Origin: an uncultured Candidatus Peribacteria bacterium
Lineage (GTDB): Bacteria > Patescibacteriota > Gracilibacteria > CAIRYL01
Assembly: GCA_964509985.1 (NCBI GenBank)
Contig: CAZDZQ010000007.1
Location: forward strand, 2,139 to 66,138
Length of the DNA stretch: 64,000 nucleotides
Direction of reading: 5' to 3'
Shown here in pieces: positions 1 through 64,000 of the stretch (positions within the stretch are counted from its first letter, which is position 1; every line of letters starts with the position of its first letter). The notes below the pieces were generated by a model that made no database searches, was not told the DNA's origin, and was given only the letters and a program-made list of their open reading frames with translations. The position numbers and the translations under genes were made by a program.

Positions 1-2
1 TA

Positions 3-227
3 CAGACTTCGATAGTAACAGCAAGAAATGCACCTGCTCATAAAAGAGCTATTCATTCTTTAAAAGAATTTGGTATACATATAGATCAAATGTTTTTATT
101 AGGAGGAGTAAAAAAAGAAAAAATATTAAAGACATTAAGACCTCACATATTTTTTGATGACCAAAAAACTCACTTAACAGAAGTTATACCATCTGTTCAT
201 ATTCCATTTTTTGATCCAAATAACTAG
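3..227 (+). CDS. 5'-nucleotidase family protein, C-terminal fragment (5' end lies outside the window)
   Basis: Frame 3 reads QTSIVTARNAPAHKRAIHSLKEFGIHIDQMFLLGGVKKEKILKTLRPHIFFDDQKTHL...FDPNN with a TAG stop at 225-227. The TAR..APAH...LGG...IFFDDQ..H pattern resembles the PF06189-type 5'-nucleotidase C-terminus. Confidence 0.5.
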   Translation, partial: QTSIVTARNAPAHKRAIHSLKEFGIHIDQMFLLGGVKKEKILKTLRPHIFFDDQKTHLTEVIPSVHIPFFDPNN

Positions 228-314
228 TGCCCATGCTAAAAACTTCTCAAAACACAGCAAAAACTCGTGATATACTTTTGCAGAAGCAATAAAGGTGTAA
301 TTTTATTTTAAAAT

Positions 315-782
315 ATGGAAAAGAATTTTCAACAATGGGCAAAAGAAAAAATAAATATAGAAAAAAAAGATTCTTATAAAATTTTCTGTAAAAAACGAGA
401 AATTTGGATGGCAAAAATAGGTGTAAATATCGGGAATGAAAGCAGTAAAGATTCCCCTTTTTTTCGTCCTATTCTTATATTAGAAACCTCTATGGGAGGA
501 GACTTGATTTTAGGAATTCCGCTCACATCTCAATATAATGAAAAAATGAATAAGTTTTTAGTTCCTATATCTCACCCAAAACTTTTAAAAAAATCTTTTG
601 TACAACTAAATCAAGTAAAAATTTTTTCACGAAAACGATTAGAACGAAATTTTGATATAAAAATTTCTTCTGAAGAATTGTATACAATAAAAAATCGGCT
701 CCAAGAGAAAGTCTTGAAGCCTCGATTGAGTGAAAAAACTCACTCTATTGTGAATCGGATTTCTAATGAAAACCTCAATTGA
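315..782 (+). CDS. PemK/MazF-family toxin-like protein (mRNA interferase fold), no adjacent antitoxin ORF
   Basis: 155-aa ORF. Motif KREIWMAKIGVNIGNE...FFRPILIL...GIPLTS...VQLNQVKIFSRKRL matches the (E/D)IW..G.N.G.E...RP.L(I/V)L ... P.TS ... Q.R..D..RL signature of PemK/MazF-like toxins. Ends in a rare TGA. Confidence 0.6.
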   Translation: MEKNFQQWAKEKINIEKKDSYKIFCKKREIWMAKIGVNIGNESSKDSPFFRPILILETSMGGDLILGIPLTSQYNEKMNKFLVPISHPKLLKKSFVQLNQVKIFSRKRLERNFDIKISSEELYTIKNRLQEKVLKPRLSEKTHSIVNRISNENLN

Positions 783-856
783 AAAGAATTTCACTTTTCT
801 AAGTAATATCAGTGTATCATATAGGTATTTATCTGTCAAAATAACAAATCAATTTT

Positions 857-1948
857 ATGGAAACTCCTCAAAACACCACCCCAACCATCTTTCCCCAAAT
901 AAAAAACCTGCTCCAACAAGCACGAAAATCTGTTGTGCAGAGTGTGAATACTACAATGGTATACACCTACTTTGAAATTGGGCGAATAATTGTAGAACAC
1001 GAACAAGGAGGAGCATTGCGAGCGGAATATAAAAAAGAAACTTTAAAAATTCTTTCTCAGCAACTTAAAAAGGAGTTTGGAAAAGGGTTTTCTACAACAA
1101 ATTCAGAAAATATGAGGAAATTTTTTCTTGCATATCAAAAATCCCAGACACTGTCTGGGATTTCTGAAACTAAAAAATTACTTTCAAATAATTCTGAAAA
1201 ACAGCAGACTCTGCCTGCCAAATCTCAAAACTTGCCTGTAAAAAATTTTCCAAATAATTTTACTCTTTCTTGGTCACACTATGTTCTGTTGATGAGACTA
1301 GATGATCAAGAACGAAATTTTTATGAAAAAGAATCACAAATAAATAATTGGTCTTTGCGTGAATTAACCCGTCAATTTGATTCTTCTCTTTTTGAAAGAG
1401 TGGCGTTGAGTCGAGATAAAAAAGGAGTGATAGATAATAATTTGAAAAAATATCACTCTCCAGAAAACCCAGAAGATTCTTTAAAAAATCCATATATTTT
1501 GGAGTTTTTAGGATTAGATGAATCAAAAAAATATTCTGAATCAGAATTAGAACAAAAAATTATTGATAATTTAGAACATTTTTTATTGGAACTGGGAAAA
1601 GGTTTTACTTTTGTAGGACGACAACAACGATTTACTTTTGAGGAACAGCATTTTTTTGTAGATTTGGTTTTTTATAATCGATTACTAAAATGTTTTGTGG
1701 TGGTAGATTTAAAAATAGGAAGAATAAAACATCAGGATTTGGGGCAAATGCAAATGTATGTGAATTATTATGATCGATTTGTAAAAACTGATGAAGAAAA
1801 TTCTACTATTGGAATTTTACTTGCAAAGGATAAAAATGAAACTTTGGTAGAAATTACACTTCCAGAAAATAGTAATATTTTTGCAAAAGAGTATAAACTC
1901 TATTTACCAACAAAAGAAGAGTTAAAAAATGAAATAGAGAACTTTTAA
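857..1948 (+). CDS. DUF1016 / YhcG-type PD-(D/E)xK nuclease domain protein
   Basis: 363 aa. N-terminal IKNLLQQARKSVVQSVNTTMVYTYFEIGRIIVE and C-terminal FFVDLVFYNRLLKCFVVVDLKIGRIKHQDLGQMQMYVNYY (D...D/ExK core) are typical of YhcG/DUF1016 proteins often found inside type I R-M loci. Confidence 0.75.
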   Translation: METPQNTTPTIFPQIKNLLQQARKSVVQSVNTTMVYTYFEIGRIIVEHEQGGALRAEYKKETLKILSQQLKKEFGKGFSTTNSENMRKFFLAYQKSQTLSGISETKKLLSNNSEKQQTLPAKSQNLPVKNFPNNFTLSWSHYVLLMRLDDQERNFYEKESQINNWSLRELTRQFDSSLFERVALSRDKKGVIDNNLKKYHSPENPEDSLKNPYILEFLGLDESKKYSESELEQKIIDNLEHFLLELGKGFTFVGRQQRFTFEEQHFFVDLVFYNRLLKCFVVVDLKIGRIKHQDLGQMQMYVNYYDRFVKTDEENSTIGILLAKDKNETLVEITLPENSNIFAKEYKLYLPTKEELKNEIENF

Positions 1949-1954
1949 AAAATT

Positions 1955-2000
1955 ACAACAATAACCATGCAAAAAATAACCGAAGACAGCATCGAAAAAA
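1955..2000 (+). repeat. 46-bp direct repeat, copy 1 (covers the rhuM start and first 11 codons)
   Basis: acaacaataaccatgcaaaaaataaccgaagacagcatcgaaaaaa is identical to 2998-3043. Confidence 0.95.
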
Positions 2001-3007
2001 ACACTCTTCAAAAATTCTCAAACTTTGTTTTATTTAAAACAGAAAAAGGAAAAGTTAATATTGATGTTTTTTTTCAAAATGACACTCTTTGGCTTACCCA
2101 AAAAATGATGGCAGAACTTTTTGAAATACAAACTCCCGCAGTTTCAAAACACTTAAAGAACATTTATGAAGAAGGAGAATTGCAAAAAAATGCAACTCTT
2201 TCCATTTTGGAAATAGTTCAAAAAGAAGGAAATAGAGAGGTTAAAAGAAAAGTTGAATATTATAATCTAAAAGCTATTTTATCTGTTGGATATCGTACTA
2301 ATTCACAACGATCTATAGAATTTAGAAAATGGGCAAATGAAGTTTTGCATGAATATGTGATAAAAGGATTTGCTATAGATGATGAAAAACTGAAAGAAAA
2401 TAAACATTTTGGAAAAGATTATTTTGATGAAATGCTCGAAAGAATTCGAGAAATCAGGATGAGTGAGCGAAGACTTTATCAAAAAATAACAGATATTTAT
2501 GCTTTATCTGCTGATTATGATTCAAAAAGTTCCATTACCAAACATTTTTTTGCAACAGTACAAAACAAACTCCACTGGGCAATTACAGGAAAAACAGCTG
2601 CAGAAATAATCTATACGCAGGCAGATGCTACAAAAATTTATATGGGACTCAAAAACTGGAAAAATTTTCCTGATGGAAAAATTTTAAAAAAGGATGTAAC
2701 CATCGCAAAAAATTATTTGAATGAAAAACATATTGATAAATTGAATAGAATTGTTACTTCATATCTTGACATTGCAGAGAGTCGAGCAGAAAATGAAACA
2801 GTGATGAATATGAAAGATTGGGATAGATATTTAATACAGTTTTTAGAGCTTACCAATCGTCCAATTCTTAAGGATTCAGGAGAAATATCTATGCTTGAGG
2901 CAAAATTAAAAGCAGAAACAGAATATGAAAAATTTAGGATTATTCAGGACAAAAACTATATTTCAGATTTTGATAAAGAAATTTCTCATCTTTTAAAACA
3001 ACAATAA
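1967..3007 (+). CDS. rhuM: RhuM-family protein with a chimeric N-terminus borrowed from hsdR
   Basis: 346 aa. TLWLTQKMMAELFEIQTPAVSKHLKNIYEEGEL, EYYNLKAILSVGYRTNSQRSIEFRKWANEVL and MSERRLYQKITDIY are characteristic RhuM motifs. The first 11 aa, MQKITEDSIEK, equal the HsdR N-terminus. Confidence 0.8.
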   Translation: MQKITEDSIEKNTLQKFSNFVLFKTEKGKVNIDVFFQNDTLWLTQKMMAELFEIQTPAVSKHLKNIYEEGELQKNATLSILEIVQKEGNREVKRKVEYYNLKAILSVGYRTNSQRSIEFRKWANEVLHEYVIKGFAIDDEKLKENKHFGKDYFDEMLERIREIRMSERRLYQKITDIYALSADYDSKSSITKHFFATVQNKLHWAITGKTAAEIIYTQADATKIYMGLKNWKNFPDGKILKKDVTIAKNYLNEKHIDKLNRIVTSYLDIAESRAENETVMNMKDWDRYLIQFLELTNRPILKDSGEISMLEAKLKAETEYEKFRIIQDKNYISDFDKEISHLLKQQ

Positions 3008-3043
3008 CCATGCAAAAAATAACCGAAGACAGCATCGAAAAAA
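2998..3043 (+). repeat. 46-bp direct repeat, copy 2 (covers the hsdR start and first 11 codons)
   Basis: Identical to 1955-2000. The two copies are 1,043 bp apart. Confidence 0.95.
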
Positions 3044-6000
3044 GTTTTATAGAACAACTGGTAGAAACTCATAAGTATGAATATTTTTATGGTCCAGAAA
3101 TTTCTCCAACTTCAGAAAATCCTCAACGAGAAAATTATTCTTCGGTATTGCTAGAAAAACACCTCAAAGAATCTCTGAGAAAATTAAATCCAGATGTGCC
3201 AGAATCTGCACGAGCAGAGGCTTTTCAAAAAATTCGTACACTTGGTGGAGGAAATGATATTATGGAAAACAATGAAAAATTCCATATTTATCTTACCGAA
3301 GGAATCACTGTTGAGTATTTTCAAAACGGAGAAAGTTCGAGTGAAATCGTAAAATTGATAGATATTCAAAACCCAGAAAATAATTCTTTTTGGGCGGTAA
3401 ATCAATTTATCGTACAAGAAAATAATAATGAAAAACGCTTTGATGTTGTTATTTTTGTAAATGGAATGCCTTTGGTATTTGTAGAACTCAAAAATGCAAA
3501 CGATGAAAAAGCCACTTTGCAAAAAGCCTTTACGCAAATTCAAAACTATAAAAACGCTACCCCAAGTATTTTTTATTATAACGCTTTGTGCATTATTTCT
3601 GATGGAATAGATGCGAGAACTTCCAGTCTTTCTGCTCCATTTTCTCGATATTTAGCATGGAAAAATCCAGAAGAAAACAGTTCATCATCCCCAAAAAATT
3701 TTACTGAATTACAAATAATGACAGAAAAAATGCTGAAAAAATCAGTAGTTTTAAATCTTATTCGCTATAATACCGTTTTTGAATCAGATGAAAAAAAAGA
3801 CGAAAATTCTGGACTTATTACCAAAATAAAAATAAAAAAAGTAGCAGCTTATCATCAATATTATGCGGTAGAAAAAGCAGTAACACAAACCTTGCGAGCG
3901 ACAAATGCGGAAACAGGAGATAGAAAAATTGGAGTGGTGTGGCATACTCAAGGATCAGGAAAATCATTAAGTATGGTGTTTTATACAGGGCGAATCGTAG
4001 TAGAACCGCAAATGAAAAATCCAACAATAATTATTTTAACCGATAGAAACGATTTGGATGATCAACTTTTTTCAACTTTTGGAAATTGTATTGGTTTACT
4101 TCGCCAAACTCCAGAACAAGCACATTCTCGTGCAGAATTAAAAAAATTACTGAAAAGAAATGCTGGAGGAATTATTTTTACAACACTGCAAAAATTTTCT
4201 GCAGATGAAGGAAAAAACATTTTTGATACTCTTTCAGAACGAAAAAATATTGTAGTTGTTGCAGATGAAGCCCATAGAAGTCAGTACGGGTTTTCTGGAA
4301 AAATTTCTGATGAAACTGGTGAGTTGAAATATGGAAATGCAAAATATTTGCGAGATGCTCTACCAAATGCTTCATTTTTAGGATTTACTGGAACGCCAAT
4401 TGAAGAAAAAGATAGAAATACCAAAAATGTTTTTGGAGAATATATTGATGTATATGATATCGCTCAAGCGGTAAAAGACGGAGCAACAGTCCCTATCAGT
4501 TATGAATCTCGACTGATTAAAATAAAAATGGATAGAACAGCATTGGCAAAAATTGATTATGCCGTTGATGAAGTGCTGTGTGAAAACGACGAACAACGAG
4601 AAGATGCCAAGAAAAAAAATGCACAAATAAATGCGATTATTGGGAATGAAGACCGATTAAAAGATGTGGCGACAGATATTGTTTCTCATTTTGAAATGCG
4701 TCAAAGCGTATTTGAAGGAAAAGGAATGATTGTTGCTATGACCCGAGAAATAGCGGTAAAACTTTATTCTGAAATTATAAAACTTCGCCCCAGTTGGCAT
4801 TCTGATGATTTAGATTCTGGAAAAATAAAAGTAGTAATGACGAGTTCTACAAGTGATCCAGAAAATTTTCAACCGCACCATACTTCAAAAAAAGACCGAA
4901 AAAATCTAGCACTTCGCATTAAAGATGCTCATGATCCATTACAATTGGTTATAGTGCAGTCTATGTGGCTCACAGGTTTTGATGCACCCAGTTTGCACAC
5001 GATGTATATCGACAAAAAAATGAAAGGAGCAAATCTTATGCAGGCCATTGCACGAGTAAATCGGGTATATAAAGACAAACCTGCGGGATTAATTGTTGAT
5101 TATATTGGTATTGGGCAAGACCTCAAAAATGCTATGGCAACCTATATAGAAAGCGGAGGAACGGGAGAATCGGTGGTTGATATGAAGACTGTTATTAGAG
5201 GATTATTAGAAAAATTTGAAATAGTAGAACAAATGTTTTTTGGATACGATTATAAAAAATATTTTTCTGGAAAAATTTCTGAAAAACTTCAAATTATCCT
5301 AGAAACTGCCAATTTTATTTTGGAAGATGAAAACAAAAAAAATAGATTTTTGGCAGAAGTTTCAAAACTTTCTCAATTGCTAGTAATGGCGTTTCCAAGT
5401 GATGAAGCTGAAAAAATAAAAGATGAAGTCGCTTTTTTTCAAGCCATAAAAACTCGTATTCAAAAATTCTCTTTTTCTGGAAGTGGAGAAAAATCAGATT
5501 TTGAAGTACAAACAGCCATTAAACAAATTGTAGACGATGCCCTTTCTAGTGAAGGAGTTATTGATATTTTTGAAGCAGCAGGGGTAAAAAGCCCTTCTGT
5601 CAGTATTTTATCTCATGAATTTTTACAAGAAGTGAAAAATATGAAGCAAAAAAATATTGCATTTGAACTTCTCAAAAAATTGATAAATGACGAGGTAAAT
5701 ATCCGAAAAACTCAGGATATTATTCAGGGGAAAAAATTTTCTGAAATGCTTACGGGTGTTATTACTCGATATCACAACAATCAAATTGATACTGCGCAAG
5801 TGATAGAAGAGCTTTCTCAAATTGCTACAGAAATGAATTTGGAAGATGAACAATATGAAAAATCTGGACTCGTACGAGAAGAATATGCTTTTTATAAAGT
5901 ATTAAAAGAAAATTCTTCTACTTCTTTTTTAAATGATGAAAAAATGAAAGAACTAATTCATGTCATCACAGAAACTATTAGAAAAAATGCCACTGTTGAT

Positions 6001-6144
6001 TGGAGTCAAAAACGAAATGTAAGAGCAAAATTACGATTAACCGTAAAAAAAATATTGATAAAATATGGATATCCACCAGATTTAGCACGAATGCAAGCGG
6101 ATAAAGTTTTGAACCAAGGAGAATTATTGGCAGAAAATTTTTAA
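3010..6144 (+). CDS. hsdR: Type I restriction enzyme R subunit (HsdR), full length
   Basis: 1,044 aa. N-terminal PD-(D/E)xK (RFDVVIFVNGMPLVFVELKN). Helicase motifs GVVWHTQGSGKSLSMVF, VVADEAHRSQ (DEAH), FLGFTGTP, QSMWLTGFDAP and QAIARVNRV. C-terminal helical region typical of HsdR. Confidence 0.92.
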   Translation: MQKITEDSIEKSFIEQLVETHKYEYFYGPEISPTSENPQRENYSSVLLEKHLKESLRKLNPDVPESARAEAFQKIRTLGGGNDIMENNEKFHIYLTEGITVEYFQNGESSSEIVKLIDIQNPENNSFWAVNQFIVQENNNEKRFDVVIFVNGMPLVFVELKNANDEKATLQKAFTQIQNYKNATPSIFYYNALCIISDGIDARTSSLSAPFSRYLAWKNPEENSSSSPKNFTELQIMTEKMLKKSVVLNLIRYNTVFESDEKKDENSGLITKIKIKKVAAYHQYYAVEKAVTQTLRATNAETGDRKIGVVWHTQGSGKSLSMVFYTGRIVVEPQMKNPTIIILTDRNDLDDQLFSTFGNCIGLLRQTPEQAHSRAELKKLLKRNAGGIIFTTLQKFSADEGKNIFDTLSERKNIVVVADEAHRSQYGFSGKISDETGELKYGNAKYLRDALPNASFLGFTGTPIEEKDRNTKNVFGEYIDVYDIAQAVKDGATVPISYESRLIKIKMDRTALAKIDYAVDEVLCENDEQREDAKKKNAQINAIIGNEDRLKDVATDIVSHFEMRQSVFEGKGMIVAMTREIAVKLYSEIIKLRPSWHSDDLDSGKIKVVMTSSTSDPENFQPHHTSKKDRKNLALRIKDAHDPLQLVIVQSMWLTGFDAPSLHTMYIDKKMKGANLMQAIARVNRVYKDKPAGLIVDYIGIGQDLKNAMATYIESGGTGESVVDMKTVIRGLLEKFEIVEQMFFGYDYKKYFSGKISEKLQIILETANFILEDENKKNRFLAEVSKLSQLLVMAFPSDEAEKIKDEVAFFQAIKTRIQKFSFSGSGEKSDFEVQTAIKQIVDDALSSEGVIDIFEAAGVKSPSVSILSHEFLQEVKNMKQKNIAFELLKKLINDEVNIRKTQDIIQGKKFSEMLTGVITRYHNNQIDTAQVIEELSQIATEMNLEDEQYEKSGLVREEYAFYKVLKENSSTSFLNDEKMKELIHVITETIRKNATVDWSQKRNVRAKLRLTVKKILIKYGYPPDLARMQADKVLNQGELLAENF

Positions 6145-6168
6145 TCTTTCTAAACAAAAAAATTTACT

Positions 6169-7533
6169 ATGCAAAAACAATTTTATTTTCAAGCTGTACA
6201 TTCATATTTATACATTTCACCAATAGAAGTGTATAAGTTTTTTAATAAACAAAATTTATGCAAAGAATTATTGTATTCTGGAACAAATGCTGGAAAATTT
6301 TCTTTTTTACCATTGGATAATCATGAAGAATTACGAGAAGAAAATTCTGAAAAAAATAATTTTTCTAATATAAAAAATATAGAGAAATATTTTAAAGAAA
6401 AACAAAAAAATTATAATTTAAATTCTTTTACTCTAAATATTCCATATTGCGGAGGGCTTGTTTCAGCTTTTAGCTATGACTATGCTTTAAAAAATAACAC
6501 TCAGAACAATACCGCATATTTTGCATTTTCAGATGTATTTATAGTATTTAATCATGAAAAAAAAGAAATTTTAATTTGTGGTTGGTTCGAAAAAGAAACT
6601 TTTTGGAAACAATATTTTCAAAAAATTCAAAATAAGATTATTAAAGTCAAACTTAAACTAGAAAAAAAACTAGAAAAAAATATAATAAATAATAATAAAT
6701 TACAAAATATTAAATTTAAAAATATTATTTCAAAGCAAGAATATATAAACAGTTTTAATAAAATGCAAAAAGAAATTGAACTGGGAAATAGTTTTCAAAT
6801 AAATTTATCCCAAGGATTTACTGCCAAAAAACCAGAAGAAATTTCAGCATTTGAAATTTTTGAACAAGCAACAAAAAAAAATTCTGCACCCATGATGTGT
6901 TTTTTAGAATGGAAAAATAAAGCTATTATTTCTTGTAGTCCAGAACGACTTTTTTCTTTGGATAAAAATAGAAAAATTTTTACACAACCCATTGCAGGAA
7001 CCAGAAAACTTACTCACAACAAAAATGAAGACAAAAAATTGGAAGACAATTTAAAAAATTCTGAAAAAGAAATTGCAGAACATTCCATGATTGTAGATTT
7101 ATTACGAAACGATTTTGGTAAAATTGCCGAATTTGGAAGTGTAAAAGTAAAAGAATTTGCACGAATAGAAAAATATGAAACTGTTATGCATTTGGTTACA
7201 GATATAGAAGCAAAATTATCAAAAAATAAATCTGCTTTTGATGTTTTTGATGCTATGTTTCCAGGTGGAACCATTACTGGAACTCCCAAAAAAGAAACAA
7301 TAAAAATTTTAGAACAAGAAGAAATAAGAACACGAGGATATTATTGCGGTTCTGTTGGATATTTTTCTTTAGACGGACAAGCAGATTTCAATATTTTAAT
7401 TCGAACGCTTGAACAAACCGACAATGAATTATATGGCAGAGCCGGTGGAGGAATTGTATATGGTGCCAGTGCTGAAAATGAATATAAAGAAACCTTGTAT
7501 AAATGGGCAGGAGTCAAAAAAATATTTGAATAA
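6169..7533 (+). CDS. Chorismate-binding enzyme, anthranilate/aminodeoxychorismate synthase component I family (TrpE/PabB-like)
   Basis: 454 aa. Motifs SPERLF, QPIAGTRK, AEHSMIVDLLRNDFGKI, MHLVTDIEAKL, FPGGTITGTPK, RGYYCGSVGYF, FNILIRT, GGGIVYGASAENEYKET. No partner glutaminase or lyase gene is adjacent. Confidence 0.8.
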   Translation: MQKQFYFQAVHSYLYISPIEVYKFFNKQNLCKELLYSGTNAGKFSFLPLDNHEELREENSEKNNFSNIKNIEKYFKEKQKNYNLNSFTLNIPYCGGLVSAFSYDYALKNNTQNNTAYFAFSDVFIVFNHEKKEILICGWFEKETFWKQYFQKIQNKIIKVKLKLEKKLEKNIINNNKLQNIKFKNIISKQEYINSFNKMQKEIELGNSFQINLSQGFTAKKPEEISAFEIFEQATKKNSAPMMCFLEWKNKAIISCSPERLFSLDKNRKIFTQPIAGTRKLTHNKNEDKKLEDNLKNSEKEIAEHSMIVDLLRNDFGKIAEFGSVKVKEFARIEKYETVMHLVTDIEAKLSKNKSAFDVFDAMFPGGTITGTPKKETIKILEQEEIRTRGYYCGSVGYFSLDGQADFNILIRTLEQTDNELYGRAGGGIVYGASAENEYKETLYKWAGVKKIFE

Positions 7534-7588
7534 AAACTTATATCCGTGTTATAATAAATTAAAAAATAATTATATAAAAAAATATTTT

Positions 7589-9223
7589 ATGAGTATAGAT
7601 AACATAGATAAAAACGACTCTAAAGCATTAACCGAAAAAGAAATTCAAATTCAAGAAGCCGAGTTAAAATTAGCAAAACAAAAATTAGAACTCGAAAAAC
7701 AAAAATCTAGCACAGAAACAAAAACAAAAACAAAAATAGATGAAATTAAAGAAAAATTTAGAAAAGGTGCTATTAAACTTGCACTAGGAAGTACAATTGG
7801 AGGAGTTGCTATAACAGCACTTTCAGCATTATCTGGTTCTGATAAAAATTCAACAAAAGAAGCAATAAATGAATCCATTGAAACCTTGACTGATGATAAA
7901 AAATCAACATTAGAAAAATTTTTAAGTTTTATTTCCAATATCACCAAACTATGGAATGGAGATGATGAAAATAAAAATGAAGATAAAAAAAATGTTGATA
8001 AATCTATTAACTTAAGAAAAGAATATTCAGGAAATGGATCATTATTAGATATGGCTCTTTATCTTATAGGTAAAAATGAATCAAGCAATGGAACTAATGT
8101 TTTAAATATTAATGATGGTGGTGCTATTTCTTTTGGTATTTTTCAATTTCAAAAAGAATATTTACAAGGATTTATAGAAACATTAAATAATTCAAAACCA
8201 AAACAAGCAACAAAACTTAATGAACTTATTAAAAAAATAAAAATATATAAAAATCAAAAATCAATTCCTGCTGAAGAATTAAAAAACTTAAAAAATGAAG
8301 CCATAGAAATTTCTAATACATGCAAACACGAACAATTAGCATATATGAGAGATGTAATTGTTCCAAATTCTATATCAAGTGTAACAGAATCTCTACCTTC
8401 ATTTTTGAAAAACAATAGAAGCGATATAACAACTGTTATGATTTTGAATATAGTTCATCAGTTTGGAACAAAAAATAGAAAAAATATAATAATAAAAGCA
8501 GGAGAAAATATTACCACAGAAGAAGAATTTCAAGAAAATTTAATTAAAATTGCACCCACATTTGTAAATCAAGGAGATACCAAAAAAGACAAAACAAAAG
8601 CGGAAATAATAAAAAAAGTGATGATAAAACGTCTTAAAGAGTTGCATAATTTAAAAAATACCAAAAGAAATCCTGTAAAAATTGAACAAAATGCAGAATA
8701 TAAAATTCCAAAAAATGTATTAACAAACAAAAATGCATTAATTCAAAAATATAATATTGAAACACCAAATAAACGCCTTATTTCCATTGCAGATTATCAT
8801 AATAATACTTTATGGATTTTTAACCATGGACAAGTTATATCTTTTCCAATGGCTGGATCTAAAAAAGAAAAAGGGAACGGAGAAGGGCTGGGAACAAAAG
8901 AAAATTCACACAAAACACCAACTGGTGATTTTAAATTAAGTGTAAAAAACAATACCAATGATCCTAGTGCTATTGCAGGAGCAAATGGGCAAGCAAATAT
9001 TATTGGAGCAACTATACATATGGATGGATTAGATACAAATAATAAAAATACAAGAAGTAGAAATATATTAACCCACGGTTGGAAAATTTTTGATAAAAAT
9101 AATAATCTTACAAGGAGTACAGGATGTATACATCTTTCAGGAGAAGACTCTGTAAAATATGCGAATTTAATACAGAAAGAAATTGATAATAATAAAAATG
9201 TTTATATGAAAATAATGAGTTAA
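7589..9223 (+). CDS. Membrane-anchored cell-wall enzyme: possible SLT/lysozyme-like domain plus C-terminal L,D-transpeptidase (YkuD) domain
   Basis: I chose the ATG at 7589 because the track ORF start at 7409 overlaps the upstream gene. Coiled-coil N-terminus and TM segment GAIKLALGSTIGGVAITALSAL. IGKNESS...GGAISFGIFQFQ resembles the ES...GA.G..Q lytic-transglycosylase motif. C-terminal HKTPTGDF...ILTHGW...TRSTGCIHLS matches the YkuD H..(S/T)xGC catalytic motif. Confidence 0.6.
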   Translation: MSIDNIDKNDSKALTEKEIQIQEAELKLAKQKLELEKQKSSTETKTKTKIDEIKEKFRKGAIKLALGSTIGGVAITALSALSGSDKNSTKEAINESIETLTDDKKSTLEKFLSFISNITKLWNGDDENKNEDKKNVDKSINLRKEYSGNGSLLDMALYLIGKNESSNGTNVLNINDGGAISFGIFQFQKEYLQGFIETLNNSKPKQATKLNELIKKIKIYKNQKSIPAEELKNLKNEAIEISNTCKHEQLAYMRDVIVPNSISSVTESLPSFLKNNRSDITTVMILNIVHQFGTKNRKNIIIKAGENITTEEEFQENLIKIAPTFVNQGDTKKDKTKAEIIKKVMIKRLKELHNLKNTKRNPVKIEQNAEYKIPKNVLTNKNALIQKYNIETPNKRLISIADYHNNTLWIFNHGQVISFPMAGSKKEKGNGEGLGTKENSHKTPTGDFKLSVKNNTNDPSAIAGANGQANIIGATIHMDGLDTNNKNTRSRNILTHGWKIFDKNNNLTRSTGCIHLSGEDSVKYANLIQKEIDNNKNVYMKIMS

Positions 9224-10302
9224 AACCTTTTTTCAAAATAATTATAAGAAATATATGATAATATAATGGTTATGCAAGCAATAATTAAAAACTCTGTAAA
9301 AATTGGATAAATAAGAGAAAAATTATTATGTATTATAGAAATAACAGGAAAATGGAATATGTACATACCATATGAAATTTTTCCCAGCCAAGAAAATATA
9401 TGAGTTACCACATTATTTTTTATAAAACTTTCATCTTTACTTTGCACAAACAAATATAAAAAACCTGCAAATCCAAGAGCTGTAACCGTGTGTAAAAAAA
9501 CTTGCAACAACAAAATATCTCTGAAATTTGACTGATATTCAAAAAATAAATAACCAGCAATAATTAATAAAACACTAGAAATACTAAAAATTATAATTTT
9601 AGTATTTTTAATATAATTAATATTATTAATATTATTATAAAAATATGCCAAAATAATTCCTATAAAAAACTGATCTAACCTTCCCCACAACTGCTCTGAG
9701 TATATAATTTTCAAATGAGAATTTATTTCTGGATTTTCTTGAAAATAATAAAATAAAAAAGCTCTATATAAAAAACTTAAAAATACTAAAACAGAAAAAA
9801 TACTAAAAAATTTTTTCATATTTTTTTTTGCAAATATAATCCATATCACTGGCAATAAAATATAAAATGCCATTTCTATAGAAATGCTCCAAGTTACTGG
9901 ATTTATAGTAGAATAAAACTGTGGAAAAAATCCATTTACAAAAAATATATGAGAAAATAAATCTGTAATATTAAAAAGTGTTATTTCTAAAAAATCAGTT
10001 TTAATCCACCAAAAAACAAAAGTGGTTAAAATTGCAAGAGGTGCAATTCTTTTTATTCTTTTTATAAAAAAATGAGAAAAACTTTTTGAATTCCACAAAG
10101 AAAGAGTGATTAAAAATCCAGATAAAACAAAAAATAAATCTACCCCAATATGCCCAATACTTAAAATTTTAAAATAATGAGAAATATTTAGTAAATCCAA
10201 TGAATAAAATGTATAAAAATGAAACAGCAATACAAGTATTGCTGCTATTCCTCTAAACATATCTAAATTTTTAATGGTTTTTATTTTTTGCATTTTCTGC
10301 AT
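9220..10302 (-). CDS. Acyltransferase family 3 (membrane O-acyltransferase)
   Basis: 360 aa, polytopic. FRGIAAILVLLFHF ... GHIGVDLFFVLSGFLIT is the signature of acyltransferase_3 proteins. Confidence 0.75.
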   Translation of the reverse strand: MQKMQKIKTIKNLDMFRGIAAILVLLFHFYTFYSLDLLNISHYFKILSIGHIGVDLFFVLSGFLITLSLWNSKSFSHFFIKRIKRIAPLAILTTFVFWWIKTDFLEITLFNITDLFSHIFFVNGFFPQFYSTINPVTWSISIEMAFYILLPVIWIIFAKKNMKKFFSIFSVLVFLSFLYRAFLFYYFQENPEINSHLKIIYSEQLWGRLDQFFIGIILAYFYNNINNINYIKNTKIIIFSISSVLLIIAGYLFFEYQSNFRDILLLQVFLHTVTALGFAGFLYLFVQSKDESFIKNNVVTHIFSWLGKISYGMYIFHFPVISIIHNNFSLIYPIFTEFLIIACITIILSYISYNYFEKRF

Positions 10303-10390
10303 ATATCACATGTTATAATTTAATTTATTGTAATTTATTACAACTCTATCATAACATTAATACTAATAATATAATTCTAAATTTAAACAA

Positions 10391-10618
10391 TTAAATGATA
10401 TTTAGCTCATTTTTAATATGATTTTTTAATTCTTTTGTAAAATCATGCCCTTTAGATGGCATAAGATTCCAAGATATAGAATTGATTTTTTTCACAGTAT
10501 CAACTCAATCATTATAAACAAGAATATAAATATTATCAGTTGTATGAGTTTCCAGTTGAGCAAATGATTTGCTCCCTGATTTAAAGGATTCTGCATCTGG
10601 AGCATCTAAATATCCCAT
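10391..10618 (-). pseudogene. 75-codon reading frame interrupted by one in-frame TGA (decayed or recoded small gene)
   Basis: Minus-strand frame MGYLDAPDAESFKSGSKSFAQLETHTTDNIYILVYND-TGA-VDTVKKINSISWNLMPSKGHDFTKELKNHIKNELNII-TAA. The TGA is at 10505-10507. It is the only coding-like signal in the 510-bp ORF-free gap 10303-10811. I recognise no family. Confidence 0.3.
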
Positions 10619-10811
10619 ACTTATCCATTTAATAGTAGAATTTTGATGATTAATTTATCCAACTTTAAATATTAGAAAACGCCTGACTTTGCCCTTGTTC
10701 TATTTCTTCATAAGATAAACGATTATTTATTGTTTATCTTTTTCATGTTTGTATTATTTATACATATAGCAATTATAGCATAAGAATCAATATAAATCAA
10801 GAGTTAGGAAT

Positions 10812-12290
10812 CTATTTCCCTAAATCTAAATAATGGTCAATTCTAATTTGACCTACAAAATCGTCTACATGTGAAATTAAAATCATTGCACCTTTAAATG
10901 AATCTAACGCTTTTGCAATCACAGGAATATGTCTAAAATTTATATGATTTGTTGGCTCATCCAAAATTAAAAGACCTGGTTTCATCAATACCAACCTACA
11001 AAACGCCACAAGACCTTTTTGCCCCTCTGAAAGTGAACCTACCTTAGAATTAATAATTTCTCCATTTATCAAAAAACCAGATGCTGTTTTTCTCATAAAT
11101 TCTTCAATATTTTTTCCTTCAAATGTTGCTTCATCAATTGCATCAATCAATGTATCTCTAACCGTTGCATTAAAATCTAAGTTTGAAAAATCTTGAGTAT
11201 AATATCCAATTTTTACATCTGGATTTAAAAAGATTCCATCTTGCGTTCCTTTTGAAAGAGTTCTTAAAAGTGTTGTTTTTCCAATTCCATTTGGACCAGA
11301 TAACAATAAATGTTCATTTTTTCTAATTTCTACAGCAACTTCTTTATCAAACAATTCATGATTTTTCATGATTTGTAATTTTGTAATTTCCATAAATAAT
11401 CCAGAAGTTCCCTCTTGTAAAGGAATTTCAAAATCATTTATTGTTTTATCTTCTTTTCTAACTTCTACCATATTATCTTCTGCATCACTCGCTACTTCTC
11501 TCATGCGTTTTGCAACAGCTCGAAGCTTTCCTCCTTTATGAGCAAAAACATTTGCTTTTTCTTTTTTTGCTTGAATTTCTTTTAATAATCGAGCATTTTT
11601 CATTTCTTCTCGTTTTCGCTGTGCTTCAATTTCATCCACTACAGAATAATAATCCCCCATATATTTTTGCACTGTTTTAGAATGAACATCTAAATATAAA
11701 ACTCCATCTGTAAATAAATTTAAAAAATCAGCATCATGTGAAATAACAAGAACTGTTTTTTCATACATCATCAAAAAACCTATCAAATGCCCAATCCCCT
11801 CTGCATCCAAATTATTTGTTGGCTCGTCTAAAAGCAAAATATCCGGATCTTGAATTAATGCTGAAGCCAAAAGTAATCGAGCTTTTTGCCCTCCAGAAAA
11901 ATCTTTAATGAGTTTTTCAAATGGCGTTGAAAAATTCACAGCATCTAATGCTTTTTCAATTCTTCTGTCTATATCATAAATTTTTTCTTCTCCAGAAAAT
12001 TGATCTTCAAAAAACTCCCGAACATTTTTTTCATTATATTTACTATCCATTGTTTGCCGTTGAATAGCGATACTTGCCCCTTGATCAATATTTACCTTTC
12101 CATCTTGTCGAATTAATTCTCCTGTTATAAGCTTAAAAATAGTACTTTTCCCTGCACCATTTTGCCCCATAAGTGTAAATTTTTGCCCTTGAGCAATTGC
12201 GAAAGATGCTTCTTTTAAAATAATTTTTTCACTTTCTTTATATTCAAAATCTACCTTGTCGAAACTTATTACATTTTTTGCTTTTGCCAT
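10812..12290 (-). CDS. ABC-F family ATPase (two tandem ABC domains, no membrane domain)
   Basis: 492 aa. Two Walker A sites (GQNGAGKST, GPNGIGKTT), two signature motifs (FSGGQKARL, LSEGQKGLV), two Walker B sites (LLLDEPTN, LILDEPTN) and a K/E-rich inter-domain linker. Confidence 0.85.
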   Translation of the reverse strand: MAKAKNVISFDKVDFEYKESEKIILKEASFAIAQGQKFTLMGQNGAGKSTIFKLITGELIRQDGKVNIDQGASIAIQRQTMDSKYNEKNVREFFEDQFSGEEKIYDIDRRIEKALDAVNFSTPFEKLIKDFSGGQKARLLLASALIQDPDILLLDEPTNNLDAEGIGHLIGFLMMYEKTVLVISHDADFLNLFTDGVLYLDVHSKTVQKYMGDYYSVVDEIEAQRKREEMKNARLLKEIQAKKEKANVFAHKGGKLRAVAKRMREVASDAEDNMVEVRKEDKTINDFEIPLQEGTSGLFMEITKLQIMKNHELFDKEVAVEIRKNEHLLLSGPNGIGKTTLLRTLSKGTQDGIFLNPDVKIGYYTQDFSNLDFNATVRDTLIDAIDEATFEGKNIEEFMRKTASGFLINGEIINSKVGSLSEGQKGLVAFCRLVLMKPGLLILDEPTNHINFRHIPVIAKALDSFKGAMILISHVDDFVGQIRIDHYLDLGK

Positions 12291-12474
12291 GTTTTTTCTA
12301 AAAAAATAATTCTATACCACTATATAATGTAGTTAAATATTACACAAAATATATAAATATATAAATATTTTTTTTATAAATATTATTACTTATATTTTTT
12401 TATTTGATATATCTAAATTATTTAGTAGTATATATGCAATATAATACATATTATTATTTTATTTTTATACATAT

Positions 12475-14328
12475 ATGAGTATTACTTCATTTAAAACAGT
12501 TGCTGCTATAGGTGCACTTTCTTCAACTGTTATTTTATCAGGATGTTCAATTCCTTTTATAGGAGGAGAAGAACCAGCAGTTTCAACAAAAACTGCACAA
12601 TCAGAAATTTCTACAAATCCAGAAAAAGTATTTTTTGATTTTGCAAAAGCAAGTGGAAAAACTGGATTAGAAAAAATTGGACTTACTGATTTTGACAAAG
12701 AATTATTAACAAAATCAAAAGCTGATATTGATATCACAGGAGATTTTAACATGGAAGGAACTCCAATTGGTGGAGGAACTGGAACATTTGAAATAGGAAT
12801 AAATACAAAGGCAGATTATAGCGATCAAACAAATCCATTACTTTCTGAAATTGTTTCCACAAAAATTGATGCACTTGGTGGACTTTTTAAACTTGATACT
12901 TCTACTGAAATTCGAATTGTAAACAAATCTGTATTTGCAAATATTTCACAATTTAATGCTAACTTCCCAGGATTAACAGATGAAAATAAAAAAATCATAC
13001 AAAAATTTGTAGGACAATGGTATGGAAATACTTTTGAAGAAATTAATACTCTTGTTTCTGAAAATCTTGAAGTAAAAGGATTTGATATTCAAAAAATACT
13101 AACAGGAGGAATTACACCAATATCTAATACTATTGATTTAATTAAAGATATTGGAAATAATCCACAAAATCATATTACTTTTGAAAAATTTATTGAAGAA
13201 AAAGATGGATATTACTTTTTTGAAGTAACTCCTAAAAAAGAAACATATGAAAAATTTGCAAATATCATAACTACATTTATTGCCAATTCTGGAGCAGGTG
13301 CAGAAGCAGACGAAGAAACTAAAAAAACTATTTCAGAAGCTTTAGATAAAATTTCTACAGAATCTGTTACTCTTGCATACACTCCAGAACATCCAGAATA
13401 TTTTCAAATTTCAAAAACTATAGATAAAGATGGAACAAAAGTAGTAGCTAAAAATACTTCAGAAGGGTTAATGATTTCTATTTTAAAAAAAGAAGGAGAT
13501 TATACTGGAGAGGTTGTATTTACAAAAACTTCAGAAGGAAAAGTTTCATTAATTGTTGATATTCCAACTGAGTACAATGGAGAAAGAACAGAATTACTTT
13601 CTGGAACATGTACTGACACTCAACATACATTTTCAATTATTGCATCAATGTATGATTATGAATTAGGAGAGGACAAACTAAAAGAAATTATAAATGTAAA
13701 TCTTACAAAAACTGGAGATATATGGGCAGGAGAAATTACAAGCCCAGAATTGAAAGATGGAAAACTTGTTATTACAGATGCAAAAGGAGATATGTATAAT
13801 TCACATGCAAAAATTTCTGCCATATATTCAGATAAAACAATTACAAATGTTACATTTGATATAAAATCATCTAAACCTACAACTGTAAAACTTGATACTC
13901 CAGAAAATACTAAACCTTTTGAAACAATCCCAACAGATATTGAAAAAGAAATGAATGCATTATATGGAATAAAAGAAGTAGAAGTAAAAACAGAAGAAGA
14001 AAATTCTGTTGTTATTAACAATAAAAATATTGAAGTGAATACAGAAAATGCAGAAGTAGTAATTGATGATGGTGCAATTGAAGTAAAAACAGATGCAGTT
14101 AAAGCTGTTATCGATACAGATGCTCAAGGAGGAGCCGATTATTCAGAGATTCAAGCGGACCTAGCAAGAATGGCAGAACTTACTTCAGAAGATCCAAATA
14201 ACGAAGATGCAAAAAATGAATTTTTAACTGTAAAAGCAAAAGTGGATGCATACGCAGCGGAAAACGATATTCCAAAAGAAAAATTAAGAGAAATGCTAAT
14301 GCAAGAAATTGTAAAACAAGCAAAATAA
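12475..14328 (+). CDS. Lipoprotein, unknown function
   Basis: 617 aa. Signal peptide with lipobox AAIGALSSTVILSGCS. No recognisable catalytic motif. Short IEV..T.NAEVVIDDGAIEVKTDAVKAVID repeats near the C-terminus. Confidence 0.6.
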   Translation: MSITSFKTVAAIGALSSTVILSGCSIPFIGGEEPAVSTKTAQSEISTNPEKVFFDFAKASGKTGLEKIGLTDFDKELLTKSKADIDITGDFNMEGTPIGGGTGTFEIGINTKADYSDQTNPLLSEIVSTKIDALGGLFKLDTSTEIRIVNKSVFANISQFNANFPGLTDENKKIIQKFVGQWYGNTFEEINTLVSENLEVKGFDIQKILTGGITPISNTIDLIKDIGNNPQNHITFEKFIEEKDGYYFFEVTPKKETYEKFANIITTFIANSGAGAEADEETKKTISEALDKISTESVTLAYTPEHPEYFQISKTIDKDGTKVVAKNTSEGLMISILKKEGDYTGEVVFTKTSEGKVSLIVDIPTEYNGERTELLSGTCTDTQHTFSIIASMYDYELGEDKLKEIINVNLTKTGDIWAGEITSPELKDGKLVITDAKGDMYNSHAKISAIYSDKTITNVTFDIKSSKPTTVKLDTPENTKPFETIPTDIEKEMNALYGIKEVEVKTEEENSVVINNKNIEVNTENAEVVIDDGAIEVKTDAVKAVIDTDAQGGADYSEIQADLARMAELTSEDPNNEDAKNEFLTVKAKVDAYAAENDIPKEKLREMLMQEIVKQAK

Positions 14329-14349
14329 TTTTTATTCAGAAATTATTTA

Positions 14350-14385
14350 AAAAGCCAAGAAAATTATATTTTCTTGGCTTTTTTC
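14350..14385 (+). terminator. Rho-independent terminator after the lipoprotein gene
   Basis: Hairpin aagccaagaaaa-ttat-(a)ttttcttggctt followed by a T-run, about 20 nt after the stop at 14328. Confidence 0.8.
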
Positions 14386-14515
14386 ATTCTATCTCCATAT
14401 TTACACTTGTAATTATATACAAATTTCTTTACAGTTTTTATACATTCCTTTTTGCTTTTGGGGTTCTGCGTCAATATACGAACGATGTAAGACCTAATAG
14501 CATTCAGAAATTTAC

Positions 14516-14551
14516 AGACTTTGCGGTTCTATTGCAGGAACCGAGAAGTCT
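14516..14551. terminator. Extended GC-containing hairpin abutting the NUDIX gene stop (possible bidirectional terminator)
   Basis: agactt-tg-cggttc-tattgcag-gaaccg-ag-aagtct. Followed by attttta on the + strand. Begins 4 nt after the minus-strand stop at 14556-14558. Confidence 0.4.
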
Positions 14552-14555
14552 ATTT

Positions 14556-15035
14556 TTATATATAACTAAAATACTGAGTTGAATTTTTATTATTCATTTC
14601 TATAATTTTTTCATAACTATATTGTTTTAAAAAATTAGGCTTAATATTTAGATTTTTATCTAATATTTGCCAAGAAATTTTATTCAGTTCTTTTTCTGTA
14701 AATTCTCCAGAAAATTGCATTTCTGATATTTTTTGTGTATTTGCATCATTTTCAGAAATTTTTACCAGAAAAAATAGTTCTGTAGTTACATCATTTTTTT
14801 CTGTGTCTTTTTTAGTTTTTCCCCATTTAAATTCATGAATAAACAATAAATTTTTAACTTTTATTTTTATTCCAAGCTCTTCAAACATTTCTCTAATAAC
14901 ACACGATTTTAAATCCTCTTTTAAACTTTCTTCAATTTTTCCCCCAGGCAAAGCCCAAAAATTACTCTTTCGATGCTGAACAACCAACAACTCATTTTTT
15001 TCATTGAAAAGCAAAGCACGCACTGTTATTTTCAT
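14556..15035 (-). CDS. NUDIX hydrolase
   Basis: 159 aa. Nudix box GGKIEESLKEDLKSCVIREMFEELGI (G x5 E x7 REUxEExGU). Confidence 0.85.
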   Translation of the reverse strand: MKITVRALLFNEKNELLVVQHRKSNFWALPGGKIEESLKEDLKSCVIREMFEELGIKIKVKNLLFIHEFKWGKTKKDTEKNDVTTELFFLVKISENDANTQKISEMQFSGEFTEKELNKISWQILDKNLNIKPNFLKQYSYEKIIEMNNKNSTQYFSYI

Positions 15036-15068
15036 ATCTTATTTTTATAATAATTATTTTTTATTTTT

Positions 15069-16472
15069 TTACCCAATACTTCCCTCCATTTCCAATTCTA
15101 TCAAATGATTTAATTCGACAGAATACTCCATAGGAAGTGTTTTTACTACTTCATCTAAAAATCCATTTACAATCATTCCCTTTGCTTTGTCTTCTGAAAT
15201 CCCTCGTGTTTCTAAAAAAAATAAAATTTCTTCTGATATTTTTCCAGCACTTGCTTCATGAGTAACACTTGCACTGTCATTTCCAACAGATATTTCTGGA
15301 ATAGTATCACTTACAGCTTTTCCAAAAAGCAAGGCATCACAATCAACATTCACAATAGCATTTTTTGCATTTGCTTTCACATCTACAATTCCACGATATG
15401 TCGAAATTCCATCATCTTTTGATATACTTTTTGCTATTATATTTGCCCTACAATTATCTGCCAAAATAGTAACTTTTGCCCCTGTATCCTGATTTTGATT
15501 TTTTGATGCTACCGCAATTCCCAAATAATCAGATTGTGCATTTTTACCAACCAAAACAGATGCAGGATATAGCATAGTAACAGCTGATCCTAAATTTCCA
15601 CCAACCCATTGCATTTTAGCATTTTCACCTACAATTGCTCGTTTTGTATTTAAATTATAAGTATTTGTAGACCAATTTTCTACCGATGAATATCTAAAAT
15701 TAGTATTTTTCCCTAAATAAATTTCTACACATCCTGCATGCAATGAATCTTCTCCATATTTTGGAGCACTACATCCCTCAATATAATCTGCAACAGAATC
15801 ATCTTCTAAGACAATTAAAGTATGTTCAAATTGTCCCATACTTTCAGAATTCATTCTGAAATATGCCTGCAATGGTTCATCTAAAACGACTCCCTTTGGA
15901 ACATACAAAAAAGTTCCTCCAGAAAAAACAGCTCCGTGTAGTGCAGCATATTTATGATCTGTATTTGGTACACATTTCATAAAATATTTTTTTACCAATT
16001 CTTCATGCTCTTGCACTGCAACATCTAAATCTAAAAAAATTATTCCTTTTTTCAGCCATTTTTCTTTTAAAGAATGATATACCACTTCGCTTTCATATTG
16101 TGTTCCAACTCCTGCCAAAAACGCTCTTTCAGATTCTGGAATTTTTAATTTTTCAAAAGTTGATTTAATTTCTGGGTCGACTTCATCCCAAGTTTTTGCA
16201 TTTTTTTTTGTATCTGCAGTTGCATAATACCGAATTCCATCTAAATTTAATTTTGAAATATCTGGTCCCCAGCTTGGATTTGGAGTTTCTAAAAATATTT
16301 TTAGAGACTCTAATCTATGGTCTAACAACCATTTTGGTTCTTTTTTATCAGATGAAATTTTTCGAATTAATTTTTCATCCAACCCTTTCACGAAATTTTT
16401 CACATAATCCTGTGAATTATGAGATTCTAAGTCTAAATTTGTAAGTGATGTAAAATCAACTATATTTGTCAT
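15069..16472 (-). CDS. sufB: Fe-S cluster assembly protein SufB
   Basis: 467 aa. FEHTLIV, YIEGCSAP, HAGCVEIY, NWSTNTYNLNTKRA, HEASAGKISEE and EMEGSIG are typical SufB blocks. No sufC/D/S/U gene is adjacent. Confidence 0.9.
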   Translation of the reverse strand: MTNIVDFTSLTNLDLESHNSQDYVKNFVKGLDEKLIRKISSDKKEPKWLLDHRLESLKIFLETPNPSWGPDISKLNLDGIRYYATADTKKNAKTWDEVDPEIKSTFEKLKIPESERAFLAGVGTQYESEVVYHSLKEKWLKKGIIFLDLDVAVQEHEELVKKYFMKCVPNTDHKYAALHGAVFSGGTFLYVPKGVVLDEPLQAYFRMNSESMGQFEHTLIVLEDDSVADYIEGCSAPKYGEDSLHAGCVEIYLGKNTNFRYSSVENWSTNTYNLNTKRAIVGENAKMQWVGGNLGSAVTMLYPASVLVGKNAQSDYLGIAVASKNQNQDTGAKVTILADNCRANIIAKSISKDDGISTYRGIVDVKANAKNAIVNVDCDALLFGKAVSDTIPEISVGNDSASVTHEASAGKISEEILFFLETRGISEDKAKGMIVNGFLDEVVKTLPMEYSVELNHLIELEMEGSIG

Positions 16473-16496
16473 TTTTTAAAATTAAAAATTTATTTT

Positions 16497-18614
16497 TTAT
16501 TCACTCCCCAAAAGTGTCAAATACACAATTCCTAATTTATCCATTTTAAGAGATAAACCATATGAAATTTTCTTTTGAAAAAAGTCTGATAAAATTTGTG
16601 GATTTTTTTCAAAATATTCTATCATTTTAACAGGACTTTGATGTGATAATACAAATATACCAGTGCTTGATGTAATATCATACGCATCCAATATATTTTT
16701 CCAACTTGAACCATCAGAAAAATCAGTTTGAGCACTCTCTTTTTCTGCCATTATCTTTGACCAATCTTCCGTAGCATTTTGTAATGTAATATTTGCATTT
16801 TTTGTTGAAAATTTATTTGAGATATAATCATATAATAAAATTTGCCCATCATCTATATCAGCTTGTACCAAAACAGTATCTTGAAAAACCTCCACCAACA
16901 ATACCTCCCCAGAATCCAATAATTCTGTAGCAACACCAACAAATTGCAAATTTGGATTTAGCAATGTTTTTCTGTGAGTTGGCGAATATTCCAAGCCAAT
17001 TGTAGCAAATGCAGAACCACGAGAGTGAGTTGCAATATTTTCAGAAAGCGAACTTGTTAAAGAATAATCTGATCTCATATCGTTTACATTTAGGCCTTCA
17101 GGCGTATAATGACTTATATAATTTCGCTCTTTCATATCCCTTGCTCTAATCTTAGCAAGAGAAGTCAATTCTTCTTTTTCAATCAAAAAATTAATATTGT
17201 GATTTTTTCTTAATGTATTTATTTTTTTTATTATATCAGATGAATTTAAATTAACCTGAGAATTATTATTTTTATTAATATCATTTAAAATATCTAAATT
17301 GTTTGGCAATATTGGAAAAAATCCATACGGAGTTACAGGAATAACTGCCTTAGCCAATCCAAATTCATCTACAATTTCTATAATATATAAATCTCTAATT
17401 TTAGGTATAAATTCAAAATACAAAGAAGAATCATCATAAGAAGTTACAGATTTTTCATATAAATTTTCTGTAGAATTTAATACATAGGCTTTATATTTTG
17501 AAAAATCTACGCTATTTCCTGAATTCTTTATATCTATTTGTGCTGATATTTTTTTATTTGGGAATCCATATTGATATGTTGTAGATATTTTATTTATTGC
17601 AAACTCATTATTTATATATGGTGTAAATTTTGTGTATACTGGAAGATTAAAACGCGCCACTTCTTTTCCTGATTTTTCAATAACAAACATCAATAATCCA
17701 ATTTCATTTTTTTTAAAAAAATCAGTATCAAACTCTACATCACCACCAACAACTTGTATAGAATTCATAACACGAGTTCCATTTTTTTTATATTGAATTG
17801 CTTTTACATTAAAAATATCAGAAGAATTTGCATTCCATTTTAATTTCAATAATCCATCTTCAAATAATGCATTTATCCTTAATGGATTATGTTGATAATT
17901 TTCAGAAAATAAATCAGCTGATAAAGTATTATCAGAACTATTTTCTACATTTAAATCTCCAGATTTACTTACAATATATCTGTATACATATGTAGAGACC
18001 TCTCCTCTTGTTAAATTATCTCCAGCATATGAATATAATTCATTCAATTCCCCATTTTTATACTTCTTATTAAAAATATGTAAATCATTTGCTTTTTCAA
18101 AATATGGATAAAACCATTGCTCATTTGAATATGCAGAACGCACATTTACATTATTTATTTCTAAAATCATCTTAATAGCTTCTGCCCTATTTACAGTCCT
18201 TGTTGGATTAAAATTTCCAGTTCCAGCCTCACCATCAAAATTTATTACTCCAATTTTTTTTGCAGTATAGACATAATTACTAAACCATTTTCCAGAAGGA
18301 ATATCAGAAAAAATTTGTGTATTTTTTGAACTTTTTTGAATAGTTTTTTTTGAAGCATCTAGCAATAATTTTACACTTTCAACCCTAGATATCGCATTAT
18401 CTGCGTTAAATGTATTATCTGAATATCCATTTATCATGCCTTGTGAATGCAAATAGGTAATTGCATCAAAATCTTTATGATCAACAGAAACATCTAAAAA
18501 AAATGGAAATCGAGAATTATCATCTCCTGAAAGAATTTGTGCAAATCCCATATTACTCAGAACGAAGCATATTAACACAGCAGCAAGATATATATTTTTT
18601 TCTAAAATTTTCAT
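16497..18614 (-). CDS. Secreted SLH-domain protein with C-terminal CAP/SCP (PR-1, YkwD-like) domain
   Basis: 705 aa. Signal peptide [25 protein letters not shown]. Two SLH-like units ([46 protein letters not shown]; [23 protein letters not shown]...[16 protein letters not shown]). C-terminal INTLRKNHN...[22 protein letters not shown]...ENIA...[20 protein letters not shown] resembles the SCP/CAP fold. Confidence 0.65.
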
Positions 18615-18754
18615 ATTATTTATATATTATTATATGTTTTTACAAATTTATAATAACATATAATACTGAAATTCATTGCCTAAAAAACAATTTGACAGAT
18701 GTTGTCACTTTTGGGAAAATGCTTATCGACGTATTAAATTTTAATTTTTATTTT

Positions 18755-19942
18755 ATGGCAGATTACGTACGAGATAAAGACCACGTTAATGTTGGTACAA
18801 TTGGTCATGTAGATCATGCTAAAACAACACTGACGGCGGCAATTACAACTGTTGCATCAGTTTTAATGGGAGGAGAAGCAAAAGCTTTTGACCAAATTGA
18901 TAATGCTCCAGAAGAAAAAGCACGAGGTATAACTATTTCTGCTTCACATGTTGAATACGAAACAGCTACTCGACATTACGCTCATGTAGATTGTCCAGGA
19001 CATGCTGATTATGTTAAAAACATGATTACAGGTGCTGCTCAAATGGATGGTGCGATTCTTGTTTGTGCTGCGTCTGATGGACCAATGCCACAAACTCGAG
19101 AACATATTCTTCTTGCAGGACAAGTAAATGTTCCAGCTATCGTTGTTTTCATGAATAAATGTGACATGGTAGATGATGAAGAACTTCTTGAGCTTATCGA
19201 AATGGAATTACGAGAATTACTTTCAATGTATAACTTTCCAGGAGATGATATCCCTTTTATTCAAGGATCAGCTCTTAAAGCTCTTGAAAATCCTTCTGAT
19301 GCTGAAGGAGATGCTAAATGTATCGTTGAACTACTTGCAGCTCTTGATTCATATATTCCTCTTCCAGAACGACTTATTGATCAAGATTTCTTAGCTCCTA
19401 TTGAAGATGTATTTTCTATCAAAGGACGAGGAACTGTAGTTACAGGACGAATTGAAACTGGTAAAGTAAATGTTGGAGACGAAATTGAAATTGTTGGTAT
19501 TCGAGAAACTCGAAAAGCTACAGTTACAGGAGTTGAAATGTTTAATAAATCACTTCAAGAAGGATTAGCTGGTGATAATGCTGGTATTCTACTTCGAGGT
19601 ATTGAACGAGATGATGTTGAACGAGGACAAGTTCTTGCTAAACCAGGAACAATTACTCCTCATACAGAATTTGAAGCTGAGGTATACGTACTTTCTAAAG
19701 ACGAAGGTGGGCGACATACTCCATTTTTCTCTGGATACAAACCTCAATTTTATATCCGAACAACTGATGTTACAGGAGATATAACTCTTCCAGAAGGAGT
19801 AGAAATGGTTATGCCTGGAGATAATGTTAAAATGACTGTTAAACTTGGAGATGCTATTGCACTACAAGACCAAACTAAATTTGCAATCCGAGAAGGAGGA
19901 CGAACAGTTGGAGCAGGAGTTATTACTAAAATCCTTAAATAA
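18755..19942 (+). CDS. tuf: Elongation factor Tu
   Basis: The ATG at 18755 gives 395 aa starting [34 protein letters not shown] and NKCD GTPase motifs are present. The track ORF start at 18461 is an upstream extension. Confidence 0.97.
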
Positions 19943-20069
19943 TTTTTTAATTTAAAAAACTATTTAAAATCATATTTAAAAATTCTTTATTAATTTTCTT
20001 GTTTTAAATTAAAATAAAACTCTAAGTAAAATTAAATTTTATATACTGATCTTTTACATCTTATTTCCT

Positions 20070-20405
20070 ATGGCAAAAGCCACTGATAAAGGTGCTGCGG
20101 CACCAAAAGTACGAATTATTTTAAAGAGTTTTGATCACTCTTTAATTGATGAATCTGCCAAGATTATTGTTGAAGCTGCAGAACGTGGTGGAGCAATAGT
20201 TGCAGGTCCTGTTCCTCTTCCAGTAAAAATCAAACGTTTTACTGTTAATAAATCTACTTTCGTTAATAAAACAGCGAGAGAACAATTTGAATTGAGAAAT
20301 CATAAACGATTAATCGATTTGTCTGAGGCAACTCCAAAAACTATTGAATCTCTTTCATCGTTACATTTGCCATCAGGAGTAGAAATTTCTATTCAAATGA
20401 AATAA
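20070..20405 (+). CDS. rpsJ: 30S ribosomal protein S10
   Basis: 111 aa. RIILKSFDHSLIDESAKIIVEAAERGGAIVAGPVPLP...FELRNHKRLIDL is the S10 signature. Confidence 0.93.
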   Translation: MAKATDKGAAAPKVRIILKSFDHSLIDESAKIIVEAAERGGAIVAGPVPLPVKIKRFTVNKSTFVNKTAREQFELRNHKRLIDLSEATPKTIESLSSLHLPSGVEISIQMK

Positions 20406-20440
20406 GAATGTGTTTCAAAAGTGAATGTTTGTGAAAAATA

Positions 20441-20482
20441 AAAAACTCATTACATATATAATATAAGTAATGAGTTTTTTTG
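20441..20482 (+). terminator. Rho-independent terminator immediately after rpsJ
   Basis: 13-bp perfect stem aaaaactcattac / gtaatgagttttt with a trailing T-run, 36 nt after the rpsJ stop. Confidence 0.8.
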
Positions 20483-20705
20483 TTTATATAAAAAAACTCA
20501 TATACTTTACAGAAAAATAAAATAAAATCTACATCAGTTATTCTTAGTATTTCTTATATTATGATATAATTTAAGCAATATATTAAAAATATTTATCTCT
20601 TGATTAAGTGAATATATATTGATATAATTATACGATAGCTTTATACAAAAAAATAAAAAAGTTATTTTAATATTTTATACCAACATACTTTAACATAAAT
20701 TTTAT

Positions 20706-21386
20706 ATGCAAAATAAATGGACAGCATCAGTTACAAAAAAAACTGAAGATAAAACCTCTCAACAACCTGAAAAAAATAATTCTAAAAAAATAGGACTTGT
20801 TATGGGTATTGTAGGGGCAGTACTAGTTACAGCAGGTGCAGCACCTATGCTCTTTGGAAACTCTGAAAATTTAACAGGAGATGCTACAAATACTCAACAA
20901 GAAGCCGTAGACCCTCTTGTTGCCTTATTATCAGGTGGAAATGAAACAGCAAAAGAAACAAAACCTAGCACTACAGTAAAACCAACTCCTACAACAAAAA
21001 TTAAAGCAACTATCAAACCTACAAAAAAACCAAAAGCAACTGTCAAACCTACAAAAATTTCTACTTCAGACAAAACAGTAAAAGTTACAAATACAAATAC
21101 AAAAAAAACTGATAAAACAGGAGAAAATTTTCATAATGCTTCAGCACTTGTCAATACTTCAAATGGAAATATTAAAGCTCAAAACGGTAATCAATCAGCA
21201 TCTATCACAGGAAATACAATTACTGCAACAAATGGATCTCAATCTGTAACAGTACAAACATCTGCAAAAACAACAATTAAACCACTTCGAAATATTCAAA
21301 CAGGTTTTGATATAAACATGATGTTAGGATTATTATTTCTTATTGCAAGTGGAGCGTTATTAATTCGATCACGAAAAACTGCATAA
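20706..21386 (+). CDS. Thr/Lys/Pro-rich surface protein with N-terminal anchor and C-terminal sorting-signal-like tail
   Basis: 226 aa. N-terminal TM segment IGLVMGIVGAVLVTAGAAPMLF. KPT-rich repeats (TIKPTKKPKATVKPTK). C-terminus RNIQTG + hydrophobic MMLGLLFLIASGALLI + basic RSRKTA has the layout of an LPxTG-type sortase signal, but the motif is non-canonical. Confidence 0.5.
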   Translation: MQNKWTASVTKKTEDKTSQQPEKNNSKKIGLVMGIVGAVLVTAGAAPMLFGNSENLTGDATNTQQEAVDPLVALLSGGNETAKETKPSTTVKPTPTTKIKATIKPTKKPKATVKPTKISTSDKTVKVTNTNTKKTDKTGENFHNASALVNTSNGNIKAQNGNQSASITGNTITATNGSQSVTVQTSAKTTIKPLRNIQTGFDINMMLGLLFLIASGALLIRSRKTA

Positions 21387-21419
21387 TATCTGTATACAAA
21401 TAAATATCTAAAACAAAAA

Positions 21420-23279
21420 ATGACTGAAAAAATTGAAAAAAAAAATTCATCATTGGAAAAAAAAGATATAAAAAAACTTTCAAATGCAGAATTAAAAAAA
21501 ATTAGAACTGCGGAAAAAATATTAAAAGAAGGAATGACAAGTGTTAAAGACTTAATCTCTCCTTCTTCGTTTAAAGTAAATTTTAGAAATATTCAAATAG
21601 GAGAAACATATGCAAAAACTTTTTTTATATATGCTTACCCTCAATATATTTCTGCAAACTGGCTTTCTCCTGTTATAGATTTAGATGCACAAATTGATGT
21701 ATCCCTTTTTGTATATCCATATGAAAGTGGAGATATAATGAAACAATTACGAAAACGAGTTACAGAAATGCACTCTACTATAAATATGGAACGAGAGCGA
21801 GGACTTGCAAGAGACCCAAGTCTTGAAGCTGCACTTGAAGATGCAGAAAGATTAAGAGATCAACTTGCCCGTGGTCAAGAAAAATTTTTTCAATTTGGAC
21901 TATATTTTACAATATATGCAAACAATGAAGAGGATATAAAAAAAACACAAACAACTATTCAATCCATGTTGGGAGGAAAATTAGTACTTTCTAAACCTGC
22001 TGATTTTCAACACCAACACGGATTTGAAAGCACTCTTCCACTAGGAATAGATAATTTAGAAATTTACAGAAGTATTAACACAGAACCTCTTTCTTCAAGC
22101 TTTCCATTTACCAGTTCTGATATGAGTACCGGAGAAGGAATTTTATATGGAATCAATAGACACAATAATTCTCTTATTATTTTTGACAGATTTTCATTAG
22201 AAAATGCAAATTCTGTAATTTTTGCAAAATCTGGTTCAGGAAAATCATTCGCAGTAAAATTAGAGCTTTTACGATCATTAATGATGGGAAGTGATGCTAT
22301 TGTAATTGACCCAGAAGATGAATATCAAAAACTTTCAGAAGTAGTAGGAGGAACGACAATTAAAATGTCTTTGAATTCTACTCAACGAATTAATCCGTTC
22401 GATATTCCACATCCCATGCGAAACGAGATTCTTCGTCCCGGTGATCTTTTGAGGTCTGCAATTATTTCTATGCTTGGACTTTTAAAACTAATGTTAAAGG
22501 GAATTTCTCCTACAGAAGAAGGAATTTTAGATAAAGCATTAATAGATACATATGCATTAAAAGGAATTACAATGGATATAGAAAATCCATCAGAAATGGA
22601 ACCTCCAATAATGTCTGACCTAGAAAATGTTTTAAAACGGATGCGTGGAGGAGAAGAACTTTCAGATCGGCTTTCAAAATTTACAACGGGGAGTTATTCT
22701 GGAATATTTAATAATCAAACCAATATTCATTTTGATGTAAATTTTCTTGTATTTCAAATTCGAGATTTAGAAGAAGAGCTTCGCCCTATTGCGATGTATA
22801 CAATTCTTGATTTTATCTGGAATAGAATTCGATCAAAACTTAAAAAACGAATTTTAGTTATTGATGAAGCTTGGACAATGATGAAACATGAAGATAGTGC
22901 CAAATTTCTACACGGCTTAGTAAAAAGAGCTAGAAAATATTATCTCGGAGTTACTACTATCACACAAGATGTAGAAGATTTTTTACACTCTGATTATGGA
23001 AAAGCAATTATTACAAACTCTTCAATGCAGTTGTTATTAAAACAAGCACCTTCTGCTGCGGATATTTTAGAAAAAGTTTTTCATTTAAGCAAAGGTGAAA
23101 AATATCTATTGATGAATTCAAAAGTAGGGCAAGGTATTTTATTTGCAGGAATGGAACATGCAGCTGTGCAAATTATTGCATCATATAGTGAAGAAAAAAT
23201 TATTACAACCGACCCAGAAGCCATTTTAAAAGCACAGGAATTAGAAGATGAAAAAATGAAAATAGACCCTCTCGACTAA
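21420..23279 (+). CDS. VirB4/TraC-family type IV secretion (conjugation-type) ATPase
   Basis: 619 aa. Walker A FAKSGSGKSFAV, Walker B RILVIDEAWTMM, GVTTITQDVEDF. Size and order fit the CPR/Firmicute VirB4-like (DUF87-type) ATPases. Confidence 0.7.
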   Translation: MTEKIEKKNSSLEKKDIKKLSNAELKKIRTAEKILKEGMTSVKDLISPSSFKVNFRNIQIGETYAKTFFIYAYPQYISANWLSPVIDLDAQIDVSLFVYPYESGDIMKQLRKRVTEMHSTINMERERGLARDPSLEAALEDAERLRDQLARGQEKFFQFGLYFTIYANNEEDIKKTQTTIQSMLGGKLVLSKPADFQHQHGFESTLPLGIDNLEIYRSINTEPLSSSFPFTSSDMSTGEGILYGINRHNNSLIIFDRFSLENANSVIFAKSGSGKSFAVKLELLRSLMMGSDAIVIDPEDEYQKLSEVVGGTTIKMSLNSTQRINPFDIPHPMRNEILRPGDLLRSAIISMLGLLKLMLKGISPTEEGILDKALIDTYALKGITMDIENPSEMEPPIMSDLENVLKRMRGGEELSDRLSKFTTGSYSGIFNNQTNIHFDVNFLVFQIRDLEEELRPIAMYTILDFIWNRIRSKLKKRILVIDEAWTMMKHEDSAKFLHGLVKRARKYYLGVTTITQDVEDFLHSDYGKAIITNSSMQLLLKQAPSAADILEKVFHLSKGEKYLLMNSKVGQGILFAGMEHAAVQIIASYSEEKIITTDPEAILKAQELEDEKMKIDPLD

Positions 23280-23288
23280 ATTTATTTT

Positions 23289-24002
23289 TTACAAATCATC
23301 TCCAGAAATAGGTTCTTTTTTAGGGGTTCCAATATGCCTTGGAAACTGTGGCATCATGGGTTCTACTTTTTTTATTTGCCATAATTCTCGTGTTTCTTTT
23401 GTTGGCAAATTATAATAAAATACATTTTCTGCAAATCCTCCAAAATAATCTAAGACCAAATCATCGTTATCTAAATTATGTTCTGGACCTCTATATGCCA
23501 ATAAATAATGTTTTTCTTTTAAAAAACCCATTGTCATTTCTAGCATAGGTGAAAAGTTTGCAAATGCACGCGTTACAATCATTTCATATTTTTCTCGATG
23601 TTGTTTTTCATGGGCTAATGCTTCGGCTCGTCCATTTAAAATATGAATATTTTTCAAATTTAATTGTTCTGCAAATTCATCTACACATTTCAATTTTTTG
23701 GCAACACTATCCAGAGGATAAAAATGAATTTCTGGAAATATAATAGCCAAAGGAATAGTTGGGAATCCCCCACCAGTCCCCATATCTAAAATAGTTTTTG
23801 GATTATTTTTTGATATAAAATCAACGCTTGAAAGCGAATCATAAATATGCTTACTCCAAATAAGATCTATTTCACGAATAGCAGATAAATTTATTTTAGA
23901 ATTTTTTTCTTTAAAAATTTCTACAAATTTTTGCAATTTTTCAAATTGTTCATCTGTAAGATTTGGAACAATTTTTTTTAAGGCTGTTTTATATTCTGAC
24001 AT
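23289..24002 (-). CDS. rsmG: 16S rRNA (guanine527-N7)-methyltransferase RsmG
   Basis: 237 aa. KINLSAIREIDLIWSKHIYDSL, the SAM motif ILDMGTGGGFPTIPLAI, and VTRAFA. Confidence 0.85.
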   Translation of the reverse strand: MSEYKTALKKIVPNLTDEQFEKLQKFVEIFKEKNSKINLSAIREIDLIWSKHIYDSLSSVDFISKNNPKTILDMGTGGGFPTIPLAIIFPEIHFYPLDSVAKKLKCVDEFAEQLNLKNIHILNGRAEALAHEKQHREKYEMIVTRAFANFSPMLEMTMGFLKEKHYLLAYRGPEHNLDNDDLVLDYFGGFAENVFYYNLPTKETRELWQIKKVEPMMPQFPRHIGTPKKEPISGDDL

Positions 24003-24217
24003 AATTTTTTTCTGAAAGTTCTCATATTAATTTAACCACTTTGATAAAAGTGGTATAAAAAGAATAACACATAAATAAAAAAAAGCTTTGAGGAAATTAA
24101 TAAAAAATAAGTTTTTAATAGTTACCACATAAAACTATTAACTTTAATCTTAAATATTTATATTTAAACTATAACAAATTTATGATATAATTGTTATATA
24201 AATATTATAAATTTGTT

Positions 24218-25159
24218 ATGACAACACAAACAAACAACACATTAAATATAAAAGAATATATATTTACAACACTAGAAAACAGTAAAAATACTAATGATAA
24301 AAAATCGAAAATAAAAAATATTATTAACCGATTTTTATACACATTAATTCTTGCAAATGTTTTATCTATGATACTACAAACAGTAAATTATTTTGAACAA
24401 TATTCATCATATTTTTCTTTGTTTGAAAATATTTCTCTAATAATTTTTACATTAGAATATCTCTCACGAATTTGGACATATAAATTACACAAAAAATACT
24501 TAAATTTTTCATCATTTGTTTTTTCACCCATGATGATTTTTGATGCACTTGTTATTCTTCCACATATCGCAAATATTTTTTTCCCAAATATCTTAGATTT
24601 AAGAATTTTAAGAATTATACGAGTTTTTAGAATTTTTCGGCTTTATAAATATTCAAATACAATAGATAAAATTTTAGATATTACACTTCGCCACAAACAA
24701 GTACTTTTAAGTGCTTTTTCATTTATTATGATGGGAGTTGTAACATCTGCAACACTCATGTATTTTGCAGAAAAAGATGCACAACCTGAAATTTTTTCTA
24801 GCATTCCTCAAGCAATTTATTGGGCTGTTATTACTATTTCTACCGTGGGATATGGAGATTTTGCACCCATTACAGACCTTGGAAAATTAGTTGCAGTTTG
24901 CACCACTATTTTTGGAGTTGCTATTTATGCACTGCCAACATCAATATTAGGTGCTGCTTTTTATGCAGAACTTATGTCTAAAGAATCATACTTAATAGAT
25001 TCTCTTAAAAAAGAAAATAAACATTTACAATATTTAATACATAACTCACAAAGAGAAATGAAAACATTACGAGATATTATAAAAAAAGAAAGAGAACAAG
25101 AAAGAGGACTAAAAAAAGAAAATAAAATTACTAAAAAATTCTTAAATTTTTTTAAATAA
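24218..25159 (+). CDS. Voltage-gated-type potassium channel (6TM, TVGYGD pore)
   Basis: Selectivity filter TISTVGYGDFAP. S4-like Arg ladder LRILRIIRVFRIFRLYKY. I prefer the ATG at 24218 over the TTG at 24191. Confidence 0.85.
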   Translation: MTTQTNNTLNIKEYIFTTLENSKNTNDKKSKIKNIINRFLYTLILANVLSMILQTVNYFEQYSSYFSLFENISLIIFTLEYLSRIWTYKLHKKYLNFSSFVFSPMMIFDALVILPHIANIFFPNILDLRILRIIRVFRIFRLYKYSNTIDKILDITLRHKQVLLSAFSFIMMGVVTSATLMYFAEKDAQPEIFSSIPQAIYWAVITISTVGYGDFAPITDLGKLVAVCTTIFGVAIYALPTSILGAAFYAELMSKESYLIDSLKKENKHLQYLIHNSQREMKTLRDIIKKEREQERGLKKENKITKKFLNFFK

Positions 25160-25214
25160 AAAAATATGATAATATTATGATAATATATAGATATAAAAAA
25201 TTTTACAGATTTTT

Positions 25215-25865
25215 ATGAAAAATTACATAATTCTATTTATAGGATTTGGACTTTTAACAATTGGTGCAATTTCGGCATATTTTACAAATATTTTTGATAT
25301 TCAAAATACAACACAAATAAATTCTCTCTATACCATAGACAAAAAAATTACACCTGAAAAAACCCAAAATATAAATTTCACACTATATTTCGATTTTGGA
25401 TGCCCTTCTTGTCAAGATTTTTTTACAAATACATATTTACCTCTTGAATCTGAATATAAAAGCAAAAATATAAATTTTTCAGTTTTACCATATAGCCAAA
25501 AAACTGTAGGAAAAAGTTTTACACTTGCAAAATATTTAACTTGCATGCAAAAAACTAATAAATCAAAAACAAACAATTTTATTCAAAATATAAAAATTAC
25601 AGACAATATAAAAGATAATAAATTATTTTCAGAAAAAATAAAAAAATTAGAATTATCAGAAAAAGAAAATTCTGATTTTTTTACATGTATAAAAGATGAA
25701 AAAAAAATTGTAGAAAAAGAAGCTTTAGAAATAAGAAAACTTGCAAGAAAAAAAGGAGTAATCGGAACTCCTACTTTTTTTATAAATGATATAAAATTTG
25801 AAAGAAATCAAAATTATTTAAAAGTTTCTACAATACTTGAAAATATTTTAACAAAAACTTTATGA
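25215..25865 (+). CDS. DsbA-like thioredoxin-fold thiol:disulfide oxidoreductase, membrane anchored
   Basis: 216 aa. N-terminal TM segment. CxxC active site FDFGCPSCQDF. C-terminal GVIGTPTFFIND (cis-Pro loop). Its TGA stop overlaps the aroB ATG (ATGA). Confidence 0.7.
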   Translation: MKNYIILFIGFGLLTIGAISAYFTNIFDIQNTTQINSLYTIDKKITPEKTQNINFTLYFDFGCPSCQDFFTNTYLPLESEYKSKNINFSVLPYSQKTVGKSFTLAKYLTCMQKTNKSKTNNFIQNIKITDNIKDNKLFSEKIKKLELSEKENSDFFTCIKDEKKIVEKEALEIRKLARKKGVIGTPTFFINDIKFERNQNYLKVSTILENILTKTL

Positions 25866-26950
25866 AAAATATCGACATAGCAATACCATCAAAAAATAAA
25901 AATTATACTATTAATTTTTTTGAAAAAAATAATTTTGAACATATACAACAAAAAATTTTTTCACAAATAAATAATAGAAATTGCATATTTGTAACAGATG
26001 AAAACATATTTAATACTACTGATTTTTTTACAACAGAATATTTTAAAAAAAATACACAAAATAATATTGTTGTATTGCCCGCAGGTGAAGAAAATAAAAC
26101 ATGGAAAAGTATAGAAACAATTTTAGATGCATGTTTTTCGCATAACCTAGATAGATCTTCTGTTCTTATTGCAGTAGGAGGAGGAGTTATTGGTGATATG
26201 ACAGGGTTTGCTTCCAGTATTTTTATGCGTGGAATTCCATTTATTCAAGTTCCTACAACTTTACTTTCGATGGTAGATTCAAGCGTTGGTGGAAAGACAG
26301 GAATCGATACACCACATGGAAAAAATTTAATTGGGGCATTTCATCAACCAGAAGCGGTATTTTGCTGTGAACATTTTTTATCAACATTGCAATTTATAGA
26401 AATTCAAAATGGATTATCTGAAATGATAAAACATGGAATTTTAGGAAACAAAAATCATTTTAATAATCTTGAAATTTTATTAAAAGATAATTCTGATATA
26501 TTTAAAAATACAAACACCTTTGACACTGGAAATAAAAAATTATTACATGAAATTTTCAAACTGGTACCAGAATCAATTTCTGTCAAAAAAAATATTATCC
26601 AACAAGACGAAACCGAACAATTCGGAGGAGTTCGTGGATTTTTAAATTTAGGACATACATATGGACATGCAATAGAACTTCTTTCAAATTTTGAAGTTCC
26701 CCATGGAATAGGTGTAGCAAAAGGAATAATTTGTTCTCTTGAAACATCTAAAAAAAGAAATATTATATCAAAAAAAACTGATATACTAAAGATTCAAGAT
26801 ATATTTAAATATGCAAATATAAATACATCTCATAGCTTTTCAGACAACGAAATTCATACAGCAATGAAACATGACAAAAAAAAGAAAGATGGAAAAATTC
26901 AGTTGATTCTTATTAATAACATAGGAGAAGTCGTATATGACTATTTATAA
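25862..26950 (+). CDS. aroB: 3-dehydroquinate synthase
   Basis: 362 aa. GGGVIGDMTGFASSIFMRGIPFIQVPTTLLSMVDSSVGGKTGID..HGKNLIGAFHQP and LGHTYGHAIE are DHQS family blocks. No other shikimate gene is in the window. Confidence 0.85.
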   Translation: MKNIDIAIPSKNKNYTINFFEKNNFEHIQQKIFSQINNRNCIFVTDENIFNTTDFFTTEYFKKNTQNNIVVLPAGEENKTWKSIETILDACFSHNLDRSSVLIAVGGGVIGDMTGFASSIFMRGIPFIQVPTTLLSMVDSSVGGKTGIDTPHGKNLIGAFHQPEAVFCCEHFLSTLQFIEIQNGLSEMIKHGILGNKNHFNNLEILLKDNSDIFKNTNTFDTGNKKLLHEIFKLVPESISVKKNIIQQDETEQFGGVRGFLNLGHTYGHAIELLSNFEVPHGIGVAKGIICSLETSKKRNIISKKTDILKIQDIFKYANINTSHSFSDNEIHTAMKHDKKKKDGKIQLILINNIGEVVYDYL

Positions 26951-26968
26951 ATTCTTTATATATTTATT

Positions 26969-28879
26969 ATGAATAATATTACAAAAAAATATATAAATAC
27001 TTTTTTTCTATATTTTTTATCAGGAATTTTGTGTGTATTACCACTCATTTATTCTTTAGACACACAGCAAATTTTTTCTGTAAATAAATTTACATTTATT
27101 TTATTTTTTGTTGGAATTTCTGGAATAATTTTTTCTTTTTTTTCTAAAAAAATTAAAATATCTAAAGATACACTTTTTTTTAGTATTTCTTTTTTTGCAA
27201 CAATAGCATTTTCTACATATTTTTCTGAAACTCCAATTATTTCATTTTTTGGAAGTGATTCTCGTCATTTTGGAGCATTATTTTTAATTTCTCTTTTTTT
27301 ATCATTTATTTTTTTATATCAATATTTTTTAGAGTCAAAACAAAAAACATTATATAAAAGCATAAATTTTATTTTTACATCTATTGCTATTTCTGGAATT
27401 ATATCTGCTATATGGGCTATATCACAATATATTGGGTTTAAGCCTATATTTGGAGGTGTTTTAAATTTTGACAGCTTAAGCTTGCGAAGTTTTGCGGGAA
27501 TGGGACAACCCAATTTTCTCGCTCAGTTTTTAATTTTCCCATTTTTTATATCATGTTATTTTGCAATACAAAATTATCTTAAAAAAAATAAATTTAATGT
27601 AATATTGCATATAAATATTTTATTTCTATATATAGTTTCCATATACACAACTGGATCTAGAGCCGGAATGCTAGGGATTTTATCTGGAATGGCTACTTTA
27701 ATAATTATTTATTTTTCACACAAACTCAAAAATAAATACCCATATTTATTACAAATAGGAGTAAGTATCATAATTGCTGGAATATTAAGCTTAATTGCAT
27801 TAATTTTTATATTTGGAGACTCTATTTCTTTATATTTAGGAGACCGAGGAGATTCAATAGCAGCACGATTTTATTTTTGGAACGATGCAGTAGAATTAAT
27901 AAAATCTCATTTTTGGACAGGAACAGGTGCCGATATGATGGCAACACCATTGGCACAAAGTTTATCTGTGCAAGCGTTAGAACCAGAAAATTTTTCAGCC
28001 ACTCCAGACAGAATTCATAGCATTCTTTTTGATATATTTTTACAATATGGAGTTTTTGGATTTTTACTTTTTATTTTTGGAATTTGGAAAATTGTTAAAA
28101 CTGCAATCCTAAATATAAATAAAAATTTTAATGATACAATATCTATTATTTCACTTTCTGCATTTATTAGTATTTCAACAGCTTGGATATTTGGATTTGC
28201 AGTTCTGACCGATAGTTTTATTGCAATAATATTTATAAGCCTAATTTTTCAAAACAACAAAAATTATAAAAATAACAATATTCCAAATAATTATACTTTT
28301 TCGAAACTTCATACAAAAATTATAAAATTAACACTTTTTATATTTTCTCTTTTTTTACTACACACAGCATATTCGATTGATATATCTGAAAAAGCACTAT
28401 TTACATTAAAAAATATACACACATTAACAGCTAAAGAAAAATATAATGCATCTGAAAAAATATTAAATACTCCATATTTTTCTCAAAATTTATTTAGTGT
28501 ATATGATTATCTTACACCTGCACAAAAACTTAAAGCAGAAAAAATTGGAGATAAATATAACTTTCAAAATAACTCATATTATCAAGTAAAAATACACTCT
28601 TCTCTTGCTAAAAATAATAAAAAAAATGCAAAAATTTATTTACAAAAAATAAAAGAAAATGCCGGAAATTTATTCACAAAACGAATACAAACAGCATATA
28701 TTGCCAATACTTATAAACTCATTTCAAAAGACGAATACATCTTAGAAATGCAAAATATTGCACGAAACCTTATTCCAAATTATTATTTTAATTCAAAAAA
28801 TAATAACGAATTTAAATTTCAAAAATTTTGGAAACATCATAACAATACCGCAAGTATTTTATTTAAATATTTAAACTAA
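26969..28879 (+). CDS. O-antigen ligase/polymerase (Wzy_C)-like polytopic membrane protein with helical-repeat C-terminus
   Basis: 636 aa, at least 10 predicted TM segments. YTTGSRAGMLGILSG loop typical of O-antigen ligase-like proteins. Soluble C-terminal ~170 aa are TPR-like. Confidence 0.55.
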   Translation: MNNITKKYINTFFLYFLSGILCVLPLIYSLDTQQIFSVNKFTFILFFVGISGIIFSFFSKKIKISKDTLFFSISFFATIAFSTYFSETPIISFFGSDSRHFGALFLISLFLSFIFLYQYFLESKQKTLYKSINFIFTSIAISGIISAIWAISQYIGFKPIFGGVLNFDSLSLRSFAGMGQPNFLAQFLIFPFFISCYFAIQNYLKKNKFNVILHINILFLYIVSIYTTGSRAGMLGILSGMATLIIIYFSHKLKNKYPYLLQIGVSIIIAGILSLIALIFIFGDSISLYLGDRGDSIAARFYFWNDAVELIKSHFWTGTGADMMATPLAQSLSVQALEPENFSATPDRIHSILFDIFLQYGVFGFLLFIFGIWKIVKTAILNINKNFNDTISIISLSAFISISTAWIFGFAVLTDSFIAIIFISLIFQNNKNYKNNNIPNNYTFSKLHTKIIKLTLFIFSLFLLHTAYSIDISEKALFTLKNIHTLTAKEKYNASEKILNTPYFSQNLFSVYDYLTPAQKLKAEKIGDKYNFQNNSYYQVKIHSSLAKNNKKNAKIYLQKIKENAGNLFTKRIQTAYIANTYKLISKDEYILEMQNIARNLIPNYYFNSKNNNEFKFQKFWKHHNNTASILFKYLN

Positions 28880-29775
28880 TTTTGTAAAATTTCATCGCCC
28901 AACAATTCATACAAAATATTTCTTGCATCCTGATACCTATCTGCAGACCCCAGCAAAACCAAAAAATAAAACTTATTTCTACGCTCTACCACTAACATTA
29001 AACACTGACCAGCATTTGGAGTTGTCCCTGTTTTCATTCCATGAACCTGAAAAATTGTTCCCAACAATTTATTTGTATTTTTTAACTGATGCTCAATTTG
29101 TATATCATTTTCATATTGTAACTCATTTTTTTTATATGCAAACACTGTATCAAATTTTGTATCTACAATTTTTTTTATTTCATCATATTTCCACAATTTT
29201 TTTGCTAATATTATTAAATCCGACGCCGAAGCATAATGAACCGAACTATCTAACCCATGCGGATTTACAAAATGCGTTTGCGTCATAAATAATTCTTTTG
29301 CACGAATATTCATTTCATTTACAAATTTATACACCGTTCCTGAATGATATTCTGCCAATGCTACTGCAGCATCATTTCCAGAATTCATAAGCAATCCTTT
29401 CAATAATTGCTGAACCGTAACCTCTTCATCATACTGTAAATGCATTGTTGATCCCTCAGTAATACTAGAAATTTTAGAAATTGTTACAACATCATCTAAA
29501 TTATGATTTTCTATTATAATTAAAGCTGTCATCAATTTTGTTAAACTGGCCATTGGCAATTTTAAATTTGCATTATAGCTATATAAACGATTCATAGAAT
29601 CAGCTTCTATTAACAACACAGAGCGCGCAGTAAAATACGGATTTTTTTCTTGAATTTCCCATGATTTTTCTATAGGAGATATTGTATATTCAGGAAATAC
29701 ATCAACATTCACAGCCTCCAACCCAGGAGCCCACATTCCAGTTCCAAATAATAATAACAAGGTTGATACCATCAT
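28876..29775 (-). CDS. D-alanyl-D-alanine carboxypeptidase (peptidase S11, PBP5-like)
   Basis: 299 aa. SxxK (MASLTKLMT), SxN (NSGND) and KTG (MKTGTT) motifs in the canonical order. Confidence 0.85.
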   Translation of the reverse strand: MMVSTLLLLFGTGMWAPGLEAVNVDVFPEYTISPIEKSWEIQEKNPYFTARSVLLIEADSMNRLYSYNANLKLPMASLTKLMTALIIIENHNLDDVVTISKISSITEGSTMHLQYDEEVTVQQLLKGLLMNSGNDAAVALAEYHSGTVYKFVNEMNIRAKELFMTQTHFVNPHGLDSSVHYASASDLIILAKKLWKYDEIKKIVDTKFDTVFAYKKNELQYENDIQIEHQLKNTNKLLGTIFQVHGMKTGTTPNAGQCLMLVVERRNKFYFLVLLGSADRYQDARNILYELLGDEILQN

Positions 29776-29787
29776 AATTTTAGTATT

Positions 29788-30633
29788 TTATTCATCAAAT
29801 TTATAAATTACTTTTCCATTTATTCTTAAATCTATATAAGCCAATCTCCATTTTAAAATATTTTTTTCTGCCAACATATATTCCAATTTATCAATCTGAT
29901 CAGACAAATCTTCTTCTAAATACAACCAATATGCAACTGATTTATCATCGATAAAATATATTTCTTGTGCATCTCTATAATAATTTATTTCTACTATTTT
30001 TCGAGAAATTATTTTTTCTAATTTTTTTTTTGCCGAAGCAATATCTGAAATATAATGTCCATCTTTTACAATATCATAAAAAGAAATTTCTTTTTGTCTT
30101 GGTTGTTTGTCTATAATTGTTAATAAATTGTTATCAACTTTATCTTCTTCTGTTTTCTCTTTTTTATCATCTAGTTTTTTTATTTTTTTATTTACAATAT
30201 TATGTTCTAAAAACATATTATTTTTATTTAAATATCCAAATTTTTTTATTATTTTTTTTTCACTATTATTTTCTTTATTTTCTTCACTCTCATAAAAATA
30301 TTCCCATTTAGCAATTATTTCTAATGGAGTAACTACAATATTTAATGTTTTTGGATATTTTTTTTGAATTGATACTGATTTCAATTCTTTAAATGTTTTT
30401 AAAAAATGATTTTCTAAAGAATCTGTTTTTAATAATAAAATATTTGCACCTTTTACATATTCCATAATTTGCAACAAAGCACCAGATCTCACATTAATAG
30501 TATCTTGTGTTCGTTTTATAGAGACTTCTTTCACTTGAAATGTAAAATATCCCCAACCAAAAACCACACCCAAAACAAGAGATAAGATTATCCCTATTTT
30601 TAGCATGTTTTTTTTTATAAAATCAGGAAACAT
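29788..30633 (-). CDS. FtsQ/DivIB-type cell division protein (POTRA domain)
   Basis: 281 aa. N-terminal TM segment then VKEVSIKRTQDTINVRSGALLQIMEYVKGANILLLKTDSLENHFLKTFKELKSVSIQKKYPKTLNIVVTPLE (POTRA pattern). Position is next to the mur ligase gene. Confidence 0.6.
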   Translation of the reverse strand: MFPDFIKKNMLKIGIILSLVLGVVFGWGYFTFQVKEVSIKRTQDTINVRSGALLQIMEYVKGANILLLKTDSLENHFLKTFKELKSVSIQKKYPKTLNIVVTPLEIIAKWEYFYESEENKENNSEKKIIKKFGYLNKNNMFLEHNIVNKKIKKLDDKKEKTEEDKVDNNLLTIIDKQPRQKEISFYDIVKDGHYISDIASAKKKLEKIISRKIVEINYYRDAQEIYFIDDKSVAYWLYLEEDLSDQIDKLEYMLAEKNILKWRLAYIDLRINGKVIYKFDE

Positions 30634-30647
30634 ATATTTAATTTTTT

Positions 30648-31997
30648 TTAATATTTTTTTAATATTTTTTTAATTTCTTCTCTCACGACTATTCTATCAT
30701 CCCAAAAAGATGAAACTCCTCCAATCACTATAGATTGTTCAGATCCTTTTCCTGTAATAAAAACTATATTATTTTTATTTTCTTTTCCTAATTCTAAAGC
30801 TTTTTTAATTCCAGATCTTCTATCCTCAATTACAAATAAATTTTCATTTCTTATTTTCCCTTCTTCTTCTGCAAAAATTGCAATTCCTTCTGCGATTTCA
30901 GTTGGATCATCTTCATATGGGTCTACATTTGAAACTATTACGAAATCTGCACCATTTTCTTTTGGATTTTTTCCAACTTGTCTCCCCATAATTTCTCTTT
31001 TTGCTCTGTCTCTTCCTCCACCTTCTGCACCCAACAACACAATTACTTTTCCATTATTTTCTTTTACACATGCTCGTGCTGTTGTAAGAATAAAATTCAT
31101 GCTTAATTTTTCATGTGCATAATCTACAAAAACTGAAAAATCCTGTCCCTCATTTATTCTTTCCATTCTCCCCGGAATAACAGATAAACTATCAAACCCC
31201 ACTTGAATTTGTTGTGCAGACAAACCAAAATGTTTTCCTACTGCCACAGCCAATAACGCATTTTCTACATTTTTATCTCCTCCAATTTTTAGTGCATATT
31301 TTTCTGAATTATTCACAGAAAAAAAAGTTTTATCAGGAGTTATGTTTGTTATTTCAGCAAAAATATTTTCATTCACATTTTTTAATTTTTCTTTAGCTTT
31401 CATGCTAACTGTAACTTTTTTTTGAATATTTTCTTCTAAAAATTCATGTGAAAATTCATTATCATTATTCACAACAATAAGCTCCGAATTTTGATTTTTT
31501 AATTGTGTAAAAAACTTTTTCTTTGTATTTTTATACTCTTCAAAACTATTATTATGTGCGGGTAAATGCTCCGGTGAAAGATTTGTAAACATTCCAATTG
31601 AATATTGAATATTTTCATTTCTATGCTGTTTAATCCCCTCACTTGTAACTTCCATAACTACAACTTCACATTTTGCTTTTTGCATTTTTGCAAGTAAACT
31701 TTGCATTTCCATGCTTCCAGGCATTGTCATATGAGAAGTATTTGGCAATTCTTTATTTCCAATTCTAATATTGGCAGTTCCTATAAGTCCTGTTTTAATT
31801 CCATTTTGTTGTAATACTGACCACACAAAATTTGCAGCTGTACTTTTTCCTTTTGTACCAGTAATACCAATTACTTTCATTTTTTTAGATGGATTTCCAT
31901 ACAAAACAGAAGCAAAATTACTTTTAACTGCATGATAATTCAAAAGTATTTCTTCTGAAATTATATTTTTTATAAGAGATTTAATTTTTTTTAACAT
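30648..31997 (-). CDS. murE: Mur ligase family, MurE-like UDP-MurNAc-L-Ala-D-Glu:diamino acid ligase
   Basis: 449 aa. GITGTKGKSTAA P-loop, EVTSEG, TNLSPEHL, GAEGGGRDRAKR. Lacks the DNPR (meso-DAP) motif, reading SNVDPYEDDP instead. Confidence 0.7.
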   Translation of the reverse strand: MLKKIKSLIKNIISEEILLNYHAVKSNFASVLYGNPSKKMKVIGITGTKGKSTAANFVWSVLQQNGIKTGLIGTANIRIGNKELPNTSHMTMPGSMEMQSLLAKMQKAKCEVVVMEVTSEGIKQHRNENIQYSIGMFTNLSPEHLPAHNNSFEEYKNTKKKFFTQLKNQNSELIVVNNDNEFSHEFLEENIQKKVTVSMKAKEKLKNVNENIFAEITNITPDKTFFSVNNSEKYALKIGGDKNVENALLAVAVGKHFGLSAQQIQVGFDSLSVIPGRMERINEGQDFSVFVDYAHEKLSMNFILTTARACVKENNGKVIVLLGAEGGGRDRAKREIMGRQVGKNPKENGADFVIVSNVDPYEDDPTEIAEGIAIFAEEEGKIRNENLFVIEDRRSGIKKALELGKENKNNIVFITGKGSEQSIVIGGVSSFWDDRIVVREEIKKILKKY

Positions 31998-32059
31998 GCA
32001 AAAAAAGAAAGAGATAAATAAAATTTTAGTAAAAATAGTATAACAAAAAATAGATATTT

Positions 32060-33358
32060 TTACTCTAAAATATTTTCTAAAATAGTTGTTTTCATTTGCT
32101 TTTGTATAATAAAATATAAAACTAATAATAATATTAAAGCTAAAATAATAAATACTGCAATAAATATAGATATATTAAAATTAAATATTTCAGATGGAAA
32201 CAAAAATAAATTTATATACTTTTCCCAAAAAATAGATAATCCATATAACCCAAGAGTACCAAAACACAACCCAGAAAAAATCCCTAAAATTGCAACTCCT
32301 CCAGATTGTAATACAAAAATAAATGATACATTTTTTTTAGACATTCCCATAGCCTGCAAAATTCCAATCGTTTTTTTTTGCTCTATCAAAACAACCTGAA
32401 GAACAGAAAATAAAAACAAAAATGATAACAATAAGGTAATAGAAGAAGAAGAAATTAAAACAATTTCTAAGATATTTGTTACCTCTGTAATTTTATTTGC
32501 AATAACATTATGTGGTTTTATTTTTAACCCTATATTTTCCAAAACTTTTTGTAATTGATCTTGAGAAATTCCATTTTTTGCTAATATATGAAACTTTGAA
32601 TATCGTGTGGTTTCGTTTCCAAAAAAATTTTGCAAATCTCTTGCCTTAGAAAGAGGTATCGCAACCCCAACCATTGGTGCAAATGAAGAAAATCCAGAAA
32701 CAAATAACTTTTCTTGCTTTCTTTTTTTACGACTCATTGATGGTAAAAATGTAGATTTACCAAATTCTGCTGTTATATATTTTTGTGTAAAAAAATTATT
32801 TGAAATAGAAAATCCATTCATTATGCTTTGCACAAAAGAATTTATTATATCTACAGACAATGGATTTATAAGAACTGGAATTATATTTTTTTTTGGATTT
32901 TTAGAGTTTTCAAACTCTCTAGATTTAAACTCTTGAATATTTTTAAATAAATCATCTTCTATTCCATATAAAAAATATAAATCCAAAGAAAATTTTTTTG
33001 AAAATGGTAAATCTATATCAAATGCAAATGGCAAAATAAGAGCTGTTTCTCTATAGACTTTTTCCACTTCTGATAATTTTTCCAATTTAATTTTTAATTC
33101 ATCATCTATTAAAATATTATTTTGTGGATTTTTTTCAACAGAAACAATATTATCCTGCGTTGAAAATGTTTTTTTTAATGATTTCTCTAATCCAAACTGA
33201 ACAGATAAAAACATATAAAACAAAGCAGTTCCAATAAAAACTCCAAAAAATACTAAAAAATATTGCCATTTACGTGACAATAAAAACTTCATAGCCAACA
33301 AAACAATATTTTTTATTGAAATAGATTTATTGAGTAATGTTACACACTTTTTTTTCAT
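32060..33358 (-). CDS. FtsX/MacB-like ABC transporter permease
   Basis: 432 aa. N-terminal TM segment, large extracytoplasmic loop, then a C-terminal three-TM FtsX block (LLSFLFLFSVLQVVLIEQKKTIGILQAMGMSKKNVSFIF). No cognate ATPase gene is adjacent. Confidence 0.7.
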   Translation of the reverse strand: MKKKCVTLLNKSISIKNIVLLAMKFLLSRKWQYFLVFFGVFIGTALFYMFLSVQFGLEKSLKKTFSTQDNIVSVEKNPQNNILIDDELKIKLEKLSEVEKVYRETALILPFAFDIDLPFSKKFSLDLYFLYGIEDDLFKNIQEFKSREFENSKNPKKNIIPVLINPLSVDIINSFVQSIMNGFSISNNFFTQKYITAEFGKSTFLPSMSRKKRKQEKLFVSGFSSFAPMVGVAIPLSKARDLQNFFGNETTRYSKFHILAKNGISQDQLQKVLENIGLKIKPHNVIANKITEVTNILEIVLISSSSITLLLSFLFLFSVLQVVLIEQKKTIGILQAMGMSKKNVSFIFVLQSGGVAILGIFSGLCFGTLGLYGLSIFWEKYINLFLFPSEIFNFNISIFIAVFIILALILLLVLYFIIQKQMKTTILENILE

Positions 33359-33905
33359 CGGTATTTTCCAATTTTACAGCAGAGCGCACTAAATCAAAAA
33401 TCTGACGAGATGATTTTTGAGGCTCTTTCACTAAAGTTATAGAAAAATCTGCTAAATGATTTGATGTTCTAATATGAATAGTTCCAATAGAAAAAACTGT
33501 ATTAAAAAACCCCTTTATATCACCTGTTACATCTTGAATATTTGAAAGCCGAGTTTCTATAATATTCTTATGAAAAAAATCAATTTGAGAAATATCTATA
33601 ACCCTATCATTTGTTACAAATATTACATCAAACGCATGATTTAACCATGTAACAACATAGAAAAATGTAACAATCGAAATATATATTGCCGATAAAAAAG
33701 ACAACAATATAAAATTTTGACTCATATATTCACCTCCAAAATAATCAAAAGCAAAAAATATAATTCCTACAATTCCAAGAGAAGAAAATATCCACCTAAA
33801 AAATACTAATAAATCTATAATCCAATGCCTTCGTATTACAAAGTGTAATTTTTCATTTTGCGAATACTCAAATTCATCAGTTTTATATTGTAAAAATCTA
33901 TTCAT
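33327..33905 (-). CDS. Membrane protein with bacterial PH (YdbS/YdbT-like) domain
   Basis: 192 aa. VIRRHWIIDLL start, two TM segments, then a DVIFVTNDRVIDISQ...TIHIRT beta-rich segment. Overlaps the next gene by 32 nt. Confidence 0.4.
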   Translation of the reverse strand: MNRFLQYKTDEFEYSQNEKLHFVIRRHWIIDLLVFFRWIFSSLGIVGIIFFAFDYFGGEYMSQNFILLSFLSAIYISIVTFFYVVTWLNHAFDVIFVTNDRVIDISQIDFFHKNIIETRLSNIQDVTGDIKGFFNTVFSIGTIHIRTSNHLADFSITLVKEPQKSSRQIFDLVRSAVKLENTDEKKVCNITQ

Positions 33906-33919
33906 TTAAATATATTACA

Positions 33920-34294
33920 TTAATAATAATCTCCAACCATTGATGCTGCACTATTTGGACCATTAAAAAGTCGTTCAAATACAAGTGTTAATGCATCTCT
34001 AATTCTCTCAAAACTAATATATTCTCCAACTGCAAAATTTGCTACATTCCCTAGTAAAAAAATAAAACCTAAGGCTAAAAATGCAACAACTAAACCAATT
34101 ACTGCATACCGAATTGTTCCCATTGCACTTTTTATTTTTTCATCATCTCCTGAAGAAAAAATAAGTGCAAGCCCTCCGTAAAACATATAATATATACATA
34201 ATGCTGCCGCAAAAGATAAAAACAACCCAATTCCCAAATTTAAAAGAAAAATTGGATCAAAAATTGTTTGTATTGTAAATGCACTATCTCCCAT
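33920..34294 (-). CDS. Small two-TM protein resembling CPR/Firmicute T4SS pilin (TrbC/VirB2-like, PF18895-type)
   Basis: 124 aa. LFLSFAAALCIYYMFYGGLALIFSSGDDEKIKSAMGTIRYAVIGLVVAFLALGFIF follows the hydrophobic - GG - S.GD..K...A...I..A.IGL - hydrophobic pattern of that family. Confidence 0.5.
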   Translation of the reverse strand: MGDSAFTIQTIFDPIFLLNLGIGLFLSFAAALCIYYMFYGGLALIFSSGDDEKIKSAMGTIRYAVIGLVVAFLALGFIFLLGNVANFAVGEYISFERIRDALTLVFERLFNGPNSAASMVGDYY

Positions 34295-34618
34295 TTTTTA
34301 GTATAAAATATTAATTTCAAATTTAAAATTATCCATTTTGTATAAAGAGTATACAAAAAATTCTATCCACCAACAAGACTATATATCCCTATATACTGCA
34401 TAATATTATTGTAAATCTTTTCATTACTTGCAGTTTCTGGCCCCATTATAGTTAGAGCATCTAGTAGTCATACAGTAGGGCTTACATATATGAGAGGTAG
34501 AAATATAGAAGAATGCTTTAATGCTGCATCTCTTGGACTAAAAAAAATTTACTAGGCCTTGCAACAACTCAAACAGGACTAGCTGTAAATAAAAAATTTG
34601 GAATTAATCTATAATATA

Positions 34619-35371
34619 CTAATAACTCTCTTTTTTATTTGGAAACACAATATTTTTATCATCACTTTTTACTGCTGAAATATAATTTTTTACAGATTCA
34701 ACATTATTTAAAAAAGTTTTTCCAAATCGTCGTAAAAATTTTGGCTGAAAATTTGAATTTGTTCTTCCAACCACATCATCAAAAACTAAAATTTGAATAT
34801 TTACATCTTTCCCTGCACCAATTCCAATAATATCTCCAGAAAATATTTCTTGTGCTTTTTTTGCAAAATCTGCTGGAACACATTCCAAAACAATATTTTT
34901 AATCCCAATATCATCAAAAATTTTAATAGTTTCCAACAATTCATTTTGTTCATCTTGTGTTTTTGCCTGTACCTTCAATTCTGAAGTTTGTGGAGTTAAC
35001 CCTAAATGTCCAACAACCTCAAAACCTCGCGAAATCAATTCTAAAACAATAGGAATTATTTTTTTTCCACCCTCCAACTTAAAACAATTTGCACCAATGT
35101 TTTTAAATTTTTCTGCCGTTTCCACAGCTATCAAAATATTTTCAGTTGTTCCAAATGGAAAATCTAAAATTAACTTTATTTTTTTATTTACTGTTTTATA
35201 CACCGCTTCAAAATGACGAGCCATTATCTCAACAGTTACTTCTTTTGTAGAATCAAAACCATACACGGTCATTCCTAAAGAATCACCAATTAAAATACCA
35301 TCTACACCAGCCTCAAGAGAAGCTGTTGCAGATGGCACATCATAAGCAGTGATCCAAATTTTTTTATTCAT
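34619..35371 (-). CDS. panB: 3-methyl-2-oxobutanoate hydroxymethyltransferase
   Basis: 250 aa. ITAYDVPSA, ILIGDSLGMTVYG, DFPFG, CFKLEGG, VVGHLGLTPQT, IGIGAG, PKFLRRFG. Confidence 0.85.
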   Translation of the reverse strand: MNKKIWITAYDVPSATASLEAGVDGILIGDSLGMTVYGFDSTKEVTVEIMARHFEAVYKTVNKKIKLILDFPFGTTENILIAVETAEKFKNIGANCFKLEGGKKIIPIVLELISRGFEVVGHLGLTPQTSELKVQAKTQDEQNELLETIKIFDDIGIKNIVLECVPADFAKKAQEIFSGDIIGIGAGKDVNIQILVFDDVVGRTNSNFQPKFLRRFGKTFLNNVESVKNYISAVKSDDKNIVFPNKKESY

Positions 35372-35394
35372 ATAAATATTAAAATTTTTACCCC

Positions 35395-37164
35395 CTAGCT
35401 TAAATCTTCTGACAATACTTGAATATTTTGCTCTGCCAATTCTTTTTCTGGCATTGGAGCAGGAGCTCTCAACATTAAATCTCTTGCATTTTGATCTTTT
35501 GGAAATGCAATAACTTCACGAATAGTTGCTTCATCTGCCCAAAGCATTACAAGCCTATCTAACCCTAAAGCACAACCAGCATGTGGAGGACATCCATATT
35601 CAAATGCTTTAATAATATGACCAAATTTCATTTCTGTTTCCTCTTTAGAAAGACCAAGAGCTGCAAACATTCGAGCTTGCATTTCTGGATCATGAATTCT
35701 AACAGATCCACCTCCCAACTCTACACCATTCATAATTACATCATAAGCATATGATTTTACAGACATAGGATCAGATTCCAACCGTTCTAAATCTTGAGAT
35801 TGAGGCTGAGTAAATGGATGATGAGCAGATTGAATTGAACCATCATCTTTTTTCTCAAACATTGGAAAATCTAAAATCCAAGCAAATGCAAATTCATTTG
35901 AATTTTTTAAATTAAACATATTTCCCAATTCAGACCTAACCGCACCCAAAGGCTCTGTAGATGCAACAAATTCTCCAGCACCAAAAAATACTACATCCCC
36001 TGCCTGTGCTTTTGTTTTTGAAACAACCACATCTATAAATTCAGAATTTGAGTTTTTTGCAACAGGACCACTTTCTTCACCAACTCTAAGCCATGCAAGC
36101 CCTCCAGCTCCATGTTGTTGAGCCAATTTTGTTAAATTATCAATATCCTTTCGAGAAAGCTCTCCATTTGATTTTTCTGCTTTTAATGCGAATAAACATT
36201 CAGATTTTTCAAAAATCCCAAATCCTGAAGTTTTTGCTTCTTCAGAAACATTTACAAATTCCATTCCAAATCGTAAATCGGGTTTATCACTTCCATAATT
36301 TTCCATGGCTTCTTGCCATGTCATTCTTCTAAATTTTCCATCTACCAAATATTTTTTATATTCTTTTTGAGGAGCACATTTCTCTGTAAGCTTATGTAAC
36401 ATACCTTCTACAACTTGAATTACATCTTCTTGCTCAACAAAACTCATCTCTAAGTCTAATTGTGTAAATTCTGGCTGTCTATCCCCTCTTAAATCTTCAT
36501 CTCTAAAACATCGAGCAATTTGATAATATTTATCAATTCCACCCACCATACACATTTGTTTTAACTGTTGCGGAGACTGTGGCAACACATAAAAATCTCC
36601 TGCATGCAACCGAGACGGAACAAGATATTCTCGAGACCCTTCTGGAGTTCCCTTCACCATAATTGGAGTTTCTACATCTAGAAAATCTTGATCATGAAAA
36701 TAATTCCGAATAACATGAGTCATATCATTTCGCAATTTCATATTTTTTTGCATTTTTACACGACGCAAATCTAAATATCTATATTCAAGTCGTAAATCCT
36801 CTCTCACATCTTTTTCGGTAGAAATCTCAAAAGGAGGTGTTTTTGATTTATTTAATACCTCCAATTTTGTAACCAAAAGCTCTACTTCTCCTGTTTCAAG
36901 ATTTGGATTTGTTAAGCCTTCTCCTCGAGGTCGAACTGTTCCAGTTACCTGCAAAACCCATTCACTTCGAATTTTATCTGCTGCAGCATGCGCCTCCGCA
37001 GAATCTTCTGGATCAAACACAACTTGTGTAATTCCATATCTATCTCGTAAATCAATAAAAACAATCCCTCCGTGATCTCGTCTATGAAAAGTCCACCCAG
37101 AAAGTGTTACTTCTTTTCCAGCATCTTCAATTCTTAATTCTCCACATGTGTTTGTTCGAAACAT
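35395..37164 (-). CDS. aspS: Aspartate-tRNA ligase (bacterial type)
   Basis: 589 aa. FRTNTCGELR, GWTFHRRDHGGIVFIDLRDRYG, class II motifs FYVLPQSPQQLKQ, RCFRDEDLRGDRQPEFTQLD and GLDRLVM. Confidence 0.95.
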   Translation of the reverse strand: MFRTNTCGELRIEDAGKEVTLSGWTFHRRDHGGIVFIDLRDRYGITQVVFDPEDSAEAHAAADKIRSEWVLQVTGTVRPRGEGLTNPNLETGEVELLVTKLEVLNKSKTPPFEISTEKDVREDLRLEYRYLDLRRVKMQKNMKLRNDMTHVIRNYFHDQDFLDVETPIMVKGTPEGSREYLVPSRLHAGDFYVLPQSPQQLKQMCMVGGIDKYYQIARCFRDEDLRGDRQPEFTQLDLEMSFVEQEDVIQVVEGMLHKLTEKCAPQKEYKKYLVDGKFRRMTWQEAMENYGSDKPDLRFGMEFVNVSEEAKTSGFGIFEKSECLFALKAEKSNGELSRKDIDNLTKLAQQHGAGGLAWLRVGEESGPVAKNSNSEFIDVVVSKTKAQAGDVVFFGAGEFVASTEPLGAVRSELGNMFNLKNSNEFAFAWILDFPMFEKKDDGSIQSAHHPFTQPQSQDLERLESDPMSVKSYAYDVIMNGVELGGGSVRIHDPEMQARMFAALGLSKEETEMKFGHIIKAFEYGCPPHAGCALGLDRLVMLWADEATIREVIAFPKDQNARDLMLRAPAPMPEKELAEQNIQVLSEDLS

Positions 37165-37292
37165 AATTTTTTATAATATAAAATAATATTCTGTATATAC
37201 TATATCAAAAAAATATATGTGAAAAGAGTGAAGTAAGAGTTTTTGGAAAATATAACTTGATAAAAATTAAAACAATTTTAAAAACAATATAA

Positions 37293-37844
37293 TTATAGTG
37301 TTTTTACCATCTTCGCAGGATTTCCTGCGACTACTACATTTTTTTCTACATTTTTACTCACAACTGCACGAATCGCCACCACAGAATTTTCTCCAATTTG
37401 TACCCCTTTTAAAATAACTGTTTGCCCTGCAATCCACACATTTTTTCCTATAAAAATACTTTTTCCATTTTCTTCATATTCTAAAAATCTTTTTTCTTTT
37501 TCAATATTATGAAAATCATTATCAAGAATAATAGCACTTCCAATCATACAATTTTCTGAAACAATTATAGATTTTTTTGCCTGAAATAACGCACCATTTA
37601 TCTTAGAATTTTTTCCAATATTTATAACAGCATTTTTTGAATATGTTTGAAATCTATTATATTCTTCATGTGCCCACAAGCTTACACCATCAGAAATTTT
37701 TAACTTTCCATTTCCAGAAAAAGAAAATCTCCAATTCATTTGAATATTTTTTCCAAACTGTATTTTTCCAAAGTATCTATATGTGAAATAAAATTTACAT
37801 ATTTCTGATATGATTTTTATAATCAATTTTTTAATTTTATTCAT
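37293..37844 (-). CDS. Hexapeptide-repeat (LbH) acetyltransferase
   Basis: 183 aa. Repeated [LIV]G.N..I hexapeptides (IGKNSKINGALF, IGKNVWIAGQTVILKGVQIGENSVVAIRAVV) and C-terminal VVAGNPAKMV. Confidence 0.75.
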   Translation of the reverse strand: MNKIKKLIIKIISEICKFYFTYRYFGKIQFGKNIQMNWRFSFSGNGKLKISDGVSLWAHEEYNRFQTYSKNAVINIGKNSKINGALFQAKKSIIVSENCMIGSAIILDNDFHNIEKEKRFLEYEENGKSIFIGKNVWIAGQTVILKGVQIGENSVVAIRAVVSKNVEKNVVVAGNPAKMVKTL

Positions 37845-37953
37845 TTTTTTAATGTATCAAAATATGTTTATGATTTTTATCTGCAAATACTTTTTTAAAA
37901 GCTACATCATTTTTGTGGTCTACAAATCTCCTTGTTTTTATTGATTAGAATTT

Positions 37954-40650
37954 TTAACTATTTTCAACAATTTCTCGAATTTCTGGAAATCTCTCTAAAT
38001 TTACACCTTTTCCTTGCAGAAAAAATGGACTTCCTCCTCCATTTCCACCTGCCAATTTTTTTATTTTTTCAAATATTTCTCGTGCATTCACGCCACCTTT
38101 TTGGGTTGCAATCACAATTCCACCGTCTTCTGTAAACAATACAACACTATCCACTTTTTTATCAGACAATGCTCTAGCAATTCCTGCAACATATTTTAAA
38201 TCATGAGTTGGGAGAGGCTCACAAATAATAATTTTTATTTTTTCATCACACCCTTTTACCTCTATTTTTCTGCTGTAAAATTCTTCTGCTTCAAACGCAA
38301 GCAGTTTTTTATTCAATGCCTCAACTTCATCTTGTAACAATTTTTTTTCTGATACTAATTTTTCAATTCTTTCAATAATTTGAACAGATGAACATTTTAA
38401 TTTTTCTGCAATTTTTTCTTGATGCAAATATGTTTTGTCCAATAATTCTTGTGCTGTTTGCCCAACAACCATTTCAATTCTTCGAATACCAGATGCAGAT
38501 GAAGTTTCTGAGATAATTTGCACAGCTCCAATTTCTGAAGTGTTTTGAACATGAGTTCCTCCACACAATTCAAAACTTACATCTCCCATTTTTACAGTTC
38601 TTACAACATTTCCATATTTTTCAGAAAATAATGCTACCGCTCCAGAATTTTTTGCTTCATCAATACTCATTTCTTCAATTTTTACAGAATGAGAAGCGTT
38701 TACATATTCTGATATTTTATTTTGTACTGCCAAAATTTCTTTTGTTTTTAATGCTTTTGGATACGAAAAATCAAATCGTGTTCTGTTTTCATCTACCAAA
38801 GAACCAGCTTGTTCAATTCCATCTCCTAATACTTCTATTAAAGCAGATTGCAAAAGATGAGCAGCAGAATGATGCCTTGTTGTTCGGTTTCGCAAATTCT
38901 GATTAACAGAAATTTTTACCGTCATTCCCGTCGCTTTGTCTGGTCCTCCAAAACATGCTACTTTTTTAACCAATGATAAATGATGAATAAATACACCAGA
39001 TTTTAATTTTTTAGTATTAGTAATTTTAAAAATATTTTCTCCAATAATAACATCTCCTCTATCACCTACTTGCCCTCCACTTTCTGCATAACATGGCGTT
39101 TTATCTGTAACCATTTGTAATTTCCCAGGCTCAACTTTTATCAATTTTAAAATAGTAACTTCTACATTTTGTAAATTACTTCCCGTATCTCCAATAAATT
39201 TTGTTGCTGGTAAACCATCAAAAACTTCATTTCCTTGTCCTTTCATTTCAAAATTTTGATTTGCCCTCGAACGCTCTCGCTGAGCTTTTAATTCTGCATC
39301 AAATTCTACATTAAATTTTTCTTCATCAATAACAAAACCTTTTTCTTCAACTATTTCTCGTGTCAAATCTTTTGGAAAACCATATGTATCACTTAAAGTA
39401 AATGCAGACACACCAGAAAAATCAGACTGATTTTTATTTTTTATATTTACAATAATTTCTTCCAATTTCTTCTCCCCCCTATCCAAAGTTCTCAAAAAAT
39501 TTTCTTCTTCTATATTTAAACTATCTAAAATAACTTTTTTTCGCTCTCCAATTTCTGGATAAAATTCTGAAAATTCATCAATGTAAACCTCTGCAATTTT
39601 TGCTAAAAAATTCTGAATTTCTAATTTTTTTCCAAATCGTATTGCTCTTCGTAATAATCGTCGTAACACATATCCTCTTCCCTCGTTACTTGCCGCAACT
39701 CCATCTGCAATTAAATGAGAACTACATCTAACATGGTCTGCAATTACACGAAATGCACGAGTAATTAGGTTATTTTCATCTAAATCTCCAGTATATGGTG
39801 GATATTTTTTAGCTGATAATTTTTCTATTTTAGATATAATATTATCATAAACATCTGTTTCAAACACAGTAGTTTTTTCTTGAACAATCATTGTTAATCG
39901 CTCAAGACCCATTCCTGTATCCACATTTTTTTGAGAAAGAGCTTTTAATTCTCCACCTTCAATTTGTTCATATGCCATAAAAACATTATTCCAAACTTCA
40001 ATAAAATTATCTTCATCTGTTTCAGGATTTTGCCCTTCTTTTGGCTCTCCTTCACCCAGCCAAATAAATAATTCACTCGACGGACCACAAGGCCCCGTAG
40101 CCCCTGCTGCCCAAAAATTATCTCCTCGACCTTTTCGTCGTCTTTTTTCTGGATCTGTTGGAGCTCCAATTCCTATGATTTTATATTCAGGAATTCCCAT
40201 TTTCAACCAAATATCATGAGATTCTTGATCATATGGAAGTTTTTCATCTCCTCCGTATACTGTAACCCACAATTTTTCTTTTGGAATTTTTAACTCATCA
40301 ATCAAAAATTGATAACTCCATTCAATAGATTCTTTTTTAAAATAATCTCCCAAAGACCAATTTCCCAACATTTCAAAAAATGTAAGATGCCTATTGTCTC
40401 CCACTTCATCAATATCAACAGTTCTTACACATTTTTGAACAGATGAAAGCCGAACTCCTTGTGAGTGAGATTTCCCCATTAAATTTGGAACAAATTGTTG
40501 CATTCCTGCAGTTGTAAATAAAACAGTTTGATCATCAGAATCTGGAATTGTTGAAGACGAAACCACTTGCGAATGATTTTGCTTATTAAAAAATTCAATA
40601 TATTTTTTTCGTAATTCTACTGATGTAAATTGTGTAAATGTTGATAACAT
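37954..40650 (-). CDS. alaS: Alanine-tRNA ligase
   Basis: The ATG at 40650 gives MLSTFTQFTSVELRKKYIEFFNKQNH. FTTAGMQQF, the editing-domain HHSAAHLLQ...CGGTH motif, and a C-terminal DHHA1-like GGNGGGSPFFLQGKG. The track start at 40674 is a TTG extension. Confidence 0.95.
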   Translation of the reverse strand: MLSTFTQFTSVELRKKYIEFFNKQNHSQVVSSSTIPDSDDQTVLFTTAGMQQFVPNLMGKSHSQGVRLSSVQKCVRTVDIDEVGDNRHLTFFEMLGNWSLGDYFKKESIEWSYQFLIDELKIPKEKLWVTVYGGDEKLPYDQESHDIWLKMGIPEYKIIGIGAPTDPEKRRRKGRGDNFWAAGATGPCGPSSELFIWLGEGEPKEGQNPETDEDNFIEVWNNVFMAYEQIEGGELKALSQKNVDTGMGLERLTMIVQEKTTVFETDVYDNIISKIEKLSAKKYPPYTGDLDENNLITRAFRVIADHVRCSSHLIADGVAASNEGRGYVLRRLLRRAIRFGKKLEIQNFLAKIAEVYIDEFSEFYPEIGERKKVILDSLNIEEENFLRTLDRGEKKLEEIIVNIKNKNQSDFSGVSAFTLSDTYGFPKDLTREIVEEKGFVIDEEKFNVEFDAELKAQRERSRANQNFEMKGQGNEVFDGLPATKFIGDTGSNLQNVEVTILKLIKVEPGKLQMVTDKTPCYAESGGQVGDRGDVIIGENIFKITNTKKLKSGVFIHHLSLVKKVACFGGPDKATGMTVKISVNQNLRNRTTRHHSAAHLLQSALIEVLGDGIEQAGSLVDENRTRFDFSYPKALKTKEILAVQNKISEYVNASHSVKIEEMSIDEAKNSGAVALFSEKYGNVVRTVKMGDVSFELCGGTHVQNTSEIGAVQIISETSSASGIRRIEMVVGQTAQELLDKTYLHQEKIAEKLKCSSVQIIERIEKLVSEKKLLQDEVEALNKKLLAFEAEEFYSRKIEVKGCDEKIKIIICEPLPTHDLKYVAGIARALSDKKVDSVVLFTEDGGIVIATQKGGVNAREIFEKIKKLAGGNGGGSPFFLQGKGVNLERFPEIREIVENS

Positions 40651-40769
40651 AAAAATTTTGGTAATAATTGACAAATGATATTTTTTTTGAGAAAATGAAG
40701 AAGTCGAAAGACCTTCAAAATACTCCGTTTTAACTCAAGATGAAAGATTCTTTGATAGGGGTATTATTT

Positions 40770-41120
40770 TTATTTAGGATAAAAACTTATACATTCTAGT
40801 TTTTTATTTCTTTTTTCAAAAAAAACTAATCTATAAAACTTAGTTTCTATTTTATAGTAATGTTTATTTTTTTCCATACGCTGATATTCTACATCATATT
40901 GCGTTGTAAAAAAATCAAAACACTCAATTAGCCTAATTCTTCGTGAAATATCAGAATCAGAATATTTAGTACTTGTTCCATCTATTCCATATTTTTTTAT
41001 AAAAATATTAAAAAATAGCTTTCTGTTATTTTTTAATGTTAAAAAGGGTTCTTGCATTTTTGATTTTGGAAACATACTCACAACCTCCATTGCTAATAAT
41101 TTCAAATTTTTAATATTCAT
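40770..41120 (-). CDS. Hypothetical protein
   Basis: 116 aa from the ATG at 41120 (track start is a TTG at 41162). I recognise no motif. Sits between proB and alaS. Confidence 0.35.
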   Translation of the reverse strand: MNIKNLKLLAMEVVSMFPKSKMQEPFLTLKNNRKLFFNIFIKKYGIDGTSTKYSDSDISRRIRLIECFDFFTTQYDVEYQRMEKNKHYYKIETKFYRLVFFEKRNKKLECISFYPK

Positions 41121-41201
41121 ATAAGCTTTAAATAAACGCAGAAATAGCAGTAATTGCACCAAAAATGCAGGCTAAAATATTTAGAATAAGTAAATTATTT
41201 T

Positions 41202-42263
41202 TTAAACCGTAACCAAAAAATAATTTGCATGAATAACTATAATATTTTCTTCGCCTTTTTGCGAGCGAATTTCTGCTGCATCCAATTTTGCTACACCATA
41301 GCCAATTTGTTCAAAATCTTTATCAATAACACTAATAACATCTCCTTTTTGAAATTGACCAAAAACCTGCATAATTCCTTTTAATAAAACAGAACGACGA
41401 ACATTTTTATTTCTTAACGCCTCGCCTCCGTCTTCACTAATTTGAATTTCCCCTTTTGGCTCTGCCCCTGCAAATAACCATTTTTGAATTCCTTTCATAT
41501 GTTTCTCTTTTTGCATTCCTACAATTTTTGTATATGGCTTTGTATTTCGTTTTGAATCATCAAACATCGATGCAAAAATATGCTCATTGCTTCCATGCCC
41601 AACATACACATCTATACCACACTGCATTGCCAATCGAATTGACTCGATTTTTCCTTTCATTCCACCAGTCCCAAATTCTGTTTTTTGGTCAGTTTGAATA
41701 TCATCAAATTCTTCAAGCTGTGTAATTATTCCAATTTTTTTTTGTTTTTCTGTTCCAAAATCATTATAAATTCCATCTACAGAAGTCAACAATAAAACTT
41801 TTTCTGCATGCATCATAATCCCTAAATAACACGCCAACTGGTCATTATCAGAAAAACTTTTTTTTACTCCATGCAAAATATCATTATCATTTATAATAGG
41901 AATTATATTGTTTCGTGTCGCTTCTTCCAAAGCTGATTGCAAATAAATATATCTTTTTCTATCTGATAAATCATCTTTTGAAAGCAAATATTGCGCAACT
42001 ACCAAGCCATTATCTTGTGCAATTTTATTATACTCATTTATTAGCATAGGTTGCCCAATCGCAGCTTTTACTCCTTTTGATAATTTTTGAAATGCTATTT
42101 GTTGCCCACCTGCAGCAACCGCTCCACTACTTACTAAAATTATTTTTTTTCCCATTTTTTGTAAATATTTTATTCCAGAAATAATATGTTCTAGCATTTC
42201 TTTTTTCAAAGACCCATTTTTATTTACCAATAATGCACTTCCAATTTTAATAACAATATACAT
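41202..42263 (-). CDS. proB: Glutamate 5-kinase with C-terminal PUA domain
   Basis: 353 aa. IKIGSALL, ILVSSGAVAAG, SDNDQLA, GTGGM, and a PUA-like tail (GDVISVID...IGYGVAKLDAAEI). No proA gene is adjacent. Confidence 0.85.
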   Translation of the reverse strand: MYIVIKIGSALLVNKNGSLKKEMLEHIISGIKYLQKMGKKIILVSSGAVAAGGQQIAFQKLSKGVKAAIGQPMLINEYNKIAQDNGLVVAQYLLSKDDLSDRKRYIYLQSALEEATRNNIIPIINDNDILHGVKKSFSDNDQLACYLGIMMHAEKVLLLTSVDGIYNDFGTEKQKKIGIITQLEEFDDIQTDQKTEFGTGGMKGKIESIRLAMQCGIDVYVGHGSNEHIFASMFDDSKRNTKPYTKIVGMQKEKHMKGIQKWLFAGAEPKGEIQISEDGGEALRNKNVRRSVLLKGIMQVFGQFQKGDVISVIDKDFEQIGYGVAKLDAAEIRSQKGEENIIVIHANYFLVTV

Positions 42264-42324
42264 GTATTTTAAAGAAAAATCTAATTTGCTCTATACTACC
42301 TTTTTATTGCTCTAACTCAAAATT

Positions 42325-42360
42325 AAAAAAACAATAACAAGAGAAATTCTCTTATTACTG
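42325..42360 (-). terminator. Rho-independent terminator after the SLH/Kazal gene
   Basis: On the minus strand, cagtaataagag-aattt-ctcttgttattg (12 bp including two G-U pairs) followed by seven T. Confidence 0.65.
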
Positions 42361-42402
42361 TTTTTACTATTCCTTTTGTAATCAAAGTACAAAACCAAAT
42401 AA

Positions 42403-44514
42403 CTAATATATTAAGTAGTTATAAATAGCGATTGCAACCTCTTTTCGTGTCAATTCTTTTGCAGGGTTTAAATATTGAGAATTTCGATCTGGAAATAAAT
42501 TATATTTTTTAGCAATTCCTGCGTATTTTGAAAACCAATTATATGAATAAACATCATTATAATTATAAGGCAAATTATACTCGATATCAAACGTATTAGC
42601 TAATAATTTTAAAAATTCAGCAGTATTCACTGTTTTTTCTGGTTTAAAAGTTCCATCATCATATCCAGATAAAATACCTAAATTATATGCTTTCATTACA
42701 TATTTAGTATACCATTCTCCGTCTACTACATCATAAAAAGTATTATTATTTTGAATATTCCCAATATTTATTTTATTTGCTTTTAATAAAAATTTCGCAA
42801 TTTCTGCACGATTCACAGCTTTCCACCCTTTAAATTCTCCATCCGAATATCCACCTAAAATATTGTTTTTCTTCAAATAAGCCGCTGCACTATTTTCAAG
42901 AGTTCCTACATTTAAATCTGTAAAAGCTGAAACATTTTGATTTGTTATTACTTCTTCTTCATACTCTGGAGTTGGTGTTGGAGAATACCATAATAAATTT
43001 TGCATTTTTGAAGTACTACAGGCACCAGAATGTTCAAACTTATAATAAGTTAAATCTTGATCAGCCTTACATCTATTTTGAAAAGTTGCATAATCACTTA
43101 AACTATTAAATAGACAGACAGGTTTATAAATTGAAGAACAAATATTAGCTGGAACTATATTACTAAATGGATCTAAATTAAAATTTGGAACTGTGAACTC
43201 TGTATCTACTGATTTTTGAGAGTATGAATTATTCGTCAGTGTTGTTATTGGTGCTGATTCTCCATCAATAGAAATAATTTCTACTGAATAAAATTTATTA
43301 TTACCTCCTTTTTGTATAAAATCTCGTGTACTAGGAATAGATCTTCTTATTTCACCTGTAGATAAGTTAAATTCATCAAATAGTGGAATTTCTACTCCCC
43401 AATTATAAGCTTCAATTTTTTCATTAATAGAATATCCATTTTCATTAATTAACTTAAATTCAATTATTTTACCTGCACAATCAAGATTAGAACAATATAA
43501 TCTTACATAAATTTTCCCACCGACCGTTATATCATGATGAAAGTAATCAATAAACGAAGTAAGTGTAAGTGAATTAAAAATATTAGAATGATTTGGAGTT
43601 AGTATAGGTTCAACATCTTGAGACTGACTACTTTTTTCTTTAAGAGAAAAAACACGTTTTTCAGATCCTATAGAATGTATTGTTCCATCGGGTAAAATAA
43701 ATACATACTTTATAAACCATAAAAATCTACTATCTGTAGCTTTTTGTATATTAAAATACTTCTGCTCTAACAAGTATGAAATACTATGAGGTTCTAATGT
43801 ATGCGTATCAATATTTTGATCTGTAAAACAAAAACTTTCACTTTCTGAAAAATCAATAGGGCGGATGCAAAAACTATGGCTTAAATTATTTGTAACCATT
43901 GTTCCATCTTTTAAATACACCTCTCCTTTTTCAAATTTAAAAAGAGTGTTTTCATCTTCATAAACTGTTGCATAACGATCTGGAAAAATATTTTGTGGAT
44001 ATGCAACACCTCCTATTTGATCATAACCTGGTAATCTTGTATCAATATCAAAACTATAAGTGTTATTGTCGTATGCATTAGGCTCTGATTCTATTTCCCA
44101 TTCATGAGTATTAATATTAATAGTAACAGTATATTGATCTTCAGCAACATACTGATTAAACGCATCAAGATCTACAGTTCTATGAAACTTATACGGATTA
44201 GACATTGTATTTTCAGGATTTAAAGCTCCAAGATATACATATCCGTTACTATTATTTTTTGACTCTAATCTAATAGTAAAATCTATATTAGAGTTTTGCA
44301 CAACTCCAACACCTTTATTTTCAACCTCTATTTCAAACTTAGAATTACTAACAAACTCAACCTTGTTTATAATTAAATCACACTCATGCCCTACTTCATT
44401 AGAGCAGACAGGAGGACCAGCTGAAAATACATCATCTCGCACAGAAAACGCACTTCCAACAACGAAGAACAAAGCAAGTCCAACTCCTGCTGATATTTTT
44501 TTTAACAAATTCAT
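42403..44514 (-). CDS. Secreted protein with Kazal-like Cys motif and three C-terminal SLH domains
   Basis: I prefer the start MNLLKKISAGVGLALFFVVGSAFS (signal peptide). CSSIYKPVCLFNSLSDYATFQNRCKADQDLTYYKFEHSGAC has Kazal-like C..Y.PVC...TY.N.C...C spacing. Three SLH units: FTDLNVG...GYSDGEFKGWKAVNRAEIAKFL; FYDVVDGEWYTKYV...GYDDGTFKPEKTVNTAEFLKLL; YNDVYSYNWFSKYA...LNPAKELTRKEVAIAI. Confidence 0.65.
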   Translation of the reverse strand: MNLLKKISAGVGLALFFVVGSAFSVRDDVFSAGPPVCSNEVGHECDLIINKVEFVSNSKFEIEVENKGVGVVQNSNIDFTIRLESKNNSNGYVYLGALNPENTMSNPYKFHRTVDLDAFNQYVAEDQYTVTININTHEWEIESEPNAYDNNTYSFDIDTRLPGYDQIGGVAYPQNIFPDRYATVYEDENTLFKFEKGEVYLKDGTMVTNNLSHSFCIRPIDFSESESFCFTDQNIDTHTLEPHSISYLLEQKYFNIQKATDSRFLWFIKYVFILPDGTIHSIGSEKRVFSLKEKSSQSQDVEPILTPNHSNIFNSLTLTSFIDYFHHDITVGGKIYVRLYCSNLDCAGKIIEFKLINENGYSINEKIEAYNWGVEIPLFDEFNLSTGEIRRSIPSTRDFIQKGGNNKFYSVEIISIDGESAPITTLTNNSYSQKSVDTEFTVPNFNLDPFSNIVPANICSSIYKPVCLFNSLSDYATFQNRCKADQDLTYYKFEHSGACSTSKMQNLLWYSPTPTPEYEEEVITNQNVSAFTDLNVGTLENSAAAYLKKNNILGGYSDGEFKGWKAVNRAEIAKFLLKANKINIGNIQNNNTFYDVVDGEWYTKYVMKAYNLGILSGYDDGTFKPEKTVNTAEFLKLLANTFDIEYNLPYNYNDVYSYNWFSKYAGIAKKYNLFPDRNSQYLNPAKELTRKEVAIAIYNYLIY

Positions 44515-44891
44515 AGTAACAATATAAAATAATAATTGTGTAAGAAACAAGAAAAGCAATTTTTTTACATTTAGAAAAAACTTTTAAGCCTTTATCTATT
44601 CACATTCTTTTTTAAAATAACATATGAATATGAAAAAAAAAACAAAAGATTTTACACAAAATACATTTAATTCCTTAGATAAAAGATTAGAAATATACAC
44701 TCCAGATTTAACAGAATTTAAAAGTATTGAAATTACAAAATTAAAAGAAATTGAAAATACAGGAGAAGAATATTGCAACATAAAAAATTAAATAAAAAAA
44801 TCCTAAAATGAATTTAAATAGTAAAAAAATCTAATTTTTTGTATTATTATTATATATAATTAAAAAAATATTTTATATTTTACAAAAAAAC

Positions 44892-46094
44892 ATGAGTGAA
44901 TTAAAAATTTTAGACGGAAATCATGCTGCGGCAGAAGCTATGCGACAAATTGCCCCAGAAGTTGTTCCTGCATATCCCATTACCCCAACTTCATATATTT
45001 TTGAAGTTTTTACAAAATATGTAAATAATGGATTGGTTCAAAGTGAAGTTATGACTGTGGAAAGTGAGCATGCTGCAATGTCGGCATGTGTTGGGGCCTG
45101 TGCCGCAGGTGGGAGAGTTATGACCGCGACGGCATCGCAAGGATTAAAACTTATGAGTGAAGTATTATGGAATGCATCTGGATTGCGACTTCCAATTGTT
45201 TTGATAAATGGAAATAGAGCATTAGGTGCGCCACTTTCTATTCATTGCGACCATTCAGATTCATTAGCAGAGAGAGATTGTGGATTTATTCAAATGTATG
45301 CAAAAGATGCACAAGAAATGTACGATTTATTACTTCAATCATTTTTAATTGCAGAACATGACGATGTTCGAACTCCTATAATGATTAACATGGACGCATT
45401 TTTGGTAACGCATACACATCAAGAAATTGCAGTAGAATCAGATAAAAAAGTGAAAGAATTTATTGGAAAAGCAAATATTAAAAATGCATTACTTGATATC
45501 GACAACCCCGTTTCATATGGTGGGGCAACTCGTCCAGATTATTACCAAGAAGCAAGAAGAAATCAGCTTCAAGGGCTTTTAAATGCATATGAAGTAATTT
45601 CTAAAATTGGATCAGATTTTAATAAAAAATTTGGAAGATCAGAAAATTATAATTATTCAAGTTTTGGAGAAGATTATTTATTGGACGATGCAGAGTTTGT
45701 ATATGTGCAAATGGGGTCATCTTTTGGAACTATTAAAAATGCAGTAGACCAAATGCGAAAAAACGGAATTAAAGCTGGGATTTTACGACTTCGAACATAT
45801 CGACCATTTCCAAGCGAATACGTGCGACAAATGTTACAAGATGCAAAAATTGTGATGGTTATGGATAAAACTTCACCAGCAGGAGGAGAATCGGCACCGC
45901 TTTCTATGGAAGTAAAAAGTGCAATGTATGATGGCGAAAACAAACCAACTATTGTCCCATTTATATACGGGCTGGGGTCAAAAGATTTTAATCCAAATCA
46001 TGCAAAAGAAATGTTGGATTTAGCAAAAAAAGTAGATGCAGGAGAAGAAGAAATTTTTTCTGAAGAATCTGTTTGGGTTAATTTGAGAGGGTAG
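44892..46094 (+). CDS. porA: Pyruvate/2-oxoacid:ferredoxin oxidoreductase alpha subunit (PorA-type), without beta/gamma/delta partners in the window
   Basis: 400 aa. LDGNHAAAEAMRQIAPEVVPAYPITPTS, ESEHAAMSACVGACAAGGRVMTATASQGL, RLRTYRPFP. Confidence 0.8.
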   Translation: MSELKILDGNHAAAEAMRQIAPEVVPAYPITPTSYIFEVFTKYVNNGLVQSEVMTVESEHAAMSACVGACAAGGRVMTATASQGLKLMSEVLWNASGLRLPIVLINGNRALGAPLSIHCDHSDSLAERDCGFIQMYAKDAQEMYDLLLQSFLIAEHDDVRTPIMINMDAFLVTHTHQEIAVESDKKVKEFIGKANIKNALLDIDNPVSYGGATRPDYYQEARRNQLQGLLNAYEVISKIGSDFNKKFGRSENYNYSSFGEDYLLDDAEFVYVQMGSSFGTIKNAVDQMRKNGIKAGILRLRTYRPFPSEYVRQMLQDAKIVMVMDKTSPAGGESAPLSMEVKSAMYDGENKPTIVPFIYGLGSKDFNPNHAKEMLDLAKKVDAGEEEIFSEESVWVNLRG

Positions 46095-46115
46095 GGTGAA
46101 TATAAAATATGTTAT

Positions 46116-48683
46116 ATGAATTATTACAACGCAGAAAAACTAATAACTGAAAATGAACAATCATGCTTAGAGTATTTGAAAAAAAATTTAGATGATTCTT
46201 ATCAAGTTTTTTGTAAGCCATTTTTTGAGTCTTCTCAAATTGATTTTGTTGTTTTAAAAGAAGGAGAAAAAGTTTTGTTAATAAAAGTTTGCGAAAATTT
46301 TTCTCAAAAAGAATTTTGTAAAAATGCAGTAAAAAAAGTAAAAAATGATATTACAGATAGGTATATACCGGAATTAATAGAATTATATAAAAATAATTCA
46401 AAAGGATATTCTTTAATGCAAAGTTTAATTTGGTGTAATGATTCCCTTGAAGATTCAAAAAATAACTATAAATGCTCATTAAAAAATTTCTTAAAACCAA
46501 GTTATGAAGGACTAATGCTTGATAATAACTTACAAACAAAATTTTTAGCGTATTTAGAAGAAAGAAATCTTGTTTTGGAAATAAAAAATAATTCTATTCC
46601 TCAATTTAAAGATTTTACACAAAAACAAAAAAATCTTTCTAAAAGTATTGAAGGGAAAATTCAAAAAATCAAAGGAGTTGCAGGGGCAGGAAAGACGCTG
46701 GTTCTTGCTCAACGGGCAATTAATGCTTATGAAAGAACTAAAGAAAAAGTTTTGATTTTGACTTACAATAAATCGATTGTTTCTCATATTAAAAATGTAA
46801 TATGGAATTTAAGCGGATCTTATAATTATTCTCGTTTTTGCATTGATAATGTTGATAATTTTATTTCAGCACAAAACAATAATGCGTTATTAGGAATGTC
46901 AAATTTTCCAACTTTAGAAGAAATTTCTAAAACATTTCATGATAAAAAAAATATTTTACCCAAATATAAAGCAATTTTTATTGATGAAATTCAAGATTGG
47001 GATAATGAAAAAATTACACTTATAAAAGAAATTTTTCTTGCAGATGATGGGGAATTTGTTGTTTTTGGAGACGAAAAACAAGGAATTTATGGAAAAGAAA
47101 ATCTTGAGATTTTTTCAGAAGAAGAATGGAGTAATTTATCCGAAGCAACAACTTTTCGAATGTTTCCTAAAATTGCAGAGCTTGCAACAAATTTTCAAAA
47201 ATATTTTTTAAAAGAAGAATACAATGAAATAGAAGAAATTACTTCAGCTCAACAAGAACTCTTTACAGGAGAAATTTTATATTTTCAATTTTATAAAAAA
47301 ACCAATTCAGTTGATCAATTAACTCAAAAAATTATTGATTTATTACAAGCAAATACAAAAAATGCAGCAGTAGTGTCTTACAGAGAAAATATTCTTCAAG
47401 ATATTGATTTTAAAATTCGTGAAACAAAGAGAAAAACAATTACAACTTTTCTTTCTAAGGAATTTTTAAAACACACAGAAAAATTTCCAAAAAATCAACG
47501 AGAAGCAAAAAAAGGAGAAAAAAAGACGAGTTTACAATCAAATTTTTCTCTTACAAAAGAAGGAATTAAACTTTCTACAATTCATAGTTTTAAAGGGTAT
47601 GAAGCAGATACTCTTATCTTAATTATTCAATCGTGGGAAGATAATGATGAATTGATTTATACAGCTTTAACACGAGCCAAAGAAAAACTTATTGTCTTGA
47701 ATATTGAAAATTTACGGTATAAAGAATTTTTCAAAAAAAATAGTAAAATTTTAATAAAAAAGCCTTTTGAATTTACAGTTTTTGAAACTCAAGAGGACAA
47801 TTTTGAGCTAAAAAAACAATTACTAGAATATAAACAAAAACTAAAAAGCACTGAAAATTTAGAAAGTAAAATAACAAATTTTGAAGAAGAAAAAAAAGAA
47901 TTAAAAAATGAAATTTCAGAAAAAGAAGAAAAAATTTCTAAATTGCGAAAAGACTTGAGACGTAAAAAAAGTATCCTAAGGATATTTGAAAAATCAACCA
48001 ATCAAGAAGAAAAATTACAAAAACAAATTGAAGAATTAGAGAAAGAAAAGAAGGAGTTAGAGAATAAAATAAATAAGAAAGAAAAGAAGTTTAAGGACAA
48101 GATTGAGAGCTTTAAAAAAGAGTATGATGAAAATTTAAAGAAAGAAAAGCAAAGGTTTGAAAATGAGAAAGATAGGGCGGTTGAGAAAGCAGAGAATAAA
48201 TATTATTTTGAAATTAACGAATTAAAGAAAAAGAATGAAAAATTATCTAATAATGATAATTTTATTACATTAGAAAGTTATCAAGATAAAAATATAACAG
48301 TCTTTTTATTTGGAAATAGTTCTTTAAAAGAAAAATATATTAATGGAATATTTAAACAAATAAATGAAAATCTTGAAAAGATAAGTTTTACTTATGAAAT
48401 TATTGCATTAGAATATAAAGAAACAGAGTCTAATGCTAAAAATTTAGAAAATAAAATAGCAATAAAAAATAAAGGAGAATATTTAGTTATTATTGGTGCA
48501 CATGAGCATTCTCTAAAAAATATAGATAAAAAATCTTCTGGATCATTTACTGAATATCTAAAAAAATATGGAGGAGAATTTATTTTAGAAGTTAGAAAAA
48601 ATCAAGATGGTAATAAATTAGATTCTATCGGAAAAACAAATTTAAGAGAATGTTTAGATAAAGGTATTAAATTGTTAAAATAA
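46116..48683 (+). CDS. NERD-like nuclease-fold N-domain + SF1 (UvrD_C_2/AAA_19-type) helicase + long K/E coiled coil + uncharacterised C-terminal domain
   Basis: 855 aa. SCLEYLKKNLDDSYQVF...SQIDFVVLKEGEKVLLIKVCEN (NERD-like). Walker A GVAGAGKT (46674-46697). FIDEIQDW, FGDEKQGIYG, STIHSFKGYEAD, YTALTRAKEKLIVL. Heptad-rich K/E segment at about 47800-48250. C-terminal domain at about 48260-48680. Confidence 0.7.
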   Translation: MNYYNAEKLITENEQSCLEYLKKNLDDSYQVFCKPFFESSQIDFVVLKEGEKVLLIKVCENFSQKEFCKNAVKKVKNDITDRYIPELIELYKNNSKGYSLMQSLIWCNDSLEDSKNNYKCSLKNFLKPSYEGLMLDNNLQTKFLAYLEERNLVLEIKNNSIPQFKDFTQKQKNLSKSIEGKIQKIKGVAGAGKTLVLAQRAINAYERTKEKVLILTYNKSIVSHIKNVIWNLSGSYNYSRFCIDNVDNFISAQNNNALLGMSNFPTLEEISKTFHDKKNILPKYKAIFIDEIQDWDNEKITLIKEIFLADDGEFVVFGDEKQGIYGKENLEIFSEEEWSNLSEATTFRMFPKIAELATNFQKYFLKEEYNEIEEITSAQQELFTGEILYFQFYKKTNSVDQLTQKIIDLLQANTKNAAVVSYRENILQDIDFKIRETKRKTITTFLSKEFLKHTEKFPKNQREAKKGEKKTSLQSNFSLTKEGIKLSTIHSFKGYEADTLILIIQSWEDNDELIYTALTRAKEKLIVLNIENLRYKEFFKKNSKILIKKPFEFTVFETQEDNFELKKQLLEYKQKLKSTENLESKITNFEEEKKELKNEISEKEEKISKLRKDLRRKKSILRIFEKSTNQEEKLQKQIEELEKEKKELENKINKKEKKFKDKIESFKKEYDENLKKEKQRFENEKDRAVEKAENKYYFEINELKKKNEKLSNNDNFITLESYQDKNITVFLFGNSSLKEKYINGIFKQINENLEKISFTYEIIALEYKETESNAKNLENKIAIKNKGEYLVIIGAHEHSLKNIDKKSSGSFTEYLKKYGGEFILEVRKNQDGNKLDSIGKTNLRECLDKGIKLLK

Positions 48684-48701
48684 AAAATTTAAAATTAGTA
48701 T

Positions 48702-51272
48702 ATGAAAAAAGAAATTAAAAGTAAAGAATTTATAAATATAATCGACAGAATTAAAAAAAAATTACCAAATCAAAAAAATAGCAGAGATAAAGAATTTATA
48801 GCAATAAGAATTTATTTAGAGTCAAAAAACAAATTAAATTCGGATCAGTTAGAAGAAATTAAAGATATTTTGTGGTCTAGGATTAAGTATATTAAAAAGA
48901 AAATTGCTAACGAAAGAATAAATATTAAATTTATTGAAAGAGAAAAAAGAGAAAAAAGAGAAAAAAAACAAAAAGTTATAGTAAAAGAAATCCTTCCAAT
49001 TCTTGAGTCTTTTGATTTTTTTAAAGCAGATAAATTATTTATTGAAAATAAAAAAGTTTTTAATAAACCTCCGTTTACTAAATTGACATACGAAAAAGAA
49101 AAAGCGAAAAATATTCAAAAATATTTTGAAGAAAAATTTGTAAAAAAGGGAATAATTGAGAATGCTCCTGATTTAGAGCAAGCAGAAGCAATTGGAGCAT
49201 TAGGAAAAAATATTTTAGTTTCAGCTCGTGCAGGATCAGGAAAAACACAAACAATTTCTGGAAAAGTTGCCTTTTTAGTAAATAAATATGATGTAAAACC
49301 AGGTGAAATTTTAGTACTGTGTTTTAATAAAAGTGCTGAAGAAAATATGAAAAAAAGAATACAAAAATTTATTCCAGATTTTCAGAATGCAAAAACTTTT
49401 CATAGTTTATGTTGGTTAATTGTTTCTCCTGAAAAAGGATCTGTTTTATTTGATAATGATGGAGAGTTTTCTCCTAAAAAATACTCAGATTTTGTAAAAA
49501 AAATAATTGAAGACTATGAAAAAAAATATCCTGAATTTAAAAAAAAAATTTATAATTTTTTTCGAGAAGAATATGAAAAGTTAGATGAAAACTTATCTGA
49601 AACTAAATCTTTTGAAAATAAAAAAGAACGATATTTATATTTACGAAATCAAACAGAAACAACATTAAGTGGAGTAAATGTGAAATCCAGAGGTGAAAAA
49701 TGGATTGCGGATTTTCTTTTTGAACACGGTATTGAATTTTACTATGAACAACAATTTAGTTGGGAAAAACTAGATGAGAAGAGTTATTATCATCCTGATT
49801 TTACAATAAAAGTTGGTGATAAAAAATATATTTTAGAGCATTGGGGGATTGATGAAAATGACCCTAAAAAAGAAGTTCCTGATTTCTGGACAAAAACATG
49901 GGAGGAGTACAAAAAAGAAATGGCAAATAAACGAAATTATTTTAAAAATAATGATAAATATAAAGATAAATTTATAGAGACTTCTATTTGTGATATAGAT
50001 TATGCTTTAGATATAAAAGAACAAAGATTTGAATTTGAGAAAATTTTAAGATCAAGATTAGAAAAAAAAGGAATAAAATGTAAAAAATTATCAACAAACG
50101 AATTAATCAAAAAAGCTTGGGAGAAGCAATTATTTACACGATTAAATACATTGATTTGTCAATTTATTGGTTGGATGCAAAAACTTGAATGGGAAGAGAA
50201 AGATTTAACTGAGGAGTTAAAAAAGGGTATATATAATGAAAAACAAAAAGTATTTTGTGAAATAGGACTGAAAATCTACGAAAAATATAAAGCAGAATTA
50301 GAAAAAGAAAAAAAAATAGATTTTAATATTTTAGTGTCAAAAGCGATACAGAAAATAAAAAATGGAGAATTTTGTGTATCTCAATTTAAACATATTTTAA
50401 TTGATGAATTTCAAGATTTTTCACAATTGTTTCAAAATTTAATTGATGTAATTAGAGATAAAAATCAAAATGTAAATTTATTCTGCGTTGGTGATGATTG
50501 GCAACTTATAAACGGATTTGCAGGTTCTGATGAAAAATTTTTTAGAAAGTTTAAAGAAAAAGCTAATACAAGAATAATTTCAACTTGTTACAGAAGTACT
50601 CTAAAAGTTATTGAAAATGGAAATAATTTTGCAAAAAAATATAAGAAAACTTTTATTGGAAAAGAATCAAAAAACAACAAACGTAATAAAGGAGAAATTA
50701 AAAATATATATATTGATAAAGTTTATATAGAAAATAATGCAAGAAATAAAAAAGCAGACGCAGACAATGAATTTAAAGAATATTTCAGAATAGATACAAA
50801 AGAAAAAGATGAAAAATTCTTATCATCTAGCGATTATATAAAAGTAAGATATTTAAAAAAATGTTTTGAAATTATAGAAAATAATCCAGATAAATCTTTT
50901 TTATTTCTTGCCAGAAAAAAAAGATTAAAAGGATTAGATTTATATAAATTTTTTGATAAAGATTTTAATAAAGAAGATTCTTATTTAGCAAAAGTTTTAA
51001 AAGTAAAAGAAATTAAATTTCCTAATAATTTAAAATTTCAAACAATGCATTCTTCAAAAGGACTTGAAGCAGATATTGTAATACCTCTTGATATTTGCGA
51101 AAAAACAATTCCATCAATTCATCCATCAAATGAATTATTTGAGATCTTTGGACGAACGCATGATAAAATTTTAGATGAAGAAAAAAGACTTTTTTATGTA
51201 GCTATTACGAGAGCTAAAGAAAAATTATTTATTCTAACTGAACAAGGAAACGAAAGTGAATTTATTGTATGA
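48702..51272 (+). CDS. UvrD/Rep (helicase IV-like) SF1 helicase with K/E-rich N-terminal region and embedded restriction-endonuclease-fold module
   Basis: 856 aa. REKREKREKKQK. Motif I SARAGSGKTQT, Ia VLCFNKSA, II ILIDEFQDF, III CVGDDWQLINGFAGSD, CYRS, MHSSKGLEAD, VI RLFYVAITRAKEKLFIL. Insert at about 49680-49860: SRGEKWIADFLFEHGIEFYYE...YYHPDFTIKVGDKKYILEHWG. Confidence 0.75.
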   Translation: MKKEIKSKEFINIIDRIKKKLPNQKNSRDKEFIAIRIYLESKNKLNSDQLEEIKDILWSRIKYIKKKIANERINIKFIEREKREKREKKQKVIVKEILPILESFDFFKADKLFIENKKVFNKPPFTKLTYEKEKAKNIQKYFEEKFVKKGIIENAPDLEQAEAIGALGKNILVSARAGSGKTQTISGKVAFLVNKYDVKPGEILVLCFNKSAEENMKKRIQKFIPDFQNAKTFHSLCWLIVSPEKGSVLFDNDGEFSPKKYSDFVKKIIEDYEKKYPEFKKKIYNFFREEYEKLDENLSETKSFENKKERYLYLRNQTETTLSGVNVKSRGEKWIADFLFEHGIEFYYEQQFSWEKLDEKSYYHPDFTIKVGDKKYILEHWGIDENDPKKEVPDFWTKTWEEYKKEMANKRNYFKNNDKYKDKFIETSICDIDYALDIKEQRFEFEKILRSRLEKKGIKCKKLSTNELIKKAWEKQLFTRLNTLICQFIGWMQKLEWEEKDLTEELKKGIYNEKQKVFCEIGLKIYEKYKAELEKEKKIDFNILVSKAIQKIKNGEFCVSQFKHILIDEFQDFSQLFQNLIDVIRDKNQNVNLFCVGDDWQLINGFAGSDEKFFRKFKEKANTRIISTCYRSTLKVIENGNNFAKKYKKTFIGKESKNNKRNKGEIKNIYIDKVYIENNARNKKADADNEFKEYFRIDTKEKDEKFLSSSDYIKVRYLKKCFEIIENNPDKSFLFLARKKRLKGLDLYKFFDKDFNKEDSYLAKVLKVKEIKFPNNLKFQTMHSSKGLEADIVIPLDICEKTIPSIHPSNELFEIFGRTHDKILDEEKRLFYVAITRAKEKLFILTEQGNESEFIV

Positions 51273-51365
51273 AAAAACACCTCTTCATCAGTGGCTCAAT
51301 GAGCATAAAAACTTTACCTCTACTTATACAAAAAATTTTATTTTCAACCATTTAAAAAAAACACC

Positions 51366-51878
51366 ATGAAACTAAACCTTAAATCATTATTCTTATTTTA
51401 CTCAAAATATATTTTTGCATTTTGCATAATATTTTTTTTAGATTTTATTACAAAAATTTTAGCAAAAATATTTTTATCAGATTTTAAAAGCATAGAAATT
51501 ATTCCAAATTTATTTAATTTAAAATTGGCATTCAATACAGGAGTTGCATTTTCTGCACCTGTTCCATATTTTTTACAAATTATATCTGGAGGACTAATGC
51601 TGGGAGGAATTTTTTGGTGGGCTAGAAATTATTTTGAAGAAATTTCTGTTGGAGAAAAATGGGGAACTACTTTGCTACTAGCAGGGGCAAGTGGGAATTT
51701 ATGGGAAAGAATTATATCCCAACATGTTACAGATTTTTTGTATTTTTATCACAATATTTTTTTTACATTACATTTTCCAATTTTTAATATAGCCGATATT
51801 TCTATATTTTTTGGAGTAATGTTGTGGTTTTTTTATTCTGTATCAGACGGTAATAATCCCAAACCAAACTCACTATAA
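51366..51878 (+). CDS. lspA: Lipoprotein signal peptidase (signal peptidase II)
   Basis: 170 aa. NTGVAFS, GASGNLWERI, VTDFL, FNIADISIFFGV. Confidence 0.85.
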   Translation: MKLNLKSLFLFYSKYIFAFCIIFFLDFITKILAKIFLSDFKSIEIIPNLFNLKLAFNTGVAFSAPVPYFLQIISGGLMLGGIFWWARNYFEEISVGEKWGTTLLLAGASGNLWERIISQHVTDFLYFYHNIFFTLHFPIFNIADISIFFGVMLWFFYSVSDGNNPKPNSL

Positions 51879-51952
51879 AATTATTTTTTGATATTTCTAA
51901 AAATACATGCCTAATATATGGAACCATATTTAACGGAACCTAAATTCAAGAA

Positions 51953-52075
51953 CTAAACCGAACAAGAAGTAAAAACAGAAAGTGGTGATTCAAAATTTAA
52001 TAATTTTCGTGGTCTAGTGTTTAATTTATGCACTATATCATCAAGAGTATCTTGAATTATTTCTTTAAAAATTAC
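51953..52075 (-). pseudogene. IS30-family transposase, C-terminal ~40-codon remnant
   Basis: Minus-strand frame VIFKEIIQDTLDDIVHKLNTRPRKLLNFESPLSVFTSCSV-TAG, bounded upstream by TGA. LN.RPRK.L.f.(T/S)P..VF is the conserved IS30 transposase C-terminal block. No catalytic DDE part remains. Confidence 0.5.
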
Positions 52076-52153
52076 TCATGAACATAGGTGGTAAAATAGT
52101 TTAGATTAATTCATTTCTATTTTACTACCTTGTTCGTTTCTATTCTAGAATAT

Positions 52154-52194
52154 AAAAAAAACTACCAGAAAAGAAATTATCTTTTCTGGTAGTT
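52154..52194 (-). terminator. Rho-independent terminator after the giant surface protein gene
   Basis: aactaccagaaaag / cttttctggtagtt perfect 14-bp stem. The minus strand shows a run of about eight T after it. Lies 27 nt from the stop at 52221. Confidence 0.8.
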
Positions 52195-52220
52195 TATATA
52201 ACTATAATATTTTAAATATC

Positions 52221-55200
52221 TTATTCATATTTAGAATTTCCATATTCTGCATTATCATATTCATTATTTGTAGCATTGACTGTTACCGTAACCGTAGCCT
52301 CTGAACCATCTTTTCCATCTTTTGGAATATATTTAAATGTATCTGTTCCTTCAAATCCTGAATTTGCAGTATATTCAATATTTTTACCATTAATTTCAAC
52401 AGTACCATTTGCTGGATTTTGACTAATAGAAGAAATAAACAATTCATCATCTTCTGCATCTGTATCATTATCCAAAACTGCAATTGAAACCATTTGAGTT
52501 CCTGCTGTTTCTGCCGTATCATCTACACCTTCTGGTGGTTGATTACAATCTTCTCCATAAGCATTTGAACCATAAGTAGCTGTTCCATAATTAGATTCTG
52601 CACACAGCTCAACTGTTGAATCTACTGTTGCTTCATTTCCTGCAACATCTATTGCTGTAGCTGTAGCAGTTTCTCCTTCTGTTGCTGCTGGATCAAGAAC
52701 ACATTCCCATTTTCCATCAACATCTGATGTTGTTGAACATGTAGCACCACTTGGAGTTGTTACAACAATTGTAGAATTTGGATCTGCAGTTCCTCTTGCA
52801 GGATTACCTGTTGTTGGATCTGTAAGCGTTACTTCTACAACAGTATCAATTGTAATATTTGTATCAGGAGATGCATTTGACTCATTCCCTGCTAAATCAA
52901 CTTCTTTCACTGTAATTACATAATTTCCATCTGTAAGTGCTGGATTTATTGTAACAACTGGAGTATCTGTGTCTGCAGTACATGTTGCAGTCGTATTTGC
53001 TACACCATCAACATAAATAGTTAATGTAGAATCTTTTTCCGTACAAACAAGACTAATGTCTGGGGTTGTATCAGAAGTAATATTATCTGCATGACTTGAA
53101 CCCGAATCGGTTGCATCTGTCATATTTGGACCAACTGCGGGATCTGTGATTGTAGAATCAATTATAACAGTAAGAGCTAGAGATTTATCAGACTCTGTTC
53201 CTTCAGGGGTTTCTGTAAATGTAATAGAATAATCTCCATCCGTAAGTGCTGGATTTATTGTAATAATTGGCTCATCTGCATCTGATGAACAGCTTGCTGT
53301 TCCTACTGAAACATCATTTGCATATACAGTAATTGTTGCATTTTCTTGAGTACATTGAGTTTTTATATCTGGAGTTGTATCAGATGTAATATTATCTGTA
53401 TTACTAACTCCTGAATCAGTTTCATCTGTCATATCTGGTGCAGATTGAGCAGAAAGAGTAACAGTTGTTGTCGCTGTTTTTTCATTTCCTGCAATATCTG
53501 TAGATGTAATTGAAATATTTTCGCCATTTGTTGGCTCTGGAGATAATACACAAGACCAATTTCCATCTGAATCAACAACTGTAGTACATGTTGAACCACT
53601 TGTTGTTGTCGTAATAACAGTTGCATCTTTTTCTCCTGTTCCTATTATTGGATTTCCATTTGTAGGAGATACTATAGAAACTTCTGTTGCTGTATCAATA
53701 ATTACTTCTGCTGTTGAAGAAACTACAGATTCATTTCCTGCTAAATCAACTTCTTTACTTGCAAGTTGATATGTTCCATCTGTTAATTCTGTGGTAGGAG
53801 TAAGAGTAACTATATCTCCTGCATTTGTACATGTTGCAGTCGTTGTATCATCTCCATTTACAACAAGTGCAATAACAGAACCAGCTTCTTTACATACAAC
53901 CTCAATACTTGGGGTAGTATTAGATGTAATATTATCTGTATTACTCACACCTGTATCAGAATCATCTTTAAGATTTGGTGCATCTGCAGTTGCAATAGTT
54001 GCATCAACTGTAACAGTAAGATTTGGTGATAAAGGTGATGCTACGCCTTCTATAGTTTCTGTATAATTTATAACATGATCTCCATCTGCCAATTCAACAT
54101 TTGCTGTAATAGCTGGTGTAGAATCTGCAGTATCACATGTCGCAGTTCCAATATTTGTTCCATCTGAATACAATGTAAGTGTTGAACCAGCACTTAAACA
54201 TGTAAGTGTAAATTCTGGAGTTGTATCAGATGTAATATTATCTGTATTACTTACTCCTGTATCTGATGCATCTACAAGATTTGGAGCAGTAACTGGACCT
54301 TCTTCATCATCAAGATAATTTGGAATTCCGTCACCATCCACATCTCCAGCACCCTCATCTTTATCAAGTTTTGTATCACCATCAGAATCAGTATCTATAT
54401 AATTCGGTTTTCCATCTCCGTCTGTATCAAGTGGATTTTCAGGATCTGCTCCTACTTCATCTTTATCCAAAATTCCATCATTATCAGAATCGGTATCTTG
54501 GAAATTTGGAATTCCATCTGCATCTGTATCTGTATTTCCCTCTACAGAATCAAGAATACCATCTCCATCACTATCTGTATCTTTTGCATCAATAATTCCA
54601 TCTGAATCTGTATCTGTAACAACAGATGAAGTTGCATCTGATTCATCAGCATTTGTAATACCATCTGAATCTGTATCTAAATCTCCATCATTTATTCCAT
54701 CATTATCTGAATCTTGTAATAAAGGATTTGTTCCTAGAATAGCTTCATCACTATCACTTACTCCATCTCCATCATCATCTGTATCTGCTGAATTTGCAAT
54801 ACCATCTCCATCTGGATCTCCAGCAGGACCATCATTATCATTTTCATCAAGATAATTTAAAATTCCATCATTATCTGTATCTTCTGCACCTTCTTCTTCA
54901 TCAGATTTTCCATCTCCATCACTATCTGTATCTTTATAATTTGGAATTCCATCTCCGTCTGTATCAATTGGATTTTCAGGATCTGATCCTACTTCTATGT
55001 TATCATTAATATCATCTCCATCAGAATCAACAGAAAGGTAATCTGGAGTTCCATCATTATCTGTATCTGTTGGATGTGCAGAATCTGAACCAACTTCATC
55101 TTTATCTAAAATTCCATCATTATCTGAATCGGTATCTTGTGAATTAGGAATACCATCTCCATCTGCATCTCCATTTCCTTCATCTTTATCCAAAATTCCA

Positions 55201-58200
55201 TCATTATCTGAATCGGTATCTTGTGAATCAGGAATACCATCTCCATCTGCATCTCCATTTCCTTCTACACTATCCAACACTCCATCATTATCACTATCTT
55301 CATCAAGATAATTTGGAATTCCATCATTATCTGTATCTTCTGGATTTGTAGCATCATCTCCTACTTCTTCAGAATCTGGAATTCCATCTCCATCACTATC
55401 TAAATCTTGTGAATTTGGAACACCATCTTCGTCACTATCTTTATTTCCTTCAACACTATCTAAAATTCCATCATTATCTGAATCGGTATCAAGAGAATCA
55501 ATTGTTCCATCATTATCTGTATCTGTTTTATTTGAAGAATCTGATGATTCATCTTTATTTTTAATACCATCTCCATCTGCATCTTCATCTCCATCTGATA
55601 TACCGTCACCATCGGTATCTGATTTTAATGGATCCGTTCCAAGGATTGCCTCATCTGCATCACTTACACCGTCCCCATCATCATCATTATCAGGATTTGT
55701 ATCATCTTGGTTTAATTTTCCATCTCCATCTAAATCTCCTGTTGGACCGTCTTCATCATTACTATCTAAATAATTTGGGATACCATCTCCATCATTATCC
55801 TCAGAACCCTCATCTTTATCCAAAATTCCATCATTATCTGAATCGGTATCTTGTGAATTAGGAATACCATCTCCATCTGCATCTCCATTTCCTTCATCTT
55901 TATCCAAAATTCCATCATTATCTGAATCGGTATCTTGTGAATCTGGAATTCCATCTCCATCTACATCTCCATTTCCTTCTACACTATCTAAAATTCCATC
56001 ATTATCACTATCTTCATCAAGATAATTTGGAATTCCATCATTATCTGTATCTTCTGGATTTGTAGCATCATCTCCTACTTCTTCAGAATCTGGAATTCCA
56101 TCATTATCACTATCTGTATCTTGTGAATTAATAATTCCATCATTATCACTATCTAAAGCACCTTCGTTTTCATCAGAAATACCATCTCCATCACTATCTA
56201 AATCTTGTGAATTTGGAATACCATCTCCATCAATATCTCCAGAACCTTCAACATTATCTAAAATACCATCTCCATCAGAATCTGTATCTTTATAATTAGG
56301 AATACCATCTCCATCTGTATCTCCAGAACCTTCATCTTTATCCAAAATTCCATCATTATCTGAATCCGTATCTTTATAATTTGGTTTTCCATCATTATCA
56401 CTATCCTCACTTCCTTCTACAGAATCTGGAATTCCATCATTATCTGAATCGGTATCTTGTGAATCCATCAATCCATCAGTATCTGAATCTACAATTCCTT
56501 CTGCACTATCCAAAATTCCATCATTATCTGAATCGGTATCTCTAAAGTTTTCTTTTCCATCTCCGTCAATATCACTAGAACCTTCTATTTTATCTAAAAT
56601 TCCATCATTATCTGAATCGGTATCTAAAGAATCTATAATTCCATCATTATCAGAATCCACATTTCCTTCAATAGAATCTAGAATTCCATCATTATCACTA
56701 TCAGTATCTGCAAAATTTGCAATTCCATCATTATCTGTATCACTTAATACATTTGAATTTTCATTAGACTCATCTTTGTTTAATATTCCATCTCCATCTG
56801 TATCTTCATATCCATCATTAATACCATCGCCATCTGTATCTGGATTTATTGCTGATAAATCAGAAGCATTTTCATCTACATCAGAAATACCATCTCCATC
56901 ATCATCTGTATCAACATTATTACTTACTCCATCTCCATCTAAATCCCCAGTTGGACCATCTACATCATTTTCATCAAGATAATTTGAAATACCATCCCCA
57001 TCATCATCTCCTGTTCCTTCTGCTAAATCTCCTTTTCCATCATTATCAGAATCTGTATCCTGTGAATTAATAATTCCGTCATTATCCAAATCACCACTTC
57101 CTTCCAGAGAATCTGCAATACCATCTCCATCAGAATCTAAATCTCTAAAATTTGGTTGTCCATCTCCATCAATATCACCAAAACCCTCTATAGAATCTGG
57201 AATAGTATCTGCATCTGAATCTGTATCTACAGCATCTATTGTTCCATCTCCATCGGTATCTGTTTTATTAGACGAAGTTTGATCTGACTCTTGAGCATTT
57301 GTAAGCCCATCTCCATCAGCATCCTCCAAACCATCAGGAATTCCGTCATTATCAGTATCAGCATTATATACTTCTGTTCCTAATGCAATTTCATCACTAT
57401 CAGAAACTCCATCATTATCATCATCCGTATCAATATTATTTGGAGTTCCGTCATTATCAAAATCTCCATCTGCTCCATCATTTGGATTATCATCTAAATA
57501 ATCTGGAATACCGTCTCCATCAATATCAGAACTTCCTTCTGTTTTTGTTGGAACACCATCTCCATCATCATCTGTATCTTTATAATCTTTAATACCGTCA
57601 GAATCTGTATCTTTATTTCCCTCTGTACTATCTGGAATACCATCTCCATCACTATCTGTATCAAGATAATTTGGAATATTATCTCCATCTAAATCATCAG
57701 AACCTTCATCTTTATCCAAAATTCCATCTCCATCACTATCTGTATCTTGAAAATCAGGAGTTCCATCATTATCAGTATCTGCAGAACCTTCATCTTTATC
57801 TAAAATTCCATCATTATCTGAATCTTCATCTTTTATATCAATAATTCCATCTCCATCTGTATCCGTAGAAGTTGGAGAATTAGCATCAGACTCTTTTTTA
57901 TCAGGAATCCCATTATTATTAGAATCTTCATCTCCATCTAATACTCCATCATCATCAGAATCTGCATCATATGGATTAGTTCCTAATATCAATTCATCTG
58001 CATCAGAAATTCCATCATTATCATCATCTGTATCTTCATTTGCAGGATCATCATCATTGTTATTTGGAATACCATCACCATCAAAATCTCCAGTTGGACC
58101 ATCATTATCATTTGAATCTAAACTATTTGGAACACCATCTCCATCACTATCTGTAAATCCTTCAGATTGATCAGGCTTTCCATCTCCATCACTATCTGTA

Positions 58201-61034
58201 TCTAATGCATTAATAATACCATCTCCATCAATATCAGCTTGCCCTTCTATAGAATCAAGAAGTCCATCACCATCACTATCTAAATCTTGGAAATTTGGAA
58301 CACCATCTCCATCTAAATCATCTTTTCCTTCTACTGAATCTGGAATAAAATCTCCATCAGAATCTAAATCTCTCACATCTGGAGTTCCGTCATTATCAGT
58401 ATCTGCATTTCCTTCTACTGAATCTGGAATTGTATCTCCATCACTATCTTCATCTTTTACATTTGGTATATTATCTCCATCTGTATCTGTAATGGTTGAA
58501 GAATTTTCATCGGATTCATTAGCATTAATTACACCATCTCCATCAGCATCTTCTTTACCATCATTTACACCATTATTATCAGAATCTGTATCATATGGAT
58601 CTGTTCCAATTGCAAGCTCATCTGCATCATTTACACCATCAGCATCATCATCTGTATCAATAGAATTAATTAACCCATCTGAATCAACATCTCCAGTTGG
58701 TCCATCTGTATCATTCCTATCTATATTGTCTGGGATTCCATCACCATCTGTATCTAAAACTCCTTCAACAGCATCAAGTTTTCCATCTCCATCACTATCA
58801 GTATCTTTATAATTTGGAATACCATCATTGTCAGTATCTTCAGATCCTTCATCTTTATCTAAAATGCCATCTCCATCACTATCAGTATCTTTATAATTTG
58901 GAATACCATCATTATCAATATCTTCAGATCCTTCATCTTTATCTAAAATGCCATCTCCATCACTATCAGTATCTTTTGCATCAATAATTCCATCTTCATC
59001 GGTATCTGTTACAGCTTGAGATGTTTCATCAGATTCATCCCTATCTAAAATACCATCTCCATCTGTATCTTGAGTAGTATTATCAATAAGAGGATCAGAA
59101 CCTAATATTTTTTCATCTGCATCAGAAATTCCATCATTATCATCATCTGTATCTGTATTATTTGGAATTCCATCTTCATCAGCATCTCCAGTTGGACCAT
59201 CTTTATCATTATTATCAATATAATCTGGAATACCATCTCCATCTGAATCTCCAGCTTGTTCATCTTTATCCAAAACTCCATCATTATCAGAATCTGTATC
59301 TAAATAATTTGGAACACCATCTCCGTCTGTATCATCAGCACCTTCAATAGAATCTTCGATTCCATCACCATCATTGTCTAAATCTCTAAAGTTTGGCTTC
59401 CCATCTCCATCAATATCTTCCAAGCCTTCATTTTTATCCAAAATTCCATTTCCATCAGAATCTGTATCTAAAAAATTTGGTTTTCCATCTCCATCTAAGT
59501 CTTCAAATCCTTCATTTTTATCCAAAATACCGTCATTATCTGAATCTTCATCTAAATAATTTGGAATTCCATCATTATCAGAATCATCTAATCCTTCATT
59601 TTTATCTAAAATTCCATCATTATCAGAATCTTCATCTAAATAATTTGGATTAAAATCTTCATCTGTATCTGTTTGACCTTCATCTTTATCTAAAATACCA
59701 TCATTATCTGAATCTAAATCTAAATAATTTGGAATTCCATCACCATCTTTATCCGATCTTTGTTCTTTAACATCAGGAATACTATCCCCATCAGAGTCTG
59801 AATCTAAAGCATCTAGAATTCCATCTCCATCTGTATCTGTTTTTGTTAGAGAATTTTGATTTGACTCTTGCCCATTTGTAATTCCATCATTATCAGCATC
59901 TTCTGCTGCATCAGAAATTCCATTATTATCAGTATCAATCTCTGTTGGATCCAAACCAAGAAGAACTTCATCTTCATTATTTACTCCATCTCCATCCATA
60001 TCGGCATCTTTATCATCAGGAATTCCATCATTATCAATATCCCCGTTTGGATTTGGAGCAACCGTTGGAAATGGCGTCGGTGTTCCTACAACAGTAGGAA
60101 CTGGAGTTCTTGTAGCTTCTAAAGTTGATGTCGGAATTGGTGTAACTTCTTGCGTAGGCACAGGAGTTTCAATTGGTAATGTATTATCAATTGCATCTTC
60201 TTTTTCTGAAACAACAGTATCTATTACATTTCCAGACTCATCAATATTTGTAAGTTTTACATTAATTGTTGCTCCATCTTTCGCAGGAGTTTCAAAATTA
60301 CAAGACCATGTATCATCTTCACGCACAACAGTTGTACATGTTATATCTTCACCAGACACTATTTCAGAAGTAATTTCTATCTTATCCCCTCTTCTTCCAT
60401 GTCCATTAATAACTTTTCCACTAGAAGGAAGTTTTACATCTGTATAATATGATTTTGGATAATCCTCAAAAAAATTTGAGAAAAATTTAATATTTTGCCC
60501 ATCTTCTACTGTTTTAAAATAACAAGCCCACATATTTTCTGTACCAGGTGTTACATAAAATTCATATCGTGAATCCTCACTTACTTCAGCATCTGGAATC
60601 CAATCCCAATTAATTTGAGAATTACGCATCGCGTACCCAAAAACATCATTAATTTCTGCAACAATATCTTTATTTGTAAATTCTCCATTATTTTTTCTAT
60701 TCATTAAATCAACCAAACCAGGCATATTCACTTTTCCATAAAAAATTCCTTCATTCAATGAAAATGGTGCATTATTAACACAATCCTTTACAGCTTGTGA
60801 CATTTCTGGTCCATCGTATGGATTTATAGTTCCTGTTAAAAAATCAGCAGTTAAATTAGATTTTTTAATTTTAGAATTTTCAAGAAATTCAGCTAAATAA
60901 TCTTTTTCTTTCTCAAGATTTGGAGTATTCAATTGCTGAACTCCAAAAACTGCTCCACCCACTAGTGCAACAGAGAAAACTCCTAAATAAGTTCTTTTAA
61001 GTATTTTTTCCATATTTTTTTGTTTGATATTCAT
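52221..61034 (-). CDS. Giant (2,937 aa) Asp-rich Ca-binding surface protein: thrombospondin type-3-like repeat array, Ig-like modules and cadherin/Big_9-like C-terminus
   Basis: Signal/anchor [25 protein letters not shown], then a P/T linker. About 54300-60050 encodes DxDxDGxxDxxD repeats, punctuated seven times by DG(P/A)(T/D/A)GDxDxDG...DTDDDxDGxSDxDE...G(T/S) landmarks. Four D(T/S)G(V/S)S..DNITS(D/N)TTP Ig-like modules. C-terminal VDDTAET...[11 protein letters not shown]...GTDTFKY. Confidence 0.85.
   Translation of the reverse strand: [2937 protein letters not shown]
55096..55388 (-). repeat. Intragenic 293-bp near-identical duplicate, copy 1
   Basis: Differs from 55810-56102 at 7 positions by my manual alignment. 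The offset is 714 nt (in frame). Confidence 0.85.
55810..56102 (-). repeat. Intragenic 293-bp near-identical duplicate, copy 2
   Basis: See copy 1. Both encode ...[33 protein letters not shown](I/V)LDSVEGNGD(V/A)[51 protein letters not shown]. Confidence 0.85.
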
Positions 61035-61174
61035 ATGTATTTGGTTAGATATTTTTTTGATATCATATCATTGTACTAATATATGAAATAGAATTCAAGA
61101 GAATATTTTAACTTTCTCATTTAAACTTAATATTATACAATTTTTACATAATTATTATAAATTTATATTAAAAA

Positions 61175-63583
61175 ATGCTTCATTCTTTCAGCTTTTTCAG
61201 CAAAATTAAAAAAACAAATAAAAATTTTAAAATATCATTTATTTTTTTAATAATATTTTTACAGATAGCAGTAAGTATACTTAGTGAAAATACTTTTACT
61301 TATGCTTTTCATTCTTCAGAAAATAATAATAAGACATATTTAAATATTTCAGATACTACACAAGGAGCAAATCATATTTTTCAAATAACCCAAGATGAAA
61401 ATATAAATTTTGAATTATCAAACTCATATGATTCAGTTGCTGTAAAAATTAAAAATTCTGATAATATTTCTCCTATTATATTATTTTCAGAAAATTCTGG
61501 AAATTCATGGCATATGCTCAATTTTAATACAGATAGTAAAACTGATATTTCTGAAACAAATGAAGAAAGTTTTTTATATTCAGATTTATTATTTATAAAA
61601 AACACTTCTCAACATTTTATGTTTAAAACTAAATTTATCAATAAAAATAATTTAAATAAGAATGTAGAATTTATCTTTTTTAAAGATGATGTTTTAGAAA
61701 ACACAACTGCATCTCTTTATTCTCAAAATAATTCAGATATTCAAAATTTAGGATATACAAGAGACAATACTTTTTTTCGAGAAAACGGAATTATAAAAAG
61801 AGAAGAATGGGGTGCAAATGAAATATATAGATATATTGATCCAAATAAACCGATACCTACATATAAACCATCTCCAAATACAGCATTAAGTGCACGAGCA
61901 AAAGCGTGTAATGAAAGTTATTCACAAAATCCTAAAGATTTTATAAAATCAGAAGAAGTTTTTTCTGATGAAAATGGAAAATTAAAATGGCAATATCAAT
62001 ATTCTCCAGAAATAAAAAAAATAATTATTCATCACACAGGAACAAATAATTCAAAATATATTGGAAAAACACCAGAAGAAATTATGCGTGCAACATATAA
62101 ATTTCATTCATCAACAAAAGGATGGGGTGATATTGGATATAATTTCTTAATTTCAAAATCTGGAGCTATTTATGAAGGGCGAGCTGGTGGAGATTTTGTA
62201 ATAGGAGGGCATGCATATTGTGCAAATACGCAAACTATTGGAATTTCTTTAATGGGAAATTATGAAGATGAAACAATGAATAAAGCTCAAATGATTGCAC
62301 TAAAAAGACTTATTACCGGATTGTCAAAAAAATATCATATTAATCCATCAGATTCTTCATATTTTATTGGGAAAAATACTCCAAATCTTGTTGGACATAA
62401 AGATTATGGAAATACGCTTTGTCCTGGAAAAAATGTATATAAATACCTTCAAAATATTAGAGATACATTTATTGGAAAAAATTTTGGAGATATTCCAGCA
62501 TATTATAATCCGTATGGAATTCCTGAATATACAAATAATTTTGCAACACAACCACCTACCCCTACACCAATTTCAACCGTTTCTCTGCTTCAAATACCTG
62601 TTTTATCGGTTCAAGCAAGTTTAATTTCTAGACCTACTCTTGGAGATTTAAATAAAAATTTAAGTAATAATACAAATTATAAAAATAATAAAGTAACACA
62701 AACTCAAAAATCTCATATTTTACCACCAAAAGAAAATATCAGAATAAAACTTTCATATTCTTCTGATATGGTGCAAATAAAAGGAAATAATATGAATATA
62801 GAAATAAGCAATTTAACTGATACAAATATTACAAAGAAAAAACGAGTAATTATTACAACTCAAAAAAATAAAAATTCTCAAAAAACCGAGTTATTTATAA
62901 ATAATGTAGCTGTTAAAAAAATCAGAATTTCAAATGAAAATTATAAAACACCATTGAAAATCGCATCATGGGCAAGACCGCTTGCGTGGGCTCCCAAAAC
63001 ACATGATAATTTATTTTTAGGAACATTAGAATTTAGAATAATCGATAATAAATTAGTAATCATAAACGAATTACTTCTTGAAGATTATATTAAAGGAATT
63101 GCAGAAGTTTCAAATAATGCACCATTTGAAAAACAAAAGGTAATAGCTGTTATTTCACGAACATATGCTCAATTTTATATGGATAAAAATCATACAAAAT
63201 TTCCAAATATGCCATATGACGGAGATGATAATCCAGACCATTTTCAAAAATATAGAGGATACGGATATCAAAAAAGATCACCTCTATTTGAACAAGCTGT
63301 AAATTCAACTAAATCTGAAGTTGTAAGTTTTAATAATAAAATTGTCAAAACTCCATTTTTTTCTGAAAGTGCCGGAAAAACTTTTTCGGCAAAAGAAAAA
63401 TGGGGATGGACACACACACCATATTTACAAAGTGTAAATGATGTATTTTGTAAAAATGGAAAAGGAGAATTAAAAGGACATGGTGTTGGGCTTTCTGGAT
63501 GTGGTGCAGAAACTATGGCAAAACGAGGATTTTCGTACAAAGATATAATTAAATATTATTATAAAGATGTAGAAATTTATTAA
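61175..63583 (+). CDS. Fusion protein: N-acetylmuramoyl-L-alanine amidase (Amidase_2/PGRP) + SpoIID/LytB-type domain
   Basis: 802 aa. Signal/anchor FKISFIFLIIFLQIAVSIL. Amidase_2 blocks IIIHHTGTNN, GWGDIGYNFLISKSGAIYEGRAGG, GHAYCANTQTIGISLMGNY, GHKDYGNTLCPG. C-terminal LEDYIKGIAEVSNNAPFEKQKVIAVISRTYA...FFSESAGKTFSAKEKWGW..PYLQSV matches SpoIID. Confidence 0.75.
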   Translation: MLHSFSFFSKIKKTNKNFKISFIFLIIFLQIAVSILSENTFTYAFHSSENNNKTYLNISDTTQGANHIFQITQDENINFELSNSYDSVAVKIKNSDNISPIILFSENSGNSWHMLNFNTDSKTDISETNEESFLYSDLLFIKNTSQHFMFKTKFINKNNLNKNVEFIFFKDDVLENTTASLYSQNNSDIQNLGYTRDNTFFRENGIIKREEWGANEIYRYIDPNKPIPTYKPSPNTALSARAKACNESYSQNPKDFIKSEEVFSDENGKLKWQYQYSPEIKKIIIHHTGTNNSKYIGKTPEEIMRATYKFHSSTKGWGDIGYNFLISKSGAIYEGRAGGDFVIGGHAYCANTQTIGISLMGNYEDETMNKAQMIALKRLITGLSKKYHINPSDSSYFIGKNTPNLVGHKDYGNTLCPGKNVYKYLQNIRDTFIGKNFGDIPAYYNPYGIPEYTNNFATQPPTPTPISTVSLLQIPVLSVQASLISRPTLGDLNKNLSNNTNYKNNKVTQTQKSHILPPKENIRIKLSYSSDMVQIKGNNMNIEISNLTDTNITKKKRVIITTQKNKNSQKTELFINNVAVKKIRISNENYKTPLKIASWARPLAWAPKTHDNLFLGTLEFRIIDNKLVIINELLLEDYIKGIAEVSNNAPFEKQKVIAVISRTYAQFYMDKNHTKFPNMPYDGDDNPDHFQKYRGYGYQKRSPLFEQAVNSTKSEVVSFNNKIVKTPFFSESAGKTFSAKEKWGWTHTPYLQSVNDVFCKNGKGELKGHGVGLSGCGAETMAKRGFSYKDIIKYYYKDVEIY

Positions 63584-63661
63584 TTTTACTAATATAATAT
63601 AGTTATGATAAGTTAATAATAGAATTAATAAATATGATTAATAAAATTTAAATAAAAAAAT

Positions 63662-63994
63662 ATGAGTGTAATGGATATGTTTAATTCTGATTCTTGTAAT
63701 ATAAATGGAATGACAGGATCTACAAAATGGACATGGGATGAATATTTTAAAAATAAAGAAAAAATTGAAAAATCTGGAGGAAAAATTTATCTTTTAGATA
63801 TGATAAATCACCCAATAAAAGGCTCCACTCCCATTTCAAATGAAATTTTTGAAAATCAACCAGATGGAACATATTTTGTTTTATATTGTCACTCTGGAGG
63901 ATCTTCTGGATATGTTCAAAAACAATTAACTCCACAACTTCCACAGCATCATATAATTAATATGGCAGGTGGAATTGGAATGTACACAGGATAA
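63662..63994 (+). CDS. Rhodanese-like single-domain protein
   Basis: 110 aa. Active-site-like loop YCHSGGSSGYV (C-x-S-G-x-x-S) near the C-terminus, which is the typical rhodanese position. Confidence 0.55.
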   Translation: MSVMDMFNSDSCNINGMTGSTKWTWDEYFKNKEKIEKSGGKIYLLDMINHPIKGSTPISNEIFENQPDGTYFVLYCHSGGSSGYVQKQLTPQLPQHHIINMAGGIGMYTG

Positions 63995-64000
63995 AAAAAT

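Follow-up and report, generated by a model that had tools for sequence, protein, structure and literature searches.

In the window, the 64,000-nt stretch of DNA analysed here, the adjacent genes rhuM and hsdR of a type I restriction-modification operon start within two copies of one sequence, and their products share the N-terminus MQKITEDSIEK. Which of the two genes does this sequence belong to, and how did it come to stand in front of the other? The initial annotation proposed that the copies bracket a rhuM cassette that could be excised, so that the locus might exist in plus and minus states.

The 46-nt repeat and its source

The repeat, ACAACAATAACCATGCAAAAAATAACCGAAGACAGCATCGAAAAAA, occurs twice with 46/46 identical nucleotides and 1,043 nt from start to start (Table 1). 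The perfect direct repeat and the common N-terminus given in the initial annotation were both reproduced, the latter in the translations of both ORFs. The repeat ends at the first base of codon 12 in each. No match to the 46-mer with three or fewer mismatches was seen in 100 dinucleotide-preserving shuffles of the window. Both copies in the whole genome (1.13 Mb, 57 contigs) are at the rhuM-hsdR locus. A look for the 46-mer beyond the locus, suggested earlier, found none in the rest of the genome, and an exact search of a metagenome contig collection gave 0 matches. The insert is thus flanked by a direct repeat of more than 30 bp that is found nowhere else in the genome, the pattern used by Furuta et al. 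(2010). Similarity extends leftward by 9 nt (CTTTTAAAA) if one 5-nt indel is allowed, aligning 1942-2000 (59 nt) with 2990-3043 (54 nt). No inverted repeats are present at the insert ends (2001/2997).

Table 1. Features of the rhuM-hsdR locus and its upstream neighbors (window coordinates).
Feature	Position	Strand	Description
5'-nucleotidase-family gene, 3' end	3..227	+	PADLOC PDC-S08; cargo between hsdS and the PemK-like gene
22-nt direct repeat, second copy (CAAAAACTCGTGATATACTTTT)	258..279	+	Orphan hsdS tail, KTRDILLQKQ and stop
PemK/MazF-like gene	315..782	+	Pfam; operon cargo
DUF1016/YhcG PD-(D/E)xK nuclease gene	857..1948	+	DUF1016_N and YhcG_C (Pfam); PADLOC PDC-S02
Repeat copy 1 (R1)	1955..2000	+	Copy of hsdR -12 to +34; only ATG (1967-1969) and first 11 codons of rhuM
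Chimeric rhuM ORF, 346 aa	1967..3007	+	PF13310, E=5e-108; PADLOC candidate PDC-S05; residues 1-11 derived from HsdR
Between-repeat segment, 997 nt	2001..2997	+	Body of rhuM; begins near native codon 10 and runs to the conserved ...LLK at the C-terminus
Repeat copy 2 (R2), native context	2998..3043	+	hsdR leader, ATG at 3010, codons 1-11
hsdR, intact, 1,044 aa	3010..6144	+	HSDR_N, SWI2_SNF2/ResIII, T1R_D3, T1RH-like_C; TIGR00348

The N-termini of HsdR and RhuM homologues were compared, as the initial annotation had suggested. All 14 HsdR homologues examined, which are 68-70% identical, open with the same motif (for example MTTLNESHIEQNLIDLL, MFEITENSIEQNFIDLL and MLTENTIEQSLIEQLV; the HsdR of this operon begins MQKITEDSIEKSFIEQLV). 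The Pfam HSDR_N match begins at HsdR residue 4. Since the homologues open with the motif and the domain starts at residue 4, the 34 coding bases of the repeat are native to hsdR. Judged from these comparisons, the repeat is the native leader of hsdR together with its first 11 codons.

RhuM homologues have different N-termini (MTKKITIKKNSLEKF, MKKNDQQLEKISNF, MSKELEKFSNF), and the closest of them, P0002, at 78% identity, begins MTKKITIKKNSLEKFNNFVIF. Alignments of the homologues to this RhuM all start at residue 10-19, and the PADLOC models match from residues 13-19. A search for MQKITEDSIEK at some 150 rhuM loci gave no in-frame identity above 4/11, a value also reached in the wrong frames. 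The motif is therefore present in 14/14 HsdR homologues and 0 RhuM homologues, in agreement with the earlier assignment of the peptide to HsdR, and the reading of rhuM as a chimera stands because no RhuM homologue begins with an MQKITEDSIEK-like sequence. The conserved region of RhuM had been placed only about 25 residues on, which proved incorrect. Native RhuM sequence resumes at residue 12 (NTLQKFSNF; compare KKNSLEKFNNF), immediately 3' of the repeat. Because homology restarts there, about nine native codons were replaced by 11 hsdR codons. Convergence of the two N-termini was also considered; it was rejected because the repeat takes in 12 nt of leader and the peptide is absent from RhuM homologues.

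The genome is a metagenome-assembled draft, in which a 46-nt repeat might have mis-joined strain variants, a concern already raised in the initial annotation. The structure is found again, neither copy being damaged, in ENA contig L043 (ERZ27262694, k141_541872), which shows 5 SNPs in 14.3 kb relative to C7, the contig that contains the window; one of them leads to F234S in RhuM. Contigs C53 and C7 of the genome overlap by exactly 141 nt. This is the signature of a k=141 assembly (MEGAHIT-type), whose 141-mers span the 46-nt repeat and both flanks. The independent Logan k=31 contig L045 (SRR8542060) matches C7 without a difference for 4,122 nt and breaks off at window position 1984. Although such branching of the k=31 graph at the repeat could be taken as a sign of mis-joining, L045 ends exactly k-1 = 30 nt into R1, the place where a de Bruijn path has to fork when two left contexts lead into the repeat. 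Both junctions are contained in k=141 contigs of two assemblies that differ by SNPs, 141-mers resolve 46 nt, and the rhuM ORF is intact and in frame over both junctions. The repeat structure is not an assembly error, and mis-joined variants are an extremely unlikely source of it.

The operon and the rhuM gene

The window begins 2,138 nt into C7. Upstream, C7 carries hsdS (C7:194-1432) with the 5'-nucleotidase-family gene, and hsdM is at C53:1207-2721. Since L045 bridges C53 to C7, the operon includes hsdM. Its 10 genes are in the order hsdM, SoFic, Bro-N-like (PDC-S13), AbiD, hsdS, 5'-nucleotidase, PemK-like, DUF1016, RhuM and hsdR. With hsdM and hsdS in the operon and the nuclease, helicase and C-terminal domains in HsdR, this is a type I restriction-modification system. 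Seven of the genes are accessory, and 6/7 match known or candidate PADLOC defence families; the PemK-like gene does not. The seven are probably anti-phage genes. PrrC in EcoprrI is an accessory gene embedded in a type I restriction-modification operon.

The 22-nt repeat of Table 1 has its first copy at the 3' end of hsdS (C7:1377-1398, outside the window), 1,019 nt upstream of the second, and the pair brackets the 5'-nucleotidase gene. No integrase, transposase or other mobility gene was found in or near the insert or the operon using Pfam and PADLOC. No plus-strand terminator was found between DUF1016, rhuM and hsdR, and promoter-like sites at the locus were no commoner than in shuffled sequence. 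The stop codon of the DUF1016 gene lies 6 nt 5' of R1 and in the same frame as rhuM.

The rhuM product belongs to the RhuM family. Residues 77-330 match PF13310 (Virulence_RhuM) with E=5.4e-108 on model positions 2-250 of 252, and residues 13-343 match PDC-S05 with E=2e-141. RhuM-like proteins in restriction-modification operons are predicted toxin-type effectors (PMC3710099). Between the DUF1016 stop (1946-1948) and codon 47 there is no in-frame ATG, GTG or TTG except the ATG of R1. The conserved N-terminal strands of RhuM, residues 15-43 in the predicted model, are upstream of codon 47. With no alternative start before codon 47 and conserved strands upstream of it, rhuM would depend on the copied hsdR ATG. 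At the other end, the rhuM stop codon TAA (3005-3007) sits in the hsdR leader (ACAACAATAACC) inside R2, 2 nt before the hsdR ATG, and R2 additionally codes for the last three RhuM residues (KQQ). Because the start is in R1 and the TAA is in R2, the 997-nt segment itself supplies no start codon and no stop codon. Its two ends are each in an A-run (GAAAAAA/CACT and TTTTAAA/ACAAC, the slash marking the border). The tails of RhuM homologues are variable beyond the conserved LLK. As far as the reading frames and homologues tell, RhuM is a chimera relying on the copied hsdR start, with initiation predicted at 1967.

Among homologues, the N-terminal leader differs both in length and in sequence, and all columns invariant across 22 RhuM homologues are retained in this RhuM. 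An AlphaFold model (22 close homologues) had a mean pLDDT of 46, with only the N-terminal beta/helix domain moderately confident; residues 1-11 are unstructured in this low-confidence model. A profile search of PDB sequences with RhuM gave no real match and no solved structure related by sequence. Given a variable leader and no structure at residues 1-11 in the model, replacement of the RhuM N-terminus is probably tolerated. The G+C content of the insert is 0.287, the genome value being 0.284, so the insert bears no mark of recent foreign origin.

Flanking repeats at other rhuM loci

The arrangement of rhuM directly upstream of hsdR is common, and at four other loci of this kind (L047/L048, L082, L133 and L148) an hsdR 5' stub also lies upstream of rhuM. 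The L047/L048 proteins are 76% (RhuM) and 68% (HsdR) identical to those described here. There a copy of the first 38 nt of hsdR, with 1 mismatch, precedes the rhuM ATG by 38 nt and lies in a dead 23-codon ORF. The hsdR break point, +38, is within 4 nt of the one at our locus, +34. At L082, L133 and L148 the hsdR downstream of rhuM is of the same family, 40-50% identical to this one. Their stubs, upstream of rhuM and with an ATG of their own, end between approximately codon 14 and codon 30. They diverge from the live hsdR in an allele-like manner with the frame open (for example MTRITKNTIEEFAIELLERLGYQYIYS vs MSNKITENTIEEFAINLLEHLGYQYIYA).

Flanking repeats were then screened at 160 rhuM loci from genome and metagenome collections. 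The longest exact flank-to-flank direct repeat reached at least 16 nt in 17/125 rhuM loci and in 5/567 within-locus shifted windows (p=1e-9); the maximum in the cross-locus null was 15 nt. Using blastn, a flanking repeat was detected at 29/120 rhuM loci, compared with 12/364 shifted windows (p=9e-11) and 14/233 similar-sized neighbouring genes (OR 5, p=3e-6). Flanking repeats are thus about four-fold commoner around rhuM than around neighbouring genes, and the strongest control-gene matches are cargo genes themselves. The repeats around rhuM are 23-162 nt long and 76-97% identical, and their sequences are unrelated between loci. Some take in the stop of the gene before rhuM and others the start or 5' portion of the gene after it; several fall outside restriction-modification loci.

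Copied segments were also seen in other settings. In Methanolobus vulcani (L068) a DUF1016 gene lies between copies of a segment with an FMN-reductase 5' stub and the rhuM 5' end, forming a nested series. At L115 a leader of about 130 nt with an MKMG start is repeated before three adjacent genes, rhuM among them. On contig C52, the second rhuM paralogue of the genome under study lies between copies of a 44-nt repeat that agree at 41/44 positions, and no empty site for this paralogue was found in 25 relatives.

History of the locus and known systems

The best reading of the locus is a scar of cargo stacking rather than a dedicated mobile element. We consider it likely that the 46-bp repeat is the recombination scar of rhuM-hsdR joining in a cargo-stacked type I operon. 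Two alleles with this hsdR and different upstream neighbors, DUF1016-hsdR and rhuM-hsdR, would have recombined. The first crossover would be homologous, in or beyond hsdR. The second junction would be illegitimate, using A-run microhomology between hsdR (...GAAAAAA) and rhuM (...AAAAAAAC). Such joining would resemble homology-facilitated illegitimate recombination (HFIR), as defined in PMC3240628, and its outcome would be an insertion with long target duplication. The in-frame product may have been retained because rhuM gains hsdR initiation signals and hsdR stays intact. RhuM and HsdR would then have identical -12 to +34 initiation regions and would probably be translationally coupled.

At the A-run, the closest homologue P0002 reads ATC AAA AAA AAT, this rhuM reads ATC GAA AAA AAC and hsdR reads ATC GAA AAA AGT. 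In a genome of 28% G+C, such microhomology at the junction counts for little as evidence. The 9-nt match and 5-nt indel left of the repeat are not explained by a clean one-step model. From its pattern, the allele-like divergence of the stubs at other loci fits donor and recipient copies, not a staggered cut, and identical copies here would mean a recent event or identical alleles. Exact-protein look-ups with HsdR, RhuM and DUF1016 returned only the plus arrangement and no DUF1016-R-hsdR empty-site allele; the RhuM query did not match the ENA copy, which carries F234S. No donor-like allele, with a native-start rhuM next to this hsdR, was found either. Neither this rhuM nor this hsdR is present in the five same-genus genomes, and the closest HsdR in representative genomes is 55% identical. 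Since neither an empty-site nor a donor-like allele was found, we can only infer the order of events and the one-step mechanism. The initial annotation had placed an insertion or duplication at the hsdR 5' end. A chimeric rhuM on a copied hsdR ATG and a structure that fits target duplication bear this out. Its picture of a cassette dropped into hsdR, however, is only one of two equivalent histories, because rhuM directly upstream of hsdR is common.

A history in two steps is possible but doubtful. In an older rhuM-hsdR arrangement, rhuM would have been preceded by an orphan hsdR 5' stub; a small deletion between A-runs would later have removed the stub end, the rhuM leader and the first nine or so rhuM codons, leaving an in-frame stub-rhuM fusion. 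At related loci such as L047, L082 and L133 the stub is indeed unfused and rhuM has its own ATG, the rhuM-hsdR order is common, and the 997-nt segment is bordered by A-runs on both sides. This route nevertheless requires two events and no intermediate was found, while the copies here are identical at 46/46 positions vs 78-97% for old stubs elsewhere. Selection for matched RhuM-HsdR translation or common regulation, acting on an upstream copy made by gene conversion or template switching, is very unlikely. Identical -12 to +34 regions would initiate similarly, and the three adjacent cargo genes of L115 do have one leader and start, but no regulator site, RNA structure or 46-mer conservation was found outside the locus. 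Moreover, the stubs at other loci are dead fragments that are unfused to rhuM, indicating that the duplication itself has no need of this function.

It is also highly improbable that the repeats are the working ends of a mobile or phase-variable rhuM cassette that leaves and reinserts at appreciable frequency, with plus and minus cells in the population. In its favor, RecA-dependent exchange needs less than 46 nt, the enrichment of flanking repeats around rhuM extends over many phyla, and the C52 paralogue is likewise flanked. Against it, the locus and its surroundings contain no recombinase gene, the repeats differ in sequence from one locus to the next and measure 23-162 nt, so that there is no common site, and the exact 46-mer gave no match in the metagenome contig collection. 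Only the plus state is present in three assemblies, of which the k=31 Logan contigs do not distinguish the states. A transposon or insertion sequence was rejected since there are no terminal inverted repeats, there is no transposase and the duplication is 46 nt. An integrase element or integron cassette was rejected since there is no integrase and the repeats at other rhuM loci are unrelated local sequences. With neither enzyme, no inverted repeats and no common repeat sequence or length, transposition and site-specific integration are excluded. A broader proposal, that RhuM-type and other single-gene defence candidates (e.g. DUF1016) are recombinase-free mobile cassettes using a duplicated piece of the conserved gene next to them (here the start of hsdR) as a portable homology arm, seems unlikely to us. 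If it were true, rhuM would loop out, travel as DNA and re-enter genomes with a similar hsdR without breaking hsdR; restriction operons would be cassette-capture platforms, and this population would have both rhuM-plus and rhuM-minus cells.

The recombination scar, our preferred reading, would leave two copies that serve as a passive substrate. Because 46 nt is above the RecA minimum, the copies could plausibly undergo rare deletion, which would leave a scarless DUF1016-hsdR junction, or amplification. There is no sign of a programmed on/off switch of rhuM. The collapsed DUF1016-R-hsdR allele (1955-2997 deleted), if it exists, would read ...TTTTAAAAAATT then GAAAAAAGTTTTATAG. The 46-bp repeats 1 kb apart are a concrete, testable recombination substrate. 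The embedding of defence genes in restriction-modification operons is usually inferred from gene content, and here a junction is preserved to the single base. The scars and the enrichment of repeats around rhuM point to ordinary recombination at conserved hsd gene ends, a route for defence-island growth without integrases or transposases.

Around restriction-modification genes, target duplications that are long, of variable length and not accompanied by mobility genes are known, and one of them created a gene fusion (PMC2853133). Furuta, Abe and Kobayashi (2010) found flanking repeats enriched around these genes, among them two cases of 46-bp repeats overlapping a gene end (PMC2853133). Our locus resembles such insertion with long target duplication (Nobusato et al. 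2000; PMC2853133) in having local direct repeats of tens to hundreds of bp and variable length and no transposase or integrase. In those cases a restriction-modification gene pair is inserted, as proven by empty-site genomes, whereas here it is a single accessory rhuM inside the operon, with no empty site. The target also differs, being the hsdR start codon region, and the insert borrows its start and stop. The screening rule of Furuta et al. (2010) calls for an insert with R and M genes. Because this insert holds rhuM only, the locus is like the described cases and lies outside their operational definition. It brings the cargo of restriction-modification genes, and not only the genes themselves, within the idea of insertion with long target duplication.

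The cargo itself is of a known kind: RhuM, DUF1016, Fic, AbiD and PemK-type genes occur between hsdM, hsdS and hsdR of type I operons. RhuM-like and Doc toxins are among the genes described as embedded in type I loci (Anantharaman et al. 2013, PMC3710099), a further example being V. cholerae VPI-2 (PMC11411939), and both RhuM and DUF1016 are over-represented beside type I systems, near hsdS (PMC9881135). These three papers describe gene content and function, not junction scars or an N-terminus shared by cargo and HsdR.

A homologous anchor with a microhomology junction is also typical of HFIR (PMC3240628) and of displacement arrays, such as T6SS effector-immunity arrays (PMC5361080) and the orphan modules of Rhs/CDI systems. 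In displacement arrays, genes accumulate event by event and truncated pieces of the anchor gene stay behind, a mechanism that we infer for the present locus. Those arrays pile 3' tips and immunity genes downstream, whereas here hsdR 5' stubs and an hsdS 3' stub surround the cargo. As in integrative elements with att repeats and in integron cassettes, direct repeats duplicate the end of a target gene that stays intact. Unlike these elements, the locus lacks an integrase and any conserved site of the attC type, and the repeats, each peculiar to its locus, vary in length. The locus is thus a clear but precedented recombination scar, and its uncommon part is a cargo gene that takes both its start and its stop from hsdR.

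The type I operon around hsdR

The hsdS gene lies directly upstream of the window start and hsdM is located on C53, another contig of the same assembly that overlaps C7, the contig carrying the window, by exactly 141 nt. hsdR is therefore a member of an operon with hsdM and hsdS rather than an orphan. The hsd operon comprises ten genes, seven of which are accessory: SoFic, Bro-N-like, AbiD, 5'-nucleotidase, PemK-like, DUF1016 and RhuM. The 5'-nucleotidase-family gene, which belongs to PADLOC candidate defence family PDC-S08, is flanked by a perfect 22-nt direct repeat. This hsdS-tail repeat mirrors the hsdR-start scar at rhuM.

Coordinates of the operon and of the repeats discussed
Feature	Location	Strand	Details
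hsd operon	window 1-6144 plus upstream		
hsdR	window 3010-6144		
22-nt repeat, copy 1	C7:1377-1398 (761-740 nt before window start)		hsdS 3' end (..KTRDILLPRLMKGEVLLD*)
22-nt repeat, copy 2	window 258-279		orphan hsdS tail (..KTRDILLQKQ*)
20-nt repeat in hsdR	window 4291-4310 and 5263-5282		TTTTCTGGAAAAATTTCTGA, exact
Second RhuM paralogue	C52:10951-11949	minus	
44-nt direct repeat	C52:10572-10615 and 11975-12018		41/44 identical
L047 11-mer	7963-7973 and 9030-9040		AATTCATAATT
L068 nested scars	1697-4345		Methanolobus vulcani NZ_FNCA01000015
L115 leader copies	715-4200		Candidatus Delongbacteria MAG SLFX01000019

Repeats and gene stubs at other rhuM loci

A second RhuM paralogue is encoded together with a 105-aa ORF on contig C52 of this genome, and the pair is flanked by a 44-nt direct repeat, which corresponds to the following gene's leader. 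A search of 25 relatives for an empty site of this flanked rhuM gave nothing.

The scars at the Methanolobus locus are nested, in the order FMN-reductase 5' stub, rhuM 5' stub, DUF1016, second stub, rhuM and intact FMN-reductase gene, with repeats of 81 nt (93%), 101 nt (86%) and 28 nt (96%). The Delongbacteria locus carries four copies of a leader of approximately 66-154 nt that are 95-100% identical. Since 3/4 copies continue into ATG and a common MKMG start, preceding a Bro-N gene, rhuM and another Bro-N-like gene, there too adjacent cargo genes have an N-terminal peptide in common. In L047, a related rhuM-hsdR locus, an 11-mer immediately 3' of the upstream hsdR stub recurs 9 nt ahead of the hsdR ATG. 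The two copies form a second small repeat bordering the cassette.

Sequence variation and the genetic code

A T/C polymorphism at window position 2667 distinguishes this genome from ENA contig k141_541872, a second assembly with the same rhuM-hsdR structure, and results in F234S in RhuM. Four more SNPs relative to that contig are located at 6735, 9392, 9712 and 9714. The 20-nt repeat within hsdR probably arose by chance in an AT-rich gene.

The rhuM and hsdR homologues of several genomes of the same class (G030, G036, G040 and G060) contain many in-frame TGA codons, so TGA is presumably decoded as an amino acid in these relatives. This genome does not read TGA in that way.

Follow-up and report, generated by a model that had tools for sequence, protein, structure and literature searches.

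Two adjoining SF1 helicase genes in a CPR bacterium resemble a cassette-like variant of nuclease-helicase surveillance modules

CPR bacteria (Patescibacteria) have very small genomes, and their resistance to phages and plasmids is little understood. A preliminary description of one 64,000-nucleotide stretch of CPR DNA (the window) singled out two large helicase genes in tandem and proposed that they form a two-gene nucleic-acid surveillance module. Do the two genes belong together, and what might they do? In the mechanical ORF listing, gene A (positions 46116..48683, 855 aa) and gene B (48702..51272, 856 aa) both lie on the + strand and start with ATG; 18 nt separate them, and A starts 21 nt past the upstream stop at 46094, in agreement with the sizes and spacings first described. 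Both have many strong homologues, with E-values reaching 1e-167 (A) and 1e-298 (B), and are therefore genes rather than chance ORFs. The TGA=Gly code of some Gracilibacteria was considered and ruled out: TGA terminates three ORFs including B, the end of B matches the ends of its homologues, and an ORF of 2937 codons contains no in-frame TGA.

The surroundings of the pair are housekeeping genes (AspRS, AlaRS, proB, lspA and murein genes, with an SLH protein among the immediate neighbours) and not a defence island. Upstream, and outside the putative module, lies the POR alpha subunit gene porA (44892..46094, +; Pfam POR_N 2.5e-66, PFOR_II), which is an orphan as previously reported, no second POR subunit being found in the gene neighbourhood. 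Downstream lie the signal peptidase II gene lspA (51366..51878, +; Pfam Peptidase_A8 8.6e-28) and then a short transposase remnant on the minus strand (about 51953..52060), in which about 35 codons of a C-terminus translate to ...DDIVHKLNTRPRKLLNFESPLSVF, a motif that we take to mark the IS30 family. The locus had been called accessory-looking on the basis of the orphan porA and the IS30 remnant; both exist, but the remnant is tiny and is separated from B by lspA, and the flanks are housekeeping. Promoter and terminator scans returned chance-level signals, with no terminator-like site on the way from porA through A and B to lspA. The window yielded no tRNA or Rfam features, and no direct or inverted repeats bound A and B as a mobile element; the notable repeats between A and B are common helicase motifs only. 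The overall GC content of A and B is low (0.23-0.24), and their GC3 falls inside the range of the genome, so composition is uninformative on recent transfer.

Gene A codes for an SF1 helicase preceded by a NERD-like domain. The helicase core (aa ~165-545, 46608..47750, +; Walker A Lys193, motif II Asp290/Glu291, motifs V/VI) matches Pfam AAA_19, UvrD_C_2 and Viral_helicase1. Its translation contains GVAGAGKT (K193), FIDEIQDW, FGDEKQGIYG, STIHSFKGYEAD and YTALTRAKEKLIVL, and the motif residues are invariant columns in the family alignment; all SF1 motifs previously listed for A, and likewise for B, are present. Hundreds of NERD+SF1 proteins align with ~62% of the length of A at 30-38% identity, the 394 homologues of A are mostly annotated with PF08378 plus UvrD domains, and A matches the PADLOC candidate C3a187 ('NERD+UvrD') at 1.2e-34 over HMM positions 193-552 of 559. 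By sequence similarity, A is a member of this NERD+SF1-helicase family. NERD domains are reportedly enriched in defence islands (PMC9226505). Like other members, which are ~600 aa long, A has a NERD domain followed by a compact SF1 core; it differs from them by substitutions in the NERD active site, a coiled coil of ~150 aa, a rare alpha/beta tail and a second helicase encoded directly downstream.

The NERD match of A (aa 12-104, 46149..46427, +; Pfam E=2.5e-4) is borderline, scoring 21.9 bits where the gathering cut-off is 22.1, and it aligns with the NERD domains of its relatives without a shift in register. Asp43 is kept, and the canonical ExK reads K57-V-C59, which replaces the catalytic Glu and Lys. 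Each of D, E and K is retained in 94 of the 101 N-termini aligned from the family, and the deviation is confined to the A clade, where the region reads IKVCE in both B-linked A proteins and IEVCE or IEVFE in those linked to a phosphoribosyltransferase-like (PRTase) gene. Because these active-site residues are lost, A is probably not a nuclease. The nuclease N-terminus attributed to A thus survives as a borderline NERD match with its catalytic Glu and Lys replaced, and the picture of two nuclease-bearing SF1 helicases holds for the two motors and their nuclease-fold modules but not for the active site of A.

The K/E-rich coiled coil predicted behind the core of A (aa ~560-705, 47793..48230, +; sequence, BLASTP and alignment) is common to its close relatives (P0002-P0005), with BLASTP alignments reaching aa 634-684. 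The C-terminal domain that follows (aa ~706-855, 48231..48680, +) has a predicted beta-alpha-beta alternation, and of 1.84 billion representatives only P0241 (43% identity) is a true homologue. It has no match in Pfam or PADLOC, which leaves the earlier suggestion of DUF2325 without a Pfam match behind it, and a phmmer comparison with the tails of all A-family matches returned nothing. The AF2 model of the domain has a pLDDT of 48, and its Foldseek matches are only generic alpha/beta proteins. Identity with the common 'type 1' tail of ~750-aa NERD helicases was rejected (hhalign probability 1.4%). The domain differs between the window and the related locus L157 described below, so it cannot be a conserved B-docking domain.

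Gene B encodes a UvrD-type helicase (Pfam UvrD-helicase 4e-36, UvrD_C 4.6e-14) whose translation contains ARAGSGKT (K181), LIDEFQDF, VGDDWQLINGFAGSD, CYRS, MHSSKGLEAD and FYVAITRAKEKLFIL. Motifs II-VI span 50259..51251 (+; DEFQD at 568-572, VGDDWQ, CYRS, HSSKGLEAD, VAITRAKEKL), and since ~150 aa separate motifs IV and V, there is room for a 2B-like domain. The N-terminus (aa 1-150, 48702..49151, +) is K/E-rich, helical and variable; in the alignment it is poorly conserved apart from an F..AD motif at its end, and it has no Pfam or PADLOC match. Between Walker A and motif II, B contains ~190 extra residues. In the AF2 model (pLDDT 92.7, element order alpha-beta-beta-beta-alpha-beta), this insert has a PD-(D/E)xK core fold (aa ~300-470, 49599..50111, +) at the position of domain 1B. 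Its conserved residues are K328, K333, D337, E341, H342, E349, P365-D366-F367 and E379-H380-W381; in 24 homologues with identities as low as 32%, the nuclease-fold residues show little or no variation, and B has all of them. D366 (in PDF) and E379 are conserved, the third motif is E-H-W without a Lys, and the helix-1 residues K328 and K333 are invariant. PADLOC models PDC-S68 (2.6e-13) and HEAT_CxxC_PD-DEXK (2.4e-3) match the insert, and a profile search of the PDB gave chance-level matches only (E >= 0.7, Rho GTPases). The endonuclease fold proposed earlier inside the B helicase therefore gains support from AF2 and Foldseek, although the Foldseek top matches (Bax1, AF1548, R2 endonuclease, McrC and Hjc) are weak, all with E-values of 6e-3 or above (6e-3 to 0.5).

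By sequence comparison, B is a member of a widespread but patchy helicase-IV-like UvrD family that is usually solitary. At least 295 confirmed matches occur in a collection of 185,579 species genomes, in Cyanobacteria, Melainabacteria, Chloroflexota, Poribacteria, Proteobacteria and CPR; CPR genomes account for only 5 of the best 80 matches, with only one labelled Gracilibacteria, and two copies are present in some genomes (L012/L045, L074/L076). Of 126 genes immediately next to a B-family gene, about 10% strongly match defence models, among them Shedu SduA (6e-169), HEC-05 (1e-224), BrxL (3e-171) and PglX, and further relatives adjoin GmrSD, type IIG R-M or Mrr genes. Members of the family in Nostocales and Melainabacteria stand in conserved housekeeping synteny with ClpC-like, GNAT and two-component genes. 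A search for a characterised family member found none.

The pairing of A with B is confined to the closest relatives, and family-wide each gene normally occurs alone. A-like genes are missing within 10 kb of all 79 B-family genome loci examined, as are B-family genes from the vicinity of all 66 A-family metagenome loci. Viral contigs hold only six A-family and two B-family loci, none with both an A-like and a B-like match. In the terminal clade formed by B, P0122, P0125 and the B-like gene of L157, an A-like gene stands 12-18 nt upstream in three of four lineages (the window, L157 and L004) but is missing beside P0125, which also comes from a Gracilibacteria MAG. The co-directional spacing is thus kept in three different genomic contexts. 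L157 has an A-like gene, a 12-nt gap and then a gene 63% identical to B; a TAA interrupts the reading frame of its A-like gene, and its B-like gene terminates 14 nt short of the end of the contig. L004 has an intact B-like gene (64% identity), preceded at a distance of 12 nt by a remnant of an A-like gene (the last 138 codons). A of the window and the A-like protein of L157 are 44-48% identical, against 63-65% for the B-like partners compared with B. Because the A-like gene is intact only in the window, and interrupted or truncated in two of three paired lineages, selection on the pair looks weak, and its decay in L004, along with the stop in L157, suggests a B without obvious need for A. The two-gene module as first proposed stands as an adjacency within the terminal clade and fails as a family-wide association; lack of co-occurrence among homologues had been named as a sign against such a module, and it is seen at all 79 and 66 loci though not among the nearest relatives.

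Other close relatives of A have a different partner. P0002 and P0003, both on Rep3 plasmid-like contigs, are followed after 16-18 nt by a PRTase gene (PADLOC ShosT 1e-9, PsyrT 3.6e-12) and then by a DprA-like gene, whose 239-aa product has a weak DprA-family match. ShosT and PsyrT PRTases are known defence toxins (PMC11961720; 10.1101/2025.09.30.679545). In every A-clade gene with readable downstream sequence, an effector-like gene is directly next, and the downstream module, at a distance of 12-18 nt, is a helicase resembling B in some cases and a ShosT-like PRTase accompanied by a DprA-like protein in the others. ShosTA and PsyrTA each pair a PRTase toxin with a DprA-like antitoxin. The P0002 and P0003 loci resemble PsyrTA in combining helicase, PRTase and DprA-like protein; PsyrT is a helicase-PRTase fusion (RecQ-like), whereas here the helicase is a separate NERD-SF1 protein, and the window differs from ShosTA and PsyrTA in having B as its downstream module in place of the PRTase/DprA pair. 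As a separate lead, the tails of P0005, P0002 and P0003 may be HEPN/DUF4145 domains (RNx3-5H motif; weak hhalign match, E 0.0033, probability 9.7%).

Neither protein, nor the pair, scores as a named system in Pfam, PADLOC or NCBIfam, which upholds the original claim, and the locus looks like a cassette-like variant of nuclease-helicase surveillance modules. That it is a divergent Gabija, Nhi, Hachiman or Hhe is very improbable. Gabija likewise couples a nuclease with a UvrD-family helicase in two genes, and GajB models match both proteins (B 5.6e-40, A 7e-12); a model of an RT-associated helicase, however, scores equally on B (4.4e-41), so the GajB match reflects generic UvrD similarity. The nuclease fold here is inside the B helicase, and the partner is a second SF1 helicase rather than an OLD ATPase-TOPRIM protein. 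No OLD/GajA-like domain was found in the window flanks that were scanned, and no such gene lies beside the pair in the 64-kb window; among B relatives, the sole instance is in L004, where a split gene of the OLD-like ATPase+TOPRIM type lies upstream of the one resembling B. Hachiman is opposed by the Pfam results, in which DUF1837 (HamA) is missing and the SF2-type DEAD model stays below cut-off while SF1 UvrD domains score above it. In Nhi, Hhe and AddA/RecB, as in B, a single protein chain holds both an SF1 helicase and a nuclease fold of the PD-(D/E)xK type. Nhi has its nuclease at the N-terminus, and AddA, RecB and Hhe have theirs at the C-terminus; the nuclease fold of B is internal (aa ~300-470) and replaces domain 1B, and no Nhi or Hhe model is among the PADLOC matches listed. 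Equally hard to credit is that B is a HelD-type RNA-polymerase recycling factor, with its N-terminus as secondary-channel arm and its insert as clamp arm. Like B, HelD has a helical extension at its N-terminus and a large segment inserted between Walker A and motif II (PMC8655204), but at E<=1e-3 the PDB matches of B are PcrA, UvrD and AddA with no solved HelD chain among them, the insert is a conserved alpha/beta nuclease fold rather than a helical clamp arm, the N-terminus is poorly conserved, and the distance between motifs IV and V allows a 2B-like domain.

A role of A plus B, or of B alone, in DNA repair, recombination or replication restart in a reduced CPR genome, with B as an end-processing helicase-nuclease akin to AddA/RecB or helicase IV and with neither gene having a part in defence, is less improbable but still unlikely. 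The best curated match of B is E. coli helicase IV (HelD, NF008276), which also has an N-terminal extension, followed by PcrA, UvrD and AddA; its complete UvrD-type motif set is that of UvrD/PcrA/Rep, and its best matches of solved structure are PcrA and UvrD. The conserved housekeeping neighbourhoods in Nostocales and Melainabacteria, the housekeeping flanks in the window and the unremarkable GC3 of A and B also fit such a role. Curated scores nevertheless all fall far under equivalog cut-offs (helicase IV 197.7 bits against 543; the AddA/RecB models TIGR02785 66 against 707.65 and TIGR00609 72.6 against 696), and B differs from helicase IV, UvrD, PcrA and Rep by the inserted PD-(D/E)xK fold. 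The patchy distribution of the family with two copies in some genomes, the frequency of defence genes among its neighbours and the Rep3 plasmid-like contigs of the A clade argue against repair as well. A serious possibility, if one well short of an even chance, is that A and B are independent single-gene systems, each self-sufficient or with partners elsewhere, whose adjacency is a mini defence island left by one ancestral mobile element. Both families are overwhelmingly found apart, the A clade also adjoins an unrelated ShosTA-like module and B relatives adjoin many different defence genes, as in clustered defence genes; L004, and perhaps L157, shows decay of the A-like copy next to a surviving B-like gene, and the C-terminal domain of A has been swapped between two B-linked copies. 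Against independence, the 12-18 nt same-strand spacing has been kept despite divergence of A to ~45% identity, every readable A-clade gene directly precedes an effector-like gene, and the loss of NERD catalytic residues, seen only in the A clade, argues against A being a nuclease-helicase sufficient in itself.

The explanation that we favour, tentatively and at a little under an even chance, is that A and B together make up a small, probably co-transcribed accessory cassette in the chromosome of a CPR bacterium of the low-GC 'Candidatus Gracilibacteria' type, with A as sensor and B as nuclease-helicase effector. The two proteins belong to unrelated SF1 helicase families. B would be a DNA translocase or helicase powered by ATP, cutting the DNA along which it moves; the presence of helicase and nuclease fold in one polypeptide suggests that cleavage is coupled to translocation. 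A is a divergent NERD+SF1 helicase, with the NERD catalytic residues lost and a coiled coil and rare alpha/beta tail gained. Because close A relatives always lie directly upstream of an effector-like module, we infer that A may be an accessory sensor or regulator helicase that detects some nucleic-acid structure and recruits or licenses the effector encoded downstream. The juxtaposition would have a single origin at the base of the terminal clade of B, with no family-wide rule, and the coupled pair might serve in defence or plasmid exclusion.

A further-reaching proposal, which we consider doubtful, is that A and B constitute a so far undescribed immune system, built of two helicases, in CPR bacteria and their plasmids, with A, a nuclease-dead NERD-SF1 helicase bearing a coiled coil, as a swappable sensor or licensing subunit. 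The A clade would then be a modular adaptor whose effector is B-like, with the nuclease inside domain 1B (window, L157), or a ShosTA-like PRTase/DprA toxin-antitoxin pair (L003, L007), and the B family would be a new class of stand-alone nuclease-helicase effectors. If A and B do cooperate, the upstream, sensor-like helicase of a two-helicase system has shed its own nuclease, and exchange of an A-type sensor between a nuclease-helicase and a PRTase toxin would be an example of modular immune wiring. If the adjacency is hitch-hiking, two uncharacterised members of known broad families remain; the family of B, found in at least 295 species genomes, places a restriction-endonuclease fold at the 1B-domain position of a UvrD-type motor.

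A (46116..48683, + strand, 855 aa) and B (48702..51272, + strand, 856 aa) are co-directional ORFs separated by 18 nt, as the preliminary description had observed, and every SF1 motif that it quoted was found in their translations. A starts 21 nt past the stop codon of an intact 400-aa "porA" gene (44892-46094, +), encoding a pyruvate:ferredoxin oxidoreductase alpha subunit, which is not adjoined by a gene for a beta, gamma or delta POR subunit; an unannotated ORF of 55 aa (44624-44791) lies upstream of porA. lspA is located directly downstream of B, and nothing resembling a terminator was found between any of the four genes porA, A, B and lspA. The same A-B locus is present on an ENA metagenome contig (ERZ27262694 k141_541872, 70.7 kb) and on a Logan contig. 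The genetic code is standard, since TGA ends three ORFs, including B, where it falls at the same place as the ends of the homologues.

The flanks of the pair in the window are housekeeping in character (AspRS, AlaRS, proB, an SLH protein, lspA, and murein and cell-division genes), and the pair does not lie in a defence island. Flanking repeats that would signal a mobile element were not found around A-B, and the GC3 of the two genes shows no anomaly. AspRS from this low-GC genome is 92% identical to an AspRS labelled Candidatus Gracilibacteria; the AspRS relatives P0245 (92%) and P0246 (89%) point to sister genomes. The IS30 remnant reported earlier is present downstream of lspA but amounts to approximately 35 codons of a transposase C-terminus (DDIVHKLNTRPRKLLNFESPLSVF, ∼51953-52060, - strand); it may be a trace of earlier mobile-element activity where lspA adjoins a giant surface-protein gene (52221-61034, -). 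The 2937-aa product of the latter contains bacterial TSP3 calcium-binding repeats and Big_13/Big_6 Ig-like domains and is probably a giant surface adhesin. Elsewhere in the window (33920-34294, -), next to an FtsX-like permease gene, a small protein is encoded that matches PF18895 (type IV secretion system pilin; 1.1e-7).

Homologues of A and of B each number in the hundreds in database searches, with E = 1e-113 to 1e-167 for the four closest to A and 1e-210 to 1e-298 for the closest to B. The SF1 core of A is recognized by Pfam (AAA_19, UvrD-helicase, UvrD_C_2 and Viral_helicase1), and its best PADLOC model is the candidate "C3a187, NERD+UvrD" (1.2e-34). Its N-terminus scores just under the Pfam NERD threshold (21.9 against 22.1 bits), and PF08378 is present in most of its homologues. 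When 101 family N-termini were aligned, the catalytic Asp, Glu and Lys of NERD were each found to be kept in 94, and altered residues were confined to A and its closest relatives: Glu and Lys are both gone from A and the copy at locus L157 (LLIKVCE), and Lys is gone from the homologues P0002-P0004 (LLIEVCE or LLIEVFE). Because the catalytic Glu and Lys are replaced, A is unlikely, judging from its sequence, to be an active NERD nuclease. The helicase core is followed by about 150 K/E-rich, coiled-coil-like residues, a feature common to P0002-P0005, and then by a C-terminal domain of about 150 aa.

This C-terminal domain matched nothing in Pfam or PADLOC and has no detectable relationship to the common ∼130-aa tail of NERD helicases. 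AF2 does not model it reliably (pLDDT 48), giving only a beta-alpha-beta alternation. Searched exhaustively with HMMER, 1.84 billion representatives yielded one true homologue (43% identity), the 419-aa protein P0241 encoded on Rep3 plasmid-like contigs. P0241 (L153 222-1481, and L154) has an N-terminus unlike that of A followed by a coiled coil; its contig is small and Rep3 plasmid-like, and the genes after it encode unknown proteins of 142 and 167 aa. The common ∼130-aa tail, which likewise has no match in Pfam or PADLOC, occurs in about 28 of 120 listed NERD helicases (P0006, P0009-P0016, P0004 and some 20 more), with the consensus KFxILILGEIS...EWDIxFW...LLITGQIHxHSSKGN.

The UvrD-type motif set is complete in B. 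Among curated models B fits E. coli helicase IV best, at 197.7 bits where the cut-off is 543, with PcrA, UvrD and Rep next in order; its relatives of known structure are PcrA, UvrD and AddA, and HelD is not among them. Some 390 residues separate Walker A (K181) from motif II (D568-E569), ∼190 more than in UvrD. The extra segment is the best-conserved part of the B family (consensus VKSxGEKWIADFLFEHGI...YxPDF...ILEHWGIDE). An AF2 model built from a 20-sequence alignment (pLDDT 92.7) gives it an alpha-beta-beta-beta-alpha-beta core, whose top Foldseek matches in the PDB were all PD-(D/E)xK enzymes (Bax1, AF1548, R2 endonuclease, McrC, MunI and Hjc), at weak E-values of 6e-3 to 0.5; the PADLOC models PDC-S68 (2.6e-13), PDC-S69 and HEAT_CxxC_PD-DEXK (2.4e-3) also match it. 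The model and both sets of matches support the earlier proposal that a restriction-endonuclease-fold module resides within the helicase core. The third motif of the insert reads E-H-W rather than ExK, so that it can only be called a putative nuclease.

Scanning genomes with the B-family alignment recovered 79 distinct loci (28-58% identity) spanning Gracilibacteria, Peribacteria, Saccharibacteria, Poribacteria, Melainabacteria, Chloroflexota, Nostocales, Proteobacteria and Clostridia. No A-like gene was found within 10 kb of any of the 79, and none of the 66 A-family loci from a metagenome scan with the A-family alignment has a B-family neighbour. Neighbour clustering revealed no conserved partner of B-family genes past within-lineage synteny, which in Nostocales and Melainabacteria is with housekeeping genes. 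The suggested conserved module therefore does not extend across the two families; it does recur among the nearest relatives of B, at loci L157 and L004.

At L157, a B-like gene (63% identity to B) begins 12 nt past the end of P0005, which shares 44-48% identity with A, and stops at a TAA 14 nt short of the contig end. Another TAA, in frame, separates the NERD part from the helicase of the A-like gene (161-2644); the two stops reflect either decay of the locus or an assembly error at the contig end. At L004 (5325-10474), the intact helicase P0122 (64% identical to B) lies 12 nt downstream of what is left of a P0005-like gene (82% identity), its final 138 codons (7487-7900); the 5' two-thirds of that gene have been replaced by split OLD-like genes, an ABC ATPase (5325-6293) and a TOPRIM gene (6263-7039). 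At this locus only, the split ATPase and TOPRIM gene produce a Gabija-like OLD + UvrD arrangement.

A neighbour-joining tree unites B, P0122 and P0125 in one terminal clade, and these three are also what the L157 fragment resembles most; P0125, from a Gracilibacteria MAG, is without A. Genes upstream of more distant relatives (51-56% identity) are not A-like: one lineage has a 185-aa DUF4145-like ORF and GmrSD, and another a type I S-like+DUF4145 protein, while P0126 stands at its contig start with Mrr downstream. Given the pair in the nearest relatives of B and other upstream genes in distant ones, we conclude that the juxtaposition originated at the base of this small clade, to which the pairing is limited. 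The tight spacing has been retained while the A proteins diverged to ∼45% identity, though imperfectly, as the in-frame TAA and the L004 remnant attest.

P0002 and P0003 share 47-49% identity with A; 16-18 nt downstream of each begins a pair of genes for a 220-aa PRTase and a 239-aa protein (P0003 in L003 668-4543, P0002 in L007 161-4369). The PRTase matches the PADLOC models ShosT (1e-9) and PsyrT (3.6e-12), and the 239-aa protein gives a weak DprA-family match; L003 also carries Rep3, resolvase and ParE and is plasmid-like. Both ShosTA and PsyrTA belong to the defence toxin-antitoxin systems built on a PRTase (PMC11961720; 10.1101/2025.09.30.679545); in PsyrT a helicase is fused to the PRTase. 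Together with the upstream helicase, the two genes may make up a three-gene helicase+ShosTA-like variant. Members of the A clade thus appear to be helicases placed immediately before one of several exchangeable effector modules, in keeping with the loss of the clade's own nuclease site. GC content is 26-30% at every A-clade locus and every terminal B-clade locus, consistent with a gene pool shared by low-GC CPR-type organisms and their plasmids.

Approximately one-tenth of 126 immediate B-family neighbours elsewhere match defence models strongly (Shedu, HEC-01, HEC-05, BrxL, PglX/type IIG and mad3), which suggests an association of the family with defence, though not a universal one. We tentatively favor A-B as an accessory, probably co-transcribed cassette in which B, of a widespread family usually without a partner, would be a translocating nuclease-helicase effector, and A, a nuclease-dead NERD-SF1 accessory helicase, would serve as its sensor or regulator. 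The chief alternative, that A and B are independent and only co-inherited, is a serious possibility; the separation of the families elsewhere has to be set beside the close spacing kept within the clade. A repair or housekeeping role, to be weighed between the housekeeping flanks and the defence-associated neighbours, is less likely. HelD-type RNA polymerase recycling, and membership in Gabija, Nhi, Hachiman or AddAB, do not agree with the features examined in the pair.

The preliminary interpretation of A-B as a surveillance module is thus upheld for the nuclease-fold insert and for pairing in one small clade, but not for family-wide pairing; the pair is a variation on the nuclease-helicase surveillance theme, and a new system is not demonstrated. 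Two leads are of most value: the B family, which is uncharacterised and has its putative nuclease at the 1B position, and the A clade, whose members seem to have exchanged effectors.

Upstream of B-family genes in other subclades, proteins with a DUF4145/HEPN-like "MRNLVH" motif are encoded, including a 185-aa ORF overlapping the helicase start (L006 9447-10004, L162 1808-2365) and a 508-aa type I S-like+DUF4145 protein (L158 183-1709), the latter separated from its helicase by a 210-aa ankyrin-repeat gene on the opposite strand. A comparable RNx3-5H motif, of unproven homology (hhalign probability 9.7%), occurs in the tails of P0005, P0002 and P0003. Some genomes, such as a Gastranaerophilales MAG and a Poribacteria MAG, encode two B-family paralogues (L012/L045, L074/L076), and some members (P0139, P0146) have HEAT-repeat N-termini.
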